This document shows, in pieces, positions 1-56,868 of a DNA stretch of 56,868 nucleotides. The position numbers and the translations under genes are program-made. The stretch spans positions 1-56,868 of the forward strand of contig CBDUVN010000003.1 of the NCBI GenBank assembly GCA_965370685.1, given 5' to 3'. Source of the stretch: an uncultured bacterium. GTDB taxonomy: Bacteria; Gemmatimonadota; Gemmatimonadetes; Palauibacterales; Palauibacteraceae. The notes beneath the pieces were generated by a model that saw nothing but the letters and a program-made list of their open reading frames with translations, made no database searches and was not told the DNA's origin. How positions within the stretch are numbered: the first letter of the stretch is position 1; every line of letters starts with the position of its first letter.

Positions 1-483
1 GTAGTTGAGCGTCAGGAGCGTGTCTCCCGGGAGGAACTCAGCCGTCCATCCGGCGCGCGCGCCAGGGTCGGCGACGGCCGACCGGGCCGCTCCGAATTCG
101 TCCAGGGAATCGACGACGATCACGAGCTGGATACCGGTGATGAACACGGTCCCCGTCAGTGCCTCGAAGGATTCGTCCGGGGCGATCGTGTCGATGGGGG
201 CTCCGTCGATCGGCGCGTCGAGCCGGGGCAGGGGGACCGGCGCCTTCCACCCCCGGTAGGTGCAGCACTCGAACGGACAGGCGCTGTCTGCGACGAGAAG
301 CTCGGCGGGAATCCGGTCCTGAAACCCGAGTGACGCCCCTGGAGTCGTTTGGCCCACTGATGGACGGGCAGACTCGGACTCGTGCGCAGACTCGGGTTTC
401 TCAGTCCCACAGCCGGTGAAGGAGATCAGTACTACACAGAGGGAGATGGCCCTGGTCGGGATCCACGGTGTGCTTCGACGCAT
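1..483 (-). CDS. hypothetical lipoprotein, N-terminal part only (C-terminus lies beyond the left window edge)
   Basis: Own translation of the minus strand from ATG 483..481 gives MRRSTPWIPTRAISLCVVLISFTGCGTEKPES... It stays open for all 161 codons down to position 1, has strong GC3 bias, and has a lipobox-like SFTGC. It is absent from the ORF track because there is no stop in the window. Confidence 0.55.
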   Translation of the reverse strand, partial: MRRSTPWIPTRAISLCVVLISFTGCGTEKPESAHESESARPSVGQTTPGASLGFQDRIPAELLVADSACPFECCTYRGWKAPVPLPRLDAPIDGAPIDTIAPDESFEALTGTVFITGIQLVIVVDSLDEFGAARSAVADPGARAGWTAEFLPGDTLLTLNY

Positions 484-500
484 GGTGTCCGCCTAATCGA

Positions 501-1088
501 TCAGGGTCGCGGTCCTGTCCGCTTCATGTCGCGCAGGCCGGTGGCGCAGTTGACCTTCCAGGCCGATGCGGACGTCCGACCGTCGATCCGGCCGTCAGCG
601 GCACTGCGTCCCTCAATCAGCGCCCGTCCGCCGCCTTCGAGGCGATCCCCTTCGGTCAGCAAAGCGAGCCCGGCCCTTAGATTCCGGTCCGACCACACGA
701 GCCACAAGGTGTCGGCGCGCAGGAACCAGCGGAGGTAGTCCCTCAGACGAGGATCATGCGGGCCGGATACCGGGGCGGCCCGGTAAGTCGTGTACGCTCG
801 CCGCCATTCATCGATCGAGTCCGGAAGAAGCAGAATCCGGTCTGGTGCTACGAGGAGCGCTCGACTCGCGGAGTCCGGAATGATGGTCTCGCCGCTCGTC
901 CCAGCGGTGCCGGTCGAAGTGAACTCCCAGTCGCCAACGTCGAGCTCCCAGCAGCCGAGCATCTCCGGCATGCTCAGGATGACGGGTTCGGCCGGAGGGT
1001 CCGGTGCAGGTCTCATACTCCAGCGAGCTACAGACAGCGCCGCGAACACCAGCACGCCGGCGATCAGGGGTGGAAGGAACCGCTTCAC
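501..1088 (-). CDS. hypothetical protein with N-terminal signal/anchor helix
   Basis: 195-aa ORF. The N-terminus MKRFLPPLIAGVLVFAALSVA is hydrophobic. The gene lies 18 nt upstream of the lipoprotein gene on the same strand. I recognise no family. Confidence 0.55.
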   Translation of the reverse strand: MKRFLPPLIAGVLVFAALSVARWSMRPAPDPPAEPVILSMPEMLGCWELDVGDWEFTSTGTAGTSGETIIPDSASRALLVAPDRILLLPDSIDEWRRAYTTYRAAPVSGPHDPRLRDYLRWFLRADTLWLVWSDRNLRAGLALLTEGDRLEGGGRALIEGRSAADGRIDGRTSASAWKVNCATGLRDMKRTGPRP

Positions 1089-1128
1089 GGATTGCGGGGC
1101 CCGTGCCCGGGCCTCGCACGCATTCCAA

Positions 1129-2949
1129 TCATTCCCATTCGATCGTGCCGGGCGGCTTTGATGTGATGTCGAGTGCGAGCCCCGACACCCCCTCGAGGCC
1201 CAGCACGTCGCGCCGGAACTCCTCGAGCAGCGCCGCGGGAAGCTCGACTGGCGTGGCCGTCATCGCTCGCTTTGAACGAATCGGCCGCACGACGACGAGC
1301 TCTCCACCGTCTCCCGCCAGGTCAAGTGGAAGGAGCACCGTCGGGCACTGCCAGATTTCGTCATACAGCCCGTGGCGACGCAGCCCCTCCATTACGATGT
1401 GGTCAGCCTCGCGCAGAAGATCCAGCCGCTCAATCGTCGTCGTGGCCGCCAGCGGCACGACGGTAGCCGGAGGTGTGGGCTGGAGGTTCCAGATGCACCG
1501 GTTGATGCCAGGAACTTCAGCCGTGAGAACGGAAGCCGCCCGGAGGAGCGTCTCCCAGTCGGCATCGCCAGTGAGGAGAACCGGGTGCTCGTAGGCTCGC
1601 AGATCGGCTTTCACCCCGACCGAGCGGATCGGCAGTACCTCCGCGTCGAGTCCGAACCGTCGCCCCTCTTCGGCCACGAGAGGCGCGATGTCGTCCAGTC
1701 CCTCTACCGAGCCCACCCCGTCGCTGCACAGGAGCCGTACGCCGAGCCCCGGACCGGGGAACGGGTGCCGCCACACGAGCTCATGCGGAATACCGAGCTT
1801 CTCTCCCAGCTCGCGAACCTCGACTTTATACAGTTCCGCCAGCGGTTCCACGACACGGCCGGCCGCAAGCATCTCCTCGATCACCGGGACCCGGTTGTGG
1901 TGGGTCTTGATCGTGTCTGCCCGCCTGGTTCCGCCGGTCTCGATCGTGTCAGGGTAGATCGTTCCCTGGCCGAGCAGGTGTCCTTCGACTCCGAGTCGGC
2001 GCGCTTCGTCCTCGAATACCTCCACGAAGGAGTTGCCGATCGCCCGTCGCTTGGCCTCCGGCTCGACAATTCCGTCCAGAGCATCGAGAAAGCGATCGCT
2101 CGCATCGACGAAATGCAGGTTCGATCCGAGTCCGAGCCCCGCAAAGAACTCGACCACGGCGGCGCTCTCGTCCTTCCGCATCAGGCCGTTGTCGACGTGA
2201 AGCAACTCGAGTCTCTCCGGTCCGAGCGCCCGGGCGAGGAGCGTCGCGGCAACGGTCGAATCGACTCCGCCGGAAGCGAGCAGAAAAACCGATCCGTCGG
2301 CTACCTGGAGGCGAATCTTTTCCATCTCTTCCTGGATGAACGCCTCCATCGACCAGGTGGGCTCGCAGCCGCAGATCTCGAGCACGAAGTTGGCGAGCAT
2401 CTCGTCGCCGTGTACGGTGTCATCTACTTCAGGGTGAAACTGGAATCCGTATCGCCGCAGCGAGTCGGACCCGATCGCGGCGAACCGGTGATCCGGTCCC
2501 CCGTCTGTCGTCACGCTCCAGCCGAGCTCGTGAAACTCGGGGCCAACCGCCGTCACGCTGTCATAGTGACTCATCCAGACCTGTTCGATCGGGCCGAGTC
2601 CTTTGAACAGGGGATGATCTCCCGTGAGATGAACCTCGGCCCGGCCCCACTGACGACCACCGTGCACGACCTCGCCACCGTAGTGCTTGGCGATCTCCTG
2701 GTGTCCGAAGCAGAGCCCGAGGATGGGGACGTCGAGGTCGTAGATCCCGCGCGTGTAGTCGGAATCCTCTCCATGAGATGCGAGACTCGGGCTGCCGGAA
2801 ACGATGATCCCTTTGTAGCGCTCGAACTGCTCGATCGGGTCCTCGGGCTGGCGGATCTCCGACAGCACTCCATGCCGGCGGACCTTCGTGGCGATCAGGT
2901 GGGCGTACTGGCCGCCGAAATCGATGACGGCGATGGCATCATGCTGCAT
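1129..2949 (-). CDS. guaA: GMP synthase (glutamine-hydrolysing), long form
   Basis: The N-terminal class-I GATase shows AVIDFGGQY and LGLCFGHQ. The ATP-PPase P-loop is SGGVDS. The C-terminus is ...DITSKPPGTIEWE. At 606 aa it is about 80-95 aa longer than typical bacterial GuaA. Confidence 0.95.
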   Translation of the reverse strand: MQHDAIAVIDFGGQYAHLIATKVRRHGVLSEIRQPEDPIEQFERYKGIIVSGSPSLASHGEDSDYTRGIYDLDVPILGLCFGHQEIAKHYGGEVVHGGRQWGRAEVHLTGDHPLFKGLGPIEQVWMSHYDSVTAVGPEFHELGWSVTTDGGPDHRFAAIGSDSLRRYGFQFHPEVDDTVHGDEMLANFVLEICGCEPTWSMEAFIQEEMEKIRLQVADGSVFLLASGGVDSTVAATLLARALGPERLELLHVDNGLMRKDESAAVVEFFAGLGLGSNLHFVDASDRFLDALDGIVEPEAKRRAIGNSFVEVFEDEARRLGVEGHLLGQGTIYPDTIETGGTRRADTIKTHHNRVPVIEEMLAAGRVVEPLAELYKVEVRELGEKLGIPHELVWRHPFPGPGLGVRLLCSDGVGSVEGLDDIAPLVAEEGRRFGLDAEVLPIRSVGVKADLRAYEHPVLLTGDADWETLLRAASVLTAEVPGINRCIWNLQPTPPATVVPLAATTTIERLDLLREADHIVMEGLRRHGLYDEIWQCPTVLLPLDLAGDGGELVVVRPIRSKRAMTATPVELPAALLEEFRRDVLGLEGVSGLALDITSKPPGTIEWE

Positions 2950-3000
2950 GGGCTGAGCTGGCTCCTTGCGCAGGAGGGTGACCTTCGACCGTAGCCGACG

Positions 3001-3576
3001 TCAACCGCGCTCGCTCCACGGCGGAACCACTCCGTTGGACCGGGCGTATGCCACGGATTGCCCGAGATGTTCGTGCATATGCGTCACGTACAGGAGCATC
3101 GCGGCCCGCTTCGTGGTGTCCCGGCCGAACAGCTTCGTGGCGTCGTCAAGCTCCGTATCCGGTACGGCGGCGATCGCATAGCGCGCGTGGACGAACGATG
3201 CGCGCAGGGCAGCGACCGCACCTGCTTTCAGCGACTCCAGGTCGACGGTGTCACATTTCTGCTCGAGCGCATCGGCTTCGTCCGGTGATTCGACACCGAA
3301 GAACTGCGATATTCCAAAATTCGCGCCGGCGACGTGACAGTACACCTCTCCCACGGAACGGACGCCGTCCATCGGGCGCCATCCGTAGGAGGACGCCGGC
3401 ATCGCCTCGGCGAGAGCCACGTACTTGCTCTCCATCGACGAGATGTCAGCAACCATGTCGGCACGCAGTCCCTGGATGCCTTCGGACTGCGCGACAGCAG
3501 GGGCTGTGATCGACAGCACGCCTGCTGCGGCGACCAACAGCAGAGTGAAAGAACGTGACTGTGGGTGCATCGACAC
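3001..3576 (-). CDS. DinB-family (DinB_2-like) metal-dependent protein with signal peptide
   Basis: 191 aa. The signal peptide is LLLVAAAGVLSITAPAVAQS. Histidine motifs are CHVAGANF and VTHMHEHLGQ, as in DinB/YfiT-type four-helix bundles. Confidence 0.75.
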   Translation of the reverse strand: MSMHPQSRSFTLLLVAAAGVLSITAPAVAQSEGIQGLRADMVADISSMESKYVALAEAMPASSYGWRPMDGVRSVGEVYCHVAGANFGISQFFGVESPDEADALEQKCDTVDLESLKAGAVAALRASFVHARYAIAAVPDTELDDATKLFGRDTTKRAAMLLYVTHMHEHLGQSVAYARSNGVVPPWSERG

Positions 3577-3657
3577 TCTCGGATCCTCCGGTATCCAGGT
3601 TCACGGTATTCCAATCCCTACGGTATGACCCGGAGACGGGCTGGGGAAGGTTGCCGC

Positions 3658-4875
3658 CTACTCCGGGTCTTCCGTTTTCTCCAGCAGCGAGGGTTGCCGG
3701 GTCGAAACGTCGAGGGGGGCTGGCTCTTCGATTGCATCCGCCCCGACTCCGAGTTCACGAAATCGTCGCATCGCCGGCACGAGTCGACTGTCGAGCGAGC
3801 CCGTGGCCTTGTTGAACGCATTCACAGAACGCTCGAGGTTCTTGCCGATATCGCTATACAAGCCAACGAATTTGCCAAGTCTGTTGTACAGGTCCTGGCC
3901 CTGCGCCGCGATCTCGCGGGCATTGTCCGTCATCTCCTGCTGCTGCCACCCGAACGCCACCGCTTTGAGTAGCGCGTAGAGGTTCACCGGCGAGCAGACA
4001 AGCACTTTCTTTTCGGTCGCGTACTCGAACAGCTCCGCGTCTTCCTGGAAAGCGGCCCCGAGGCAGGCCTCGTTGGGCACGAACATCACGACGAACCCTG
4101 GAGTGGATTCGAACTGCTCCCAGTACGCTTTCAGGCTGAGCTCTCGGACGCGTGCCTTCAGCGCCTGTGCGTGTGCCGCCAGGTGGCGCCGCCTCTGGTC
4201 ATCGTCCTCCGTCTCCATGGCGGAGAGGTACGCGGACAGCGGCACCTTGGCGTCAATCGGGAGGGTTCCGCCTCCCGGTAGCCGAATCACCATGTCCGGC
4301 CGGCCCTCGGCTCCGTCGGTTGCCTGCTCATCGAAGTCGACATGCCTCTCGAGGCCCGCCATTTCGACGACGCGCCGCAGCTGGATTTCTCCCCAGCGTC
4401 CCCGGGCCGTGGGAGACTTGAGGGCGGCCCTGAGATTCGTGGTGCTCTCGTGGAGCTGGCGGTGCGTCTCCTTCAGGTCCTTGATCTGAGTATTGAGCGA
4501 TTCGTATGCGCCTTCGCGCTTCTGTTCGAGTTCACGGACGTAGCCGTCGAGGCTGGCCAGTTTTTCCTGGAATGGAGTGAGAACACCCTTCAGGTCCTCC
4601 TTCGCCCGCGCGCTGTAGCTGTCGGCATTCTTGCGCAGCGACTCCCCGGCCAGGGCGGTGAACGCCTCGCGGAGCCTCTCCTCGGCCTGTTCGCTCCACG
4701 CCAGCTTCTCCGCGTCGGTTTCCCGCGCCTGGCGCAGCCCGGCCAGCTCCTCGCGAAGCGCTCGGTCGTCCCGTTCGTACGAAGACCGAGCGCGCAGCCA
4801 GACGCCGAGGCCGATCAGCAGGCCCAGCAGAAACGCGAGCGCGACGGCGAGTGCGAGGACCGTGGTTTCATTCAT
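3658..4875 (-). CDS. rmuC: DNA recombination protein RmuC
   Basis: 405 aa. It has an N-terminal TM helix, a long coiled coil, and a C-terminal nuclease-like region (VDFDEQ..., PDMVIRLPGGGTLPIDAKVPL, FVVMFVPNE) typical of RmuC. Confidence 0.9.
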   Translation of the reverse strand: MNETTVLALAVALAFLLGLLIGLGVWLRARSSYERDDRALREELAGLRQARETDAEKLAWSEQAEERLREAFTALAGESLRKNADSYSARAKEDLKGVLTPFQEKLASLDGYVRELEQKREGAYESLNTQIKDLKETHRQLHESTTNLRAALKSPTARGRWGEIQLRRVVEMAGLERHVDFDEQATDGAEGRPDMVIRLPGGGTLPIDAKVPLSAYLSAMETEDDDQRRRHLAAHAQALKARVRELSLKAYWEQFESTPGFVVMFVPNEACLGAAFQEDAELFEYATEKKVLVCSPVNLYALLKAVAFGWQQQEMTDNAREIAAQGQDLYNRLGKFVGLYSDIGKNLERSVNAFNKATGSLDSRLVPAMRRFRELGVGADAIEEPAPLDVSTRQPSLLEKTEDPE

Positions 4876-5154
4876 GTCGTATTCGGCGGCGCTATTGAGA
4901 GATTGAGTCGACTGGTCCGGACCCCGACCAACCTACGCGCCACCTCTGACGCTCGACACGGGCACATCATCGACGGCGCTGTCCATCGAGAGGACTGACA
5001 GATTGTTTCGGCAGTTCTGTCACTGAGCCGCGGGGCGACCCGGGGTGACGGGTCACGTGCGGCTCGCTATACTGCCGGCGACGTCCCGGCCGTGGCCGAG
5101 TGGCGGCATGCCGTCCGGCCGGACAACTCCGAGACCACCGAGAATCGGACCAGA

Positions 5155-8100
5155 ATGGCTCTCCTTCATTTCTATCGCTCTCCGGCCCTCTCGCCCTCCC
5201 GAACCCGTGCGCTGGAGGACCGATTTCGGGCGCTGACCACGTCGCAGCTCCACGGGATCGGAACCGAGTACTGTTTCAACGTGGCGACGGACAGGCCGTT
5301 GTCCGAACGGGACTTGAAGGTTCTGACCTGGCTTCTGTCCGAGACCTTCGAGCCGGAAGGGTTTGCCAGCGAGAGTTTTCTGGCAGTTCGAGCTCTCAGC
5401 TCCAAGTCCGCCGTGACGGAAATCTTCGAAGTCGGTCCGCGAATGACGTTCACCACGGCGTGGTCGACGAACGCAGTTTCGATCCTCCGCGCCTGTGGTC
5501 TCGAGTCTGTTACCCGCATCGAGCGGTCCCGCAGGTACCTTCTCGGTCTCGATGAGCTCCTGACGGACATGGATCGCCTGGCCTTTCTGTCGCTCGTACA
5601 CGATCGGATGACCGAGTGTCCGTACCCGGAGCCGCTTCAGACCTTCGAAACGGGAGTCGAGCCGGAGCCGGTGCGAACGATTCCGGTGATCGAGCAGGGA
5701 ATGGAGGCGCTCGAGCGGGTGAACCGGGAAATGGGGCTCGCCTTCGATGCCTGGGACCTCGAGTACTACCTCGGTCTGTTTCGTGACCGCATCGGCCGGG
5801 ATCCGACGGACGTCGAGCTGTTTGATGTGGCGCAGTCGAACAGCGAGCACTCCCGGCACTGGTTCTTCAGGGGCCGGTTGATCATCGACGGTCAGGAGCT
5901 TCCGCACTCGTTGATGGGAATGCTGAAGGCGCCGCTCGATGCGAATCCGCGGAACAGCGTGATCGCGTTCAAGGACAACTCCAGCGCGATCGAGGGATAC
6001 CGGATCCGGACTCTGCTTCCGCACCGACCGGGTACCCCGGGTCCGATGAACGCCACGGACGTCGACTACCACCTCCTGTTCACCGCGGAGACGCACAATT
6101 TTCCCAGCGGAATCGCACCGTTTCCGGGGGCGGAGACCGGGGCCGGCGGCCGGATCCGCGACGTCCACGCGGCGGGACGAGGGAGTCTCGTGGTCGCCGG
6201 TACGGCGGCCTACTGCGTGGGAAACCTCTACCTCCCCGGTCACCAGCTGCCGTGGGAGGATCCTTCCTTCGAGTATCCGTCGAATCTCGCGTCGCCGCTG
6301 GACATTGAGATCGAAGCGTCCGATGGGGCCTCGGACTACGGCAACAAGTTCGGCGAGCCCCTGATCCAGGGATACACGCGCTCGTTCGGCCTCAGGCTGC
6401 CGGGTGGAGAGCGCCGGGAGTGGCTCAAGCCGATCATGTTCAGTGGTGGGATCGGGCAGATCGACGCGCGGCACGTGGACAAATTCGCGCCTGAGCCGGG
6501 CATGTGGGTCGTAAAGATCGGTGGACCGGCATACCGGATCGGCCTGGGAGGCGGGGCCGCCTCCAGCATGGTCCAGGGCGAGAACGTCGCCGAGCTCGAC
6601 TTCAATGCCGTGCAGCGCGGCGACGCCGAGATGGAGCAGAAGGTGAACCGGGTGCTCCGGGCCTGTGTGGAGCTCGGTGACCGGAATCCGATCGTCTCGA
6701 TCCATGACCAGGGGGCAGGGGGGAACTGCAACGTTCTCAAAGAGATCGTCGAGCCCGCAGGCGCGCGGATCGAGGTGAGGTCGATTCCCGTCGGTGACGA
6801 TACCCTGAGCATACTCGAAATCTGGGGCGCAGAATACCAGGAAAACGACGCCCTGCTTCTCCGTCCGGGAGACGAGGGGCTGTTCCACGATCTGTGCGAG
6901 CGGGAGAAGGTCCCGTACGGTCTCGTCGGACGGGTCACGGGTGACGGTCGGATCGTGCTGCACGACGAGCGCGACGACTCAACCCCGGTCAACCTCGAGC
7001 TGGAGGACGTGCTCGGGGACATGCCCCGCAAGACGTTCGACCTCGAGCGGGCCGAGCCCGTCCTGGAGCCGCTCCGACTCCCGGAGAACCTCACGGTAGA
7101 GGACGCACTCGACAGAGTCCTCCGTCTTCTGTCGGTGGGATCGAAGCGGTTCCTCACCACGAAAGTGGACCGGAGCGTCACCGGGCTCGTCGCCCGGCAG
7201 CAGACAGCCGGGCCTCTGCAGCTGACCGTGGCCGACGTGGCAGTGATCGCGCAGAGCCACTTCGGCGTGACCGGCGGAGCCACGGCAATCGGAGAGCAGC
7301 CGATCAAGGGTCTGCTGGACCCGGCAGCGATGGCGCGTCTGAGCGTCGGCGAGGCGCTGACGAATCTCGTCTGGGCACGGGTCAGCCACCTGGAGGACGT
7401 GAAGTGCTCGGGCAACTGGATGTGGGCGGCGAAGCTCCCGGGCGAAGGCTCGGCGCTCGCCGATGCCGCGCTGGCGCTGGCGGAGGTGCTCGAGGAACTG
7501 GGGATCGCGATCGACGGGGGGAAGGACTCGCTGTCGATGGCGGCTCTCGCACCGGACCCGGAGGGTGGGGACGAGACGGTGAAGGCACCGGGCGCTCTCG
7601 TGGTAAGCGCGTACGTGACGAGTCCGGATATCACGAAGACAGTGACCCCGGATCTCACGCTGTCCGGAAGTGGCCGTCTTCTCTACGTGGATCTGGGCGG
7701 AGGACGTCACCGGCTCGGCGGCTCCGCTCTGGCTCAGTGCTTCGGCCAGGTCGGAGACCAGTCGCCCGACCTCGACGATCCAGGTGTGCTCGAGAGGGCG
7801 TTCGGGGTCGTCCAGCTGCTCCTCGACGACGGAATCATCCGGGCGGGACACGACCGCAGCGACGGCGGGCTCGTGACCACGTTGCTGGAGATGGCGTTCG
7901 CCGGGAACCGGGGAATCGAGGTCGATCTCCCGTTCGCCCCGGCGGACTCGATCGAGGTCCTGTTCTCCGAGGAGCTGGGGCTCGTGATGGAGGTGGACGA
8001 GGCGGACGTGGACACGGTCCTCGCCGATTTCGCGGGGGCGGACGTTCCGTGCCTGGAGATCGGTCGCGTCACGCACGGGCCGCGGATCGAGATCCGGGTG

Positions 8101-9129
8101 AACGGTGAGACGGTTCTCGACGGCGATCTCCGCGACCTGCGGGACGTCTGGGAGTCCACGAGCTTCGCGCTAGACGCCCTGCAGGCCGATCCGGCACTCG
8201 TGGCGGAAGAGCGGGACGGCCTCAGGTCGAGGACGGGCCCGAGCTTCAGCGTGCCGTTCGACTACGGGTCGCCTGCGGAGGAAGTGCTGGCATCCGAGTC
8301 GAAGCACAGGGTCGCGATTCTGCGCGAGGAAGGATCGAATTCGGACCGGGAAATGGCATCGGCGTTCTTCGCGGCGGGATTCGAGCCATGGGACGTGACG
8401 ATGACAGACCTGCTGGCCGGCCGTGTCCGGCTGGACGCTTTCCGGGGCGCTGTCTTCGTGGGCGGATTCTCCTATGCGGACGTGCTTGACTCGGCGAAGG
8501 GCTGGGCCGGCGTGATCCGCTTCCACGACGAGATCGCCGCCCAGTTCGACGAGTTCTACGGTCGCGCGGACACGTTCAGTCTCGGGGTGTGCAACGGCTG
8601 TCAGCTGTCAGCGCTGCTCGGTTGGGTACCGTGGCCGGGAATCGAGATGACGCGCCAGCCGCGGTTCATCCGCAATGCATCGGGGCGGTTCGAATCACGA
8701 TTCGTGGCTGCTCGGATCGAATCGAGTCCTTCGATCCTGTTGCGCGGAATGGAAGGCGCGAACCTCGGGATCTGGAGCGTTCACGGCGAGGGCCAGGCGT
8801 TCTTCCCGGACGCCCGGATTCTCGAGCGCGTCGAAGCGGAGGGTCTCGCCCCCGTCCGCTTCGTGGACGACGAAGGTCAGGCGACCGAGCGTTATCCGTT
8901 CAATCCAAACGGCTCGGCCCGGGGAATCGCGGCGCTGTGTTCACCTGACGGTCGGCACCTGGCGATCATGCCGCACCCGGAGCGGGCGTTCCGGCTGTGG
9001 CAGTGGCCGTGGCTCCCGGCGGAGTTGCGTGCGGAGATGCAGAGCGCGGCCGTCCTCGGAGAGGCGGCGCCGTCGCCGTGGTTCCGGATGTTCACCAACG
9101 CCAGGGAATGGTGCGACGAGACGGAGTGA
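5155..9129 (+). CDS. purL: phosphoribosylformylglycinamidine synthase, single-chain large type
   Basis: The frame of ORF 5092..9129 was used. The start was moved to ATG 5155 (MALLHFYRSPALS..., the usual FGAM synthase N-terminus). The C-terminal GATase shows GVCNGCQ and HPER. Confidence 0.95.
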   Translation: MALLHFYRSPALSPSRTRALEDRFRALTTSQLHGIGTEYCFNVATDRPLSERDLKVLTWLLSETFEPEGFASESFLAVRALSSKSAVTEIFEVGPRMTFTTAWSTNAVSILRACGLESVTRIERSRRYLLGLDELLTDMDRLAFLSLVHDRMTECPYPEPLQTFETGVEPEPVRTIPVIEQGMEALERVNREMGLAFDAWDLEYYLGLFRDRIGRDPTDVELFDVAQSNSEHSRHWFFRGRLIIDGQELPHSLMGMLKAPLDANPRNSVIAFKDNSSAIEGYRIRTLLPHRPGTPGPMNATDVDYHLLFTAETHNFPSGIAPFPGAETGAGGRIRDVHAAGRGSLVVAGTAAYCVGNLYLPGHQLPWEDPSFEYPSNLASPLDIEIEASDGASDYGNKFGEPLIQGYTRSFGLRLPGGERREWLKPIMFSGGIGQIDARHVDKFAPEPGMWVVKIGGPAYRIGLGGGAASSMVQGENVAELDFNAVQRGDAEMEQKVNRVLRACVELGDRNPIVSIHDQGAGGNCNVLKEIVEPAGARIEVRSIPVGDDTLSILEIWGAEYQENDALLLRPGDEGLFHDLCEREKVPYGLVGRVTGDGRIVLHDERDDSTPVNLELEDVLGDMPRKTFDLERAEPVLEPLRLPENLTVEDALDRVLRLLSVGSKRFLTTKVDRSVTGLVARQQTAGPLQLTVADVAVIAQSHFGVTGGATAIGEQPIKGLLDPAAMARLSVGEALTNLVWARVSHLEDVKCSGNWMWAAKLPGEGSALADAALALAEVLEELGIAIDGGKDSLSMAALAPDPEGGDETVKAPGALVVSAYVTSPDITKTVTPDLTLSGSGRLLYVDLGGGRHRLGGSALAQCFGQVGDQSPDLDDPGVLERAFGVVQLLLDDGIIRAGHDRSDGGLVTTLLEMAFAGNRGIEVDLPFAPADSIEVLFSEELGLVMEVDEADVDTVLADFAGADVPCLEIGRVTHGPRIEIRVNGETVLDGDLRDLRDVWESTSFALDALQADPALVAEERDGLRSRTGPSFSVPFDYGSPAEEVLASESKHRVAILREEGSNSDREMASAFFAAGFEPWDVTMTDLLAGRVRLDAFRGAVFVGGFSYADVLDSAKGWAGVIRFHDEIAAQFDEFYGRADTFSLGVCNGCQLSALLGWVPWPGIEMTRQPRFIRNASGRFESRFVAARIESSPSILLRGMEGANLGIWSVHGEGQAFFPDARILERVEAEGLAPVRFVDDEGQATERYPFNPNGSARGIAALCSPDGRHLAIMPHPERAFRLWQWPWLPAELRAEMQSAAVLGEAAPSPWFRMFTNAREWCDETE

Positions 9130-9172
9130 GCAGGCCGCCGTGAATCCAGCGCGCGGAAGTGCGTTCCCCCAG

Positions 9173-9484
9173 TCATAGCGGGCGTCCGGCGAGAACCAGG
9201 GCGACTCCCAGCAGAATGAAGAACGGGGCGAAGGTCCGGACGACGAAATTCGGCCGTGCGATAAACCAGTGAATCATGTGCTCGACCCTTCGTTTGCCCA
9301 CCAGCGGGATCATCAGGCCGGCGACGAACATCACTACGCCGATGATCCGGACGAATGTGGCACCGCGTGTGCCCGGCGCAATGAACCAGAACGCGATTCC
9401 GAGGACGATCCGAGCCCCCGAGGCGATCGCTGCCCACGGACCCGACAGGACCTCGCGAAACGTGTTACGCAGCAGGTCGGGCAC
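9173..9484 (-). CDS. small multi-pass membrane protein (possibly the 3' part of a frameshifted gene that begins at 9537)
   Basis: 103-aa ORF with a GTG start, high GC3 and three hydrophobic segments. An ATG at 9537 with a strong SD encodes another TM-like segment in a different frame. See findings. Confidence 0.6.
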   Translation of the reverse strand: MPDLLRNTFREVLSGPWAAIASGARIVLGIAFWFIAPGTRGATFVRIIGVVMFVAGLMIPLVGKRRVEHMIHWFIARPNFVVRTFAPFFILLGVALVLAGRPL

Positions 9485-9553
9485 ACGAAACCGGCCCCGA
9501 TGATCAGAACTCCGATCAGCTGAACGATCAGGTGCATCTCATATCCTCCACAG

Positions 9554-9913
9554 TCAATTCACCGGAATGCCGAGGCCGAGGAAGAACTGCCATGCCCGGT
9601 TCTTGGCAGTTGGGACCGGGTCGCCAGAGTCATCATCCGAAGAATCGTCGATGTTGGTCAATCCGAGTTGATAACGAACGTCCAGCCACAACTTCAAACG
9701 CTGGATGCCGAGTCCGGCCGCGCCGCCGAATATGACACCGATGTCTGGACTCTTCGTCTGTATACCTGCTTCTTCATCTGAGCACTTTACGCTCAAGTTA
9801 GCGCCGTCAACCGTGGCCTCCAGATCACAGCTCAACTCGAAGTTGATCGTCGGTCCCGCGTACAGCCGGGGAGTGATCGGGAAGTCCCGGAGCAAGAACT
9901 CCGTGCCGAACAA
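9554..9913 (-). pseudogene. 5'-truncated paralog of the adjacent small outer-membrane beta-barrel gene
   Basis: The 119-aa product aligns by eye with the C-terminal half of the 204-aa OMP: FPITPRLYAGPTINFELSCD versus FPLSNSALKPMVFAGPSVGFALSCD, and AKNRAWQ...GLGIPV versus AKNRTWQ...GVGFPV. It has no signal peptide. Its only start is a TTG inside the T-tract of the upstream terminator. Confidence 0.5.
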
Positions 9914-9950
9914 GAGAAACGGGGCGCCCGCCGTAAGCGGACGCCCCGTT
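9907..9950 (-). terminator. intrinsic terminator after the 204-aa OMP gene
   Basis: The stem AACGGGGCG (9918..9926) pairs with CGCCCCGTT (9942..9950), with an inner CCGC/GCGG extension. On the minus strand it is followed by TTTCTCTTGTT. Confidence 0.65.
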
Positions 9951-10011
9951 GCATATGTGGAGCACGATCTCGCTGGATCGTCCCCGGTATCCTGTTGTGT
10001 CTAGTTCTTGT

Positions 10012-10626
10012 TCAGCCCCCGACCGGGAAGCCGACACCGGCCATGACCTGCCATGTCCTGTTTTTGGCGCTGAAGTCAAATTCCTCTTCGTCCGTCTCCG
10101 CAACATTGGACAGACCAAGATTGTATCGTCCGTCGATGAACAGAACGACGCTGCTGAGAGCGTACTGGAGGCCACCACCGAACACGAGGCCGAAGTCGAC
10201 CGACTTGACGTCGTCCTTGCAGTCAAAGCCCTCTTCGTCGCAACTCAGCGCAAACCCCACCGACGGCCCCGCGAATACCATCGGCTTGAGCGCGCTGTTC
10301 GAGAGCGGAAATGCTGCCCCGACCAGTACGGGAACCTCCAGGTAGTTCACGGCCAGAGTTTCGTCGCCCGACTTGGAGCCCTTCGAAGAGTACAGCACCT
10401 CCGGCTGGATGAAGAATGGGGATCCGATACCGAATTGCGCGAACGCGCCTCCGACAAATCCCGTCCTGCTGTCAGCGCTCGCGCTGACCCCTTCACCACT
10501 GAACGTCACATTTGCGATGTTGATCCCGGCCTTGGCCCCGATAATGGTCTGGGCCGAGGTCTCCGTCGGTGCAAACATCGCCACTACCAGTAGCAGCGCG
10601 AAACAGAATCGTAACGTCTTCATCAT
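10012..10626 (-). CDS. outer-membrane beta-barrel protein (small OmpA-like/OMP_b-brl type)
   Basis: 204 aa. The signal peptide is MMKTLRFCFALLLVVAMFAPTETSAQ. It has alternating beta-strand patterns and a C-terminal aromatic-rich strand. Confidence 0.8.
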   Translation of the reverse strand: MMKTLRFCFALLLVVAMFAPTETSAQTIIGAKAGINIANVTFSGEGVSASADSRTGFVGGAFAQFGIGSPFFIQPEVLYSSKGSKSGDETLAVNYLEVPVLVGAAFPLSNSALKPMVFAGPSVGFALSCDEEGFDCKDDVKSVDFGLVFGGGLQYALSSVVLFIDGRYNLGLSNVAETDEEEFDFSAKNRTWQVMAGVGFPVGG

Positions 10627-10911
10627 AGTCCCCCCGGGTTGTGGATCATCAAGCGGGTACCCGCTTGATGCGACTATTCAGCCGCGATTCCTCCATGAAA
10701 TTGCGAGTCCATGTCGGCCTCGCGTGCAAGATCTGTTCTCCGGTTGAAATTTAAGGGTATCGAACGTCGGAACACCCAGCAGAACAGCAACTTAGATGAT
10801 CGAGAATGTACTCGTATTCCCGGTCTGGCCTGGCACCAGGCCACGTATACTGATGCGCTCAGCGGAATTCTGCATGAAAATGGCCCCACCCGGCCTGAAG
10901 GGCCCTCTGCG

Positions 10912-10940
10912 TTGACACTTTCGCAGATCTCCCCTATGTT
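10912..10940 (+). promoter_or_regulatory. candidate sigma70-type promoter (TTGACA, 17 nt spacer, TATGTT)
   Basis: TTGACA lies at 10912..10917 and TATGTT at 10935..10940 with a 17-nt spacer. It sits about 230 nt upstream of infC. Confidence 0.4.
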
Positions 10941-11032
10941 CGCGCCCTGAAACGCGAAAGCGGAGGCGAGAGGCCTCCCACCTTTCGGCGTCCCGCGGTA
11001 TGCGCGGGGGCTGCTGCCGGGTTCGAGACGAG

Positions 11033-11108
11033 ACGACGCCCCACCGGGATTCCGGGGGCCGTCGTGTTTTCTTGCCCGGTCGGCGTCGCCGCACCGGGCT
11101 TTCTTGTT
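11033..11108 (+). promoter_or_regulatory. two tandem terminator-like hairpins in the infC leader (candidate attenuator)
   Basis: Hairpin 1 pairs ACGACGCCCC (11033..11042) with GGGG(C)CGTCGT (11055..11065), then GTTTTCTTG. Hairpin 2 pairs GCCCGGT (11074..11080) with ACCGGGC (11093..11099), then TTTCTTGTT. Confidence 0.5.
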
Positions 11109-11173
11109 AGCTGCAGATCGGCGTCGGGCCGTGCCGGTCGGTGGGACGGGAAAACGGTCTGTGAAGAGGTGAT

Positions 11174-11689
11174 GTGAGCCAGGAAGATCTGCGCGTAAAC
11201 GAGCGGATTCGGATCAGTCCCGTCAGACTTATCGACGAGACTGGAGAACAGATCGGGATCTTGCCGACGGACGAGGCAAGGGCGATGGCGGTGGAGCAGG
11301 GACTCGACCTCGTCGAGGTTGCCCCGAATTCCAGGCCGCCGGTCTGCCGGATCATGGACTACGGAAAGTACAAGTACGAGCAGGCGAGAAAGAATCGAGA
11401 GGCGAAGAAGAAGCAGCATACGGTCACCGTGAAGGAGATCAAGATGCGGCCGAAGATCGAAACGCATGACTTCGACTTCAAGCTTCGACACGCCAAGCGA
11501 TTCCTCGAGGAGGGGGACAAGGTCAAGTTCACGCTCCGTTTCCGGGGGCGGGAGATGACCCACCCGGAGCTCGGTGAGCGAGTTCTGACCCGCGTCAAGG
11601 CAGAGCTCGCCGAGCTCGCGACGATCGAGTCGGACGTCAAGAGAGAGGGGCGCCAGATGACGATGCTGATGGCACCCCGGAGTACATAG
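11174..11689 (+). CDS. infC: translation initiation factor IF-3
   Basis: The product reads [42 protein letters not shown]...[12 protein letters not shown]. It has a GTG start. Synteny with rpmI-rplT supports the call. Confidence 0.95.
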
Positions 11690-11706
11690 GGAGAGGACTG
11701 GAAACG

Positions 11707-11904
11707 ATGCCCAAGATGAAGACGAACCGCTCCGCCGCGAAGCGGTTCAGCAAGACGGGGACTGGGAAATACAAGAGGAACAAGGCGTATCGAAGCCACA
11801 TCCTCACCAAGAAGAGCCCGAAACGGAAGCGGCAGCTCCGCAAGTCGACTCTCGTGTCGAAAGCGGACTTGAAGCGGGTGAAACGACTTCTCGGCGGCGG
11901 TTGA
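11707..11904 (+). CDS. rpmI: 50S ribosomal protein L35
   Basis: [24 protein letters not shown]..., 65 aa. Confidence 0.95.
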
Positions 11905-12020
11905 GCGTCGGGCGGATAAGAGGCGCGCCGTGCCCGGGGGGGACGGCGTTCAGGACCGATTCGCCCGTGCCGGGCTGAACCCGCCGGATTCGGGCGTGCA
12001 GAAGGAAAGAGAGAGATACG

Positions 12021-12377
12021 ATGGCGCGAGCTACAAACAGCGTCGCTCGGAATAAGCGAAAAAAGAAGATTCTGAAGGAGGCGCGCGGTCAGTTCGGCGC
12101 GCGCTCCAAGCTCTATCGCACGGCCAAGAACGCGGTCGAGCGAGGATGGGCGTATTCGTACCGTGACCGCAGGGTCAGGAAGCGAGACTTCCGCCGCCTG
12201 TGGATCGCCCGGATCAACGCCGGGGCCAGACAGCACGACCTTTCATACTCCCGGTTCATCAGCGGTCTCCGCAACGCGGACGTCGAGCTGAATCGCAAGG
12301 TCCTGGCGGACCTGGCCATCCGTGAGCCGGAGGCGTTCGCCGAGCTGGCGCGGATCGCCCGGGAGCACGGGAACTGA
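12021..12377 (+). CDS. rplT: 50S ribosomal protein L20
   Basis: MARATNSVARNKRKKKILKEARGQFGARSKLYRTAKNAVERG..., 118 aa. Confidence 0.95.
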   Translation: MARATNSVARNKRKKKILKEARGQFGARSKLYRTAKNAVERGWAYSYRDRRVRKRDFRRLWIARINAGARQHDLSYSRFISGLRNADVELNRKVLADLAIREPEAFAELARIAREHGN

Positions 12378-12394
12378 GTCGAGCCTGAGGGCGA

Positions 12395-13435
12395 ATGGCG
12401 ACCGACGGCCGCTCCCTGCGTGAACGCCTGGAGGAGATCCGCCAGCGCGGCATGTCGGCCATCCGGTCCGCCACTGACCGTGATGAGGTCGAAAAGGCGA
12501 GGGTAGAGTACCTGGGGCGAAGCGGCCTCATATCACAGGCGATGTCGGAACTCCGGGACCTCCCGGTCGAGGAAAAGCCGCAGACAGGACAGACGGGAAA
12601 CCGGGTGAAGAACGAGCTCGAGACTACGCTCGAGCTTCGCCTGTCCGAGATCGAGGCGGCTGCAGCCGCCTCTGCCCCCACAACATCGGTTGATCTCACC
12701 CTGCCCGGGCGCCGGAGCTGGCGCGGTAGTATCCACCCGGTCACCAGGGTGATCGATGAGATCTGCGAGATCTTCCGCGAGATCGGGTTCACGGTCGCGA
12801 CCGGTCCGGAGATCGAAACGGACTGGCACAACTTCACGGCGCTGAACATCCCGCTGGACCATCCCGCCGCAGACATGCATGACACGTTCTACCTGGACGA
12901 TGGAATGCTCCTTCGCACGCACACGTCGCCGGTCCAGGCGCGCGTGATGCTCGCTCACGAGCCGCCGATCCGGGTGCTCGCTCCGGGGCTCGTATTCCGT
13001 CGTGATCCGTGGGATGCATCACATGCTCCCGCGTTCGAGCAGATCGAGGGCCTGGCCGTGGACGAAGGGATCGATTTCGTCGAGTTCCGGTCGGCGATAG
13101 ACTTCTTCGTGCAGCGGTTCTTCGGGGCCGGCACGCGCACGCGTTTCCGCCCGTCATACTTCCCGTTCACCGAGCCATCGGCCGAGGTGGACGTGACCTG
13201 CTTCCTGTGCGATGGGTCGGGATGCCCGACCTGCAAAGGCACCGGGTGGGTCGAAATTATGGGTGCCGGGATGGTCAACCCGGCCGTATTCGACGCCGTC
13301 GGCTACGACTCCGAAAAATACACGGGGTACGCTTTCGGCATGGGTCCGGGACGGATCGCGATGCTCCGGTACCGCGTGCCGGACATCCGCCTGCTGTACG
13401 AAGGTGACGTTTCCTTTCTCGAGCAGTTCGACTGA
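12395..13435 (+). CDS. pheS: phenylalanine--tRNA ligase alpha subunit
   Basis: 346 aa. Class II aaRS motifs are present (HPVTRVIDEI, FRRD, GFAFGMGPGRIAMLRY). The stop overlaps the pheT start (ATGA-type). Confidence 0.95.
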   Translation: MATDGRSLRERLEEIRQRGMSAIRSATDRDEVEKARVEYLGRSGLISQAMSELRDLPVEEKPQTGQTGNRVKNELETTLELRLSEIEAAAAASAPTTSVDLTLPGRRSWRGSIHPVTRVIDEICEIFREIGFTVATGPEIETDWHNFTALNIPLDHPAADMHDTFYLDDGMLLRTHTSPVQARVMLAHEPPIRVLAPGLVFRRDPWDASHAPAFEQIEGLAVDEGIDFVEFRSAIDFFVQRFFGAGTRTRFRPSYFPFTEPSAEVDVTCFLCDGSGCPTCKGTGWVEIMGAGMVNPAVFDAVGYDSEKYTGYAFGMGPGRIAMLRYRVPDIRLLYEGDVSFLEQFD

Positions 13436-15933
13436 TGGACGTTTCCGTCAACTGGCTGAGGGCGCTCGCGCCCGGCATGCAGGGGACGGCCACTGAACTG
13501 GCCGACCGGCTGAGCATGCAGGCGATCCCGGTCGATCGCGTAATTCCCGTGGGGGACGATCTCGAGGGAGTCGTCGTGGCCCGAGTCGTGAAGGCGGGCA
13601 AGCACCCGAACGCGGATCGGCTCACCCTGTGCCAGGTGGACGCCGGAGGGGACGAGCTCATCGACGTGGTGTGCGGGGCTCCGAACGTCGAGCAGGGCGC
13701 CCTGTACCCGTACGTGCCTCCCGGGGCTTCGCTTCCCGGGGGCTTCGTCATCGAGTCACGTAAGATTCGCGGTGAGATGAGTCACGGCATGCTGTGCTCG
13801 GAGAAAGAGTTGGGCCTGGGGCGCGACGCGGGTGGGATTCTCCGGCTCGATAGTGAGTTCGTTGTGGGACAGAGCTTTTCTGAGGCGATGGCCCTGCCCG
13901 ATGCCCGACTCGAGTTGGACCTGACCCCGAATCGGATCGACCTGGCGTGTCACGTCGGGGTCGCGCGCGAGCTTGCGCCGGAGGACGGGCCGGGCGTCGT
14001 CCTGCCGCCATTCGAGGGCCCGAGCTGGGACGCCGCCGGGTGGGTGGACGGCGTGAGCGATGCGGAGTCCGGGGGCGTTCGGATCGTGATCGAGGATTCC
14101 GACCGCTGCCACCGGTACCTCGGAGCGATCGTGCGCGGCATCACAGTCGGTCCGTCTCCAGAATGGCTGCAGGCCCGCCTGCGCGGCGCCGGGGCCCGCC
14201 CGATCAACAACGTCGTGGATGCGACGAATTACGTCCTCCTGGAGATGAACCAGCCGCTGCACGCCTTCGATCTCGCGAAGATCGGCGGCTCCGAGATTCG
14301 GATTCGGCCCGCACGGGCTGGAGAGAAGCTCCGGACGCTTGACGGCGTGGACCATGAGTTGACACCGGCTGCCACCGTGATCGCGGACGCGGAAACCGCG
14401 ATCGCGCTGGCGGGGGTGATGGGAGGTGAGGACAGCGAAGTCGCGCAGAACACCACGGATCTGCTGATCGAGTGCGCTGATTTCGATTCGCGGCACACGA
14501 GAAACACTGCGCGGTCGACTGCGCTTTCGACGGACGCTTCCTACCGGTTCGAACGGGGCATCGACGAGACGGGACAGGAAAGCGCCATCCGCCGTTGCGT
14601 CGAGTTGATCCTGGCAATTGCCGGGGGAGAAGCAGATCCGAACGGAATCCGGGTCGGAAGCGCTCCTTCATCGGACAGGATCGTGGCGCTGCGGATCTCG
14701 AGAATCAGCCGGGTGCTCGGTCTTGATCTTTCGGCCGACGAAGTGACGCGGCTCATCGCCCCGATCGGATTCGACACTCGGCCGGAGACGGACGACTCCG
14801 ACGTATTGCTCGTGACCGTGCCGGGTTGGAGACGGGACGTCACCGCGGAGGCGGATCTGCTGGAAGAGGTAGCTCGCCGGTTCGGATACGATTCCTTTCC
14901 CCGGGAGCCGAGGAGTTTCCGTCCGAGCGCCGTACCGGACTGCGATGATCGGAGCAGGTCAGACGAGGTTCGCAGACTCCTGGTTGCGAGGGGTCTCCAC
15001 GAGGCGCGAAGCGTGCCTTTCGTGCCGGCGACTCGCTCGGCGGACAGTCGGATCCCGCTTCTCAATCCGCTTTCCGCTGCCGAGGGTTTCTTGCGCACCG
15101 ATCTCGTGCCCGTACTGCTCGGTCGGGTGGAGCACAACTGGTCAAGGGGTCACAGGGACGTCCGCCTGTTCGAGGTCGGCACCGTGTTCGGTCGGCGCGA
15201 TGGAGACCGTGCGGATCTGCCCTTAGATGCGACTCCGGAGCAGCGGGACGCGGCGAGCCCGTTTGCGGAAGAGCGCAGGTTCGCGTTTGTGCTCACGGGG
15301 TCCCGGGCGCCTGCCCACTGGGGTGCCGAGTCGCCGGACAGCGACATGTGGGACCTGGTCGGACTCGTCGAGGAGCTGGCTGAGGAGTTCGGGCTGGGGA
15401 CCGTGGAGCCCGCTGTCGAGCCGGGTGTCGAGCCCGAGGAACTCTCGGAACGACCGCTCGGTTTCGAATCGTGGCTGGATGAAGCAGCGATTCGAATCGG
15501 GGGGGATGACCGACTGACGGGTGTCGCAGGGCTGGTAAAGGCGACAATGCTCGACGCGCCTCGGTGGTCCGCTCCGGTGTTCGCTGGAGAGTTTCGCCTC
15601 GATCCGGTCCGGACGGAGGATCAGCGCGAATATCGGAGCCTTCCGCAGTATCCGGCGGTCTCGCGTGATCTCGCGTTTACGCTGGAGAGATCCGTTCTGG
15701 TCGCCGAAGTGGAACGGACAATTCGAGCGGCGGCGCCGCCGCTTCTGACGTCCGTGCGCTTGTTTGACGTGTACGAAGGTGACAAGGTTGAGGAGGGCCG
15801 GCGCAGTCTTGCCTGGCGCCTCGTGTTCCGCGCTCCCGATCGTACGCTTACCGATCCGGAAGTGGACGAGGCCGTAGCCGGCATCGTGCACCAATTGGAG
15901 GAAGAGCTCGATGTCCGAATCCGCGCCTCCTGA
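13435..15933 (+). CDS. pheT: phenylalanine--tRNA ligase beta subunit
   Basis: 832 aa. It has an N-terminal tRNA-binding domain (KHPNADRLTLCQVDAG), B3/4 and B5 regions, and a C-terminal FDX-ACB-like end (LFDVYEG...SLAWRLVFRAPDRTL). Confidence 0.95.
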   Translation: MDVSVNWLRALAPGMQGTATELADRLSMQAIPVDRVIPVGDDLEGVVVARVVKAGKHPNADRLTLCQVDAGGDELIDVVCGAPNVEQGALYPYVPPGASLPGGFVIESRKIRGEMSHGMLCSEKELGLGRDAGGILRLDSEFVVGQSFSEAMALPDARLELDLTPNRIDLACHVGVARELAPEDGPGVVLPPFEGPSWDAAGWVDGVSDAESGGVRIVIEDSDRCHRYLGAIVRGITVGPSPEWLQARLRGAGARPINNVVDATNYVLLEMNQPLHAFDLAKIGGSEIRIRPARAGEKLRTLDGVDHELTPAATVIADAETAIALAGVMGGEDSEVAQNTTDLLIECADFDSRHTRNTARSTALSTDASYRFERGIDETGQESAIRRCVELILAIAGGEADPNGIRVGSAPSSDRIVALRISRISRVLGLDLSADEVTRLIAPIGFDTRPETDDSDVLLVTVPGWRRDVTAEADLLEEVARRFGYDSFPREPRSFRPSAVPDCDDRSRSDEVRRLLVARGLHEARSVPFVPATRSADSRIPLLNPLSAAEGFLRTDLVPVLLGRVEHNWSRGHRDVRLFEVGTVFGRRDGDRADLPLDATPEQRDAASPFAEERRFAFVLTGSRAPAHWGAESPDSDMWDLVGLVEELAEEFGLGTVEPAVEPGVEPEELSERPLGFESWLDEAAIRIGGDDRLTGVAGLVKATMLDAPRWSAPVFAGEFRLDPVRTEDQREYRSLPQYPAVSRDLAFTLERSVLVAEVERTIRAAAPPLLTSVRLFDVYEGDKVEEGRRSLAWRLVFRAPDRTLTDPEVDEAVAGIVHQLEEELDVRIRAS

Positions 15934-16228
15934 CGGAGCAGCCGTCGAGCGAGAGCTCGAAGGTCTGGAGAGAGCTGTAGGGTCACTGCTCGAGGAACTC
16001 GCGTCGCTGCGGGAACGGGCGTATGGGGCCGAAGGCCGTTATCGAAAACTCGAAGAGACCCTGCGGAAAGCGAAGGTTGACGGTGGCGATCCGGATTCCC
16101 TTGAGCGCCGTCTGCGTGAGTTGGGCGACGAAAATTCGCGTCTCAGGGCGGTTATCGAAGAAGCCAGGGAGCGGGCAGGCCGAATCCGCGGACGATTGCT
16201 GGTGATCGAGGACGAGACGGCTGGCTGA
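15911..16228 (+). CDS. small coiled-coil protein (ZapB-like architecture), function unknown
   Basis: 105 aa with heptad-rich E/R/L sequence. It overlaps the pheT 3' end by 23 nt and lies directly upstream of zapA. Confidence 0.55.
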   Translation: MSESAPPDGAAVERELEGLERAVGSLLEELASLRERAYGAEGRYRKLEETLRKAKVDGGDPDSLERRLRELGDENSRLRAVIEEARERAGRIRGRLLVIEDETAG

Positions 16229-16247
16229 CTACGATCCGGAGGACGAC

Positions 16248-16586
16248 TTGGAAGAAGGGAAGAGTCCGGTCCGCGTAACGATCTTCGGAGAGGAGTATTC
16301 CATTCGTTCCGACAAGGGCGAGGAATACACCGTCGCTTGTGCGCAACATGTCGATGACCTCATCCAGGAGGCGCACGTCCGGGCCAAGGTACCGGAGCCT
16401 CACAAGGCAGCGATCCTGGCCGCGATGCAGATTACGGACCAGATGTTTCGCACCAGGGCGGCGAGCCAATCGCAATCGCGAATGCTTGTCGAGCGTCTCG
16501 CCGGTTTACGAGCCAGGGTTGATTCTGCCCTCGGGCACGTGGCGGCGGAAGCGGTCGAGCAGGGGATCCTGACCCCCGAGGACTGA
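16248..16586 (+). CDS. zapA: cell division protein ZapA
   Basis: VRVTIFGEEYSIRSDKGEEYTVACAQHVDDLIQEA...AILAAMQITDQMF matches the ZapA pattern. It has a TTG start preceded by GGAGGA. Confidence 0.8.
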   Translation: MEEGKSPVRVTIFGEEYSIRSDKGEEYTVACAQHVDDLIQEAHVRAKVPEPHKAAILAAMQITDQMFRTRAASQSQSRMLVERLAGLRARVDSALGHVAAEAVEQGILTPED

Positions 16587-16599
16587 CCGATTGGACGAG

Positions 16600-16802
16600 T
16601 CGGCGCAGGGTCGCGGTTCCCGGGCGCTCCTTGCGACGAGAGCGGATTTCGGACACCTTCCGATATAGCGTTCAACGGCCTGTGCCGGCGAGGAGTTCGG
16701 CCCAGTTTCGGCATAAATTAAAGGTTCGCTGCAGCTTACGTCGCCGTGGACCCTGATGAGCCGGAGGCCGGCGGACCCGCGGGTACCGCCGGCCGTTTTT
16801 TG
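16600..16802 (+). ncRNA. candidate structured sRNA or long 3' UTR ending at a strong terminator (6S-like by position only)
   Basis: About 200 nt without a credible ORF lie between zapA and rny. Possible long-range pairings include GCGACG (16633..) with CGTCGC (16739..). An AT-rich patch CATAAATTAAAG is present. The end is defined by the terminator at 16766..16802. Confidence 0.3.
16766..16802 (+). terminator. intrinsic terminator
   Basis: GGCCGGCGG (16766..16774) pairs with CCGCCGGCC (16786..16794). The inner palindrome is ACCCGCGGGT. It is followed by GTTTTTTG. Confidence 0.85.
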
Positions 16803-16860
16803 TGCGCATAGACAGGCCGCATGACGGCCGTTCAGCAAATAGATCGATGGAGCCGATAGA

Positions 16861-18435
16861 ATGGAACTGTTCAGCGCCCTGATCCTGGCAGCCGTCGGAG
16901 CGATAGTCGGAGCCGTGGTCGGCATCCTCGCCGGTCGGCGAATCGAGGCGCGCCAGGCCGAACTGACACGGGGGACCGCGCAGTCCGAAGCCACGGGGAT
17001 CCTCGAAGCAGCTGAGCGGGAGGCGGGGACACTCAAACGCTCAGCGGAGCTCGCGGGGAAGGAAGAGGGGTTCCGTCTCCGGGACGAACAGCTTCGTGAC
17101 GTTGAAGATCGACGGGTGGAACTCGAGCGGCTCGAGAAGAGGATCGGAGAGCGGGAGGAGTCGCTCGAAAAGAAGCTCGACGTCGTAGACCAGCGCCAGG
17201 AGCGCGTCGCGTCACGCGAAGAGTCGCTTCTGACGCGGGGAAAAGACCTGGAGACGACCCGCACGGAGCTGGAGCAGGAGAAGTCGGGCGTTCAGCAGCA
17301 ACTCGAGACTCTCGCCGGCATGACGGCCCAGGAGGCACGCGCCCGGCTGATCGAACGGATTGAAGAGGAAGCCAGGGCCGAGGCTGCGCAGACCGTCCGC
17401 GAGATTCGCGAGCAGAGCCGACGCGAGGCGGAGCGCGAGGCGAAGAAGATCATCTCCATGTCCATCCAGCGGATGGCAGTGGACCACTCGTCCGAGATCA
17501 CCGTGTCCGTAGTGCCTCTTCCCAGCGACGACATGAAGGGCCGGATCATCGGGCGCGAGGGCCGTAATATCCGTTCGTTCGAGCATGCCACGGGCGTGGA
17601 CGTCGTCGTAGACGACACGCCGGAAGCCGTAATTCTTTCCAGCTTTGATCCGATCCGACGCGAGATCGCGCGGATCGCGATGGAACGCCTCGTATCCGAT
17701 GGCCGGATTCACCCCGGCCGGATCGAAGAGGTGGTCGAGAAAGCATCCGAGGACGTCAAGGCCGAGATGCAGGAGGCCGCGGAGCAGGTCCTGTACGAGC
17801 TCGGGATTCACGGCCTTCACCCACAGCTGGTCGAAGTGCTGGGTAACCTCCGATACCGCACGTCTTACGGACAGAACCAGCTTCAGCATGGCAGGGAGGT
17901 CGCACTGCTCGCGGCCAACATGGCGGCGGAGCTGGGGCTGGACGTCGAGATGACGAAGCGCATGGGCCTGCTGCACGATATCGGCAAGGGGCTCACGCAC
18001 ACCCAGGAAGGGAGCCACGTCGAGATCGGCTTCGAGCTCTGCAAGCGCCACGACGAGCCGGACCCGGTGCTGAACGCGATCGTCGCACATCACGGGGAGG
18101 AGCCGGCACGCTACCCGGAGACGTTCCTGGTCACGGCTGCCGACGCCATCTCGGGCGCCCGACCAGGCGCCCGTCGGGAGTCGTTCGAGCACTACGTGAA
18201 GCGTCTCGAGAAGCTCGAGGAGATTGCCCGATCCTATGCCGGCGTATCGAAGGTGTACGCGATCCAGGCGGGCCGCGAGATCCGGATTCTCGTCATGCCG
18301 GAGAAGATCACCGACGAGGAGATGGCGGAGTTGAGCGAACAGACGGCACGCCGGATCGAAGACGAACTGCAATATCCCGGGCAGATCAAGGTCGTCGTCG
18401 TGCGCGAGACACGTGCGGTGAATTTCGCCCGCTGA
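16861..18435 (+). CDS. rny: ribonuclease Y
   Basis: 524 aa. It has an N-terminal TM helix, a coiled coil, a KH domain (GRIIGREGRNIRSFE) and an HD domain (LLHDIGK...HH). Confidence 0.95.
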   Translation: MELFSALILAAVGAIVGAVVGILAGRRIEARQAELTRGTAQSEATGILEAAEREAGTLKRSAELAGKEEGFRLRDEQLRDVEDRRVELERLEKRIGEREESLEKKLDVVDQRQERVASREESLLTRGKDLETTRTELEQEKSGVQQQLETLAGMTAQEARARLIERIEEEARAEAAQTVREIREQSRREAEREAKKIISMSIQRMAVDHSSEITVSVVPLPSDDMKGRIIGREGRNIRSFEHATGVDVVVDDTPEAVILSSFDPIRREIARIAMERLVSDGRIHPGRIEEVVEKASEDVKAEMQEAAEQVLYELGIHGLHPQLVEVLGNLRYRTSYGQNQLQHGREVALLAANMAAELGLDVEMTKRMGLLHDIGKGLTHTQEGSHVEIGFELCKRHDEPDPVLNAIVAHHGEEPARYPETFLVTAADAISGARPGARRESFEHYVKRLEKLEEIARSYAGVSKVYAIQAGREIRILVMPEKITDEEMAELSEQTARRIEDELQYPGQIKVVVVRETRAVNFAR

Positions 18436-18484
18436 GCGGGAGCCACGAGCAAGCCGTTCGAACAGAAACCACCCGGAGGGATCG

Positions 18485-19375
18485 ATGTCCGCGAAAATCA
18501 TAGATGGTAATGCAATCGCCGCATCCGTTCGTGCGGAGGTGAAGGTCGAGGCGGATGCGCTGCGCGAGCGGGGGATCGAGCCTTGCCTGGCCGTCATGCT
18601 GGTCGGCGACGACCCTGCCTCCAACGTGTACGTCGGTATGAAGGAGAAGAAGTGCGCCGAGGTCGGCATTCGAAACGTCGATGCTCGACTTCCGGCGGAC
18701 ACCTCCCAGGATGAGATCCTGGCGATCCTGGACGAATGGAACGCTGATCCCTCGGTCCACGGGATTCTCGTCCAGCTTCCGCTGCCGGATCAGGTGGACG
18801 AGAAGACGGTGACCGAGCGGATCCTGCCGGAGAAGGACGTGGACGGGTTCCACCCGGTCAACGTGGGCCGCATGTCCGGTGGCGACACGAGCGCCTTTCG
18901 GCCCTGCACGCCGCACGGTGTCCAGGTCATGCTGAAGCACATCGGCTGGGACCCCTCGGGGAAGCACGCCGTAATCGTGGGAAGGTCGAACATCGTCGGC
19001 CGGCCAATGGCGACGATCCTGTCTCAGAAGGAGCCGTGGGCCAACGCCACGGTAACCGTCGCGCACAGCCGCTCGGAGGATCTTCCAGGGATCTGCCGAC
19101 TCGCGGATCTGCTCGTCGTGGCCGTCGGCCGGCCCGAGTCGGTCACGGGAGACATGATCCGGGAAGGGGCCGTCGTCATCGACGTCGGGGTGAACCGGGT
19201 GGACGATCCCACGCGAGAAAAGGGATACCGGCTGGTAGGCGACGTGGCGTTCGACGAGGCGAAGGAGAAGGCCTCGTGGATCACCCCCGTTCCCGGCGGT
19301 GTCGGTCCGATGACGATCGCGATGCTCCTCAGGAACACGGTTATCGCCGCTGGCCGGATGGCCGGTTCAGGCTGA
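18485..19375 (+). CDS. folD: bifunctional methylenetetrahydrofolate dehydrogenase/cyclohydrolase
   Basis: KIIDGNAIAASVR..., LAVMLVGDDPASNVYV, GILVQLPLP, VIVGRSNIVGRPMA, PVPGGVGPMTIAMLL. Confidence 0.95.
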   Translation: MSAKIIDGNAIAASVRAEVKVEADALRERGIEPCLAVMLVGDDPASNVYVGMKEKKCAEVGIRNVDARLPADTSQDEILAILDEWNADPSVHGILVQLPLPDQVDEKTVTERILPEKDVDGFHPVNVGRMSGGDTSAFRPCTPHGVQVMLKHIGWDPSGKHAVIVGRSNIVGRPMATILSQKEPWANATVTVAHSRSEDLPGICRLADLLVVAVGRPESVTGDMIREGAVVIDVGVNRVDDPTREKGYRLVGDVAFDEAKEKASWITPVPGGVGPMTIAMLLRNTVIAAGRMAGSG

Positions 19376-19404
19376 TCGTCCGCGAGATTGCGGGGACGCC
19401 TGAG

Positions 19405-20625
19405 ATGGATTCCGGGCTGACGCCGAATCCCGGCTCCAGCCCGGAGACGGCCGTACCGGTGTCGGAGGTCAACGCGGCCGTCCGGCAGTTCCTTGAACAG
19501 AGCTTCGCTCCACTCTGGATTCGCGGCGAGATCGCGAACTGGAGACCGCACCGCACAGGACACCGCTGGTTCAGCCTGCGTGACGACTCCGCCCAGATCC
19601 AGGCCGTCATGTGGCGCTCCGATGCCGCCCGGCTTCCGACGGAGCCCGAGGAAGGCATGGAGGTGTTCGCGTTCGGCTCACTCACCCTGTACGAGCCCCG
19701 TGGCCAGTACCAGTTCGTCGTCCGCCGGCTCGAGGCGAAGGGCGAGGGGCTGTGGCGCCTCGCGTTCGAGCGTCTGAGGCAGAAACTCGAGGCCGAGGGA
19801 CTGCTCGATCCCGCCAGGAAGCGACCGCTGCCCCGGGTTCCGATGACTGTCGGAATCGTGACCTCCCGATCCGGGGCGGCGCTGCGTGACATGCTTGTGG
19901 TGATCCGTCGTCGAGCCCCGTGGACCCGGGTGCTCGTGTCCGATTGCCGGGTCCAGGGCGAAGGTGCCGCGCTGGAGATCGAGCAGGCGCTCGAGCGGCT
20001 GGTAGCTGAGGGATCATCGGATGTGATCGTGCTCACGAGAGGTGGCGGGTCGATCGAAGACCTGTGGGAGTTCAATGACGAATCGCTGGCTCGAGCGATC
20101 GCGAACTGTCCGATACCGACGGTGTCTGCCGTGGGACACGAGGTTGACGTCACGATCTCCGACCTGGTGGCGGACGTGCGAGCCCCGACGCCTTCGGCGG
20201 CCGCCGAAGGCGTGACCGAGGATGCGGCGGCGCTGAATGTCGAGTTGAGGGCCCGGGCCGGCGCGCTGGTCGAGGGACTCCGCCGCCGGACCCGGACGGA
20301 GACGGAGCGGACTCGACGAGCGGCCGCGGCGCTCCTTGACGCCTGGCGACGCCGCATTGCCGAACGGCGGTCGCGGCTTGCGGTGTCGGCCGGACGACTG
20401 GATGGCTTGAGTCCGATCGGTGCGTTGCGCAGGGGGTTCGGAGTCGCTCTCGATTCAGATGGCCGTGTGCTGCGCTCCGCACGGGAATTCAGGCCTGGAA
20501 CGGGCTTCGTCCTGCGCGTAGCTGATGGCCGTATCTCCGCGACGGTCGATTCGATCGAATTCGAGGGGCACCCGCTGCCCGCCAACCCGAGCGACGCCCG
20601 AGGGGCGGAGGATGAAGCGACGTGA
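19405..20625 (+). CDS. xseA: exodeoxyribonuclease VII large subunit
   Basis: The frame of ORF 19036..20625 was used. The start was moved to ATG 19405, after the folD stop. The OB-fold N-terminus reads VSEVNAAVRQFLEQSFAPLWIRGEIANW. Also present: VGIVTSRSGAALRD and ISAVGHEVD. Confidence 0.9.
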   Translation: MDSGLTPNPGSSPETAVPVSEVNAAVRQFLEQSFAPLWIRGEIANWRPHRTGHRWFSLRDDSAQIQAVMWRSDAARLPTEPEEGMEVFAFGSLTLYEPRGQYQFVVRRLEAKGEGLWRLAFERLRQKLEAEGLLDPARKRPLPRVPMTVGIVTSRSGAALRDMLVVIRRRAPWTRVLVSDCRVQGEGAALEIEQALERLVAEGSSDVIVLTRGGGSIEDLWEFNDESLARAIANCPIPTVSAVGHEVDVTISDLVADVRAPTPSAAAEGVTEDAAALNVELRARAGALVEGLRRRTRTETERTRRAAAALLDAWRRRIAERRSRLAVSAGRLDGLSPIGALRRGFGVALDSDGRVLRSAREFRPGTGFVLRVADGRISATVDSIEFEGHPLPANPSDARGAEDEAT

Positions 20626-20912
20626 CTGACAGCAGATCCGAGCGGACTGACGGAGTTGAAAATCGTTGCGGATTCGAAGAGCTGATGGGGGAGCTGGACA
20701 CGATCGTCCAGGAGCTGGATGGTGGCGATGTCGAGCTCGATGAAGCTCTCGCCCTGTTCGAGACCGGAGTGAGCAGGCTCCGTGATGCCGGTAAGCTGCT
20801 CGATTACGCACAGGGGAAGGTCGAGGAGCTGATCGCGTCTGCGGAGGGGGAGTTGTCGATCATCGGCTTCGACACCGCCACAGGCACGGACGAGGAGACA
20901 GACGACGCGTGA
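20622..20912 (+). CDS. xseB: exodeoxyribonuclease VII small subunit
   Basis: FEELMGELDTIVQELDGGDVELDEALALFETGVSRLR is the typical XseB core. The GTG start overlaps the xseA stop (GTGA). Confidence 0.9.
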   Translation: MTDSRSERTDGVENRCGFEELMGELDTIVQELDGGDVELDEALALFETGVSRLRDAGKLLDYAQGKVEELIASAEGELSIIGFDTATGTDEETDDA

Positions 20913-21817
20913 GCTCTACATCCGTATCCGTCGAGCCGGACTTCCTGGGCTCGTGGAGAGACCGGATCGAGACGGCTCTGCTCGAGTTCCTCGACTCGGA
21001 ACTCGCGGGAGTCCCGGCGGACCAGGTCGAGCCGCTGCGCTACGCCGTGCTCAGCCCGGGGAAGCGCATTCGGCCCCTGCTCCTGATGGCAGCGTATCGA
21101 GCCGCCGGAGGCACCTCGAACCGGATCGTGGATCTCGCCTGCAGCGTCGAGCTCGTGCATGCGTACTCGCTCGTGCACGACGACCTGCCGTGCATGGACG
21201 ACGATGTGCTGCGGCGAGGACGCCCGACCGTGCACGTCCGGTTCGGAGTCGGCCCGGCGGTGATGGTAGGCGCGGTCCTGATGCCGCTCGCGGTACAGGC
21301 CATCCTGCGTTCCGCCGGACCCGTGGGCCTCGATGAGCGGACGACCCGCCACCTGATTGCGAGCCTCACATCGGCCTCGGGTGCCACGGGCATGGTGGGG
21401 GGTCAGTTGCTGGATCTCAGGGCCGAGGGCCAGCCGGTGGGACGCGAGGAACTGGAGAGAATCCACACGGGAAAGACGGCTCGACTGATCAGCGCATCGG
21501 TTGCGATGGGCGGAATCGCGGCCGGAGCCGATGAGACGAAGGTGGAGCGACTCGAGCGTTTCGGGCTTCGCCTCGGGCTGGCATTTCAAGCGATCGACGA
21601 TATTCTGGACCTGCGGGGAGACACGGAGCAGCTGGGCAAGGAGAGCGGGCGGGACACGGCCCTCCGCAAGGCGACGTACCCGGGCCTGTTTGGTCTGGAG
21701 GAAGCGGAGAGCATCAGTCGCGAGCTCGCATCCGCCGCCGCTGCCGAGCTGGCGGAGCTCGAGGAGTCGGCCGAACTGCGGGAGCTGGCCGGGTATATCA
21801 TCAACAGGAGTCACTGA
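20909..21817 (+). CDS. ispA: polyprenyl diphosphate synthase (farnesyl/geranylgeranyl diphosphate synthase)
   Basis: The first and second aspartate-rich motifs are LVHDDLPCMDDDVLRRG and FQAIDDILD. Confidence 0.85.
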   Translation: MSSTSVSVEPDFLGSWRDRIETALLEFLDSELAGVPADQVEPLRYAVLSPGKRIRPLLLMAAYRAAGGTSNRIVDLACSVELVHAYSLVHDDLPCMDDDVLRRGRPTVHVRFGVGPAVMVGAVLMPLAVQAILRSAGPVGLDERTTRHLIASLTSASGATGMVGGQLLDLRAEGQPVGREELERIHTGKTARLISASVAMGGIAAGADETKVERLERFGLRLGLAFQAIDDILDLRGDTEQLGKESGRDTALRKATYPGLFGLEEAESISRELASAAAAELAELEESAELRELAGYIINRSH

Positions 21818-21818
21818 C

Positions 21819-22757
21819 GTGCGAGTCGGGGTATACGGGCACACGGGGCACGAAACGCTTCCGGACGCTCTCAGAAAGCTCGGCGAATGTGCAGAGGAGC
21901 TCGGACTCGAACTCAGTCTGCCTGATGAAATCGCGTCCGTGGTCGACGACAGTGGCGCGTCCGTGCTCGAGGGAGAGCCACTGGGGGACGATCTGGAGGG
22001 ACTGGACGTCCTCCTCACTCTGGGCGGCGATGGGACGCTTCTTCGTGGCGCGAGGATAGCGGGTCCGCAGAATGTGCCGGTCCTCGGGTGCAACCTCGGA
22101 CGTCTCGGATTCCTCACCGCGGCTCCGGCCGACCGGCTGGGTGAAGTTCTCCGGCGGTTCCAGGCCGGTGATTACGTGGAAGAGCGGAGGCTGGCGCTCG
22201 ACGTACAGGTTCTGCGGTCGAATTCCGCCGTGCAGAGCGAGAACGGAGAGGAAGCCGTTGCCGGACGTGCGACTGATCGGCACGAGATGTGGAGCGGCTA
22301 CGCCCTGAACGACGCGGTTGTTCACAAGGGCGGTTTCGCACGTCTGATCCGCATGCGCGTATGGGTGGACGACGAGGAGATCGGGCAATACAGCGCCGAC
22401 GGGATCGTGATCGCGACGGCGACCGGTTCCACGGCCTACAGCCTGTCGGCCGGGGGACCGATCCTCGTTCCCCAGATGGACGCGATCGTCGCCAGTCCGA
22501 TCTGTCCGCACACGCTTGCGGTGCGCCCCGTGGTGATCCCCGCCGAGTCCGTCATCACGATCGAGCTCACGAGCGATGTGGGCGGGATCCTCGTTACCGT
22601 GGACGGGCAGCCCGGCGGAACCGTCGGGCCGGGAGACCGGGTCCGAGTGGCTCGTTCTCCGCATTCCGTGCGCCTCATTCGGCTCCCGGAGCACAATTTC
22701 TTCCAGGTCCTGCGTCAGAAACTTCGCTGGGGAGACGTCCGCCCGAGTGAACGCTGA
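21819..22757 (+). CDS. nadK: NAD(+) kinase
   Basis: The frame of ORF 21501..22757 was used. The start was moved to GTG 21819, after the ispA stop. Motifs: LTLGGDGTLL, NLGRLGFL, ATATGSTAYSLSAGGPI. Confidence 0.9.
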   Translation: MRVGVYGHTGHETLPDALRKLGECAEELGLELSLPDEIASVVDDSGASVLEGEPLGDDLEGLDVLLTLGGDGTLLRGARIAGPQNVPVLGCNLGRLGFLTAAPADRLGEVLRRFQAGDYVEERRLALDVQVLRSNSAVQSENGEEAVAGRATDRHEMWSGYALNDAVVHKGGFARLIRMRVWVDDEEIGQYSADGIVIATATGSTAYSLSAGGPILVPQMDAIVASPICPHTLAVRPVVIPAESVITIELTSDVGGILVTVDGQPGGTVGPGDRVRVARSPHSVRLIRLPEHNFFQVLRQKLRWGDVRPSER

Positions 22758-22793
22758 TGTCGCACTCGTGACGCATCGGAGTCAGGGTCGGGA

Positions 22794-24479
22794 ATGCTGA
22801 CGGAACTCCGAATCCGCAACTATGCAGTGATCGACGACATCAACGTCGAACTCGGCCCCGGGCTGACTGTCCTCACCGGTGAGACTGGTGCGGGCAAGTC
22901 GATCATCGTGGGTGCGCTGTCCCTCCTGCTCGGCGAACGAGCAGCGTCAGACGTGATCAGGGCGGGAGAGGACCGGGCGCTCGTCGAAGGCGTATTCGAT
23001 CTCCCGGACGATCCGGTGCTCCGGGAGCGCTGCGAAGAGCTGGGGATCGACCTGTCTGACGACTGTCTAATCCTCCGGCGCGAGCTGCAGCGGGAAGGCC
23101 GTAACCGCGCGTGGGTGAACGGGTCTCCGGCTACGGCGGGTCTGATCGGTGAGCTTGGTGGTGCGCTGGTCGATCTGCATGGGCAGCACGAGCATCAGGC
23201 ACTTCTGCGCCCCGCTCCGCAACGACGAATCGTGGATAGATTCGCCGGAGCCGAACGTCTCACGGCGGGTGTGAGGTCTGCATGGGAAGCACTTCGGGCC
23301 TCCCGGGTCGAGCTGGAGGAAGTCCGTCGCCGGGTAGCCGAAGCGCGGGAGAACGCGGTCCTCCTGAGGAGGAAGGCAAAAGAGATCGAGACAGCGGAAC
23401 TCAAGCCGGGCGAGGAAGACTCACTGTCGGCGGAGATCCGACGGCTCGAGCACTCCGAGGAGCTGCTGGCCCTTTCCGGCGAGTTGCACGAGGAGATCTA
23501 CGGCGGCGAAGGTGCCGTGGTGGACCGTCTCGGTGGTCTGCGGCGAGCGCTGGACTCCCTGCTGCGAATCGACCCCGAGGCGAGTGAGATCGAAGAGCTG
23601 TATGAGACGGGTCGGGCGACGCTGGATGAGCTCGGACGGCGGCTTCGCGATTATCGGTTCCGGGTCGAGCACGATCCCGGCCGGATGGCCTCGCTGCGCC
23701 AGCGACAGGACCTGCTGTATCGACTGCGTCGGAAGTACGGTGGTACACTGGCGGATGTGGAGGTTGAGGGACGCCGGGCAAGGGCCGAGCTCGATTCGAT
23801 CGAGACCTCGGCAGATGAGATCGAGCGGCTGGAAGTCGAGGAGCGACACCGCAGAGAGGCCCTGTCTGGACTCGCGAACGGGCTGGGGGCGGCCCGCCGA
23901 CAGGCCGCGGAGCGGCTCGAGCGGGAGGTGACGGAGCAGTTGCCGGACCTCGGAATGCCGGGTGGCCGGTTTCGCGTCGAGCTGACCTCACTGGACGAGC
24001 CGGGCCCGGACGGAGCAGAGACAATCCGGTTCCTGGTCAGCCTGAACCCTGGATTCGAGCCGGGCCCCCTGTCGCGCGTGGCTTCCGGCGGCGAGCTGAG
24101 CCGGGTGATGCTTGCCCTCAAGAGCGTGCTGGCTTCGGTGGACGGGGTCCCGAGCCTCGTGTTCGACGAGATCGATGCCGGGATCGGAGGGCGCATCGCT
24201 CATCACGTGGCCGGGCGCCTGGGAGAGGTCGCCGGCTCACACCAGGTGTTCGCGATCACGCACCTGGCCCAGATCGCAGCTCGGGCGGACGCGCACCTCC
24301 GCGTCGAGAAGGTGGAACAGGCCGGCCGGGCCGCGACCCGCCTGGTCCACCTTGAGGACGAAGCCCGCGTCGAGGAACTCGCTCGGATGCTGGGGGGGGA
24401 CCCGGAGAGCGACGTGTCGCTGAGACACGCGCGGGAACTGCTCCTTCGGTCCGTTGGAGACGAACCTCAGAACAGTTGA
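22794..24479 (+). CDS. recN: DNA repair protein RecN
   Basis: MLTELRIRNYAVIDD..., Walker A GETGAGKS, a long coiled coil, signature ASGGELSRVMLAL, and Walker B LVFDEIDAG. Confidence 0.95.
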   Translation: MLTELRIRNYAVIDDINVELGPGLTVLTGETGAGKSIIVGALSLLLGERAASDVIRAGEDRALVEGVFDLPDDPVLRERCEELGIDLSDDCLILRRELQREGRNRAWVNGSPATAGLIGELGGALVDLHGQHEHQALLRPAPQRRIVDRFAGAERLTAGVRSAWEALRASRVELEEVRRRVAEARENAVLLRRKAKEIETAELKPGEEDSLSAEIRRLEHSEELLALSGELHEEIYGGEGAVVDRLGGLRRALDSLLRIDPEASEIEELYETGRATLDELGRRLRDYRFRVEHDPGRMASLRQRQDLLYRLRRKYGGTLADVEVEGRRARAELDSIETSADEIERLEVEERHRREALSGLANGLGAARRQAAERLEREVTEQLPDLGMPGGRFRVELTSLDEPGPDGAETIRFLVSLNPGFEPGPLSRVASGGELSRVMLALKSVLASVDGVPSLVFDEIDAGIGGRIAHHVAGRLGEVAGSHQVFAITHLAQIAARADAHLRVEKVEQAGRAATRLVHLEDEARVEELARMLGGDPESDVSLRHARELLLRSVGDEPQNS

Positions 24480-26101
24480 ATCGGAATCCGCACGTTGAAC
24501 GTCATGATGTCGGATGCGGGGGTCTGTCCCCCTCCACCCGCAATCGATCCCTGCCACACGAGCGACATCTCCAGCGGGAAGTTGGCGATCCCTGCCACGT
24601 ACCGGGGCGTCGTCCGGTAGTAGGCTCCGACCCCCAACCGGTGACGGCTCTGACTCGACTCACTCGCCAGGGGTGAGGGGTCGGGAAGTCCCTCGCCCGT
24701 GTACTCGTCGGATCCCTTGCTGCGCCATTTGTACTCGATTCCGAGGGAAATCGTCTCGTTCATTCGGAACCGGGGAGACAACCGGAGCTCGAACACGTCC
24801 CCCAGGTTCCGGTTCACGGTCCGTTCCTGGGAAGTGTACGCGAACGGATGATCTGGATCGCGAACCCGCATCACGAGCTCGTCCTCGAGCTGCAGGGTGT
24901 ATTGCGCGCTGCCCACGATCCACAGCCAGCTCCCCACCTGTGCGTCCTGCCACAGGCCGAACTCCAGGTCGGTCGATCCGTCGCCGATCGGCTGTTGCAT
25001 GGCGCTCGAGGGAACGAGGTAGGGATCGGCATCGGCGGCCGACAGAGGGATCCTCACCCGCGCTCCCACCGTCGTTCGAAAGCGCACTCCCGAGCCTCGC
25101 AGGTCCGGCTCCCGGGTGGCCCGGAAGCGGTCTTCATCTACCTGCGTGATCGGCTCGAACGTGTCGAGCAGAAGAACGCGCAGCCCGATTTCCACCTCTC
25201 CTGGAGCCCAGCCGCGAGTCGTGTCGATCAGCGAGTCCACGCCGATCGGTGCGCCCCCGAGGATCCGCTGCAGATCCGAGCTCTGTGCGGAATCCGGGAG
25301 CGTCAACGTCGGCAGGCTGAGTCCGAACGCAGTGTACCCGGCGGACATTGCGTCGTAGCTGCCAGTCAGTTGAGCACCGGCAGCTGACGGGGCCGTCGGA
25401 AGCAGGTGTTCGCCGTTCACACGCGACTCCATCGCGAGCCCGAACTCCTGTGATTCCTGAAACAACTGCCGCGCGACGGCATCTTGCTCAGGCGTCAGCG
25501 TTCCTCCGTCGATAAGGGCGAGGAGGTCGGAGAGAGCCAGGGAGTAGGGGCCGAAGAACGCCTCCGGAACCGGAAACGCGGTGGAGGACGGGATGAAGTT
25601 GGCGGTGGTGGAATCGTAGGTGTAGGACGTCTGCGCCATTCCGCGCACGAGAGGGACCATCACATCCACGGCGACGCGGTTGAACAGGCCGAACGACAGC
25701 CCGAGCGGAATCCGGCGCATGTCCTTCGTGATCGTGCCGTAATCGAGATCACCCAGCGACACGTCCGAGGCGGAGAGGGAATCGTACCCGAGAGCTGCAG
25801 CATCTCGGTTCAGGTCCGCGAGAAGCGGATCCATGCCGGGGAACAACCGTTCAACGATCGGTCCCTCGTATTCCGAGTGAAGCGGTTCGCGGGAGCCGTC
25901 GCTCAAGGTCGCGCTTCCGAGCGCGAACTGGTCAGTCCAGATTTCCCAACTGGGAGAGATCTCGATCCACAACGCTCCGTGGTCCGGAATCCGCGCATCC
26001 CGATCATTCGCCTGGGCCCGCCCGCTCCCAGGGGAGGCGGCCAGAAGTCCGGCGGTCACGACGAGAACGAGGCCGGACCGGCGTTCGGGGATGGATCGCA
26101 T
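24467..26101 (-). CDS. large outer-membrane beta-barrel-like protein of unknown family
   Basis: This is the C-terminal 544 codons of the 1019-aa track ORF. The start is taken at MRSIPERRSGLVLVVTAGLLAASPGSGRAQA (signal peptide). The protein ends ...NVRIPIQLF with a terminal Phe, as in OMP beta-signals. Confidence 0.65.
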   Translation of the reverse strand: MRSIPERRSGLVLVVTAGLLAASPGSGRAQANDRDARIPDHGALWIEISPSWEIWTDQFALGSATLSDGSREPLHSEYEGPIVERLFPGMDPLLADLNRDAAALGYDSLSASDVSLGDLDYGTITKDMRRIPLGLSFGLFNRVAVDVMVPLVRGMAQTSYTYDSTTANFIPSSTAFPVPEAFFGPYSLALSDLLALIDGGTLTPEQDAVARQLFQESQEFGLAMESRVNGEHLLPTAPSAAGAQLTGSYDAMSAGYTAFGLSLPTLTLPDSAQSSDLQRILGGAPIGVDSLIDTTRGWAPGEVEIGLRVLLLDTFEPITQVDEDRFRATREPDLRGSGVRFRTTVGARVRIPLSAADADPYLVPSSAMQQPIGDGSTDLEFGLWQDAQVGSWLWIVGSAQYTLQLEDELVMRVRDPDHPFAYTSQERTVNRNLGDVFELRLSPRFRMNETISLGIEYKWRSKGSDEYTGEGLPDPSPLASESSQSRHRLGVGAYYRTTPRYVAGIANFPLEMSLVWQGSIAGGGGQTPASDIMTFNVRIPIQLF

Positions 26102-26256
26102 CGAATCTCCGGGCGCGTGTAAATGCGGCGTCGGACCCGAATATGCTCCCGGCTCCGAAGCGGGCACAAGTCGGCCGCGGAGCTGTCCGCTGGCCCCTTT
26201 CGTGTCTCCACCGCTCTCGATACCATACTGCCGCGTCCGATCCGGTCGGGCGTGAC

Positions 26257-26327
26257 GGCGCCGTGGCCGAGCGGCTAGGCAGGGGCCTGCAAAGCCCCCT
26301 ACTCCGGTTCGAATCCGGACGGCGCCT
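26257..26327 (+). tRNA. tRNA-Cys (anticodon GCA)
   Basis: Manual cloverleaf. The acceptor GGCGCCG pairs with CGGCGCC. The anticodon arm is GGGGC-CTGCAAA-GCCCC. The T arm is TCCGG-TTCGAAT-CCGGA. No CCA is encoded. Confidence 0.85.
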
Positions 26328-26401
26328 CTGGACCGGCCTTGCGGCCATCCCGCATCCGGGAGGCGGGGGCCACTCATCACTCCAGGCCTGGATTCCGACG
26401 C

Positions 26402-27511
26402 GTGAAGCGATTCATCACCCTCGACAACGTGCTGGCCGCGCTGCTGGTGTTCATCCCGGTGGCGATCGTGATGCGCTACGGCATGGGGATGGATGGCACC
26501 CCGGTCTTTCTCACTGCCGCGATCTCGATCATCCCGCTCGCGGGATACATGGGGCGCGCCACCGAGAGACTGGCGGAGCACGTCGGCGCGGGCGTGGGCG
26601 GACTGCTCAACGCGACGTTCGGCAACGCCGCCGAGTTGATCATCGCCGTCCTCGCCCTGCGGGCCGGCCTGCACGATGTAGTGAAGGCGTCGCTCACGGG
26701 CTCGATCATCGGCAACATCCTGCTCGTATTCGGGCTCAGCGCTCTCGTCGGTGGTCTCAAGCATCCCCCGCTCCAGCGATTCAATCGGACCGCTGCCAGC
26801 CTCGGCGCCACGATGCTCGTGCTGAGCGCGATCGGGCTGGTGATTCCCGCGATCTTCCATACGCTCGCCGGGGACGGGCACCTGATCGTCGAGCGGAATC
26901 TCAGCCTCGATATCTCGATCGTGCTGATGATCACCTACGTCCTCAGCCTGGTATTCAGCCTGCGGACGCATTCTGATCTCTACCTGGGTGCAGCACACGC
27001 GGATGATGAGGTGGAATCGCCCGGGCCCGGGAAGAAGGGGGGCAGGGAAGATGCCCTGCGGGCCCTGGGACTGCTCGTTCTCTCCGCCGCCGCCGTGGGG
27101 TTCATGTCCGAGATGCTGGTCGGCAGCCTGGAGCAGGCAGCCCACGAGCTCGGAATGACCGAGGTGTTCGTCGGTGTCATTCTGGTGGCCCTGGTCGGCA
27201 ACGCGGCCGAGCACTCGACGGCGGTGCTCATGGCGCTGAAGAACAAGATGGACCTGTCCGTGAACATCGCCCTCGGATCGTCGATTCAGATCGCGCTGTT
27301 CGTGGCACCGCTCATGGTGTTCGCGAGCTATTTCATCGGGCCGGAGCCGATGGATCTGCGATTCACCGGCCTCGAAGTCGTTGCCGTCGTGATGTCGGTC
27401 GGGATCATGGCGCTGGTGTCGCAGGACGGAGAGTCTCACTGGATGGAGGGCGTGCAACTGCTCGCCGTGTACGTCATGCTTGGTATCGCCTTCTACTTCC
27501 TTCCGGTGTAG
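26402..27511 (+). CDS. calcium/proton exchanger (CaCA family, ChaA/Cax type)
   Basis: Alpha-repeat motifs GNAAELII and GNAAEH are present, with about 11 hydrophobic segments. The start is taken at GTG 26402 ([10 protein letters not shown]...). The track start 26339 overlaps the tRNA 3' flank. Confidence 0.9.
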
Positions 27512-27688
27512 GCACGGGGCAACCACTCGCCCGCCGGTCGCGTCTAACGGTCTGGCCGGGTGTGTCGGGGCGTTTCCACCTCCCCGATCCGCTCAGCGGG
27601 ACGACGGATCCAGGTGTTGTCGTGAGGGAAGGATGATAGACATCGTACATCCTCCCGTAACTCCTTACCCGATCGGTGCAGGCCACCC

Positions 27689-28888
27689 ATGAAGTCGCGC
27701 TACATCGTCACTCTGATCGTGCTTGTCCTCGGGGTCGCCGCGATCACGGGGATCTACCTGAGGCTGCAGGAGAACGCGGCCACCGACGGCAGGCCGGACA
27801 CCGAGAGCAGCGCGGTCGTCGATTCCGCGCTCGAAGCGGCTCGCGGCACCGCCGCGACCTCCGCGTTCGCCACCGGCGTCGCCGTTCCGGTCGAGGGCGG
27901 TGTCGCACAGCGAGGCACGTTCGTGATCTGGGCCAGCGCCGAAGGACAGGCGGCCGCCCTGAGGACCGCCCTGCTGGCGGCCGAAGTCACGGGGTCGATC
28001 GTCGAAGTCCCGGTGCGCGAGGGCGACTTCGTGCGGGCGGGTCAACTGGTCGCGCGGATCGACCCGAGCGTATACGAGCTGGATCTGAAGGAGGCCGAGG
28101 GCGGGCTGGACCAGGCAATGGCCACCTACCACGAGCTCACGCTCGGGGACGAGCGGATCGACGACGAATCCCTGCGAAATGAGCGCCAGGGCCAGGCGAG
28201 AGTACGCAGCGGCCTGGCCGGATCCGAAGCTCGGGTGGAAAAAGCGCGCTACGATCTGCGGAAGACCGAGTTCCGGGCGCCGTACGCCGGCCGGGTGGCG
28301 AATCTCTCGGTGGATGTCGGGTCCCGGGTCGGGCCCGGGGATTCCGTCGCCACGATCGTCGATGTGTCGAGCGTGGAGGTGGACGTGCAGGTACTGGAGA
28401 GCGAGATCGCGGCCGTGGCGCGGGACCGGGAGGCGACGGTGCACTTCACGGCGTTTCCGGGCGAGGAATTCATGGGCGTCGTGGTGTCGATCAATCCGGT
28501 CGTGGACCCGATCAGCCACGTGGGCAGGGTGACGGTGCGGCTGCGGAATCCCGAGGCGCGGATCCTTCCCGGGATGCACGCCAACGTCCGCATCGCCGGC
28601 GCGCTGTACGAGGACCGCGTCTCCGTTCCCAAGGAATCGATCGTAGAGCGGAGCCGGCGCGAGGTCGTGTTCGTGTTCGAGCCGTCGGAAGAAGGCGGCA
28701 CCACGGGGCTCGCGAAATGGCGGTACGTGACGACGGGGCTCGAGAACGAAGACTGGGTCGAGATCGTGTCGTCGGACGATACCGACATGGTGCAGGAAGG
28801 CGAGATCGTCCTCGTCGGAGGGCATACGACGTTGACCCACGACGCCCGGGTCCGGCTGGCCGTCGTGGATGGTGAGGAGGTGCAGTGA
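27689..28888 (+). CDS. efflux RND transporter periplasmic adaptor subunit (HlyD/MFP family)
   Basis: 399 aa. It has an N-terminal anchor helix, a lipoyl-like segment (VTGSIVEVPVREGDFVRAGQLVARID), a coiled-coil hairpin, and RAPYAGRVANLSVDVG. Confidence 0.9.
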   Translation: MKSRYIVTLIVLVLGVAAITGIYLRLQENAATDGRPDTESSAVVDSALEAARGTAATSAFATGVAVPVEGGVAQRGTFVIWASAEGQAAALRTALLAAEVTGSIVEVPVREGDFVRAGQLVARIDPSVYELDLKEAEGGLDQAMATYHELTLGDERIDDESLRNERQGQARVRSGLAGSEARVEKARYDLRKTEFRAPYAGRVANLSVDVGSRVGPGDSVATIVDVSSVEVDVQVLESEIAAVARDREATVHFTAFPGEEFMGVVVSINPVVDPISHVGRVTVRLRNPEARILPGMHANVRIAGALYEDRVSVPKESIVERSRREVVFVFEPSEEGGTTGLAKWRYVTTGLENEDWVEIVSSDDTDMVQEGEIVLVGGHTTLTHDARVRLAVVDGEEVQ

Positions 28889-30294
28889 GCCCGTGCGGAG
28901 CTCCGGCGGCAGCTGGAGCAGGTCGAGGAGTTGCCCGGTTCCTCTCCAGCATCGTCCTGGTCGGGCTGCTTTCGTCTCCGGCTGCCGCACAGCAGGTCGT
29001 GACGCTCGAGGGGGCGCTGGAAATGGCGCTGACCCGCAACCCGTCACTCGAGTCCGCCGAAGCCTCAGCGGCCGCTTCGACCGCCGCCCGGTGGGCCGAC
29101 TGGGGGGCATTCCTGCCCACGGCCCGGGCCAACGTGTCGCTGTCGCAGACCGACTTCACGAACGTCACGTTTCTCACGCCGGAGGGGTCTCCCAGCATCA
29201 TCGATCCACCGCTCACGGATGTGTCAAAGGGCAGCAACGCGTCGCTGTCGTTCGGTCTTCAGCTGCTGAACCCGGAGCGGATCGCAGCAGTGAAGGCCGG
29301 CGGCGCCCGAAAGGACGCTGCGTATCTGAGGCTCACGGCCGCGCAGCGGACGGTGATCCGCGACGTGAAGATGGCATACTTCGAGGCGCTGAAGCAGACA
29401 CAGTTGCTGGAAGTGGCGGAACGGCAACTCGTAGCCCGCCACGCCGATCTCGAGGTGACGCAGGACCGATACAGGATCGCAGCCGCCTCGAGAAGCGATC
29501 TTCTGGGAGCCGAAATGGATGCCTCGGACGCCGAGCTCCGGGTGCTGCAGGCGGAAGATGGCCTCGGCCAGGCGATCCGGGGACTGCAGGTCGTGATGGC
29601 CGATCCGGTCAGCAACGAAGCCGGCCTCGTCACGCTCGTAGACGTGGAAAACGTTCCCGACGCCGACGCGCTGGACGGAGCGTCGCTCGTGCGCGCGGCG
29701 CACCAGTCAAATCCGACGCTTGCGGCGTTGCTGAAAGACGAGGCGGCGGCGACGAGCGATCTTTGGGCGGCCCGTGCCTCGTACCTGCCGACGATCGACC
29801 TCGGCTTCGTTCTCGGGCGCGGCAAGCAGCTGGGCCGGGATGAGAGCCTGTTCGACTTCCAGCCCGCCAACACGAACTCGACGTTTCAGATCATCGGATC
29901 GTGGAGTCTGTTCCAGGGGTTCGAGCGCAAACGTCAGACGGCACTGGCCGACGAGCGGATAACCCGGGCGCGGGCCGACTGGACGGAGGGCACCCTGCAG
30001 CTGGACAAGGATGTCAGGGACCTGGTGCAGGAGATCCAGCGACGCGATGCACGACTGGAAATCCTGGAACGCAATCGCAACCTGGCAGACGAGCGACTCG
30101 AGCTCGCACGCGAGCAGTATCGGCTGGGGAGCATCCCGTACTTCAACCTCCAGCAGGCGATCGATCGCACGACACAGGCGGAGCAGTTGCTGTTCACGGA
30201 GCGCTACGACTACCTGATTCGCTGGGCTCAGCTGGAGGAGAAAGTCGGACCGGCACTCGCGTCCGGTCAGGCGAATGCCTCGGAAGCGCCCTGA
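28885..30294 (+). CDS. TolC-family outer membrane efflux protein
   Basis: 469 aa with a signal peptide, LEGALEMALTRNPSLESAEA and two repeated coiled-coil/barrel halves. The GTG start overlaps the adaptor stop. Confidence 0.9.
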   Translation: MSPCGAPAAAGAGRGVARFLSSIVLVGLLSSPAAAQQVVTLEGALEMALTRNPSLESAEASAAASTAARWADWGAFLPTARANVSLSQTDFTNVTFLTPEGSPSIIDPPLTDVSKGSNASLSFGLQLLNPERIAAVKAGGARKDAAYLRLTAAQRTVIRDVKMAYFEALKQTQLLEVAERQLVARHADLEVTQDRYRIAAASRSDLLGAEMDASDAELRVLQAEDGLGQAIRGLQVVMADPVSNEAGLVTLVDVENVPDADALDGASLVRAAHQSNPTLAALLKDEAAATSDLWAARASYLPTIDLGFVLGRGKQLGRDESLFDFQPANTNSTFQIIGSWSLFQGFERKRQTALADERITRARADWTEGTLQLDKDVRDLVQEIQRRDARLEILERNRNLADERLELAREQYRLGSIPYFNLQQAIDRTTQAEQLLFTERYDYLIRWAQLEEKVGPALASGQANASEAP

Positions 30295-30309
30295 GGGCAG
30301 GAGAAGGGA

Positions 30310-33300
30310 ATGTCGATCTCCGACCTTTCGATCAGGAGACCTGTCGCGACGTCGATGCTGTATGTCGCGATCGCGGTGGTGGGCGTCGTCTCGTTCCTCC
30401 GGCTGCCGATCGACCTGCTCCCCGATGTCTCGTTTCCGACGCTCTCGGTGTGGACGAGCTATCCGGACGCGGGTCCCGCGGAAGTGGAGCGGTTCGTAAC
30501 CGAGCCCGTCGAGGCCGCCCTGAGCCGGGTTCCCGGCGCCCGGTCGGTCGACTCCCGCTCCCGTGAGGGCCAGTCGCTCGTCCGTCTCCAGTTCTATTGG
30601 GGCACGGACATGGAGTTCGCGATGCTCCACGTGCGCGAACGGCTGGACAATCTCGTCGGCGTGGTTCCCGAGAGCGCGGAGCGGCCCGTAATCCTCAACT
30701 CGGACCCGACGAACGATCCGATTCTCTCCCTGGCGGTGACTGGAGCTGATCTCGCTGATTTGCGCGATCTGGCGGATGCGGTGTTCAAGCGCCGTCTGGA
30801 GCAGCTGGATGGGGTGGCGCTCGCCGCGATCACCGGCGGACCGGTGCGGGAGATCCAGGTGGTCGTAAGGCCGGATCTCCTGCAGGTGAACGATGTGAGT
30901 CTGTCCGACGTCACGCAGGCGCTGGACCAGGCGAACTACAGCGCTCCCGGTGGCACGATACGCCGGGGCAGATTCCGCTACAGCCTCCGCACGCTCGGCG
31001 AGTTCCAGACCGTCGACGAACTGCTCGACGTCGTGGTCGCGCGGCCGGAAGGTGGTGGCGTGGTCCGGCTGCGGGATGTGGCGACGGTCCAGGAGGGTGA
31101 GGCCGAGCGCGAGACGATCGCCCGATTCAACGGGATTCCGGCGATCGGACTGCTGGTCTACAAGGAAGCAGGTTCCAACACGGTGCGTGTGGCGGACAAG
31201 GTGGACGACACCCTCGAGCAGCTGCGAGCCGAGTTTCCCGCCGTGACGATCGAAGTCGCCTCCAGCCAGGCCACGTTTATCCGCGATGCGATTTCAAATG
31301 TGGTCCAGGCTCTGGCGGTCGGAGGCGTGCTCGCGTTTCTCGTGCTGTTCTTCTTCCTTCGCGACCCCCGATATCCGGTGGCCGTGGGCCTGGCGATCCC
31401 GATCTCGGTTCTGGCGGCATTCACGCTGTGCTACCTGTTCGACGTCAGCCTCAACGTGATGTCGCTCGGCGGCCTCGCGCTCGGGGTGGGAATGCTGGTG
31501 GACAACTCGATCGTGGTGCTGGAAAACGTGTTCCGGCACCGGGAGGAAGAAGGGCGGGGCCCGCTCGAGTCTGCCTCGATCGGAGCGCGGGAAGTCGCCG
31601 GCGCGATCACCGCTTCCACGCTGACGACGATCGCCGTGTTCGGACCGGTGCTGTACGTGAAGGGCGTGGCCGGGGCGCTGTTCGCGGACCTGAGCCTCGC
31701 GGTCACGTTCTCGCTGCTCGCCTCCCTGCTCGTCGCCCTCACCCTGCTCCCGGTCCTGGCCGCGAAGTTCGCGGTCGGGGGTGACGTGGAGAAGGAGACG
31801 GAGGCCTTTGCTCCCGACGATCTCCTGTCAGGGTCCGGTATCGACGCCAGGACCGATGGCCGTCTGCGACGGACGTTACGTTCGGCGGCACGCGGGGCCC
31901 GCTCGCTTCCCCGTCGAATCGCCAGCGTTTTCGGCTGGATCTGGCAGTCGATCGTCCTCACGTTTCGGGACCTGACGCGCGCCATCGGTCGCATACTCGG
32001 AAAGCTGACACGTCCGGCGCTCGACGCGTTCGATCGTGGCTTCACGAAGTTCACTACGCGATACGAGGCGACCCTGCGCTCCGCGCTCGACAGAAGGGGA
32101 CTGGTGCTCGCACTCGCCGGCGCGAGCATCGTCCTGGCGGTCTACCTCGGGTCCACGCTTCCGCTGGGAATGATGCCGGATGTGGACGAGGGCGCGTTCC
32201 GGGTGGAGCTGAATCTCCCGGTCGGCACGCCGATCGAGGCCACGGCAGATGCGGCGGCACGGCTCGAGAGTCTGCTGCTCGAGTCCGGGAGTGTGGATGC
32301 CGTATTCGCGCGGATCGGGCGTGCGCGGGAGTCAGAACTCGCGACGCGGGAGCTGAGCGGACTCAACAGCGCCGCGCTGGAGGTTCGGATCCGGCCGGGC
32401 GGCCCGCCGGTGACGGAAGTCGTGCGCGAGTTCCGGGCGGGGCTGCCCGGCACGGGCATCGACCCGCAGGCCGTGTCGATCGAAACGGGTCGGAGTACCT
32501 CACTCGGTCGCGCGTTAGGGGTCTCGGGCGCCGACCTGGCGGTCAAGGTTCGCGGCGATAACCTCGACAGCCTGATCGCCGTGGCGGAACAGGTGGCGGA
32601 GCGGCTCGCCACGGTGGAGCGGCTGGCGGACGTCCGGATCGACCTCGAGATCACTCAGCCCGAGCTCGAGATCGAGGTGGACAGAGCGGCGGCGGCACGC
32701 TACGGCGTCTCGGTGACCGAGGTGGCCGACGCGATCGAGGCATATCTGCGCGGGGTCGAGACGGATCGACCGTACACGGAGTTCTCCGACAAGATCGACA
32801 TTCGAGTGTCGCTGCCCGAGGCCGAGCGGGCCCAGCTGTCCGATGTGCTCGCGCTGACCCACCAGGGAGTACCGATCGGTGAACTGGTGCATGTGCGCCA
32901 GGGTTACGGGCCCGTGGAGATCAGGCGGGTCGATCAGAGCCGCACCGTCCAGGTTCTGGCGGATGTACGCTTCGGCGGACTCGACGACGCCGTCCGCGAG
33001 GCCGAGGCCGCCCTGGCGGACGTGCCGCTGCCACCGTTGACTTCGATGCGAGTCGGCGGCGAGAACGAGGAAATGCGCGAAAGCTTCCGGTCGCTCGGTT
33101 TCGCCTTTCTCCTCGCCCTGTTCCTGGTGTTCCTCATCATGGCGGCGAAGTTCGAGTCGCTGATCCAGCCTCTTGTCGTGCTCGTATCGGTTCCGCTGGC
33201 TGCGATCGGCGCCGTAGTCGCGCTGTGGATCGCGGGAGCCGGGTTGAACGCTATGAGCGGGATCGGGATGGTGATCCTGATCGGTATCGTGGTCAACGAC

Positions 33301-33621
33301 GCGATCATCAAGGTCGACTTCATCAATCAGAAACGGGCCGAAGGAGCCTCGAAGCGTGACGCGATCCTGGAGGCGGGGCGCCTGCGCCTGCGTCCGATTC
33401 TCATGACCACGGTCACCACGGTCCTCGGCCTGCTGCCGCTCGCCGCCGGCTGGGGCGCGGGGGCGGACCTCAGAGCGCCTCTGGCCGTGGCCGTGATCGG
33501 CGGGCTGATCTCTGCGACCGTCCTCACGCTGATCGTCGTTCCGGTGGTCTACTCCCTGGTCGTCTCGCCCCGGGAGCCCGTCGGGTCTGCCGTGGAGATC
33601 GAGGTGGAGCCGGCGCGATGA
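30310..33621 (+). CDS. efflux RND transporter permease (AcrB/MdtB-like)
   Basis: 1103 aa. MSISDLSIRRPVATSMLYV..., 12-TM HAE1 layout, VDNSIVVLEN and VNDAIIKVDF motifs. Confidence 0.95.
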   Translation: MSISDLSIRRPVATSMLYVAIAVVGVVSFLRLPIDLLPDVSFPTLSVWTSYPDAGPAEVERFVTEPVEAALSRVPGARSVDSRSREGQSLVRLQFYWGTDMEFAMLHVRERLDNLVGVVPESAERPVILNSDPTNDPILSLAVTGADLADLRDLADAVFKRRLEQLDGVALAAITGGPVREIQVVVRPDLLQVNDVSLSDVTQALDQANYSAPGGTIRRGRFRYSLRTLGEFQTVDELLDVVVARPEGGGVVRLRDVATVQEGEAERETIARFNGIPAIGLLVYKEAGSNTVRVADKVDDTLEQLRAEFPAVTIEVASSQATFIRDAISNVVQALAVGGVLAFLVLFFFLRDPRYPVAVGLAIPISVLAAFTLCYLFDVSLNVMSLGGLALGVGMLVDNSIVVLENVFRHREEEGRGPLESASIGAREVAGAITASTLTTIAVFGPVLYVKGVAGALFADLSLAVTFSLLASLLVALTLLPVLAAKFAVGGDVEKETEAFAPDDLLSGSGIDARTDGRLRRTLRSAARGARSLPRRIASVFGWIWQSIVLTFRDLTRAIGRILGKLTRPALDAFDRGFTKFTTRYEATLRSALDRRGLVLALAGASIVLAVYLGSTLPLGMMPDVDEGAFRVELNLPVGTPIEATADAAARLESLLLESGSVDAVFARIGRARESELATRELSGLNSAALEVRIRPGGPPVTEVVREFRAGLPGTGIDPQAVSIETGRSTSLGRALGVSGADLAVKVRGDNLDSLIAVAEQVAERLATVERLADVRIDLEITQPELEIEVDRAAAARYGVSVTEVADAIEAYLRGVETDRPYTEFSDKIDIRVSLPEAERAQLSDVLALTHQGVPIGELVHVRQGYGPVEIRRVDQSRTVQVLADVRFGGLDDAVREAEAALADVPLPPLTSMRVGGENEEMRESFRSLGFAFLLALFLVFLIMAAKFESLIQPLVVLVSVPLAAIGAVVALWIAGAGLNAMSGIGMVILIGIVVNDAIIKVDFINQKRAEGASKRDAILEAGRLRLRPILMTTVTTVLGLLPLAAGWGAGADLRAPLAVAVIGGLISATVLTLIVVPVVYSLVVSPREPVGSAVEIEVEPAR

Positions 33622-36600
33622 TCGACCTGTCGATCAACCGGCCGGTCGCCACGGCGGCGATCTATTTCGCGCTCGTGGCACTGGGTGCATACAGCTTCCG
33701 GTTGATCCCGGTCGAGCTCCTGCCCGACGTCGACTACCCGCGGCTCACGATCAATGCGTCGTGGGGGGGAGCGTCGCCGGAGGCGATGGAGGCGTTCGTC
33801 ACATCTCCGCTGGAGTCCGCGGCACAGCAGGTCCGGGGCGTGCGGAAGATCACTTCCACTTCGCGCAGCGACGATCGAGGCACGGGCTCGACATCGGAAA
33901 TCGACGTGGAGTTCGAGCGCACGGTCCGGATGGACTTCGCCCGGCTGGACCTCAGCGAACGGATCTCAGCGCTGCGGGAGGAGCTGCCGCCCGGCGTGCT
34001 GCCGCAGGTTCAGCCGTACGTTCCGCGGGAGTTCTCGGACGAGGAGCAGGCCTTCCTCTCCTACCAGATCCGCGGCCCGTACACGTTCGGCCACCTCGCG
34101 GAGCTGGCGGAGGATGAGATTCAGCCGGCTCTCGCTGCCGTCGACGGGGTCGCTTCGGTGACGATCCGTGGAGATGAGCAGCGAGAGGTCGCAATCGAAC
34201 TGGACGGGAAGAAACTGGAGTCGCTCGGGCTGAGACCGGTGGACGTCGAGGCAAGGATCCGCGAGCTCTCGACCCTCCGTGCTCCGGGTTCACTGGTGCT
34301 GTCCGGACGGCAGGTCGCTCTCGCCGTGCGGACGCGGGTGGAGCGGGTCTCGGAGCTCGAGGATCTAGTCCTGCTCCAGCGTCCGGAAGGGCCGGTCCGA
34401 CTGCGGGATGTGGGGACGGTGCGGGAGACGACCGCGGACCCGCTGATGTATTACCGGATCGACGGCCTCCCGACGATCTCGCTCATCATCTCCCGAGAGT
34501 CGGGAACCAATGCGGTGCGGGTGGCGGAGCAGGTCAAAGCGGAGATCGAACCGCTCCAGGACAAGATGCCACCGGGAGTCGTGATCGAGCTGGATGTGGA
34601 TGAGAGCGAGGAGATCCACAAGCAGCTGACGGACCTCCGCCTGAGGGCGATGATGGCGGCGGTCGTGATCCTGCTCGTGCTGATGCTGTTCCTCCGTTCG
34701 CTGGAAGCCGTGCTGGTCGTATTCGCCACGATCGCGTTCAGCGTTCTCATCGCAGTGAACCTGCTGTACGTGGGCGGATTCTCGCTCAATGTGCTCACGC
34801 TCGCCGGGCTTGCGTGGGGCTTCGGGTTGATCGTGGACAACGGGATCGTGGTGCTCGAGAACGTGGAGCGACACAGCCACCTCGAGTCCGATCCGAAGAA
34901 GGCGGCGAGCGCCGGGGCGCACCAGGTCATGCTGCCCGTGATCGCGGCGACCGCTACGACGGCGATCGTGCTGGTGCCGTTCCTGTTCCTGCAGGGAGAG
35001 CTGCGGATCTACTACCTGCCGCTCGCCTGGGCTGTCGCGTTCGCGATCCTCGCGAGCCTGTTCGTCGCCTTTACCTTCGTTCCCACCATGGCGAGCCGCA
35101 TCCACCACTGGAGAGGCCGCGTGGTGGGCGTGCCGCCCGAGGATGACGTGCTGGCGGCGGAAGGTGGTGGGGAAGGGAGCAGGAAGCGCGAGCCCGTCTA
35201 CATCCGCGTGTATCGCAGCGTCCTCGGGTTCGGGCTCGACCATCCGTTCATCGTGCTCTTCGTGTGCGTCGCAGCCCTCGCCGGAAGCGCCTCCCTGTTC
35301 GACAAGCACGTAACCCGAGGTGTCAGGTGGGCTTCGTTCTGGGGCCAGCGAACCTACATCGACGTCAACATCAGGTTTCCGCGCGGAGCGGGACTCGATC
35401 GCACGGACGAGCTCGTGCGGTCGTTCGAAGCGAAGATCAGAACGCTGCCGGAAGTAGAGCGCTATGAGACGATCGTGCTTCCGCAGTACGCCAACATCCG
35501 GGTGACGTTTCCGGAAGCGCTCGAGTCCACGCAGGTGCCCGTGGCGATCAAGGAACAGATGGTGGCGTACAGCTACCAGTTCTCAGGCCCGGAAGTCCGC
35601 GTGTACGGATTCGGGCCCAGCTTCTACGGGGGAGGAGGGTCACCGCCCAACTACTCCTTGAAAATCCTCGGATATAACTATCTGGAGGTGCAGGCGATCG
35701 CCGACGACGTGGCCGAGCGGCTGAAGCGATTCAGCCGGATCCAGGATGTCGATCCAAATGCCAGCGGACGGTGGTTCGAGCGTGACAAGGAGTTCGAGTA
35801 CTTTCTCACCGTAGATCGGGAAGCGTTGGGAGGACACGATCTTACGGTAGAGGAACTCCTGGGGTTCGTGAGTGCGAACCTGCCCGGCGATCGCCCCCGG
35901 TACCAGGTGATCCGGATCGCCGGCGAAGAGCTTCCGTTCACCGTGAAGCTGGCGGGCTATGACGAGTTCGACCTGCTCGCCATGAGCCAGCTCCGGGTAC
36001 CGTCGCGCGGGGGAGAGGACGTGCGGCTGGCCGACGTCGCTGAGCTCGACAAGCGCGATGTGCTGTCGCGGATTCTGCGGGAAGACCAGCAGTACCAGCG
36101 GACCGTGGCCTGGGAGTTCCGGGGACCGCGCAAGCTGGGCGACTTGATCCGGGACGCGGTCGTCGATGCGACCAGCCTGCCTCCCGGGTTCAAGATCGAC
36201 GCTGAAGACGACTGGCGGTGGAGCGAGGAGGAGCAGACCCAGGTCTATTTCGCGCTCGCCTTCGCGGTCCTGCTGATCTACATGGTCACGGCCGGGCTGT
36301 TCGAGTCGCTCGCGGCGCCGTTCGTCGTCCTGCTCACGCTGCCGCTGGCCCTGATCGGCGTATTTCTGATCTTCTTTTATACCGATGCGACGTTCACCCG
36401 AACGGCGTACATCGGCACGATCATGATGGCCGGGATCGTGGTGAATAACGCGATCCTGATCGTCTACCACATCGGGGAGCTTCGGCGGACGCTCCCCACC
36501 CGCGCTGCGATCCTCCAGGGAACGCTCGAGCGCGTGCGCCCCATCCTGATGACCACGTTCACGACGGTCTTCGGGCTGTTACCGCTCGTCCTGTTCGCCG

Positions 36601-36728
36601 AGTCCCAGGACGAGAACATCTGGAACTCCCTCGCGCTGGCGACGATCGGCGGCTTGATCTCGAGCACACTGTTCGTGCTCGTGGCCATCCCGGTCGCGTA
36701 CCGCTACGTGGTGGCCCGGCGCTCCTGA
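33618..36728 (+). CDS. efflux RND transporter permease (second, AcrB/MdtC-like)
   Basis: 1036 aa. MIDLSINRPVATAAIYF..., VDNGIVVLEN, VNNAILIVYH. The start overlaps the previous stop (ATGA). Confidence 0.95.
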   Translation: MIDLSINRPVATAAIYFALVALGAYSFRLIPVELLPDVDYPRLTINASWGGASPEAMEAFVTSPLESAAQQVRGVRKITSTSRSDDRGTGSTSEIDVEFERTVRMDFARLDLSERISALREELPPGVLPQVQPYVPREFSDEEQAFLSYQIRGPYTFGHLAELAEDEIQPALAAVDGVASVTIRGDEQREVAIELDGKKLESLGLRPVDVEARIRELSTLRAPGSLVLSGRQVALAVRTRVERVSELEDLVLLQRPEGPVRLRDVGTVRETTADPLMYYRIDGLPTISLIISRESGTNAVRVAEQVKAEIEPLQDKMPPGVVIELDVDESEEIHKQLTDLRLRAMMAAVVILLVLMLFLRSLEAVLVVFATIAFSVLIAVNLLYVGGFSLNVLTLAGLAWGFGLIVDNGIVVLENVERHSHLESDPKKAASAGAHQVMLPVIAATATTAIVLVPFLFLQGELRIYYLPLAWAVAFAILASLFVAFTFVPTMASRIHHWRGRVVGVPPEDDVLAAEGGGEGSRKREPVYIRVYRSVLGFGLDHPFIVLFVCVAALAGSASLFDKHVTRGVRWASFWGQRTYIDVNIRFPRGAGLDRTDELVRSFEAKIRTLPEVERYETIVLPQYANIRVTFPEALESTQVPVAIKEQMVAYSYQFSGPEVRVYGFGPSFYGGGGSPPNYSLKILGYNYLEVQAIADDVAERLKRFSRIQDVDPNASGRWFERDKEFEYFLTVDREALGGHDLTVEELLGFVSANLPGDRPRYQVIRIAGEELPFTVKLAGYDEFDLLAMSQLRVPSRGGEDVRLADVAELDKRDVLSRILREDQQYQRTVAWEFRGPRKLGDLIRDAVVDATSLPPGFKIDAEDDWRWSEEEQTQVYFALAFAVLLIYMVTAGLFESLAAPFVVLLTLPLALIGVFLIFFYTDATFTRTAYIGTIMMAGIVVNNAILIVYHIGELRRTLPTRAAILQGTLERVRPILMTTFTTVFGLLPLVLFAESQDENIWNSLALATIGGLISSTLFVLVAIPVAYRYVVARRS

Positions 36729-36800
36729 GCGGCGGGTTGTCAAAGGCGGAATGCCGGCTGCGGGCCGGAGCCGGCGCGGGGGCACTGACAGGGAGGGCGC

Positions 36801-38099
36801 ATGTCGTTTGATCATCGTCCGCTCCGGGCGCGCCCGGGGCGAACCCCGCAGTGCATTCGTTCACGCTTTGTATCCGGCTGTCTTGCGGTCATGTCGGCGG
36901 TTGCCGCCGCGGGCTGTGGCGACGGTCAGTCGGTCGGCTCATCCGACGCCGATGCCGGGTCACCTGGTGCCGATTCCGCCGGAGTCCCGGTCGTACGCAA
37001 CCCGGTGTTTGACCCGGAGGCTCCCACTGCCTGGCGGGTGGGAGAAGAGCTGCGTGTCGGGTCCGTAGACGGCGAGCTGGCGTTCGGCCGTGTGTCCGAC
37101 GTGGCGCCGCGGTCCGCCGGTGGGATGTGGGTGCTCGACGGACAGAGCCGCACCGTGTTCGGATTCGACGAGTCCGGTACGCTGGTCCTCACCTTCGGTC
37201 GAAAGGGCGAAGGGCCGGGAGAACTCCGGAATCCGTCGCGTGTCATCGAAACGACGGATGGCCGGATCGCGATCACGGAGGCGTTTCCTCCCGTCCTGCA
37301 CTGGTTCGAGGCCGACGGGCGCTTTCTGGAGACGGTCCGTGTGGATGCGTCCCGCAACGAGGCAGGGACGAGATCGTTGCCGGTTCTGGCCGAGTGGTGG
37401 GTTGGTCCGGACGGAACTCCGTTCGCGGACGTGTTCGCGGTTCCGATGCCGGGGGGAGAACCGAGAGTCCGTCATTCCATAATTCGACTCGGTGGCGAGG
37501 GCCCGAGCGCCGGAGTTCCGGACACGCTGGTACGCTGGTCGGTCCGGGCGCCTCCGACGGACCCGACGGCCGATGTGGAGATCGTCGCCACGAAGCCACA
37601 GTGGTCGGTCGGGCCGGGCCCCGTGATCTGGTGGACGCCCGGTTCTCCGTATGAGTTGCGCTCGTACGGGCCCGGAGGGGAATTGCTGGCTATCGCTCGC
37701 CTGCCTCGCGAGGCGACCCCCGTCACTCGCGGACTGAAGGCCGCGATCGAGTCTGATCTGCGCCGATCATACATGGACGGCGTCGCGGCGGGGGTTGCAG
37801 CGCTGGACGCCGTGCTCGAGCGGGCAAGCTGGCCGGACGCGCTGCCGCACCTGGCCTCGATCTGGGTATCGACTCCCGGGGGACGGGTATTCGCGGCGCC
37901 ATTCACCAGCGGCATGTTCAATGAGCGTCCGTCGCTGTTGATCGATGTATTTGAGCGGGATGGGCGGTACTCCGGGAGCCTGACTCTGCCGGCCGGCTTT
38001 TCGCCCCGCAGGTTCGCTGATGGCGCCGTGTTCGGCGTAACCACCGATGAACTCGGCGTCACCTACGCCGTACGCTACCGAATCGAGGAGTCGGAGTGA
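36801..38099 (+). CDS. lipoprotein, probable 6-bladed beta-propeller fold (hypothetical)
   Basis: 432 aa with lipobox AAAGCGD. Recurring short motifs (GEGPGELRNPSRV, DGRIAITE, DGRF) resemble TolB/NHL-like propeller families. The fold assignment is inference. Confidence 0.65.
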   Translation: MSFDHRPLRARPGRTPQCIRSRFVSGCLAVMSAVAAAGCGDGQSVGSSDADAGSPGADSAGVPVVRNPVFDPEAPTAWRVGEELRVGSVDGELAFGRVSDVAPRSAGGMWVLDGQSRTVFGFDESGTLVLTFGRKGEGPGELRNPSRVIETTDGRIAITEAFPPVLHWFEADGRFLETVRVDASRNEAGTRSLPVLAEWWVGPDGTPFADVFAVPMPGGEPRVRHSIIRLGGEGPSAGVPDTLVRWSVRAPPTDPTADVEIVATKPQWSVGPGPVIWWTPGSPYELRSYGPGGELLAIARLPREATPVTRGLKAAIESDLRRSYMDGVAAGVAALDAVLERASWPDALPHLASIWVSTPGGRVFAAPFTSGMFNERPSLLIDVFERDGRYSGSLTLPAGFSPRRFADGAVFGVTTDELGVTYAVRYRIEESE

Positions 38100-38105
38100 G
38101 TCCGG

Positions 38106-38552
38106 CTATTCCGCGAAGCTCTCGTCGATCCGCTCGATGTAGTCGAGCGCGGAAAGCTTCTCGAGAACTACGCGCCACCCGGGCTGGTGAGATTCGCCGA
38201 CGCACAGGGTCTGGCCGTCGCCGCACCCGATCCGTCCCGGGGATTCGGAGTAGAAACGAACGGAGGAATCTATCTCTCGGACCTGCCGGGCACTGGCGCT
38301 GTCGGACGGAATGCAGAATTCGTACATCAGGGAGCGAAGCCCGTTCGGCGGGCCGACGAGGCCGTCGTCGTTCAGGCGATCGAGATCGAACGTGACTTTC
38401 GACAATGCTGGTACCTCGGGGTGGGGGACGGCGTCCGCGGTAGAGTCGGCACCGCTCCCGCACCCGCTCAACCCGACGGAGAAACAGACGCATGCGCTCA
38501 GGATCGAGGTGGAAACTCGCAAGTAACGGCCTCTGGTGTGCCCTTTCATCCT
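38106..38552 (-). CDS. small lipoprotein, hypothetical
   Basis: The frame of ORF 38106..38630 was used. The start is taken at MKGHTRGRYLRVSTSILSACVCFSVGLSGCGS (lipobox LSGC). About 148 aa. Confidence 0.6.
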   Translation of the reverse strand, partial: RMKGHTRGRYLRVSTSILSACVCFSVGLSGCGSGADSTADAVPHPEVPALSKVTFDLDRLNDDGLVGPPNGLRSLMYEFCIPSDSASARQVREIDSSVRFYSESPGRIGCGDGQTLCVGESHQPGWRVVLEKLSALDYIERIDESFAE

Positions 38553-39292
38553 GCCTGCTGATTGCCGCGTTGCTCGCGGCGTGTGGTAGTGACTCCGCCA
38601 AAGTTCGTGGTCCGGACGCGGAGGAGGCAACCCTGTCGAGCGCCGTAGCAGACACGCTGGAGGGGCTGCTGCGAGTCGGCGAAAATGGCCTCACCTTCCA
38701 GACCTGCGGTTCGGGACAGGAGGCGTGGGTGATCGAGTCTCCCGGCGCGGATCTGCGGGTCGCGGCCGAGGGACTCAGCGTGGACGCGGGCGCGCCAGTG
38801 TTCGCGCGACTCGTCGGCGGGGTCGTAGCTCCGCCGGACGCAGTTCCAGGCTCCGGGTACGCCAGCGCGATCGCGGTCCGGCAATGGGTGTACCTGGCCG
38901 AGGACACGTCCGGGTGCCCCGGGGCACAGGTTGAGGCCGTGGAGGGCGCCAGGCCCGCGGGAGAAGGGGAGGAGATGCCCGTTCTTCCCGCCGGCGTCAT
39001 ACTCAGGGCGCTGGGGAACGAACCGTTCTGGCACGTGGACGTCGGGGCGGACGTCGTGCGAATCGGGCGCCTCGGGTTCGACGATCTGGAGTTCCCGACG
39101 GGCGGCCCGGTGTCGGAAAATGGAACGCGGAGATGGTCCGGTGACGCCGACGGGCATCGGTTCGAACTGGTGGTCGAGGAGCAGCGGTGTGCCGATACGA
39201 TGATCGATCGGACGTACCCGTTCACGGCACTGCTCACGCTCGACGGGCAGGAGCTGAGCGGGTGTGCGCTGGAGCCGCCTGGCGGGCCCTGA
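38492..39292 (+). CDS. lipoprotein, hypothetical (two-domain)
   Basis: 266 aa. The signal is MRSGSRWKLASNGLWCALSSCLLIAALLAACGS (lipobox LAAC), with high GC3. The C-terminal half contains GNEPFWHVDV...RCADTM...SGCA. Confidence 0.65.
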   Translation: MRSGSRWKLASNGLWCALSSCLLIAALLAACGSDSAKVRGPDAEEATLSSAVADTLEGLLRVGENGLTFQTCGSGQEAWVIESPGADLRVAAEGLSVDAGAPVFARLVGGVVAPPDAVPGSGYASAIAVRQWVYLAEDTSGCPGAQVEAVEGARPAGEGEEMPVLPAGVILRALGNEPFWHVDVGADVVRIGRLGFDDLEFPTGGPVSENGTRRWSGDADGHRFELVVEEQRCADTMIDRTYPFTALLTLDGQELSGCALEPPGGP

Positions 39293-39354
39293 TCGAAGGG
39301 CCTTGGCCGCGGCGTTGCGTTAACGACTGGCTGGACTAGCTTGCAGGCCCACTT

Positions 39355-39438
39355 GCCGGAGTGGCGGAACTGGCAGACGCGCCGGACTCAAAATCCGGTG
39401 GGAGCAATCCCTTGAGGGTTCAAATCCCTCCTCCGGCA
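39355..39438 (+). tRNA. tRNA-Leu (anticodon CAA), class II with long variable arm
   Basis: The acceptor GCCGGAG pairs with CTCCGGC. The D arm is GTGGCGGAACTGGCAGACGCG. The anticodon arm is CCGGA-CTCAAAA-TCCGG. The T arm is GAGGG-TTCAAAT-CCCTC. Confidence 0.9.
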
Positions 39439-39553
39439 TAACGGTAGCGGGTTGTTCGCCTGCGACGCAGGCTCAATGAGCCTCGCTTTGCTCGGCACGG
39501 CTTCGCAGGCTCCGCCTGCTCAGTGTCGCGATGCTGCGCACCGCGACTGCGAG

Positions 39554-39571
39554 TCCCTCCTCCGGCATGAC
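39554..39571 (+). repeat. direct repeat of the tRNA-Leu 3' end (att-like core)
   Basis: TCCCTCCTCCGGCAT at 39554..39568 is identical to 39425..39439 inside the tRNA. Extending to 18 nt adds one mismatch (AAC versus GAC). Confidence 0.8.
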
Positions 39572-39636
39572 GACCACAACAAGAAAGGCCCCGCCAGTTC
39601 GACGGAGCCTGTCCCTGCATACTTTTCGGACAATTC

Positions 39637-39804
39637 TCAGAACGAAGAGATCTTCTGGCCAAGGAGGTGCCGGACCCGGTAGCCGGACTGGATCCAGGCC
39701 AGGCTTACCACGCTGAGAATAAGCAGGGGCATCTGGTGCCCGATTCCGACGGCGATCAATTCGGCGGACAGGATGTTGAACGCAAGTGCGGTTCCCGTAC
39801 TCAT
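39637..39804 (-). CDS. candidate 55-aa hydrophobic small protein (not in ORF track, below its size cut-off)
   Basis: Own translation gives MSTGTALAFNILSAELIAVGIGHQMPLLILSVVSLAWIQSGYRVRHLLGQKISSF. It has GC3-rich codons and two hydrophobic segments. A GAGGAG SD lies about 8 nt upstream of the ATG. Confidence 0.35.
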   Translation of the reverse strand: MSTGTALAFNILSAELIAVGIGHQMPLLILSVVSLAWIQSGYRVRHLLGQKISSF

Positions 39805-40160
39805 TCCACCCACTCCTCACCCCCCCCGGGCAGTTAAAGACAAACTCAATTCAGAACCTCTGTTGCCACTCTCATCCGGAACGGGATCGAGTGTCAAGTG
39901 AGTCACTCCCGTTCTCTCATACTCGGAGCGGATCTCTATGTGTCACGAATCCACGTTTCCGCGCGTTCTATCATCGGGTGGTCTGGTTACGGTGTTGAGC
40001 TGGCGCCGTCGGTGTACCCGGGTCGCTCGCCCCATCTCCTGATCGAAGTGGGCGTCCGATGCGCTCCCATTCGGTGACTCCGGTCTCCGGGTGGGGGCGC
40101 AGGACATTTCGACCTCCCGGCATCCGCTCTGCACCCGGTGACGCATCTGGCTTTCTCCGG

Positions 40161-40188
40161 TTGACTTCGGCGGACTATCGAATATCTT
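40161..40188 (+). promoter_or_regulatory. candidate promoter for cspA (TTGACT, 16 nt spacer, TATCTT)
   Basis: TTGACT lies at 40161..40166 and TATCTT at 40183..40188. This would give a 5' UTR of about 205 nt. Confidence 0.3.
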
Positions 40189-40403
40189 CTCGTGCCAGAT
40201 TCGCCATGCTCGGCTAAAGGGGAGTGACGACCAGACCTCCGGCACGTCCGGAGGCTCATTATTTCAGGGTCTGTCCAGCGCAGTGTGTGCCCCCCATGAC
40301 GAGTCTGTCGGCCGCCGGCCGCCGTGCGGGAACGGGATCGATCGGGTCGCGAATGCGATCGGTGGATTACGCTCTCAGGATCATAAGCAGGAGATGGACT
40401 TCG

Positions 40404-40616
40404 ATGTCGCGTCTGCAGGGAATCGTGAAGTGGTTCAACAACGAGAAGGGTTTCGGGTTCGTTTCGTTCGACGATGGTGCGCGTGACGCCTTCGTCCACT
40501 TTTCCGAAATCCAGTCCGAGGGCTTCCGCACGCTGGAGGAGGGCGACCAGGTCGAGTTCGACCTCGCCGAGGAAGGCCGTGGTCCCAAGGCCAAGAACGT
40601 CGTGAAGATCGTCTGA
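40404..40616 (+). CDS. cspA: cold-shock protein (CspA family)
   Basis: [37 protein letters not shown]... carries the RNP1/RNP2 motifs. 70 aa. The start is at ATG 40404 within ORF 40224..40616. Confidence 0.95.
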
Positions 40617-40643
40617 TCTGACCGGTCGGACGGCTGCGATACA

Positions 40644-40678
40644 GAAGGGGAGGCTCCGCTCTGCGGGGTCTCCCCTTC
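40644..40678 (+). terminator. terminator-like hairpin after cspA (no clear U-tract)
   Basis: GAAGGGGAG (40644..40652) pairs with CTCCCCTTC (40670..40678), with an inner CCGC/GCGG stem. Confidence 0.45.
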
Positions 40679-40724
40679 GTACGTCCGGGATCTACACGTG
40701 GCTGTCGAAGGCGTAGGTTACGGT

Positions 40725-41606
40725 ATGAACGGAATGGTGCGACCGAATCCCATCTGCCCGCTGGCTCTGACGGGCCTTGCAGTACCGCTGCTGCTGCTGG
40801 TCGCCTGCGGCCCGGACGAAGACTCGGCCCGGGCCACGGATGTGCCGACCGTAGCAGTGTCGGTTCTCCCCATCGCGGGTATCGTGGACCGACTGCTGCC
40901 ACCCGGCGCTGCAGAGTTGCGGGTACTGGTCCCGACGGGCGCCTCTCCGCATTCGTTCGAACCGGGAATGGGGCAGCTCGCACTGATTCAACGCGCGGAT
41001 CTCGTGCTCGAAGTCGGGCACCCGGCCTTCGCATGGGAAAAGAACTGGCTGGACGGTCTGCTGGCCGGCACCCGGGCTGTCCGCATTCCTTTGTCCGCCG
41101 GGTGTGTGTGGCTCGAAGACGACCCGCACGTATGGCTCGACCCGGAATGCCTGCAGATTCTCTCTGTGCGGACGGCTGATGCTCTCGTCGAGCTGTTTCC
41201 GGAGCACTCGACGGAGATCCGAATTCGGCTCGAGGCGCTCCGACGGGAGATCACGGTGGTAGACGATTCAATGCGAGAGTTGCTGGCGGATCGGCGTGGG
41301 GCAGCGTTTCTCGCCCAGCACGCCGCCTGGGGGTACTTCGCGCGGGCGTACGGCCTCGAGCAGATCGCGATCCTCTCACATGGAACTGGTGACAGCGGTG
41401 CTGCCCGCCTGGCGAGCGTCATCGATCGGGCCCGGGCCGCGGGAATCCGGACCGTGTTCGTTCAACCGCAGTTCAGCACGGATGCCGCCCGCATGGTGGC
41501 AGGTGAGATCGGAGCCGGGATCAGGCCACTGGACCCGCTGCTCAGAGACCCGCTCGAGGCACTGCGCGAGACGACCGAAGCGGTGCTGGAGGCGACGGCT
41601 CCGTGA
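40725..41606 (+). CDS. znuA: metal (zinc/manganese) ABC transporter substrate-binding lipoprotein, ZnuA/TroA family
   Basis: Lipobox LLLVACG. Also SPHSFEP, DPHVWLDP and an operon with an ATPase and a permease. The start could be GTG 40698, ATG 40725 or ATG 40734. Confidence 0.85.
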   Translation: MNGMVRPNPICPLALTGLAVPLLLLVACGPDEDSARATDVPTVAVSVLPIAGIVDRLLPPGAAELRVLVPTGASPHSFEPGMGQLALIQRADLVLEVGHPAFAWEKNWLDGLLAGTRAVRIPLSAGCVWLEDDPHVWLDPECLQILSVRTADALVELFPEHSTEIRIRLEALRREITVVDDSMRELLADRRGAAFLAQHAAWGYFARAYGLEQIAILSHGTGDSGAARLASVIDRARAAGIRTVFVQPQFSTDAARMVAGEIGAGIRPLDPLLRDPLEALRETTEAVLEATAP

Positions 41607-42373
41607 GCGCCCACGGCACGCCGGCAATCGAAATCCGTGGCGTCGACGTCCGGTTCGGCGCGACAGCTGCTCTCGAAGCGATCGACCTTACCGTGGCGGA
41701 AGGCGACTATCTCGGGATCATCGGTCCCAATGCCGGCGGCAAGACCACGCTGCTCAAGGTCATGCTCGGTCTGATCGAGCCCGACCGAGGGGAAGTCCGG
41801 GTATTCGGCCAGCCGCCGCGAGAAGCACGGGGTCTGATCGGGTACGTGCCCCAGTATGCCCGGTTCGACAGCGACTTTCCGATCAGTGTGGCCGAAACGG
41901 TCGGCATGGGCCGGCTTGGACCTCGCACCCGAGCCGCGTCTCGCGCCCGCGACCGGGAAGCGGTGCGACAGGCCCTGGACACCGTGGAACTGTCTGACGT
42001 GGCGGATGTGCGAGTGGGCCGTCTGTCGGGCGGACAGATTCAGCGGGCCCTGATCGCCCGGGCGCTCGCATCGGAGCCGAGGGTCCTGCTTCTCGATGAG
42101 CCGACGGCGAGTCTCGACACGCACATCGGACGATCGGTATACGATCTGCTCGGCCGACTGGCGGACGAAATTCCGATCGTCCTGGTGTCGCATGATATCG
42201 GAGTCATCTCGCGGAAAGTGCGTACGATCGCCTGCCTCAACGTCCGTCTCCACTACCACCATTCCCGGGAGCTGACTCCCGAGATGGTGGAAGCAGCGTA
42301 CGGCTGCCCGGTAGATCTGGTCGCGCACGGAGTGCCCCACCGGGTGTTCGAGTCGCACGAGGACGGACGGTGA
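41603..42373 (+). CDS. znuC: metal ABC transporter ATP-binding protein
   Basis: Walker A GPNAGGKTT, signature LSGGQIQR, Walker B LLLDEP. Confidence 0.9.
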   Translation: MSAHGTPAIEIRGVDVRFGATAALEAIDLTVAEGDYLGIIGPNAGGKTTLLKVMLGLIEPDRGEVRVFGQPPREARGLIGYVPQYARFDSDFPISVAETVGMGRLGPRTRAASRARDREAVRQALDTVELSDVADVRVGRLSGGQIQRALIARALASEPRVLLLDEPTASLDTHIGRSVYDLLGRLADEIPIVLVSHDIGVISRKVRTIACLNVRLHYHHSRELTPEMVEAAYGCPVDLVAHGVPHRVFESHEDGR

Positions 42374-43209
42374 TCGGCGAGGCGCTGTCGTATCCGTTCT
42401 TCCAGCGGGCACTGGCCGCCGGGATTCTCGCCGCAGTCGCCTGCGGCATCATGGGCACGTTCGTGGTCGTCCGCCGGATCGCCTCGATCTCGGGCGGGTT
42501 GTCTCACGCGGCATTCGGAGGCGTGGGTCTCGGGTATCTGCTCGGCTTCGAGCCGATGCTCGGGGCGCTCGGGTTCGGGGTCCTCTCGGCGCTGGGCATC
42601 GGCGCGGCCGAACTCAAGCTCCGGCAGGGACTGGACACGTTGATCGCGATGGTCTGGGCTGTCGGCATGGCACTCGGAATCCTGTTCGTCTCCCTTGCGC
42701 CCGGGCAGGCCCCTGACCTTCTCGGGTACCTGTTCGGTAACATCCTGCTGGTGAGTCCGGGGTACGTGGCTCTCGTGGCCCTGCTCGACCTGGTGATCGT
42801 GGGAACGGTGCTGCTCCTGTTCCGGCGACTGCGGGCGGTGACGTTCGACGAGGAATTCGCCTGGGTAGTCGGTGTCCCTGTCGGGGCGTTGTTCCTGTTA
42901 CTCCTCACGCTCGTGGCGCTTACCGTGGTCGTGCTGATCCGAGTCGTCGGAGTGATCCTGGTGATCGCCCTGCTGACGATTCCGGCCGCGGTCGCCCGTC
43001 ACTGGACCGATCGACTCTCCCGGATGATGGTTCTCGCGGTGCTCACCGGAGCCGTGTCGATCGCCGCCGGGCTGTTCCTCACATTCGGGCTGTCGTCGGA
43101 ATTCGGAATCGATCTTCCGACGGGTCCGTCGATCATCCTACTGGCCGCTGCGGTGTACGGGGTCTCCGCCGTGGCACGGTCTCTCACCGGTCGGCTCCGC
43201 GGTTCCTGA
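42370..43209 (+). CDS. znuB: metal ABC transporter permease
   Basis: 279 aa with 8-9 hydrophobic segments in an ABC-3 type layout (FFQRALAAGILAA..., LLTIPAA). Confidence 0.9.
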   Translation: MIGEALSYPFFQRALAAGILAAVACGIMGTFVVVRRIASISGGLSHAAFGGVGLGYLLGFEPMLGALGFGVLSALGIGAAELKLRQGLDTLIAMVWAVGMALGILFVSLAPGQAPDLLGYLFGNILLVSPGYVALVALLDLVIVGTVLLLFRRLRAVTFDEEFAWVVGVPVGALFLLLLTLVALTVVVLIRVVGVILVIALLTIPAAVARHWTDRLSRMMVLAVLTGAVSIAAGLFLTFGLSSEFGIDLPTGPSIILLAAAVYGVSAVARSLTGRLRGS

Positions 43210-43393
43210 CAGCGCCTGAAACTCCCTCACAGGTCGGAGCGTAGAACAGAACGAGGGCCCGGGGGCGGCCGCCGGTGCGGGGCGGTTGGTCGGGGACGGG
43301 GGGCGAGCCGCCGACCGGACCTTCGATGACGGGTCGCTGCATCCAGGGGACGCGGTGGATCCGGATCGGAACGGACCAGGGGGGACGTGCTCG

Positions 43394-44491
43394 ATGAAGA
43401 GGAAGACGAAGATCTGGTTGGGTGTGCTGGGTGGTGCTGCACTTGTCGGGGGGGGCGGAGCCGTCATGGCCTTGCGTGGGAACGACGGCAGCTCGGAGCA
43501 CCGCACGGTCGAAGTCACGCGCGATTCGCTGGTCCAGAAGGCGCTGGCGGTAGGCAGCATCGAACCGGACGTGGAGATCGCGGTGAAGTCGCAGATCTCC
43601 GGTGTGGTCCGCAAGCTGTTCGTCGAGGAGGGAGAGTTCGTCAAGTCGGGCGAGCCCCTGCTGGAAGTCGCGCCGAACCCCACTCCGATCGAGCTGGCCG
43701 ACTCCAAGCGCCAGGTCGAGCTGCGCGAGATCGAGTTCGAGAACGTCTCGAAGGATGTAATTCGCAAACGTGAGCTGCGCAGCCGCGAATTCATCACGCA
43801 GGAAGAGCTCGAGCGAGCCGAGCGCGATTACGACCGGTCGCGGGTCCAGGTCCAGATGGCGAAGGAGCGGGTGGCACTGCTCGAGAAGGGCAGCGTCCAG
43901 ATCGGAAACCGGATAATCGAAGGCGTGATCCGGTCCCCGATCGATGGATTCGTGCTCGAGGCGCTTGTGGAGCAGGGTGACCCGGTAGTTCCGCTGTCGA
44001 ATTTCCAGGCGGGAACCGTCCTCATCACGATGGCGGCGATGAGTGATCTGCTGTTCCGCGGCACGGTAGACGAGATCGATGTCGGAAAGCTGACCGAAGG
44101 GATGCCGGCGGCGATCAAGATCGGCGCTCTGCCGGATGCGAAAGTCGAGGGTATCGTGTACTCGATCTCGCTCAAGGCGCGGACCGAGGACAACGCCACG
44201 GTGTTTCCGATCGAGATCACCCTCACGGAAATCCACGGGGTGAAACTGCGGGCCGGCTACTCGGCCAACGCGGACATCATCATCGAGCGTCGGTCTGACG
44301 TGCTGGTGATCCCCGAGCGCGTCGTCCGGTTCGAGGACGGCACCGCTCGCGTGACCGTGCTGCAACCCGACGGCACTACGGCCGAACGCGAGATCGAGAC
44401 AGGCCTGAGTGATGCGATCCAGGTCGAGGTGATCGAAGGGCTGGAGGAAGGCGACAGGATAGTCGAGCCGCCCCCGCGCGAGATCACCTGA
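43394..44491 (+). CDS. efflux transporter periplasmic adaptor subunit (MacA-like, HlyD family)
   Basis: The start was moved to ATG 43394 (MKRKTKIWLGVLGGAALVGGG anchor). It has a lipoyl-like ISGVVRKLFVEEGEFVKSGEPLLEV, a coiled coil, and RSPIDGFVLE. Confidence 0.85.
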   Translation: MKRKTKIWLGVLGGAALVGGGGAVMALRGNDGSSEHRTVEVTRDSLVQKALAVGSIEPDVEIAVKSQISGVVRKLFVEEGEFVKSGEPLLEVAPNPTPIELADSKRQVELREIEFENVSKDVIRKRELRSREFITQEELERAERDYDRSRVQVQMAKERVALLEKGSVQIGNRIIEGVIRSPIDGFVLEALVEQGDPVVPLSNFQAGTVLITMAAMSDLLFRGTVDEIDVGKLTEGMPAAIKIGALPDAKVEGIVYSISLKARTEDNATVFPIEITLTEIHGVKLRAGYSANADIIIERRSDVLVIPERVVRFEDGTARVTVLQPDGTTAEREIETGLSDAIQVEVIEGLEEGDRIVEPPPREIT

Positions 44492-44510
44492 GCCCGGCCG
44501 GAGTCGATCA

Positions 44511-45752
44511 ATGGGCCGCTTTCGAACCGTCGTGTCGGAATTCTGGAATGACATCCGGGCGCAGAAGCTCCGGACATCGCTGACGATCCTCGGGGTCACC
44601 TGGGGAACGGTGGCGGTCATCGTGCTTCTGGCGTTCGGCACCGGCCTGGAGCGTGCCACCCTGAAACGATTTCACGGTCTCGGCGACCGGGTCGTGATGC
44701 TGTTTGGCGGCACGACCACCAAGCCATTCCAGGGGTTTCCCGACGGTCGCGGAATTCGGCTCACGGCGGATGACGCGGTCATCCTGAAGCAACAGATCCC
44801 CGAGATCCAGCGGATCAGCCCCGAGTTCAGCCGGCGCGGTACGCCCGTACGCAACGGGCGGGCGATCATGAATCCCAACATTACCGGAGCATGGCCCGAA
44901 TACACGTTCATGCGGAACGTGATTCCGGATGTCGGCGGCCGGTTCCTCAACGACGAGGACCAGGCGAAGCGCAGACGGGTCGCGGTGCTGGGCAACCGGG
45001 TTCGCGACATGCTGTTCGAGGGAGAGGAGGAAGACGTCGTGGGGCGGCAGATCCTGATCGGTGCGACGCCGTTTACGATCATCGGAGTGATGAAGCCGAA
45101 GAACCAGAGCTCTTCGTACAACTCGCGAGACCGGGACCGGGTGTTCATTCCGGCGAGCACGCACCGGGCGATGTTCGGCGATCTTTACGTGAGCAACCTG
45201 GTCTACCAGACCGCGAATCCGGAGGACTCTCAGCGGGCAGAGGAGCAGGTCTACAAGATCCTCGGCGGAAAGTACCGCTTCGATCCGACTGACGAGGATG
45301 CGCTCGGAGTGTGGGACACGACCGAATTCGAGAAGATGTTCAGCTACCTGTTCCTCGCGTTCAACGCGTTCTTCGCGATCGTCGGCAGCTTCACGCTCAG
45401 CGTGGGCGGAATCGGCGTGGCCAACATCATGTACATCGTGGTGAAGGAGCGCACGAAGGAGATCGGTATCAAGCGTTCGGTGGGAGCGAAGAAAGCCGAC
45501 ATTCTGCGGCAGTTTTTTCTCGAGAGCACGAGCATCGTGCTGTTCGGGGCAGTGTTGGGGTTCATCCTGTCGCTGGGCGTCGTGCGACTCGTGCGATTCG
45601 GTGACATGGAGGAGTTCATCGGTGTGCCGGTGATCTCTCCGACCGTCGCGATCATCACGGTGTCGCTGCTTGGAGTGATCGCGGTGTTTGCCGGCTGGTT
45701 TCCCGCTCGCAAGGCGGCAAACCTGGATCCGGTCGAGTGCCTGAGGCAGTAG
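44511..45752 (+). CDS. ABC transporter permease, FtsX/MacB type
   Basis: 413 aa. N-terminus ...IRAQKLRTSLTILGVTWGTVAVI, a large periplasmic domain, and C-terminal FtsX 3-TM (KERTKEIGIKRSVGAKK..., PARKAANLDPVECLR). Confidence 0.9.
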   Translation: MGRFRTVVSEFWNDIRAQKLRTSLTILGVTWGTVAVIVLLAFGTGLERATLKRFHGLGDRVVMLFGGTTTKPFQGFPDGRGIRLTADDAVILKQQIPEIQRISPEFSRRGTPVRNGRAIMNPNITGAWPEYTFMRNVIPDVGGRFLNDEDQAKRRRVAVLGNRVRDMLFEGEEEDVVGRQILIGATPFTIIGVMKPKNQSSSYNSRDRDRVFIPASTHRAMFGDLYVSNLVYQTANPEDSQRAEEQVYKILGGKYRFDPTDEDALGVWDTTEFEKMFSYLFLAFNAFFAIVGSFTLSVGGIGVANIMYIVVKERTKEIGIKRSVGAKKADILRQFFLESTSIVLFGAVLGFILSLGVVRLVRFGDMEEFIGVPVISPTVAIITVSLLGVIAVFAGWFPARKAANLDPVECLRQ

Positions 45753-45765
45753 GAGGGCGGGGAGG

Positions 45766-47013
45766 ATGTGGAAGATCCTGCTGGAGGAGTTTTTCGGAGA
45801 TCTTCGCACGCAGAAGACTCGGACATTTCTCACGATGTTTTCGATCACGTGGGGAACGGTCGCCATCGTGCTGCTGCTCGCGTTCGGCGAAGGCCTGAAG
45901 CACCAGATCAGCACCGGATTGCTGAATGCCGGTGAGAAGATCTTCATGACCTTCGGTGGCGAGACCAGCAAGGAATTCGAGGGCCTGCCGCGCGGGCGCA
46001 GGATCAGGCTCACCGAGGAAGACATGGATCTCGTGGTCCGCTCGGTTGAGGACGTGGATATGGCGAGCCCGTCCTACGGCAGATGGGGCGTCACCCTGTC
46101 GTACGGAGACGTGAAGACCACTACGTACATGGAAGGTGTCCACCCGCCGTTTTCCGAATTGCGCAAGATGTTTCCCAGGACGGGCGGGCGGTTCATCCAC
46201 GAGCAGGATGTGAAGGAACGCCGGCGGGTGCTGTTTCTGGGTGACTCGATCGCCTACCGGCTGTTCGGCGATGAGGACCCGGTCGGGAAGACGCTCGACC
46301 TGGACGGTCTTCCGTATATCGTGATCGGCGTCATGCAGGGCAAGTTCCAGGACAGCATGAACAACGGTCCGGACGAGGAGCGGGCGATCATTCCGGCCTC
46401 GACTTTCAAGGCCGTGTATGGCTATCGCTACGTGAACCACATCCTGTTCCACCCGCGAAGCAAGGAGAGAGCCCCGCGGACAAAGGCGGAGATCTTCGAG
46501 GTCCTCGGGGCGAAGCACCGTTTTGACCCGACCGACGAACGCGCTTTACCGATGTGGGACTTCATCGAGAGCGAACAGGAGACGAAGAAGATCGGCACGG
46601 GTATCCAGATCTTTCTCGGGATGGTCGGCCTGTTTACGCTGCTCGTGGCAGGTGTCGGAATCGCGAATATCATGTACGTGGTGGTGAAGGAGCGCACGCA
46701 CGAGATCGGTGTGAAGCTGGCAGTCGGGGCGCGGAAAGCCCATATCAGGCGTCAGTTCGTGTTCGAGGCTCTGCTCGTGTCGCTGTTCGGCGGACTGATC
46801 GGACTCGGCGTGTCGGTCGGCATCGTGACACTCGTGAACATGATCCCGACCGAAGGGAACCCCGCGATGAACTATATCGCGAACCCGACGTTGTCATGGC
46901 CGATCACCCTTGGCTGCATGTCGATCCTGATGTTGATCGGTCTCGCCGCGGGCTATCTGCCGGCTCGTCGGGCCGCGAGCATCGATCCAGTGGAGTCGTT
47001 GCGCTACGAATAA
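45766..47013 (+). CDS. ABC transporter permease, FtsX/MacB type (second copy)
   Basis: 415 aa with the same architecture (LRTQKTRTFLTMFSITWGTVAIV, KERTHEIGVKLAVGARK, PARRAASIDPVESLR). Confidence 0.9.
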   Translation: MWKILLEEFFGDLRTQKTRTFLTMFSITWGTVAIVLLLAFGEGLKHQISTGLLNAGEKIFMTFGGETSKEFEGLPRGRRIRLTEEDMDLVVRSVEDVDMASPSYGRWGVTLSYGDVKTTTYMEGVHPPFSELRKMFPRTGGRFIHEQDVKERRRVLFLGDSIAYRLFGDEDPVGKTLDLDGLPYIVIGVMQGKFQDSMNNGPDEERAIIPASTFKAVYGYRYVNHILFHPRSKERAPRTKAEIFEVLGAKHRFDPTDERALPMWDFIESEQETKKIGTGIQIFLGMVGLFTLLVAGVGIANIMYVVVKERTHEIGVKLAVGARKAHIRRQFVFEALLVSLFGGLIGLGVSVGIVTLVNMIPTEGNPAMNYIANPTLSWPITLGCMSILMLIGLAAGYLPARRAASIDPVESLRYE

Positions 47014-47069
47014 ACCGCCCGCGGGTCCCGACGATCCGCGGCCAGTGCCCGGGAGGGTGAGGAGGGGAA

Positions 47070-47369
47070 GTGGAGGAATTCTTCATTGCGCTGGTACCTA
47101 TAACGATGTTCCTGACGATTGGCGGGGTCCTCGTGCTGCGTCCGCTGACGAAGCGGCTCGGATTGCTGATAGAAGCATCGGCGAAATCGCGAGGCACGAA
47201 CGCCGACGAACAACTGCAGATCGAGCACCTCCGGCTGATGATCGACACACAGAACCTGAAGCTCGAGCAGCTGGAGCAGAAGCTCTCGTTCACCGAGTCG
47301 CTGCTGGAGTCGCGGACCTCGGCCTGGCTCGCCTCCAGGCCCGGTGTCGCCCCGCGCGAGCTGTCCTGA
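47070..47369 (+). CDS. small membrane protein with C-terminal coiled coil (PspB-like architecture)
   Basis: 99 aa with a GTG start preceded by GAGGAGG and high GC3. It has one N-terminal TM (FFIALVPITMFLTIGGVLVL), then a heptad region QIEHLRLMIDTQNLKLEQLEQKL. Confidence 0.6.
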   Translation: MEEFFIALVPITMFLTIGGVLVLRPLTKRLGLLIEASAKSRGTNADEQLQIEHLRLMIDTQNLKLEQLEQKLSFTESLLESRTSAWLASRPGVAPRELS

Positions 47370-47374
47370 GGCGT

Positions 47375-48046
47375 TCAGGGGGAGATGAAGTACTGCAACC
47401 CTGCGTAGAGAGTGAATGCGGATCCCTGCAACGCACTGTCAGGGAGGGTGTCTGAGACGGGTGTGCCATCATCGACCCAGTGCCCGTCGATCTGGTAGTC
47501 GCTCATGAACAACCAGTCAAAGCCGCCGCCCACGTCGGCCGCAAGCTTCTTCGACAGGGGAATCTCGACTCCGAGTCCCGCTCCGACCTCGAATCCGCTC
47601 CGCGTACGAGTTCCCACGATCTCCCTGCCACATCTGGGAAAGCCGCACGGTTGGTCGTCGGAGAGCCGAGTCCAGCCCAGGCGAAGGCTGGCGTACGGCA
47701 CCATTTTCGACTCCAGGTCGACGAATTTCCACGTGCCGAACCCGAACAGGCTCAGCTTGCCGAGGGTTCCGTCGGCGTAGTCGAATCCCATCCACGAATA
47801 CGCGCCGCCCGCGCCGATCTGGACCGGAGTATCTCCGAAGTCGTAGAATGCCGTGCCCTGCAGGCGGAGGCCTCCGCTGATGCTGTCGCCGACCTCACCG
47901 CCGAGGAAGGTGTAGCCACCTGTGAAACCGAGGCCGAACCCTGAGTGTGTCAGGTCATCGGAGCCGGGAAAACGCTGGGCGAAACCGGTGCTTGCCACGC
48001 AGATGACGGCCACCACCGTAAGTGTGATCAACCGCCTGGCTCGCAT
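47375..48046 (-). CDS. outer-membrane beta-barrel protein
   Basis: 223 aa. The signal peptide is MRARRLITLTVVAVICVASTGFAQ. It has Gly/aromatic-rich alternating strands and a C-terminal ...LYAGLQYFISP. Confidence 0.75.
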   Translation of the reverse strand: MRARRLITLTVVAVICVASTGFAQRFPGSDDLTHSGFGLGFTGGYTFLGGEVGDSISGGLRLQGTAFYDFGDTPVQIGAGGAYSWMGFDYADGTLGKLSLFGFGTWKFVDLESKMVPYASLRLGWTRLSDDQPCGFPRCGREIVGTRTRSGFEVGAGLGVEIPLSKKLAADVGGGFDWLFMSDYQIDGHWVDDGTPVSDTLPDSALQGSAFTLYAGLQYFISP

Positions 48047-48252
48047 CGCTCGACTCCTTGATAGGGAGAACCGGCTTCAACGTCGGGCCCGACAGCGAGA
48101 CTCGCGCCGCTGGTCGTCGATGTCAACTGGACTGGAGGTGCTTGCCGCTCCGCCTTGTAGCACCGAGTTTCGCATCTGGCCCTTTGTGGAGACTTACCCG
48201 GCCGCTGTCCCGGGGAGCCTCCAGGCGACACGCGCCTTCTCGAAGTGGAGTC

Positions 48253-50343
48253 ATGGACGAAGAACCGCGGGACGACGAAGACAGGAAACCGATCTGGCAG
48301 GCGTCCGGGGAGGAACGACAGATCGATGCCGATGCATACCACATCTGGACTCCTCGTCCGGTGGTTCGAAGCGTGTTCTGGAGGCCGGACCCCGAGCCGC
48401 CGCGCGATGCCGTTTCCGGCTCCTACGAAGTGTTCCTGGACCAGCGGGCTTTCGTCGGTATGCACGAGCACGTCTGGAAAGCCGACCCGGGCCAGAGCCG
48501 GTTCGGGTACCTTATCGGAGACCTGTGCGAAGATCCGGCGGCCAGTCGCAGGTTCGTGATCATCAGGGCCGCAGTTCCGTCCCGCTTCCCGTTCCAGGAG
48601 TCCGGACCCGAGCAGATCGCCGCGGAAGCATCCGTCGCCCTGCAGCTCGAGGTGGAGCGCCGCCGCGGAGTGCTCGTCGGATGGTATCACTCGCACCCTT
48701 CTGGAGATGCCGTGCTGTCGCCGGAGGACGTGGCGACGCACGATCGCCTGTTTGCCGATCCGTGGCAGGTCGCGTTCCTGTTCATCTCTGATCCGCGTGC
48801 TCCTGCCGGGGCTTGTTTCCGGCGGACGCCGGACGGGTTCGACGGGGAGTTGCGTCTCCCGTTCTACGAAATGGTGTCCAACGAGTCACTCCTGGCGAAG
48901 GGGGTCAGACGGTCTCGAGTCGATTGGGAGAACGTCTCGACGCTGGACGGGATTCGATCGGAACCACCTCCGCGTCCTGAACCTCAGCCACTACCAGATC
49001 CGCAGCCGGACACAGACCTCCTTCCCGACGTGGAATCGGAACCGGAAACTGAAGTAGAGCCGGAGCGATCGGTCCCGCCGGCGGACGACGCACCAGCAGC
49101 CGTGGAAGAGACTGCGGCCGATCTGCCCGGCGACGCAGCAGAGGAGATCCAGGAAGAAATTCTGGAAGAGGTCCCGGAGGAAATTCCGGACGAGGTCCCG
49201 GAGGAAATCCAGGAAGAGATCCACGAAGAGATCCACGAAGAGGTCGGGGTCGAGGACCTGGCCGGCGAAGACGACTCTCCGGAGCCTGTCCGGGATGCTG
49301 AACTCGAATCGCCCACCGTCGAGTCTGATGCGACCGAGTTGAGCGCGGTGGACTCGAGTGAGGCGGAAGCGGTGGTGGAAGAGGAAGACGAGGAAGACGA
49401 TGACCTGGACTTCGACGCCCTGATCGCAGAGGTCGAGACCGCTGGGTTGTCGGACGATGTCGAGGAATTGACGGCCGAGGAACTCGAGGCCATTTACGAT
49501 CTCGATTTCGAGTTGGAGTCCGAGCCGGAGACCGTGCCGACACCGGACCCGGACGCTTCTCCTGAGGGGGAGCTTGAATTCGTTCCGGAGCCGGTGGAGT
49601 CGGAGCCGGATATGGTGGACCCAGACCCGCTGGTTCCGTACGAGGCACTGGGCGACGTCGAGTCCGAACTGGCTTCAGATACATTGGTCGAGGTCGAGCC
49701 GTCGATCTCTCCGGCTGAAGAAATGACACCCAGCCCGGTCCCGGACAAACAGAGAAAGCTCCGAAACCGGATTCTCGCGGCGCTGGGAGTCGTGATCGCG
49801 CTCGGGGTTGTCGGGGCACTTGTCCAGGTCCTGGTCCTGGACGCGGACGGCGGTGCTGATGGGGCCGGAGCTGTGACGCCCGCCGCCGTTGACCTTTCGG
49901 TCGGCGAACCTCCCGCCGCGGTCGGCGGCCCCGGGGAGGATGGCTCGGCCGGCGTGGTCGAGGATCCCTCTGAAGTTCAGCTGCCGGACGGCGCGGGGAC
50001 GGGAGATGAGGGAACTGACTCCGCCAAAGTCGTAGTGCCGCCCCCGGTCTCGGAGCAGCCCGTCTCGCTGGAGAATCTGCAGACTCTCAGCGACCAGGTC
50101 CTGGAGTCGATCAGCACGTACTACGGCAGGGATGGGGCCTACTCGAGCGGCGAGATCGGGTGCCCGGAGCTGCAGTCGTCCTTCGTGGAGGTCATGGATT
50201 CATGGATCGACTACAGTACGCGGGGCAAGGCCGGCTGGCAGGGCCGACTCCCGCCGGATCTCGTGGAGCGGGACGAGCGTCTGTACCTCGGAGTCCAGGA
50301 CGTGGAGCGCTTGTTCGAGGCCTCCTCCTGTCCGCGGCCCTGA
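48253..50343 (+). CDS. membrane-anchored JAMM/MPN+ domain protein with hyper-acidic linker and extracytoplasmic C-terminal domain
   Basis: The JAMM motif GWYHSHPSGDAVLSPEDV lies at 48688..48729. A linker of about 330 aa is rich in D/E/P. A single TM ILAALGVVIALGVVGALVQVLVL lies at 49771..49839. The Cys-containing tail is about 170 aa. The start is taken at ATG 48253 because GC3 bias is absent upstream. Confidence 0.8.
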   Translation: MDEEPRDDEDRKPIWQASGEERQIDADAYHIWTPRPVVRSVFWRPDPEPPRDAVSGSYEVFLDQRAFVGMHEHVWKADPGQSRFGYLIGDLCEDPAASRRFVIIRAAVPSRFPFQESGPEQIAAEASVALQLEVERRRGVLVGWYHSHPSGDAVLSPEDVATHDRLFADPWQVAFLFISDPRAPAGACFRRTPDGFDGELRLPFYEMVSNESLLAKGVRRSRVDWENVSTLDGIRSEPPPRPEPQPLPDPQPDTDLLPDVESEPETEVEPERSVPPADDAPAAVEETAADLPGDAAEEIQEEILEEVPEEIPDEVPEEIQEEIHEEIHEEVGVEDLAGEDDSPEPVRDAELESPTVESDATELSAVDSSEAEAVVEEEDEEDDDLDFDALIAEVETAGLSDDVEELTAEELEAIYDLDFELESEPETVPTPDPDASPEGELEFVPEPVESEPDMVDPDPLVPYEALGDVESELASDTLVEVEPSISPAEEMTPSPVPDKQRKLRNRILAALGVVIALGVVGALVQVLVLDADGGADGAGAVTPAAVDLSVGEPPAAVGGPGEDGSAGVVEDPSEVQLPDGAGTGDEGTDSAKVVVPPPVSEQPVSLENLQTLSDQVLESISTYYGRDGAYSSGEIGCPELQSSFVEVMDSWIDYSTRGKAGWQGRLPPDLVERDERLYLGVQDVERLFEASSCPRP
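49141..49248 (+). repeat. nine tandem 12-nt (EE-[IV]-x) coding repeats inside the JAMM gene
   Basis: The units are GAGGAGATCCAG, GAAGAAATTCTG, GAAGAGGTCCCG, GAGGAAATTCCG, GACGAGGTCCCG, GAGGAAATCCAG, GAAGAGATCCAC, GAAGAGATCCAC, GAAGAGGTCGGG. Confidence 0.9.
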
Positions 50344-51446
50344 CGGCGGTATCCGCATGGCTGGCCGTCGTCCCTCTGCTCGCTCAGGCGCCTGACGAAG
50401 TAGCCGGGGTAGCCGGGGCGCAACGTCCCCGGGCTTCCGACCTGGGAATCCACATCGGGTCCTTTCCATCGGGGTCGCTCGACGCGATCACGGACGTTCG
50501 GGGAGTCCGCGTCGGGCATTTGACCCTGATTCGCGGAGACTCGATCCGTACGGGTGTCACCGCGATTCTCCCACACGGACGGGACCTGTTCGCCGAACGA
50601 GTGCGTGCAGCGATCGTCGTCGGGAACGGATTCGGGAAGCTCATCGGTTCGACGCAGGTCGGAGAACTGGGCGTGATCGAGACGCCGATCCTGCTCACGG
50701 GCACCCTCAACGTCTGGCGCGTAGCGGATGCGCTCGTGGACACGCTGCTGGCGACTCCGGGATACGAGGATGTCCGTTCGATCAATCCCGTCGTCGGTGA
50801 GACGAACGACGGCTGGCTGAGCGATATTCGCTCGCGTCCGCTTGGCGGGGCGGAAGTCCGAGCGGCGCTCCGCGCGGCGACGGATGGGCCGGTCGAGGAG
50901 GGAAGCGTGGGAGCCGGAACGGGGACGACCGCTCTCGGCTTCAAGGGCGGCATCGGATCGGCTTCCCGTGTCGTGCCGGCCGAGTACGGCGGGTATACGG
51001 TTGGAGTCCTGGTCCAGACCAACTTCGGCGGGTCGCTGGTAGTGGACGGAATCCCAGTGGGCCGAATTCTGGCCCGGGACAGGGAGCGGGAGCCCTCAGA
51101 TGCCCGGGAAGGCGGCTCGATCATGATCGTCGTGGCCACGGACGCCCCGCTCGATGTACGGAGCCTCGAGCGTCTCGCCTTCCGCGCTTTCGGGGGGCTG
51201 GCCCGCACGGGAGCGGCCTTTTCACATGGCTCCGGCGACTACGCGATCGCGTTCACCACCGATCGCGATCCGCCCCCGAGTCTCGACGGGAGCGTGGCTA
51301 CGGTCCTGTTCATGGCCGTGCAGCAGGCGACGGAACAGGCCATCCTGAATTCACTGTTCGGCGCGACATCTGTTACCGGGTTCCGCGGCCACCGGGCAGA
51401 GGCACTCCCGATCGACGCCGTGCGGGAGATCCTGCGCTCGCAGTAG
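50202..51446 (+). CDS. P1-family (DmpA/S58-type) aminopeptidase, secreted
   Basis: ITDVRGVRVGHLTL, TGVTAIL, GETNDGWL, GSVGAGTGTTALGFKGGIGSAS. A signal-like LLLSAALTAVSAWLAVVPLLAQA is present. The only in-frame canonical starts (ATG 50202, GTG 50160) lie inside the upstream gene. Confidence 0.8.
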   Translation: MDRLQYAGQGRLAGPTPAGSRGAGRASVPRSPGRGALVRGLLLSAALTAVSAWLAVVPLLAQAPDEVAGVAGAQRPRASDLGIHIGSFPSGSLDAITDVRGVRVGHLTLIRGDSIRTGVTAILPHGRDLFAERVRAAIVVGNGFGKLIGSTQVGELGVIETPILLTGTLNVWRVADALVDTLLATPGYEDVRSINPVVGETNDGWLSDIRSRPLGGAEVRAALRAATDGPVEEGSVGAGTGTTALGFKGGIGSASRVVPAEYGGYTVGVLVQTNFGGSLVVDGIPVGRILARDREREPSDAREGGSIMIVVATDAPLDVRSLERLAFRAFGGLARTGAAFSHGSGDYAIAFTTDRDPPPSLDGSVATVLFMAVQQATEQAILNSLFGATSVTGFRGHRAEALPIDAVREILRSQ

Positions 51447-52214
51447 TCAGCCGGCCTCGGTCACATCCGGACGGATCCGGGCTTCCTCGATCCGGGCCCG
51501 GACCTGGTCTCTGAGTTCCCTGACCACCTGCGGTCCTTCTCCCTCGACCGGAATCGGATCCAGCACGCGCACGACGACGTCGGCCCGCCCGAACAGCAAT
51601 GAGCCCTTCCGGATCGCTCCCCGGGTACCGGACACGACGATCGGCTGGATCGGTCGCCCGGTCTGAACCGCGAGCCTGAACGCCCCGGAGCGGAACGGGA
51701 GCATCTCGCTCGTCCGCGAGCGGGTCCCCTCCGGGAAGATCATCACCGAGGCACCACGCTCGATCCAGGCACGGGTCTCTTCGTAGGCGTTGGTCCGGCT
51801 GTCCGCCTTGCCACGATTGACAGACACGTCGCCTGCCATGCGCATCATCCAGCCGATGAAAGGAATCCGGAAATTCGAAGCTTTCGACATCCACTTCATC
51901 TCGAACGGCAGGGTGCCGATGATCAGGATGTCGGCGAGCGATTCGTGGTTGCTGACACCGACAAAAGGCTCGAGGCTGCGAGCGGGAATCGGGCCCTCGG
52001 TCCGGACCCGCCACCAGGGGTTGAGGACGAGGAGGATTTTCGCTCCGAACCGGAACGTGCTGCCAGCGAAGTACCGGCGATGGTCCCACCACGCCGTCAG
52101 GATCCAGACCAGGCCCACGACGGGTGTCCACAGCGCGACGAACACGAGCCACACGACCCAGATCACGCCGCTGCCGACTCTGACTCCGAGACCGGGCTTC
52201 GCGTTCTCGCTCAA
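51447..52214 (-). CDS. plsC: 1-acyl-sn-glycerol-3-phosphate acyltransferase
   Basis: HX4D motif NHESLADI, FPEGTRS motif, N-terminal membrane anchor. Confidence 0.9.
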   Translation of the reverse strand: MSENAKPGLGVRVGSGVIWVVWLVFVALWTPVVGLVWILTAWWDHRRYFAGSTFRFGAKILLVLNPWWRVRTEGPIPARSLEPFVGVSNHESLADILIIGTLPFEMKWMSKASNFRIPFIGWMMRMAGDVSVNRGKADSRTNAYEETRAWIERGASVMIFPEGTRSRTSEMLPFRSGAFRLAVQTGRPIQPIVVSGTRGAIRKGSLLFGRADVVVRVLDPIPVEGEGPQVVRELRDQVRARIEEARIRPDVTEAG

Positions 52215-52238
52215 AACGCCTTCCTTCGTCCAGCCCGG

Positions 52239-53606
52239 TCAGACTTCTTCATCGAGCACCTCTGGACCCGTGCGGAGAACGATGATGCCGGCGATCGCTG
52301 CGGCAAGAGACCCGACGATGATTCCGATCTTCGCCAAGTCGAGCACCGCAGAGTCTGTGAATGCGAGGGACGCAATGAAGATGGACATCGTGAAACCGAT
52401 TCCGGCCAACAGCGATCCGCCCCAGATCTGACGCCAGCGGGCTCCGTCGGGCAGCTCTCCCAGCCCGAGCCGGATCGCGATCCAGGCAAAGGCCGTGATC
52501 CCGATCTGCTTTCCGAAGAACAGTCCAGCGGCGATGCCCAGCGTCAGCGGGTGGGCCAGGGAGCTGAGAAGAGTCGACAACGGGATCTGGACTCCCGCGT
52601 TGGCAAACGCGAAGACCGGAAGGATCACGAACGCCGACCAGGGGTGGATCGCGTGCTCGAGACGGTACAACGGCGCGCTGGAGCTGGAGGCGTCCTCGAC
52701 GATTTCTTCGAGCGCGGCCTCTCTCGCGTCGACTTCCTCCCATTCTTCCCCGCCTGTCGAAATATCGTCGATCGAGTCGATGAGGACCATCATTGACTGA
52801 GACAGGTCCACCGGGTCCGGTCCCCGCTTGGGACGCCGTCGCGAGGCAGGCACGAACGCGGCGGCCGCGACACCGGCGATCGTCGCGTGGATCCCGGACA
52901 GGAAGACGAAATACCACAGGAGCACGGCCAGGAACACGTACGGAGCGGGCTTCTGGACATCGGAGAGGTTGAGGATCAGCAGGCCGCTCAGAATGACTCC
53001 GGCCCACATCAGCGCTCCGATGTCGAGGTTCGAGGTGTAGAAGATCGCGATCACCAGCACCGCCATGATGTCATCGGCGATCGCGAGCGCCATGATAAAC
53101 CCCTTCAACCACAGCGGCGCCCGGTTTCCGAGCAATGCGAGCAGCGTAACGGCGAACGCGATGTCCGTGGCCATCGGGATCGCCCAGCCTTCGATGTACT
53201 GTCCGCCCAGGTTGAGCGCGACGAAGATCAGCGCCGGTATGATCGCGCCGCCGAGCGCGGATACGACAGGAAGCGCCGCGCGGCGAAACGATGCGAGCTC
53301 GCCGAACAGGATCTCACGCTTGATCTCGAGCCCGACGAGGAAGAAGAAGATCGCCATCAGGCCATCGTTGATCCAATGCCCGAGTGACAGATTGAGAGAC
53401 CATTCACCAAACATCAGACCGCCGTAGACCTTCCACACATCGCGGTACGCGTCGCCCATCGCGGAGTTGGCGAGCACCAGGGCGAGCGCCGTGGCGGCGA
53501 TCATGACGATTCCGCCCGAGGTTTCCTTGTGCAGGAAGTCGATGAAGGCGCGCGAGAACCTCCGGGGTTGAGGCCAGGCCTGTATGTCCGTCGGTCCTGC
53601 TGCCAT
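52239..53606 (-). CDS. nhaA: Na+/H+ antiporter NhaA (with extended acidic loop)
   Basis: The start was moved to ATG 53606 (…FIDFLHKETSGGIVMIAATALALVLANS). Motifs: WINDGLMAIFFFLVGLEIKRE, ATDIAF, ALAIADD, LEHAIHPW. Confidence 0.9.
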   Translation of the reverse strand: MAAGPTDIQAWPQPRRFSRAFIDFLHKETSGGIVMIAATALALVLANSAMGDAYRDVWKVYGGLMFGEWSLNLSLGHWINDGLMAIFFFLVGLEIKREILFGELASFRRAALPVVSALGGAIIPALIFVALNLGGQYIEGWAIPMATDIAFAVTLLALLGNRAPLWLKGFIMALAIADDIMAVLVIAIFYTSNLDIGALMWAGVILSGLLILNLSDVQKPAPYVFLAVLLWYFVFLSGIHATIAGVAAAAFVPASRRRPKRGPDPVDLSQSMMVLIDSIDDISTGGEEWEEVDAREAALEEIVEDASSSSAPLYRLEHAIHPWSAFVILPVFAFANAGVQIPLSTLLSSLAHPLTLGIAAGLFFGKQIGITAFAWIAIRLGLGELPDGARWRQIWGGSLLAGIGFTMSIFIASLAFTDSAVLDLAKIGIIVGSLAAAIAGIIVLRTGPEVLDEEV

Positions 53607-53874
53607 TCGTTCTGCTCTCAGGGTCAGGGTCTGATGAATGTGGACACGAGTCCGGTCGCCGAGCATCTTGACCGACACCGCGAGGGTGCCGCAAGACGTG
53701 GGACGGTCGGATATATCTCCGCCCGCCCCGATTCCAGACTGGATATCCAACGAGGAAACACCCGTGGACTCGATCAAAGACGCGCAGGGCAGGCTCATTC
53801 CGTTGAAGGCTCAGCCCCCGTTTCCGAAGGGTCGTTTTCTTCTCCGGGAAGAGCCGGACGCGGAGGCCGTGCCG

Positions 53875-55440
53875 ATGGATGTGCTGTTCGTCGGTGGAGG
53901 GCCCGCGGGGCTCGCGGGTGCGATCGAGCTCGCCCGCCTCGTGCGTCAGGACGCGGAACACGGTGGCCAGCTCGGAGATCTGGAGATCGGGGTGCTGGAG
54001 AAGGCGCCGGGGCTCGGAGAGCACTGCATGTCGGGAGCCGTGATCAATCCGGAGCCTTTCCATGAGCTGTTTCCAGATGTTTCAGCGGAGGAGTTTCCGT
54101 TTCGCGGCGCGGTGAGCGGAGAGAGGGTGCTGATGCTGACGGAGAGGGGACAGCGCCGCCTTCCGGTGGCCCCCCCGATGCACAACCGTGGCAACCACGT
54201 GGCCTCGCTGTGCGAGGTCGTCCGCTGGCTGGGGGATCGCGCCGAGGAGCTCGGCGTGAACGTGTTCACCGGTTTTCCCGCGGATGCTCTGTTAATGGAA
54301 GGCGATGCGGTGATCGGCGTGCGAACGACGCCGGCCGGCCTTGACCGGGACGGAAACCCGGGTTCGGGTTATGTGCCGCCCACGGACCTGACGGCGCGGG
54401 TCACGGTGCTCAGCGAAGGCTGCCGAGGCCCTCTCACGGCCGCCTGGCTGGAGGAGATGGAAGTCGGCTCGGCGAACCCCCAGATCTACGCCCTGGGAGT
54501 GAAAGAACTGTGGCAGGTCCAGACCCCGATCGATGAGGTGATCCATACGCTCGGCTGGCCGCTGCCGTTCGACGCGTTCGGCGGCACGTGGATTTACCCG
54601 ATGGGCGAGAACCTGGTGTCGATCGGGCTCGTCGTCGGGCTCGACTACCGCCAGACGGGTCTGGACGTTCACGAGCTGTTGCAGCGCGCCAAGGGACATC
54701 CGCTGTTCCGCGGCATTCTCGAGGGCGGAGAGATGCTGGAGTGGGGCGCCAAGACGATTCCAGAGGGAGGCTGGTGGTCGATTCCGGAGCGACTGTCGGG
54801 CGACGGCCTGTTGATCGCCGGGGACGCGGCTGGACTGGTGGATGTTCCGTCGCTCAAAGGGGTCCACTACGCGATGTGGTCGGGGATTTACGCCGCCCGG
54901 GCGGCGTTCCAGGCGCTCGAGGCGGACGATCCCACGGCAACGTCTCTCGGGGAGTATGACCGGTCAATCCGGGCCAGCGTGATCGCGAAGGACCTGTATC
55001 GTCGCCGAAACATGCGTCTCGCATTCAAGGGCGGATTCAAGACTGGGGCGCTGAAGTCGGTGCTGGCGATAGCGACGGGCGGCCGGGTCCCCGGCGCTCG
55101 CATCGCGGCCGAAGAGGACGCGGCGGAGCCACGAACGATCACGCCCGACGATGAATTCACGCCGGACGGCGAGTATACCTTCAGCAAGGTCGACGCGGTA
55201 TTTCGATCCGGGAACACGACTCGCGACGACATTCCATCACACCTGATTCCGCCGGACGACGCGTCCGAGGATCTCACGCAGTTCTACGAGCACATGTGCC
55301 CGGCCGGCGTCTACGAGTGGGGCGAGGATGGGCTGGTCGTGAACGCACCGAACTGCATCGACTGCCGGGCGACCGACGTGCTCGGTCCGCGCTGGACCCC
55401 GCGCGAAGGCGGGAGCGGACCGAGCTACAAGCGGATGTGA
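53875..55440 (+). CDS. electron transfer flavoprotein-ubiquinone oxidoreductase
   Basis: FAD fold MDVLFVGGGPAGLAGAIEL. The C-terminal 4Fe-4S region is CPAGVYEW...NCIDCRATD. The start is at ATG 53875 with a GGAGG 8 nt upstream. The stretch from track start 53638 lacks GC3 bias. Confidence 0.9.
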   Translation: MDVLFVGGGPAGLAGAIELARLVRQDAEHGGQLGDLEIGVLEKAPGLGEHCMSGAVINPEPFHELFPDVSAEEFPFRGAVSGERVLMLTERGQRRLPVAPPMHNRGNHVASLCEVVRWLGDRAEELGVNVFTGFPADALLMEGDAVIGVRTTPAGLDRDGNPGSGYVPPTDLTARVTVLSEGCRGPLTAAWLEEMEVGSANPQIYALGVKELWQVQTPIDEVIHTLGWPLPFDAFGGTWIYPMGENLVSIGLVVGLDYRQTGLDVHELLQRAKGHPLFRGILEGGEMLEWGAKTIPEGGWWSIPERLSGDGLLIAGDAAGLVDVPSLKGVHYAMWSGIYAARAAFQALEADDPTATSLGEYDRSIRASVIAKDLYRRRNMRLAFKGGFKTGALKSVLAIATGGRVPGARIAAEEDAAEPRTITPDDEFTPDGEYTFSKVDAVFRSGNTTRDDIPSHLIPPDDASEDLTQFYEHMCPAGVYEWGEDGLVVNAPNCIDCRATDVLGPRWTPREGGSGPSYKRM

Positions 55441-55478
55441 ACGAAGAAGCGCGACTCCTGAGGGTCGCGCTTCTTCGT
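55441..55478. terminator. bidirectional terminator hairpin between convergent genes
   Basis: A perfect 15-bp stem pairs ACGAAGAAGCGCGAC (55441..55455) with GTCGCGCTTCTTCGT (55464..55478), with an 8-nt loop. Confidence 0.75.
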
Positions 55479-55536
55479 CGAACTCAGGCCCGGATGACGC
55501 GTTTCGTCTGCGCCATCCGAGGGATATGCGTGATCC

Positions 55537-56868
55537 TCAGTTCGTGCCGAGGATTTCCTTCACCAGCGCGTCGGCGTGGTACACGGACTTCAGGGCTTCG
55601 ATAATCCCCGCCGAATGCACCGACACCGTCCGGCCATCCACTGCCGCGAAGAAGAACTCATTGGGCAGCGACTCCGGGTTCCCATCGAACGCGATTCCGA
55701 CGAACTCCGCATCCCGGTTGATCACCGGGCTGCCGCTGTTACCTCCCGTGATATCGTTCGTGGACACGAAGTTGATCGGCACGCTCATGTCGATCTCGTC
55801 TTCCGCGTCCCACCACGACTGCGGCATGGTCCACGGCATCTCGTTCTCGAATTCGGTGGCCCTGGCATAGAAGCCGTAGATGGAGGTCGCGGCCGGAGCG
55901 TACGTCTCGTTATAGTGATACCGCTCCACTACGCCGTCCGTAATCCGCAGCGTGAACGTGGCATCGGGCGGCAGGTCGGTTCCATACACCGCGAACAGGG
56001 CCTGTGCGAACCGCTCATTCTGCACGTCCTCGGCGGCGTTGACCTCGCCCCAGCCCGGCAGCGCGGTGGCCTGCGCCGCTCGCATTTCCGCCACGAGATC
56101 GAGCAGCGGGTCGTTGGCGTCCACGATCGCCTCCGGCCCGCCATCGATCATCGCCTGCCGGAACGCCGGATCACCGATCTGCGAGCCGCGGATCAGCCGC
56201 GTGGCGGCCGCCTCTGGCGTCTCACCCGGATTCCGGGCCCGGTTCAGCGGGGCGTCGGCCGGCAGCCACTTCTCGGCCAGCATTATGCGGCCCGCGAGCA
56301 TGCCGACGGACTGATCCATCGGGAATTCGTCAGCCGAGGAAAGCTGGCCCTGCACCTGCGCCGCCCTGTCACCCTGGAACTGCGGGGCTCGCTCGGCTTC
56401 GGGTTTCGCCATTTCGGTGACGTACTGGTGCGTGAGCCCTGCCGTCTGCAGGTGCCGGGAGGCTCCGAGGAAGCCGGGGTTGTTGATGTACACGGTGGCG
56501 GCGAGCATCGCCTTCTTCTTCTGGATCACGTCGAGCTGATCCCAGACGTCACCGTAGTCGGCCTGCAGAGTCGGGTTCGCGGCCAGCTCGGCCTTGAAAT
56601 CGTTCTCCCACCGGATCTTCCGTGACGTCAGGTAATCCGATCTCAGGCCTTCGAGCTCTCCCCGGTACAGCTTCTGGGTGTTCTCGAACCCGAAGATCAT
56701 GTTCTGCATCTCGCGGCCGCGCTCGGGGTCGGTCCGCTGGATCTCGTGCAGGATCTCGAGACGCTGATCGAAAAACGCGAGGATCATCGGGTGGAAGACC
56801 TCTCGCTCGTACATGTACTGGGAGAGCGTGATCTGGCGTGCCGTCGAACCGGGGTTCCCGGTCACGAA
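55537..56868 (-). CDS. S46-family serine peptidase (dipeptidyl-peptidase 7/11-like), C-terminal part only; N-terminus lies beyond the right window edge
   Basis: The catalytic Ser region is TNDITGGNSGSPVINRDAEFVGIAFDGN, preceded by the long helical insert typical of S46. The ORF is open to the window end. Confidence 0.85.
   Translation of the reverse strand, partial: FVTGNPGSTARQITLSQYMYEREVFHPMILAFFDQRLEILHEIQRTDPERGREMQNMIFGFENTQKLYRGELEGLRSDYLTSRKIRWENDFKAELAANPTLQADYGDVWDQLDVIQKKKAMLAATVYINNPGFLGASRHLQTAGLTHQYVTEMAKPEAERAPQFQGDRAAQVQGQLSSADEFPMDQSVGMLAGRIMLAEKWLPADAPLNRARNPGETPEAAATRLIRGSQIGDPAFRQAMIDGGPEAIVDANDPLLDLVAEMRAAQATALPGWGEVNAAEDVQNERFAQALFAVYGTDLPPDATFTLRITDGVVERYHYNETYAPAATSIYGFYARATEFENEMPWTMPQSWWDAEDEIDMSVPINFVSTNDITGGNSGSPVINRDAEFVGIAFDGNPESLPNEFFFAAVDGRTVSVHSAGIIEALKSVYHADALVKEILGTN

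Follow-up and report, generated by a model that had tools for sequence, protein, structure and literature searches.

A conserved bitopic membrane protein of Gemmatimonadota with an Rpn11/BRCC36-like MPN domain, a retained zinc site and a variable general-base position

Does a membrane-anchored bacterial protein that carries the zinc site of JAMM metalloproteases act as a protease, and what else might it do on the two sides of the membrane? The gene that raises this question lies in the window analysed here, a 56,868-nt stretch of contig CBDUVN010000003.1 (assembly GCA_965370685.1) from an uncultured bacterium of the Palauibacteraceae (Gemmatimonadota), and its features are collected in Table 1. 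The complete ORF spans 48058..50343, and the ATG at 48253 matches the N-termini of homologues, which supports the 696-aa reading frame proposed in an initial annotation of this DNA. The domain order, comprising an MPN domain, an acidic linker, a transmembrane (TM) helix and a three-helix bundle, is common to 93 homologues and bears out the topology first put forward, in which an MPN domain and an acidic tether on the cytoplasmic side are joined through a TM helix to a Cys-containing domain in the periplasm. The initial annotation had allowed that such a long ORF might resolve into separate genes. Low-complexity repeats could in principle mask a frameshift, and split fragments do exist among the database entries; however, about 160 independent cluster representatives and dozens of MAG loci show the architecture without interruption, so that an artefact joining separate genes, through a frameshift or an assembly error, is effectively refuted. 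A promoter and terminator scan around the gene gave background level only, and Rfam revealed no regulatory RNA near it.

Table 1. Features of the MPN gene and its flanking genes (nucleotide positions in the window)
Feature	Position	Strand	Description	Basis
Whole gene	48253..50343	+	696 aa plus stop; bitopic membrane protein	ORF list
Extended MPN domain	48253..48966	+	aa 1-238; predicted cytoplasmic	Pfam JAB and Prok-JAB, AF2, Foldseek
Ser82	48496..48498	+	at the canonical JAMM general-base Glu position (ExxG)	HMM alignment to BRCC36
Zinc-ligand motif	48688..48729	+	H146-S-H148-x7-S156-x2-D159; aa 146-159	read from sequence
Glu206	48868..48870	+	in the family-specific C-terminal extension (LPFYE)	alignment column
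Disordered linker	48967..49743	+	aa 239-497; predicted cytoplasmic	composition
Tandem repeat	49144..49245	+	12-nt and 24-nt period, encoding EE[IV]x units	Tandem Repeats Finder
Basic juxtamembrane stretch and TM helix	49744..49839	+	DKQRKLRNR (aa 498-506) and helix (aa 507-529)	hydropathy, charge distribution
Low-complexity spacer	49840..50079	+	aa 530-609, rich in G, A, D, P; predicted periplasmic	composition
Three-helix bundle	50080..50340	+	aa 610-696; predicted periplasmic	AF2 pLDDT 94
OMP beta-barrel-like gene	47375..48046	-	223 aa; divergent	Pfam OMP_b-brl 24 bits, below 28.7 cut-off
Peptidase_S58 (DmpA-like) gene	50202..51446	+	signal-peptide-like N-terminus; start uncertain	Pfam E = 1e-106

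The protein had been taken for an orphan. A genome scan seeded with alignment A1, the broad full-length alignment A3 being too divergent, instead revealed a conserved family with relatives in at least 374 species genomes, the best 80 of which are almost all Gemmatimonadota. The query carries the full family signature, consisting of an extended MPN domain, a variable linker, one TM helix and a two-Cys three-helix bundle ending in F..S.C.RP; both the TM helix and the C-terminal motif occur in 159 of 197 near-full-length cluster representatives, and the N- and C-terminal domains co-occur strictly across the family. As first stated, a curated description is lacking: NCBIfam, PADLOC and PHROG contain no family for it, Pfam detects JAB only, and relatives bear source names such as 'hypothetical' or 'RPN8/RPN11'. 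Likewise, literature searches returned no published description of this family or of any membrane-anchored JAB protein in Gemmatimonadota. The gene encodes a conserved, unstudied bitopic inner-membrane protein found across Gemmatimonadota.

Both Pfam JAB (PF01398; 31.1 bits, cut-off 22.5) and Prok-JAB (PF14464; 27.4 bits, cut-off 25) recognised the N-terminal region above their gathering cut-offs, in agreement with its original assignment, and the sole NCBIfam match was desampylase, with 19 bits against a cut-off of 130. The AF2 model (pLDDT 82, pTM 0.81) has an MPN fold whose best Foldseek matches are BRCC36, Rpn11, CSN5 and CsRpn11 (E about 1e-8 to 1e-7), with probability 1.00 for the first three, and sequence profiles also matched eukaryote-type MPN+ deubiquitinases (E = 4e-6 to 3e-5). 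Residues 1-34 were predicted with low confidence and contain part of a conserved motif, AYHIWTPRP (aa 28-36). Overall, the domain is Rpn11/BRCC36-like, with family-specific N- and C-terminal extensions; in the latter, position 206 is Glu in 222 of 222 aligned representatives. Matches in BFVD to tail-component, RadC and JAB proteins (E 4e-4 to 0.1) were much weaker than those to eukaryote-type PDB entries and PHROGs gave none for the query, which speaks against affinity to the RadC or phage tail (lambda K-type) MPN families.

The canonical JAMM zinc site seen in the first reading of the sequence is present as HSHPSGDAVLSPED, with the spacing H-x-H-x7-S-x2-D intact. Its ligands are conserved in about 90-97% of the family representatives (H146 in 212/229, H148 in 206/228 and D159 in 222/229), S/T156 is kept in 197/229, and the motif holds down to about 25-30% identity. 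Conversely, the general-base Glu expected at the start of strand beta2 (ExxG) is absent: the catalytic Glu of BRCC36 aligns with Ser82, confirming a caution voiced in the initial annotation, and the query has neither D nor E at positions 80-82. Column 82 is Glu in 52 of 228 representatives (E52/G48/S41/T30/A29), and among the 197 proteins whose H-H-D triad is intact, 75 lack any acid at positions 80-82, the other 62% or so having some D/E there. Even orthologues of identical synteny contain E, S, T, A or R in this column, indicating that the base is not under selection. As another source of the base, the sequence HEH (aa 71-73) was rejected, because E72 is not conserved (E84/Q41/D34/R30) although H73 is, and GDLCEDP would be an unlikely one, lying 8-12 residues further along strand beta2 and off the Glu position. 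H73 and H163 are both about 90% conserved across the family. We therefore do not retain the 'MPN+' label given originally, since the general-base Glu is absent; and because this residue is both missing from the query and unconstrained across orthologues, protease activity of the MPN domain is doubtful.

Between the MPN domain and the membrane lie 259 aa of fast-evolving disordered linker (37% D/E, 14% P, 1.2% K/R; net charge -93), whose length and composition vary across the family. Composition and Tandem Repeats Finder both agreed with the earlier description of a D/E/P-rich region with EE[IV]x repeats, the array having a 12-nt period and about 6.8 copies. The single TM helix was also found where first placed (49771..49839; hydropathy peak 2.73), and is flanked by DKQRKLRNR on its N-side and DADGGADG on its C-side. 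These charges, together with the two invariant Cys of the tail, fit an N-in/C-out topology, in which the MPN domain and the tether would be cytoplasmic. Beyond the helix, the initial annotation had proposed a C-terminal domain of some 170 aa with three Cys. The tail and its Cys are real, but its 167 aa comprise about 80 aa of low-complexity spacer, which align poorly across the family, and an 87-aa three-helix bundle, and its Cys are two, the invariant Cys637 and Cys693, with a C-terminal F..S.CPRP motif. Neither fold nor sequence searches of the PDB gave a significant match for the bundle, and the 'sensor-like' label has no informative structural match behind it.

Outside the family, the closest relatives are tandem-JAB proteins anchored in the membrane, so the premise that bacterial JAMM domains are soluble does not hold. 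All three of the tandem-JAB loci inspected were ThiF / YukD-Ubl / E2 operons, two of them with a VWA-RING (RING E3) gene, and the one locus with a source name belongs to Acidobacteriota; E1/E2/RING/JAB operons have been noted in Acidobacteria, Planctomycetes and Actinobacteria (PMC4197634). These proteins belong to the same extended MPN subfamily as the query (profile positions about 32-235; per-domain E-values of 1e-26 to 1e-32 in the alignments inspected), have in common with it Glu206 and the GWYHSHP, T/xH..F and PFYE motifs and likewise, in six of the eight examined, carry a TM helix after the MPN region. Unlike the query, with its one MPN domain and Ser82, they contain two MPN domains, with the canonical ExxG Glu in both (three alignments), and carry large, unrelated extracytoplasmic regions in place of the CPRP three-helix bundle. 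Their Ubl-conjugation operons, which also include FHA and ATPase genes, adjoin Tad pilus genes, whereas the query has no such operon. The tandem-JAB relative P0168 matched the PADLOC JAB and BilC models, for which the query gave 0 matches. CBASS Cap3, BilC and BubC (PMC11601603), together with the sulfur-carrier peptidases Mec+ and QbsD, have the JAB fold and the zinc motif in common with the query; such bacterial Ubl-linked JAB peptidases are soluble and encoded beside E1 or Ubl genes, in contrast to the query, which has no adjoining E1, E2 or Ubl/sulfur-carrier gene.

Among characterized systems, BRCC36, Rpn11, CSN5, AMSH and the archaeal CsRpn11 (from Caldiarchaeum subterraneum) are the best profile and fold matches, with identical H-x-H-x7-S-x2-D spacing. 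The query departs from these MPN+ deubiquitinases in having Ser in place of their catalytic Glu, extra conserved N- and C-terminal extensions and a membrane anchor on a long acidic tether, as well as in having no ubiquitin-like, E1, E2 or MPN- partner gene nearby. The MPN- scaffolds Rpn8, CSN6, Abraxas and the Prp8 MPN domain, which have lost the zinc-binding residues, use the fold for protein binding without canonical catalysis and provide the functional analogy that we favour, although the query, keeping H146, H148 and D159, is not a classical MPN- domain. In overall topology, and in the low-complexity spacers on both sides of the membrane, it resembles RodZ and anti-sigma factors, bitopic envelope adaptors in which a single TM helix connects a cytoplasmic N-domain with a periplasmic C-domain, but the domains are unrelated and there is no MreB, sigma-factor or other defining partner gene nearby.

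As noted originally, ubiquitin-like and E1-like partners are absent from the neighbourhood: neither Pfam annotation nor tblastn detected ThiF, Ubl or E2 genes in the window, and tblastn detected no E1, Ubl or E2 gene in the 80 Gemmatimonadota loci from the genome scan. In a search for E2, no match was source-named Gemmatimonadota, an organism name being attached to only 4 of the 99 matches. The flanking genes reported at the outset were examined across related loci. The divergent upstream gene is indeed OMP-like, and such a gene occupies this position in almost all marine-clade loci having upstream flank, being conserved only there. An S58 peptidase gene does follow downstream, as stated, but how far it overlaps the 3' end hangs on its uncertain start: the only in-frame starts, ATG 50202 and GTG 50160, imply an overlap of 142-184 nt, compared with 1-16 nt in related loci. 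Where marine-clade loci extend far enough downstream, the S58 gene runs in the same direction and adjoins or overlaps the stop codon, except in a few where it lies up to about 240 nt away; after the deeper relative P0106 it follows at a distance of about 260 nt. These observations would suit a functional module in which the bundle docks onto or regulates the S58 aminopeptidase, maybe co-transcribed and secreted, and/or the small OMP. However, the whole 15-kb block (znuABC, macAB, nhaA and the ETF-QO gene) is equally syntenic, so the adjacency may reflect simple inheritance. Furthermore, 44 soil-clade loci have neither neighbour, about 30 of them sharing instead one downstream gene (dnaX in L044, an annotated example in which the gene sits between a beta-eliminating-lyase-family gene and dnaX-ybaB-recR), and the paralogues and the P0091 variant are flanked by different genes again. 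These neighbours are conserved only in the marine clade and in one deeper relative, and their adjacency is lineage-level synteny rather than a family-wide partnership; we regard a module with these neighbours as decidedly improbable.

What, then, would the protein do? Our main reading, to which we assign a probability of about 0.45, is that it is a membrane-tethered, zinc-binding pseudo-isopeptidase, or a weakly active or atypical one, acting as an envelope-spanning adaptor. Its ancestor would have been a membrane-anchored deubiquitinase-like enzyme; the tethered MPN cleft of the descendant would bind, rather than efficiently cleave, a cytoplasmic client, probably a protein tail, while the bundle, presumably stapled by a disulfide, would bind an envelope partner, so that the adaptor would couple cytoplasm and periplasm by binding on both sides. 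The MPN fold and motif, the conserved architecture and the distribution throughout Gemmatimonadota are consistent with this proposal, as are the zinc ligands retained beside a Glu column free to vary and the placement of Glu-bearing relatives in E1/Ubl/E2 operons, genes that are not linked in the fetched Gemmatimonadota loci. Conversely, active MPN+ enzymes typically retain H-x-H...D plus S/T, and the presence of these residues here favours a working active site; the D/E found at positions 80-82 in most intact-triad proteins is a possible base, and a non-canonical site might draw on the invariant E206 and on H73 and H163, which are conserved. In addition, a candidate binding partner is at hand on neither side of the membrane, and with clade-dependent neighbourhoods no client can be proposed. 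An alternative is an active membrane-tethered JAMM-type zinc peptidase or isopeptidase that has a non-canonical general base and processes a cytoplasmic substrate from another locus, such as an unlinked Ubl or peptide tag. The candidate bases are a neighbouring loop acid (in other members), E206, H73, H163 or a residue of the substrate or a partner. In its favour are the motif kept over wide divergence, the two Pfam matches above their cut-offs, the closeness to active deubiquitinases (BRCC36, Rpn11, CSN5 and CsRpn11), the canonical look of the nearest outside relatives, placed with E1, E2 and Ubl genes, and the conservation of E206, H73 and H163. These three residues are also kept in Glu-bearing relatives, and are thus not obvious replacements for the Glu that the query lacks along with any acid at positions 80-82; moreover, no Ubl, E1 or E2 gene lies in the window or related loci and the defence JAB models of PADLOC did not match. 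We consider this alternative unlikely, yet a serious contender.

MPN/JAMM domains provide the catalytic core of the proteasome lid, COP9 signalosome and BRISC, and how they arose from prokaryotic systems is a question that this family touches: it is a conserved bacterial family with a eukaryote-type, membrane-anchored MPN domain, detached from E1/E2/Ubl operons, in which the zinc site is kept and the Glu varies freely. Through its kin, the family draws attention to ubiquitin-like conjugation operons that are membrane-bound, including at least one in Acidobacteriota. If inactive, the protein would be a natural zinc-retaining pseudo-deubiquitinase, a state absent among classical MPN- proteins; if active, it would show JAMM enzymes reaching catalysis in a new way. 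In both cases it is an unstudied envelope-spanning component, widespread in a major soil and sediment phylum. More ambitiously, this widely conserved gene could be a Gemmatimonadota core gene encoding a membrane-tethered deubiquitinase-like enzyme with a rewired active site, which would process an unrecognised cytoplasmic tag or substrate under control of the periplasmic domain. We judge this quite unlikely; if true, bacteria would possess a housekeeping, envelope-coupled deconjugation step of the ubiquitin type, and the family would represent a surviving intermediate stage between prokaryotic E1/E2/RING/JAB systems encoded in operons and dispersed systems of the eukaryote-like kind.

The initial annotation had favoured a transmembrane regulated-proteolysis device, in which the periplasmic domain senses an envelope signal and toggles a cytoplasmic protease. 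This model presupposes catalysis, which the missing and unconstrained general-base Glu makes doubtful; a conformational signal would also travel poorly through the 259-aa disordered tether and the 80-aa spacer, the three-helix bundle has no relatives that bind ligands, and the neighbourhood includes no conserved gene for a regulator, sigma factor or substrate. We thus find the device improbable, despite the bitopic layout with conserved globular domains on both sides of the membrane, their strict co-occurrence and the fact that no full-length protein of another architecture turned up with the C-terminal domain. Regarding this last point, a homology search with the bundle returned short proteins only, with no independent occurrence of the domain; the six that we read begin directly in the TM segment or in the domain, without the full N-terminal region, and look like truncated gene calls.

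The MPN gene begins at an ATG that opens a 696-aa product; a public collection holds an identical protein, and the closest homologues begin at the equivalent residue. The initial annotation had described a JAMM domain with its zinc-site motif, a hyper-acidic linker with EE[IV]x repeats, a single transmembrane (TM) helix and a C-terminal domain of about 170 aa with three Cys. Two Pfam models recognised the domain, JAB with 31.1 bits against a cut-off of 22.5 and Prok-JAB with 27.4 bits against one of 25, and the zinc motif lies exactly where it had been placed. The linker, with 37% D/E, 14% P, 1.2% K/R and a net charge of −93, was likewise as described, its EE[IV]x units being encoded by a DNA array with a 12-nt period. 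One hydrophobic helix was found, with DKQRKLRNR on its N-terminal side and DADGGADG on its C-terminal side; these flanks fit a protein whose N-terminus is cytoplasmic and whose C-terminus is periplasmic. The tail had to be redrawn: about 80 aa of low complexity and an 87-aa folded domain follow the helix, with two Cys instead of three (C637 and C693), both invariant across the family.

Coordinates of the features discussed (window positions unless a relative's locus is named)
Feature	Nucleotides	Residues	Remarks
Open reading frame of the MPN gene	48058..50343 (+)		start ATG 48253
AYHIWTPRP element	48334-48360	28-36
JAB/Prok-JAB match		58-175
Zinc-site motif	48688..48729	146-159	HSHPSGDAVLSPED
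Acidic linker		239-497
EE[IV]x array	49144..49245
TM helix	49771..49839	507-529
S58 frame, upstream end	50160-50343		overlap with the MPN gene 142 nt as called (ATG 50202), 184 nt from GTG 50160
Genes upstream of the MPN gene	40698-47369		znuA/ABC/permease cluster, macA-macB-like efflux set, conserved 99-aa membrane/coiled-coil gene
1019-aa ORF	24467-27526 (-)
tRNA-Cys(GCA)	26257-26328 (+)
Variants P0090/P0091	L003 7725-10733; L032 from 6001		long A/E/R-rich linker, AAEEEAARRAAEL...
Tandem-JAB operons	L088 5415-14937; L089 5239-16523; L090		ThiF E1, YukD-like double Ubl, UQ_con E2, tandem-JAB membrane protein, VWA gene

An AlphaFold2 model of residues 1–238, which drew on 26 family sequences, reached a pLDDT of 82 and a pTM of 0.81, with low confidence for residues 1–34. 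Its top Foldseek matches in the PDB were BRCC36, Rpn11, CSN5 and a Caldiarchaeum Rpn11 homologue (E ~1e-8 to 1e-7, probability 1.00), all of which the family profile also recovers by sequence; likeness to phage tail, RadC and phage JAB proteins was far weaker, and the query had no match in PHROGs or PADLOC. The last 100 aa were predicted to form three long helices (pLDDT 94), a domain with no significant match in the PDB by structure or by sequence, and no Pfam family. The AYHIWTPRP element, with RS..W.P after it, hardly varies across the family, and its proline/arginine/tryptophan core is seen again in the nearest proteins outside it, the tandem-JAB relatives. Since model confidence is low there despite this conservation, the prediction suggests that the element could depend on a partner or on metal.

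The caveat that the general-base Glu is missing was borne out, because in the HMM alignment the BRCC36 catalytic Glu (EVMG) falls on Ser82 of the query (QSRFG). Across 232 family representatives aligned to the profile, H146 was kept in 212/229, H148 in 206/228 and D159 in 222/229, and position 156 was Ser or Thr in 197/229; the column of position 82 held E in 52, G in 48, S in 41, T in 30 and A in 29. Among the 197 proteins with an intact H-H-D triad, 39 have Glu82, 83 some D/E at positions 80–82 and 75, including the query, none. In orthologues with identical gene neighbours the residue in this column is E, S, T, A or R, so position 82 is not under the selection expected of a general base. 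The nearby HEH, previously noted, was ruled out as a substitute base, E72 being variable. H73, H163 and E206 are nearly invariant, as is C92-E93-D/C94 within GDLCEDP; because the first three also occur in relatives with the canonical Glu, they are features of a wider subfamily and not obvious replacements. Judged by its defining motif, the query domain is not a canonical MPN+, nor, since the metal ligands are retained, a classical MPN−.

The protein had been regarded as an orphan, but a first homology search returned 93 proteins of 540–920 aa, almost all sharing the layout and a tail with exactly two Cys. When 1.84 billion cluster representatives were searched with the profile, 158 matched at E < 1e-30 and 626 at E < 1e-10. 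Among the 197 representatives of near-full length, a TM helix follows the MPN domain in 182, the F..S.C.RP motif closes 168, and 159 show both features. Relatives are encoded in 374 stretches of species-representative genomes, and the best 80 of these are labelled almost exclusively Gemmatimonadota, Gemmatimonadales or Candidatus Palauibacterales. Two short contigs of an 'Akkermansiaceae' MAG (L036 and L043) carry a Gemmatimonadota-type MPN gene, in L043, which has an upstream flank, with FtsX / small gene / OMP synteny of the same type; binning contamination is likely. Several MAGs contain two or three paralogues, the additional copies at L037, L038, L039 and L041 showing 44–48% identity in the MPN domain. 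The linker differs widely in composition: acidic and rich in Pro in the marine clade, it is mainly Pro-rich in soil Gemmatimonadales and consists of an A/E/R-rich repeat in P0090/P0091, so that hyper-acidity is a trait of lineages, not of the family. The periplasmic end of these two variants also differs from that of the query and is apparently non-helical.

The window is ordinary chromosome (guaA, purL, infC, pheST, rny, folD, nadK, recN, RND pumps, znuABC, macAB) and, as had been claimed, contains no ThiF, E2 or Ubl gene. The local order is a small 99-aa gene, a divergent OMP-like gene, the MPN gene, an S58 peptidase gene, a convergent acyltransferase gene, nhaA and an ETF-QO gene. Conservation of the flanking OMP and peptidase genes was found in part: all of the marine clade retains the order, even where MPN-domain identity falls to ~55%, but none of the window's neighbour genes is present in 44 soil-clade loci. 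Because the entire flanking block is retained too, the marine-clade order is synteny by descent; in P0106, a deeper relative, the S58 gene likewise lies downstream. In the annotated soil-clade locus L044 the MPN gene has a beta-eliminating-lyase-family gene on one side and dnaX-ybaB-recR on the other, flanking genes shared by ~30–40 other soil-clade loci. The L037 paralogue sits between an RF-1-domain (ArfB-like) gene and a ChaN-like haem-binding gene, and ORFs matching these in size and position flank the L038 and L039 paralogues. A Flp/Fap pilin gene immediately precedes the P0091 variant in L003. No family-wide partner gene was conserved among the loci compared.

The profile also matched proteins in which two MPN domains stand in tandem, in most cases with a TM helix after them; the three alignments shown have canonical ExxG and HSHPxMxxFLSxxD in both domains. 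One such protein bears an Acidobacteriota source name (L088). Their operons include FHA and T2SSE-type ATPase genes in L088 and L089 (L090 stops short of that stretch), a Prok-RING on the VWA gene and two repeat-domain proteins in L089/L090, and flanking Tad pilus genes in L088 and L089. Such an operon resembles a complete ubiquitination-like system associated with the membrane; E1/E2/RING/JAB operons in Acidobacteria, Planctomycetes and Actinobacteria have been mentioned as uncharacterised (PMC4197634). The Gemmatimonadota family has the full extended MPN domain in common with these relatives but differs in its single MPN copy, its other periplasmic domain and its lack of linked conjugation genes. 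An E2 search, in which few matches carry names, gave none source-named Gemmatimonadota.

The data show a bitopic membrane protein whose two globular ends and zinc-ligand set are conserved and whose general-base position is unconstrained. The reading we prefer, with a probability of about 0.45, is a descendant of a membrane-anchored deubiquitinase-like enzyme that would now serve mainly as a binding module dependent on zinc, or be a weak hydrolase at most. A long, flexible and strongly anionic tether would carry the MPN module, and the disulfide-stapled periplasmic bundle would hold an envelope partner. Retention of H-x-H...S/T...D is the behaviour of active enzymes and argues for the main rival, an enzyme with real peptidase activity and a rewired base, which we consider rather unlikely. 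The sensor-controlled protease of the initial annotation would require both catalysis and signal transmission across ~340 disordered residues and seems improbable. About as improbable is a partnership in function with the S58 peptidase or OMP, a reading weakened by the absence of the pairing from most of the phylum. The fold and motif of the MPN domain are already known; neither the literature nor the tools consulted gave a description of a Glu-less extended eukaryote-type MPN domain combined with a membrane anchor and a CPRP three-helix bundle, a combination widely conserved across Gemmatimonadota.

The znu/mac/99-aa gene order is conserved in marine-clade loci whose flank extends that far, and its position beside a zinc-site gene is probably simple synteny. 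Neither Pfam nor PHROG matches the 1019-aa ORF, which contains a tRNA gene on the opposite strand; it is probably not one real gene, and ~3 kb is effectively unannotated. In the S58 frame no ATG, GTG or TTG occurs between ATG 50202 and a signal-peptide-like segment. The S58/MPN overlap is 1–16 nt in L005 and L007, and the long overlap in the window could be due to a non-standard start codon or to an extension particular to the lineage.
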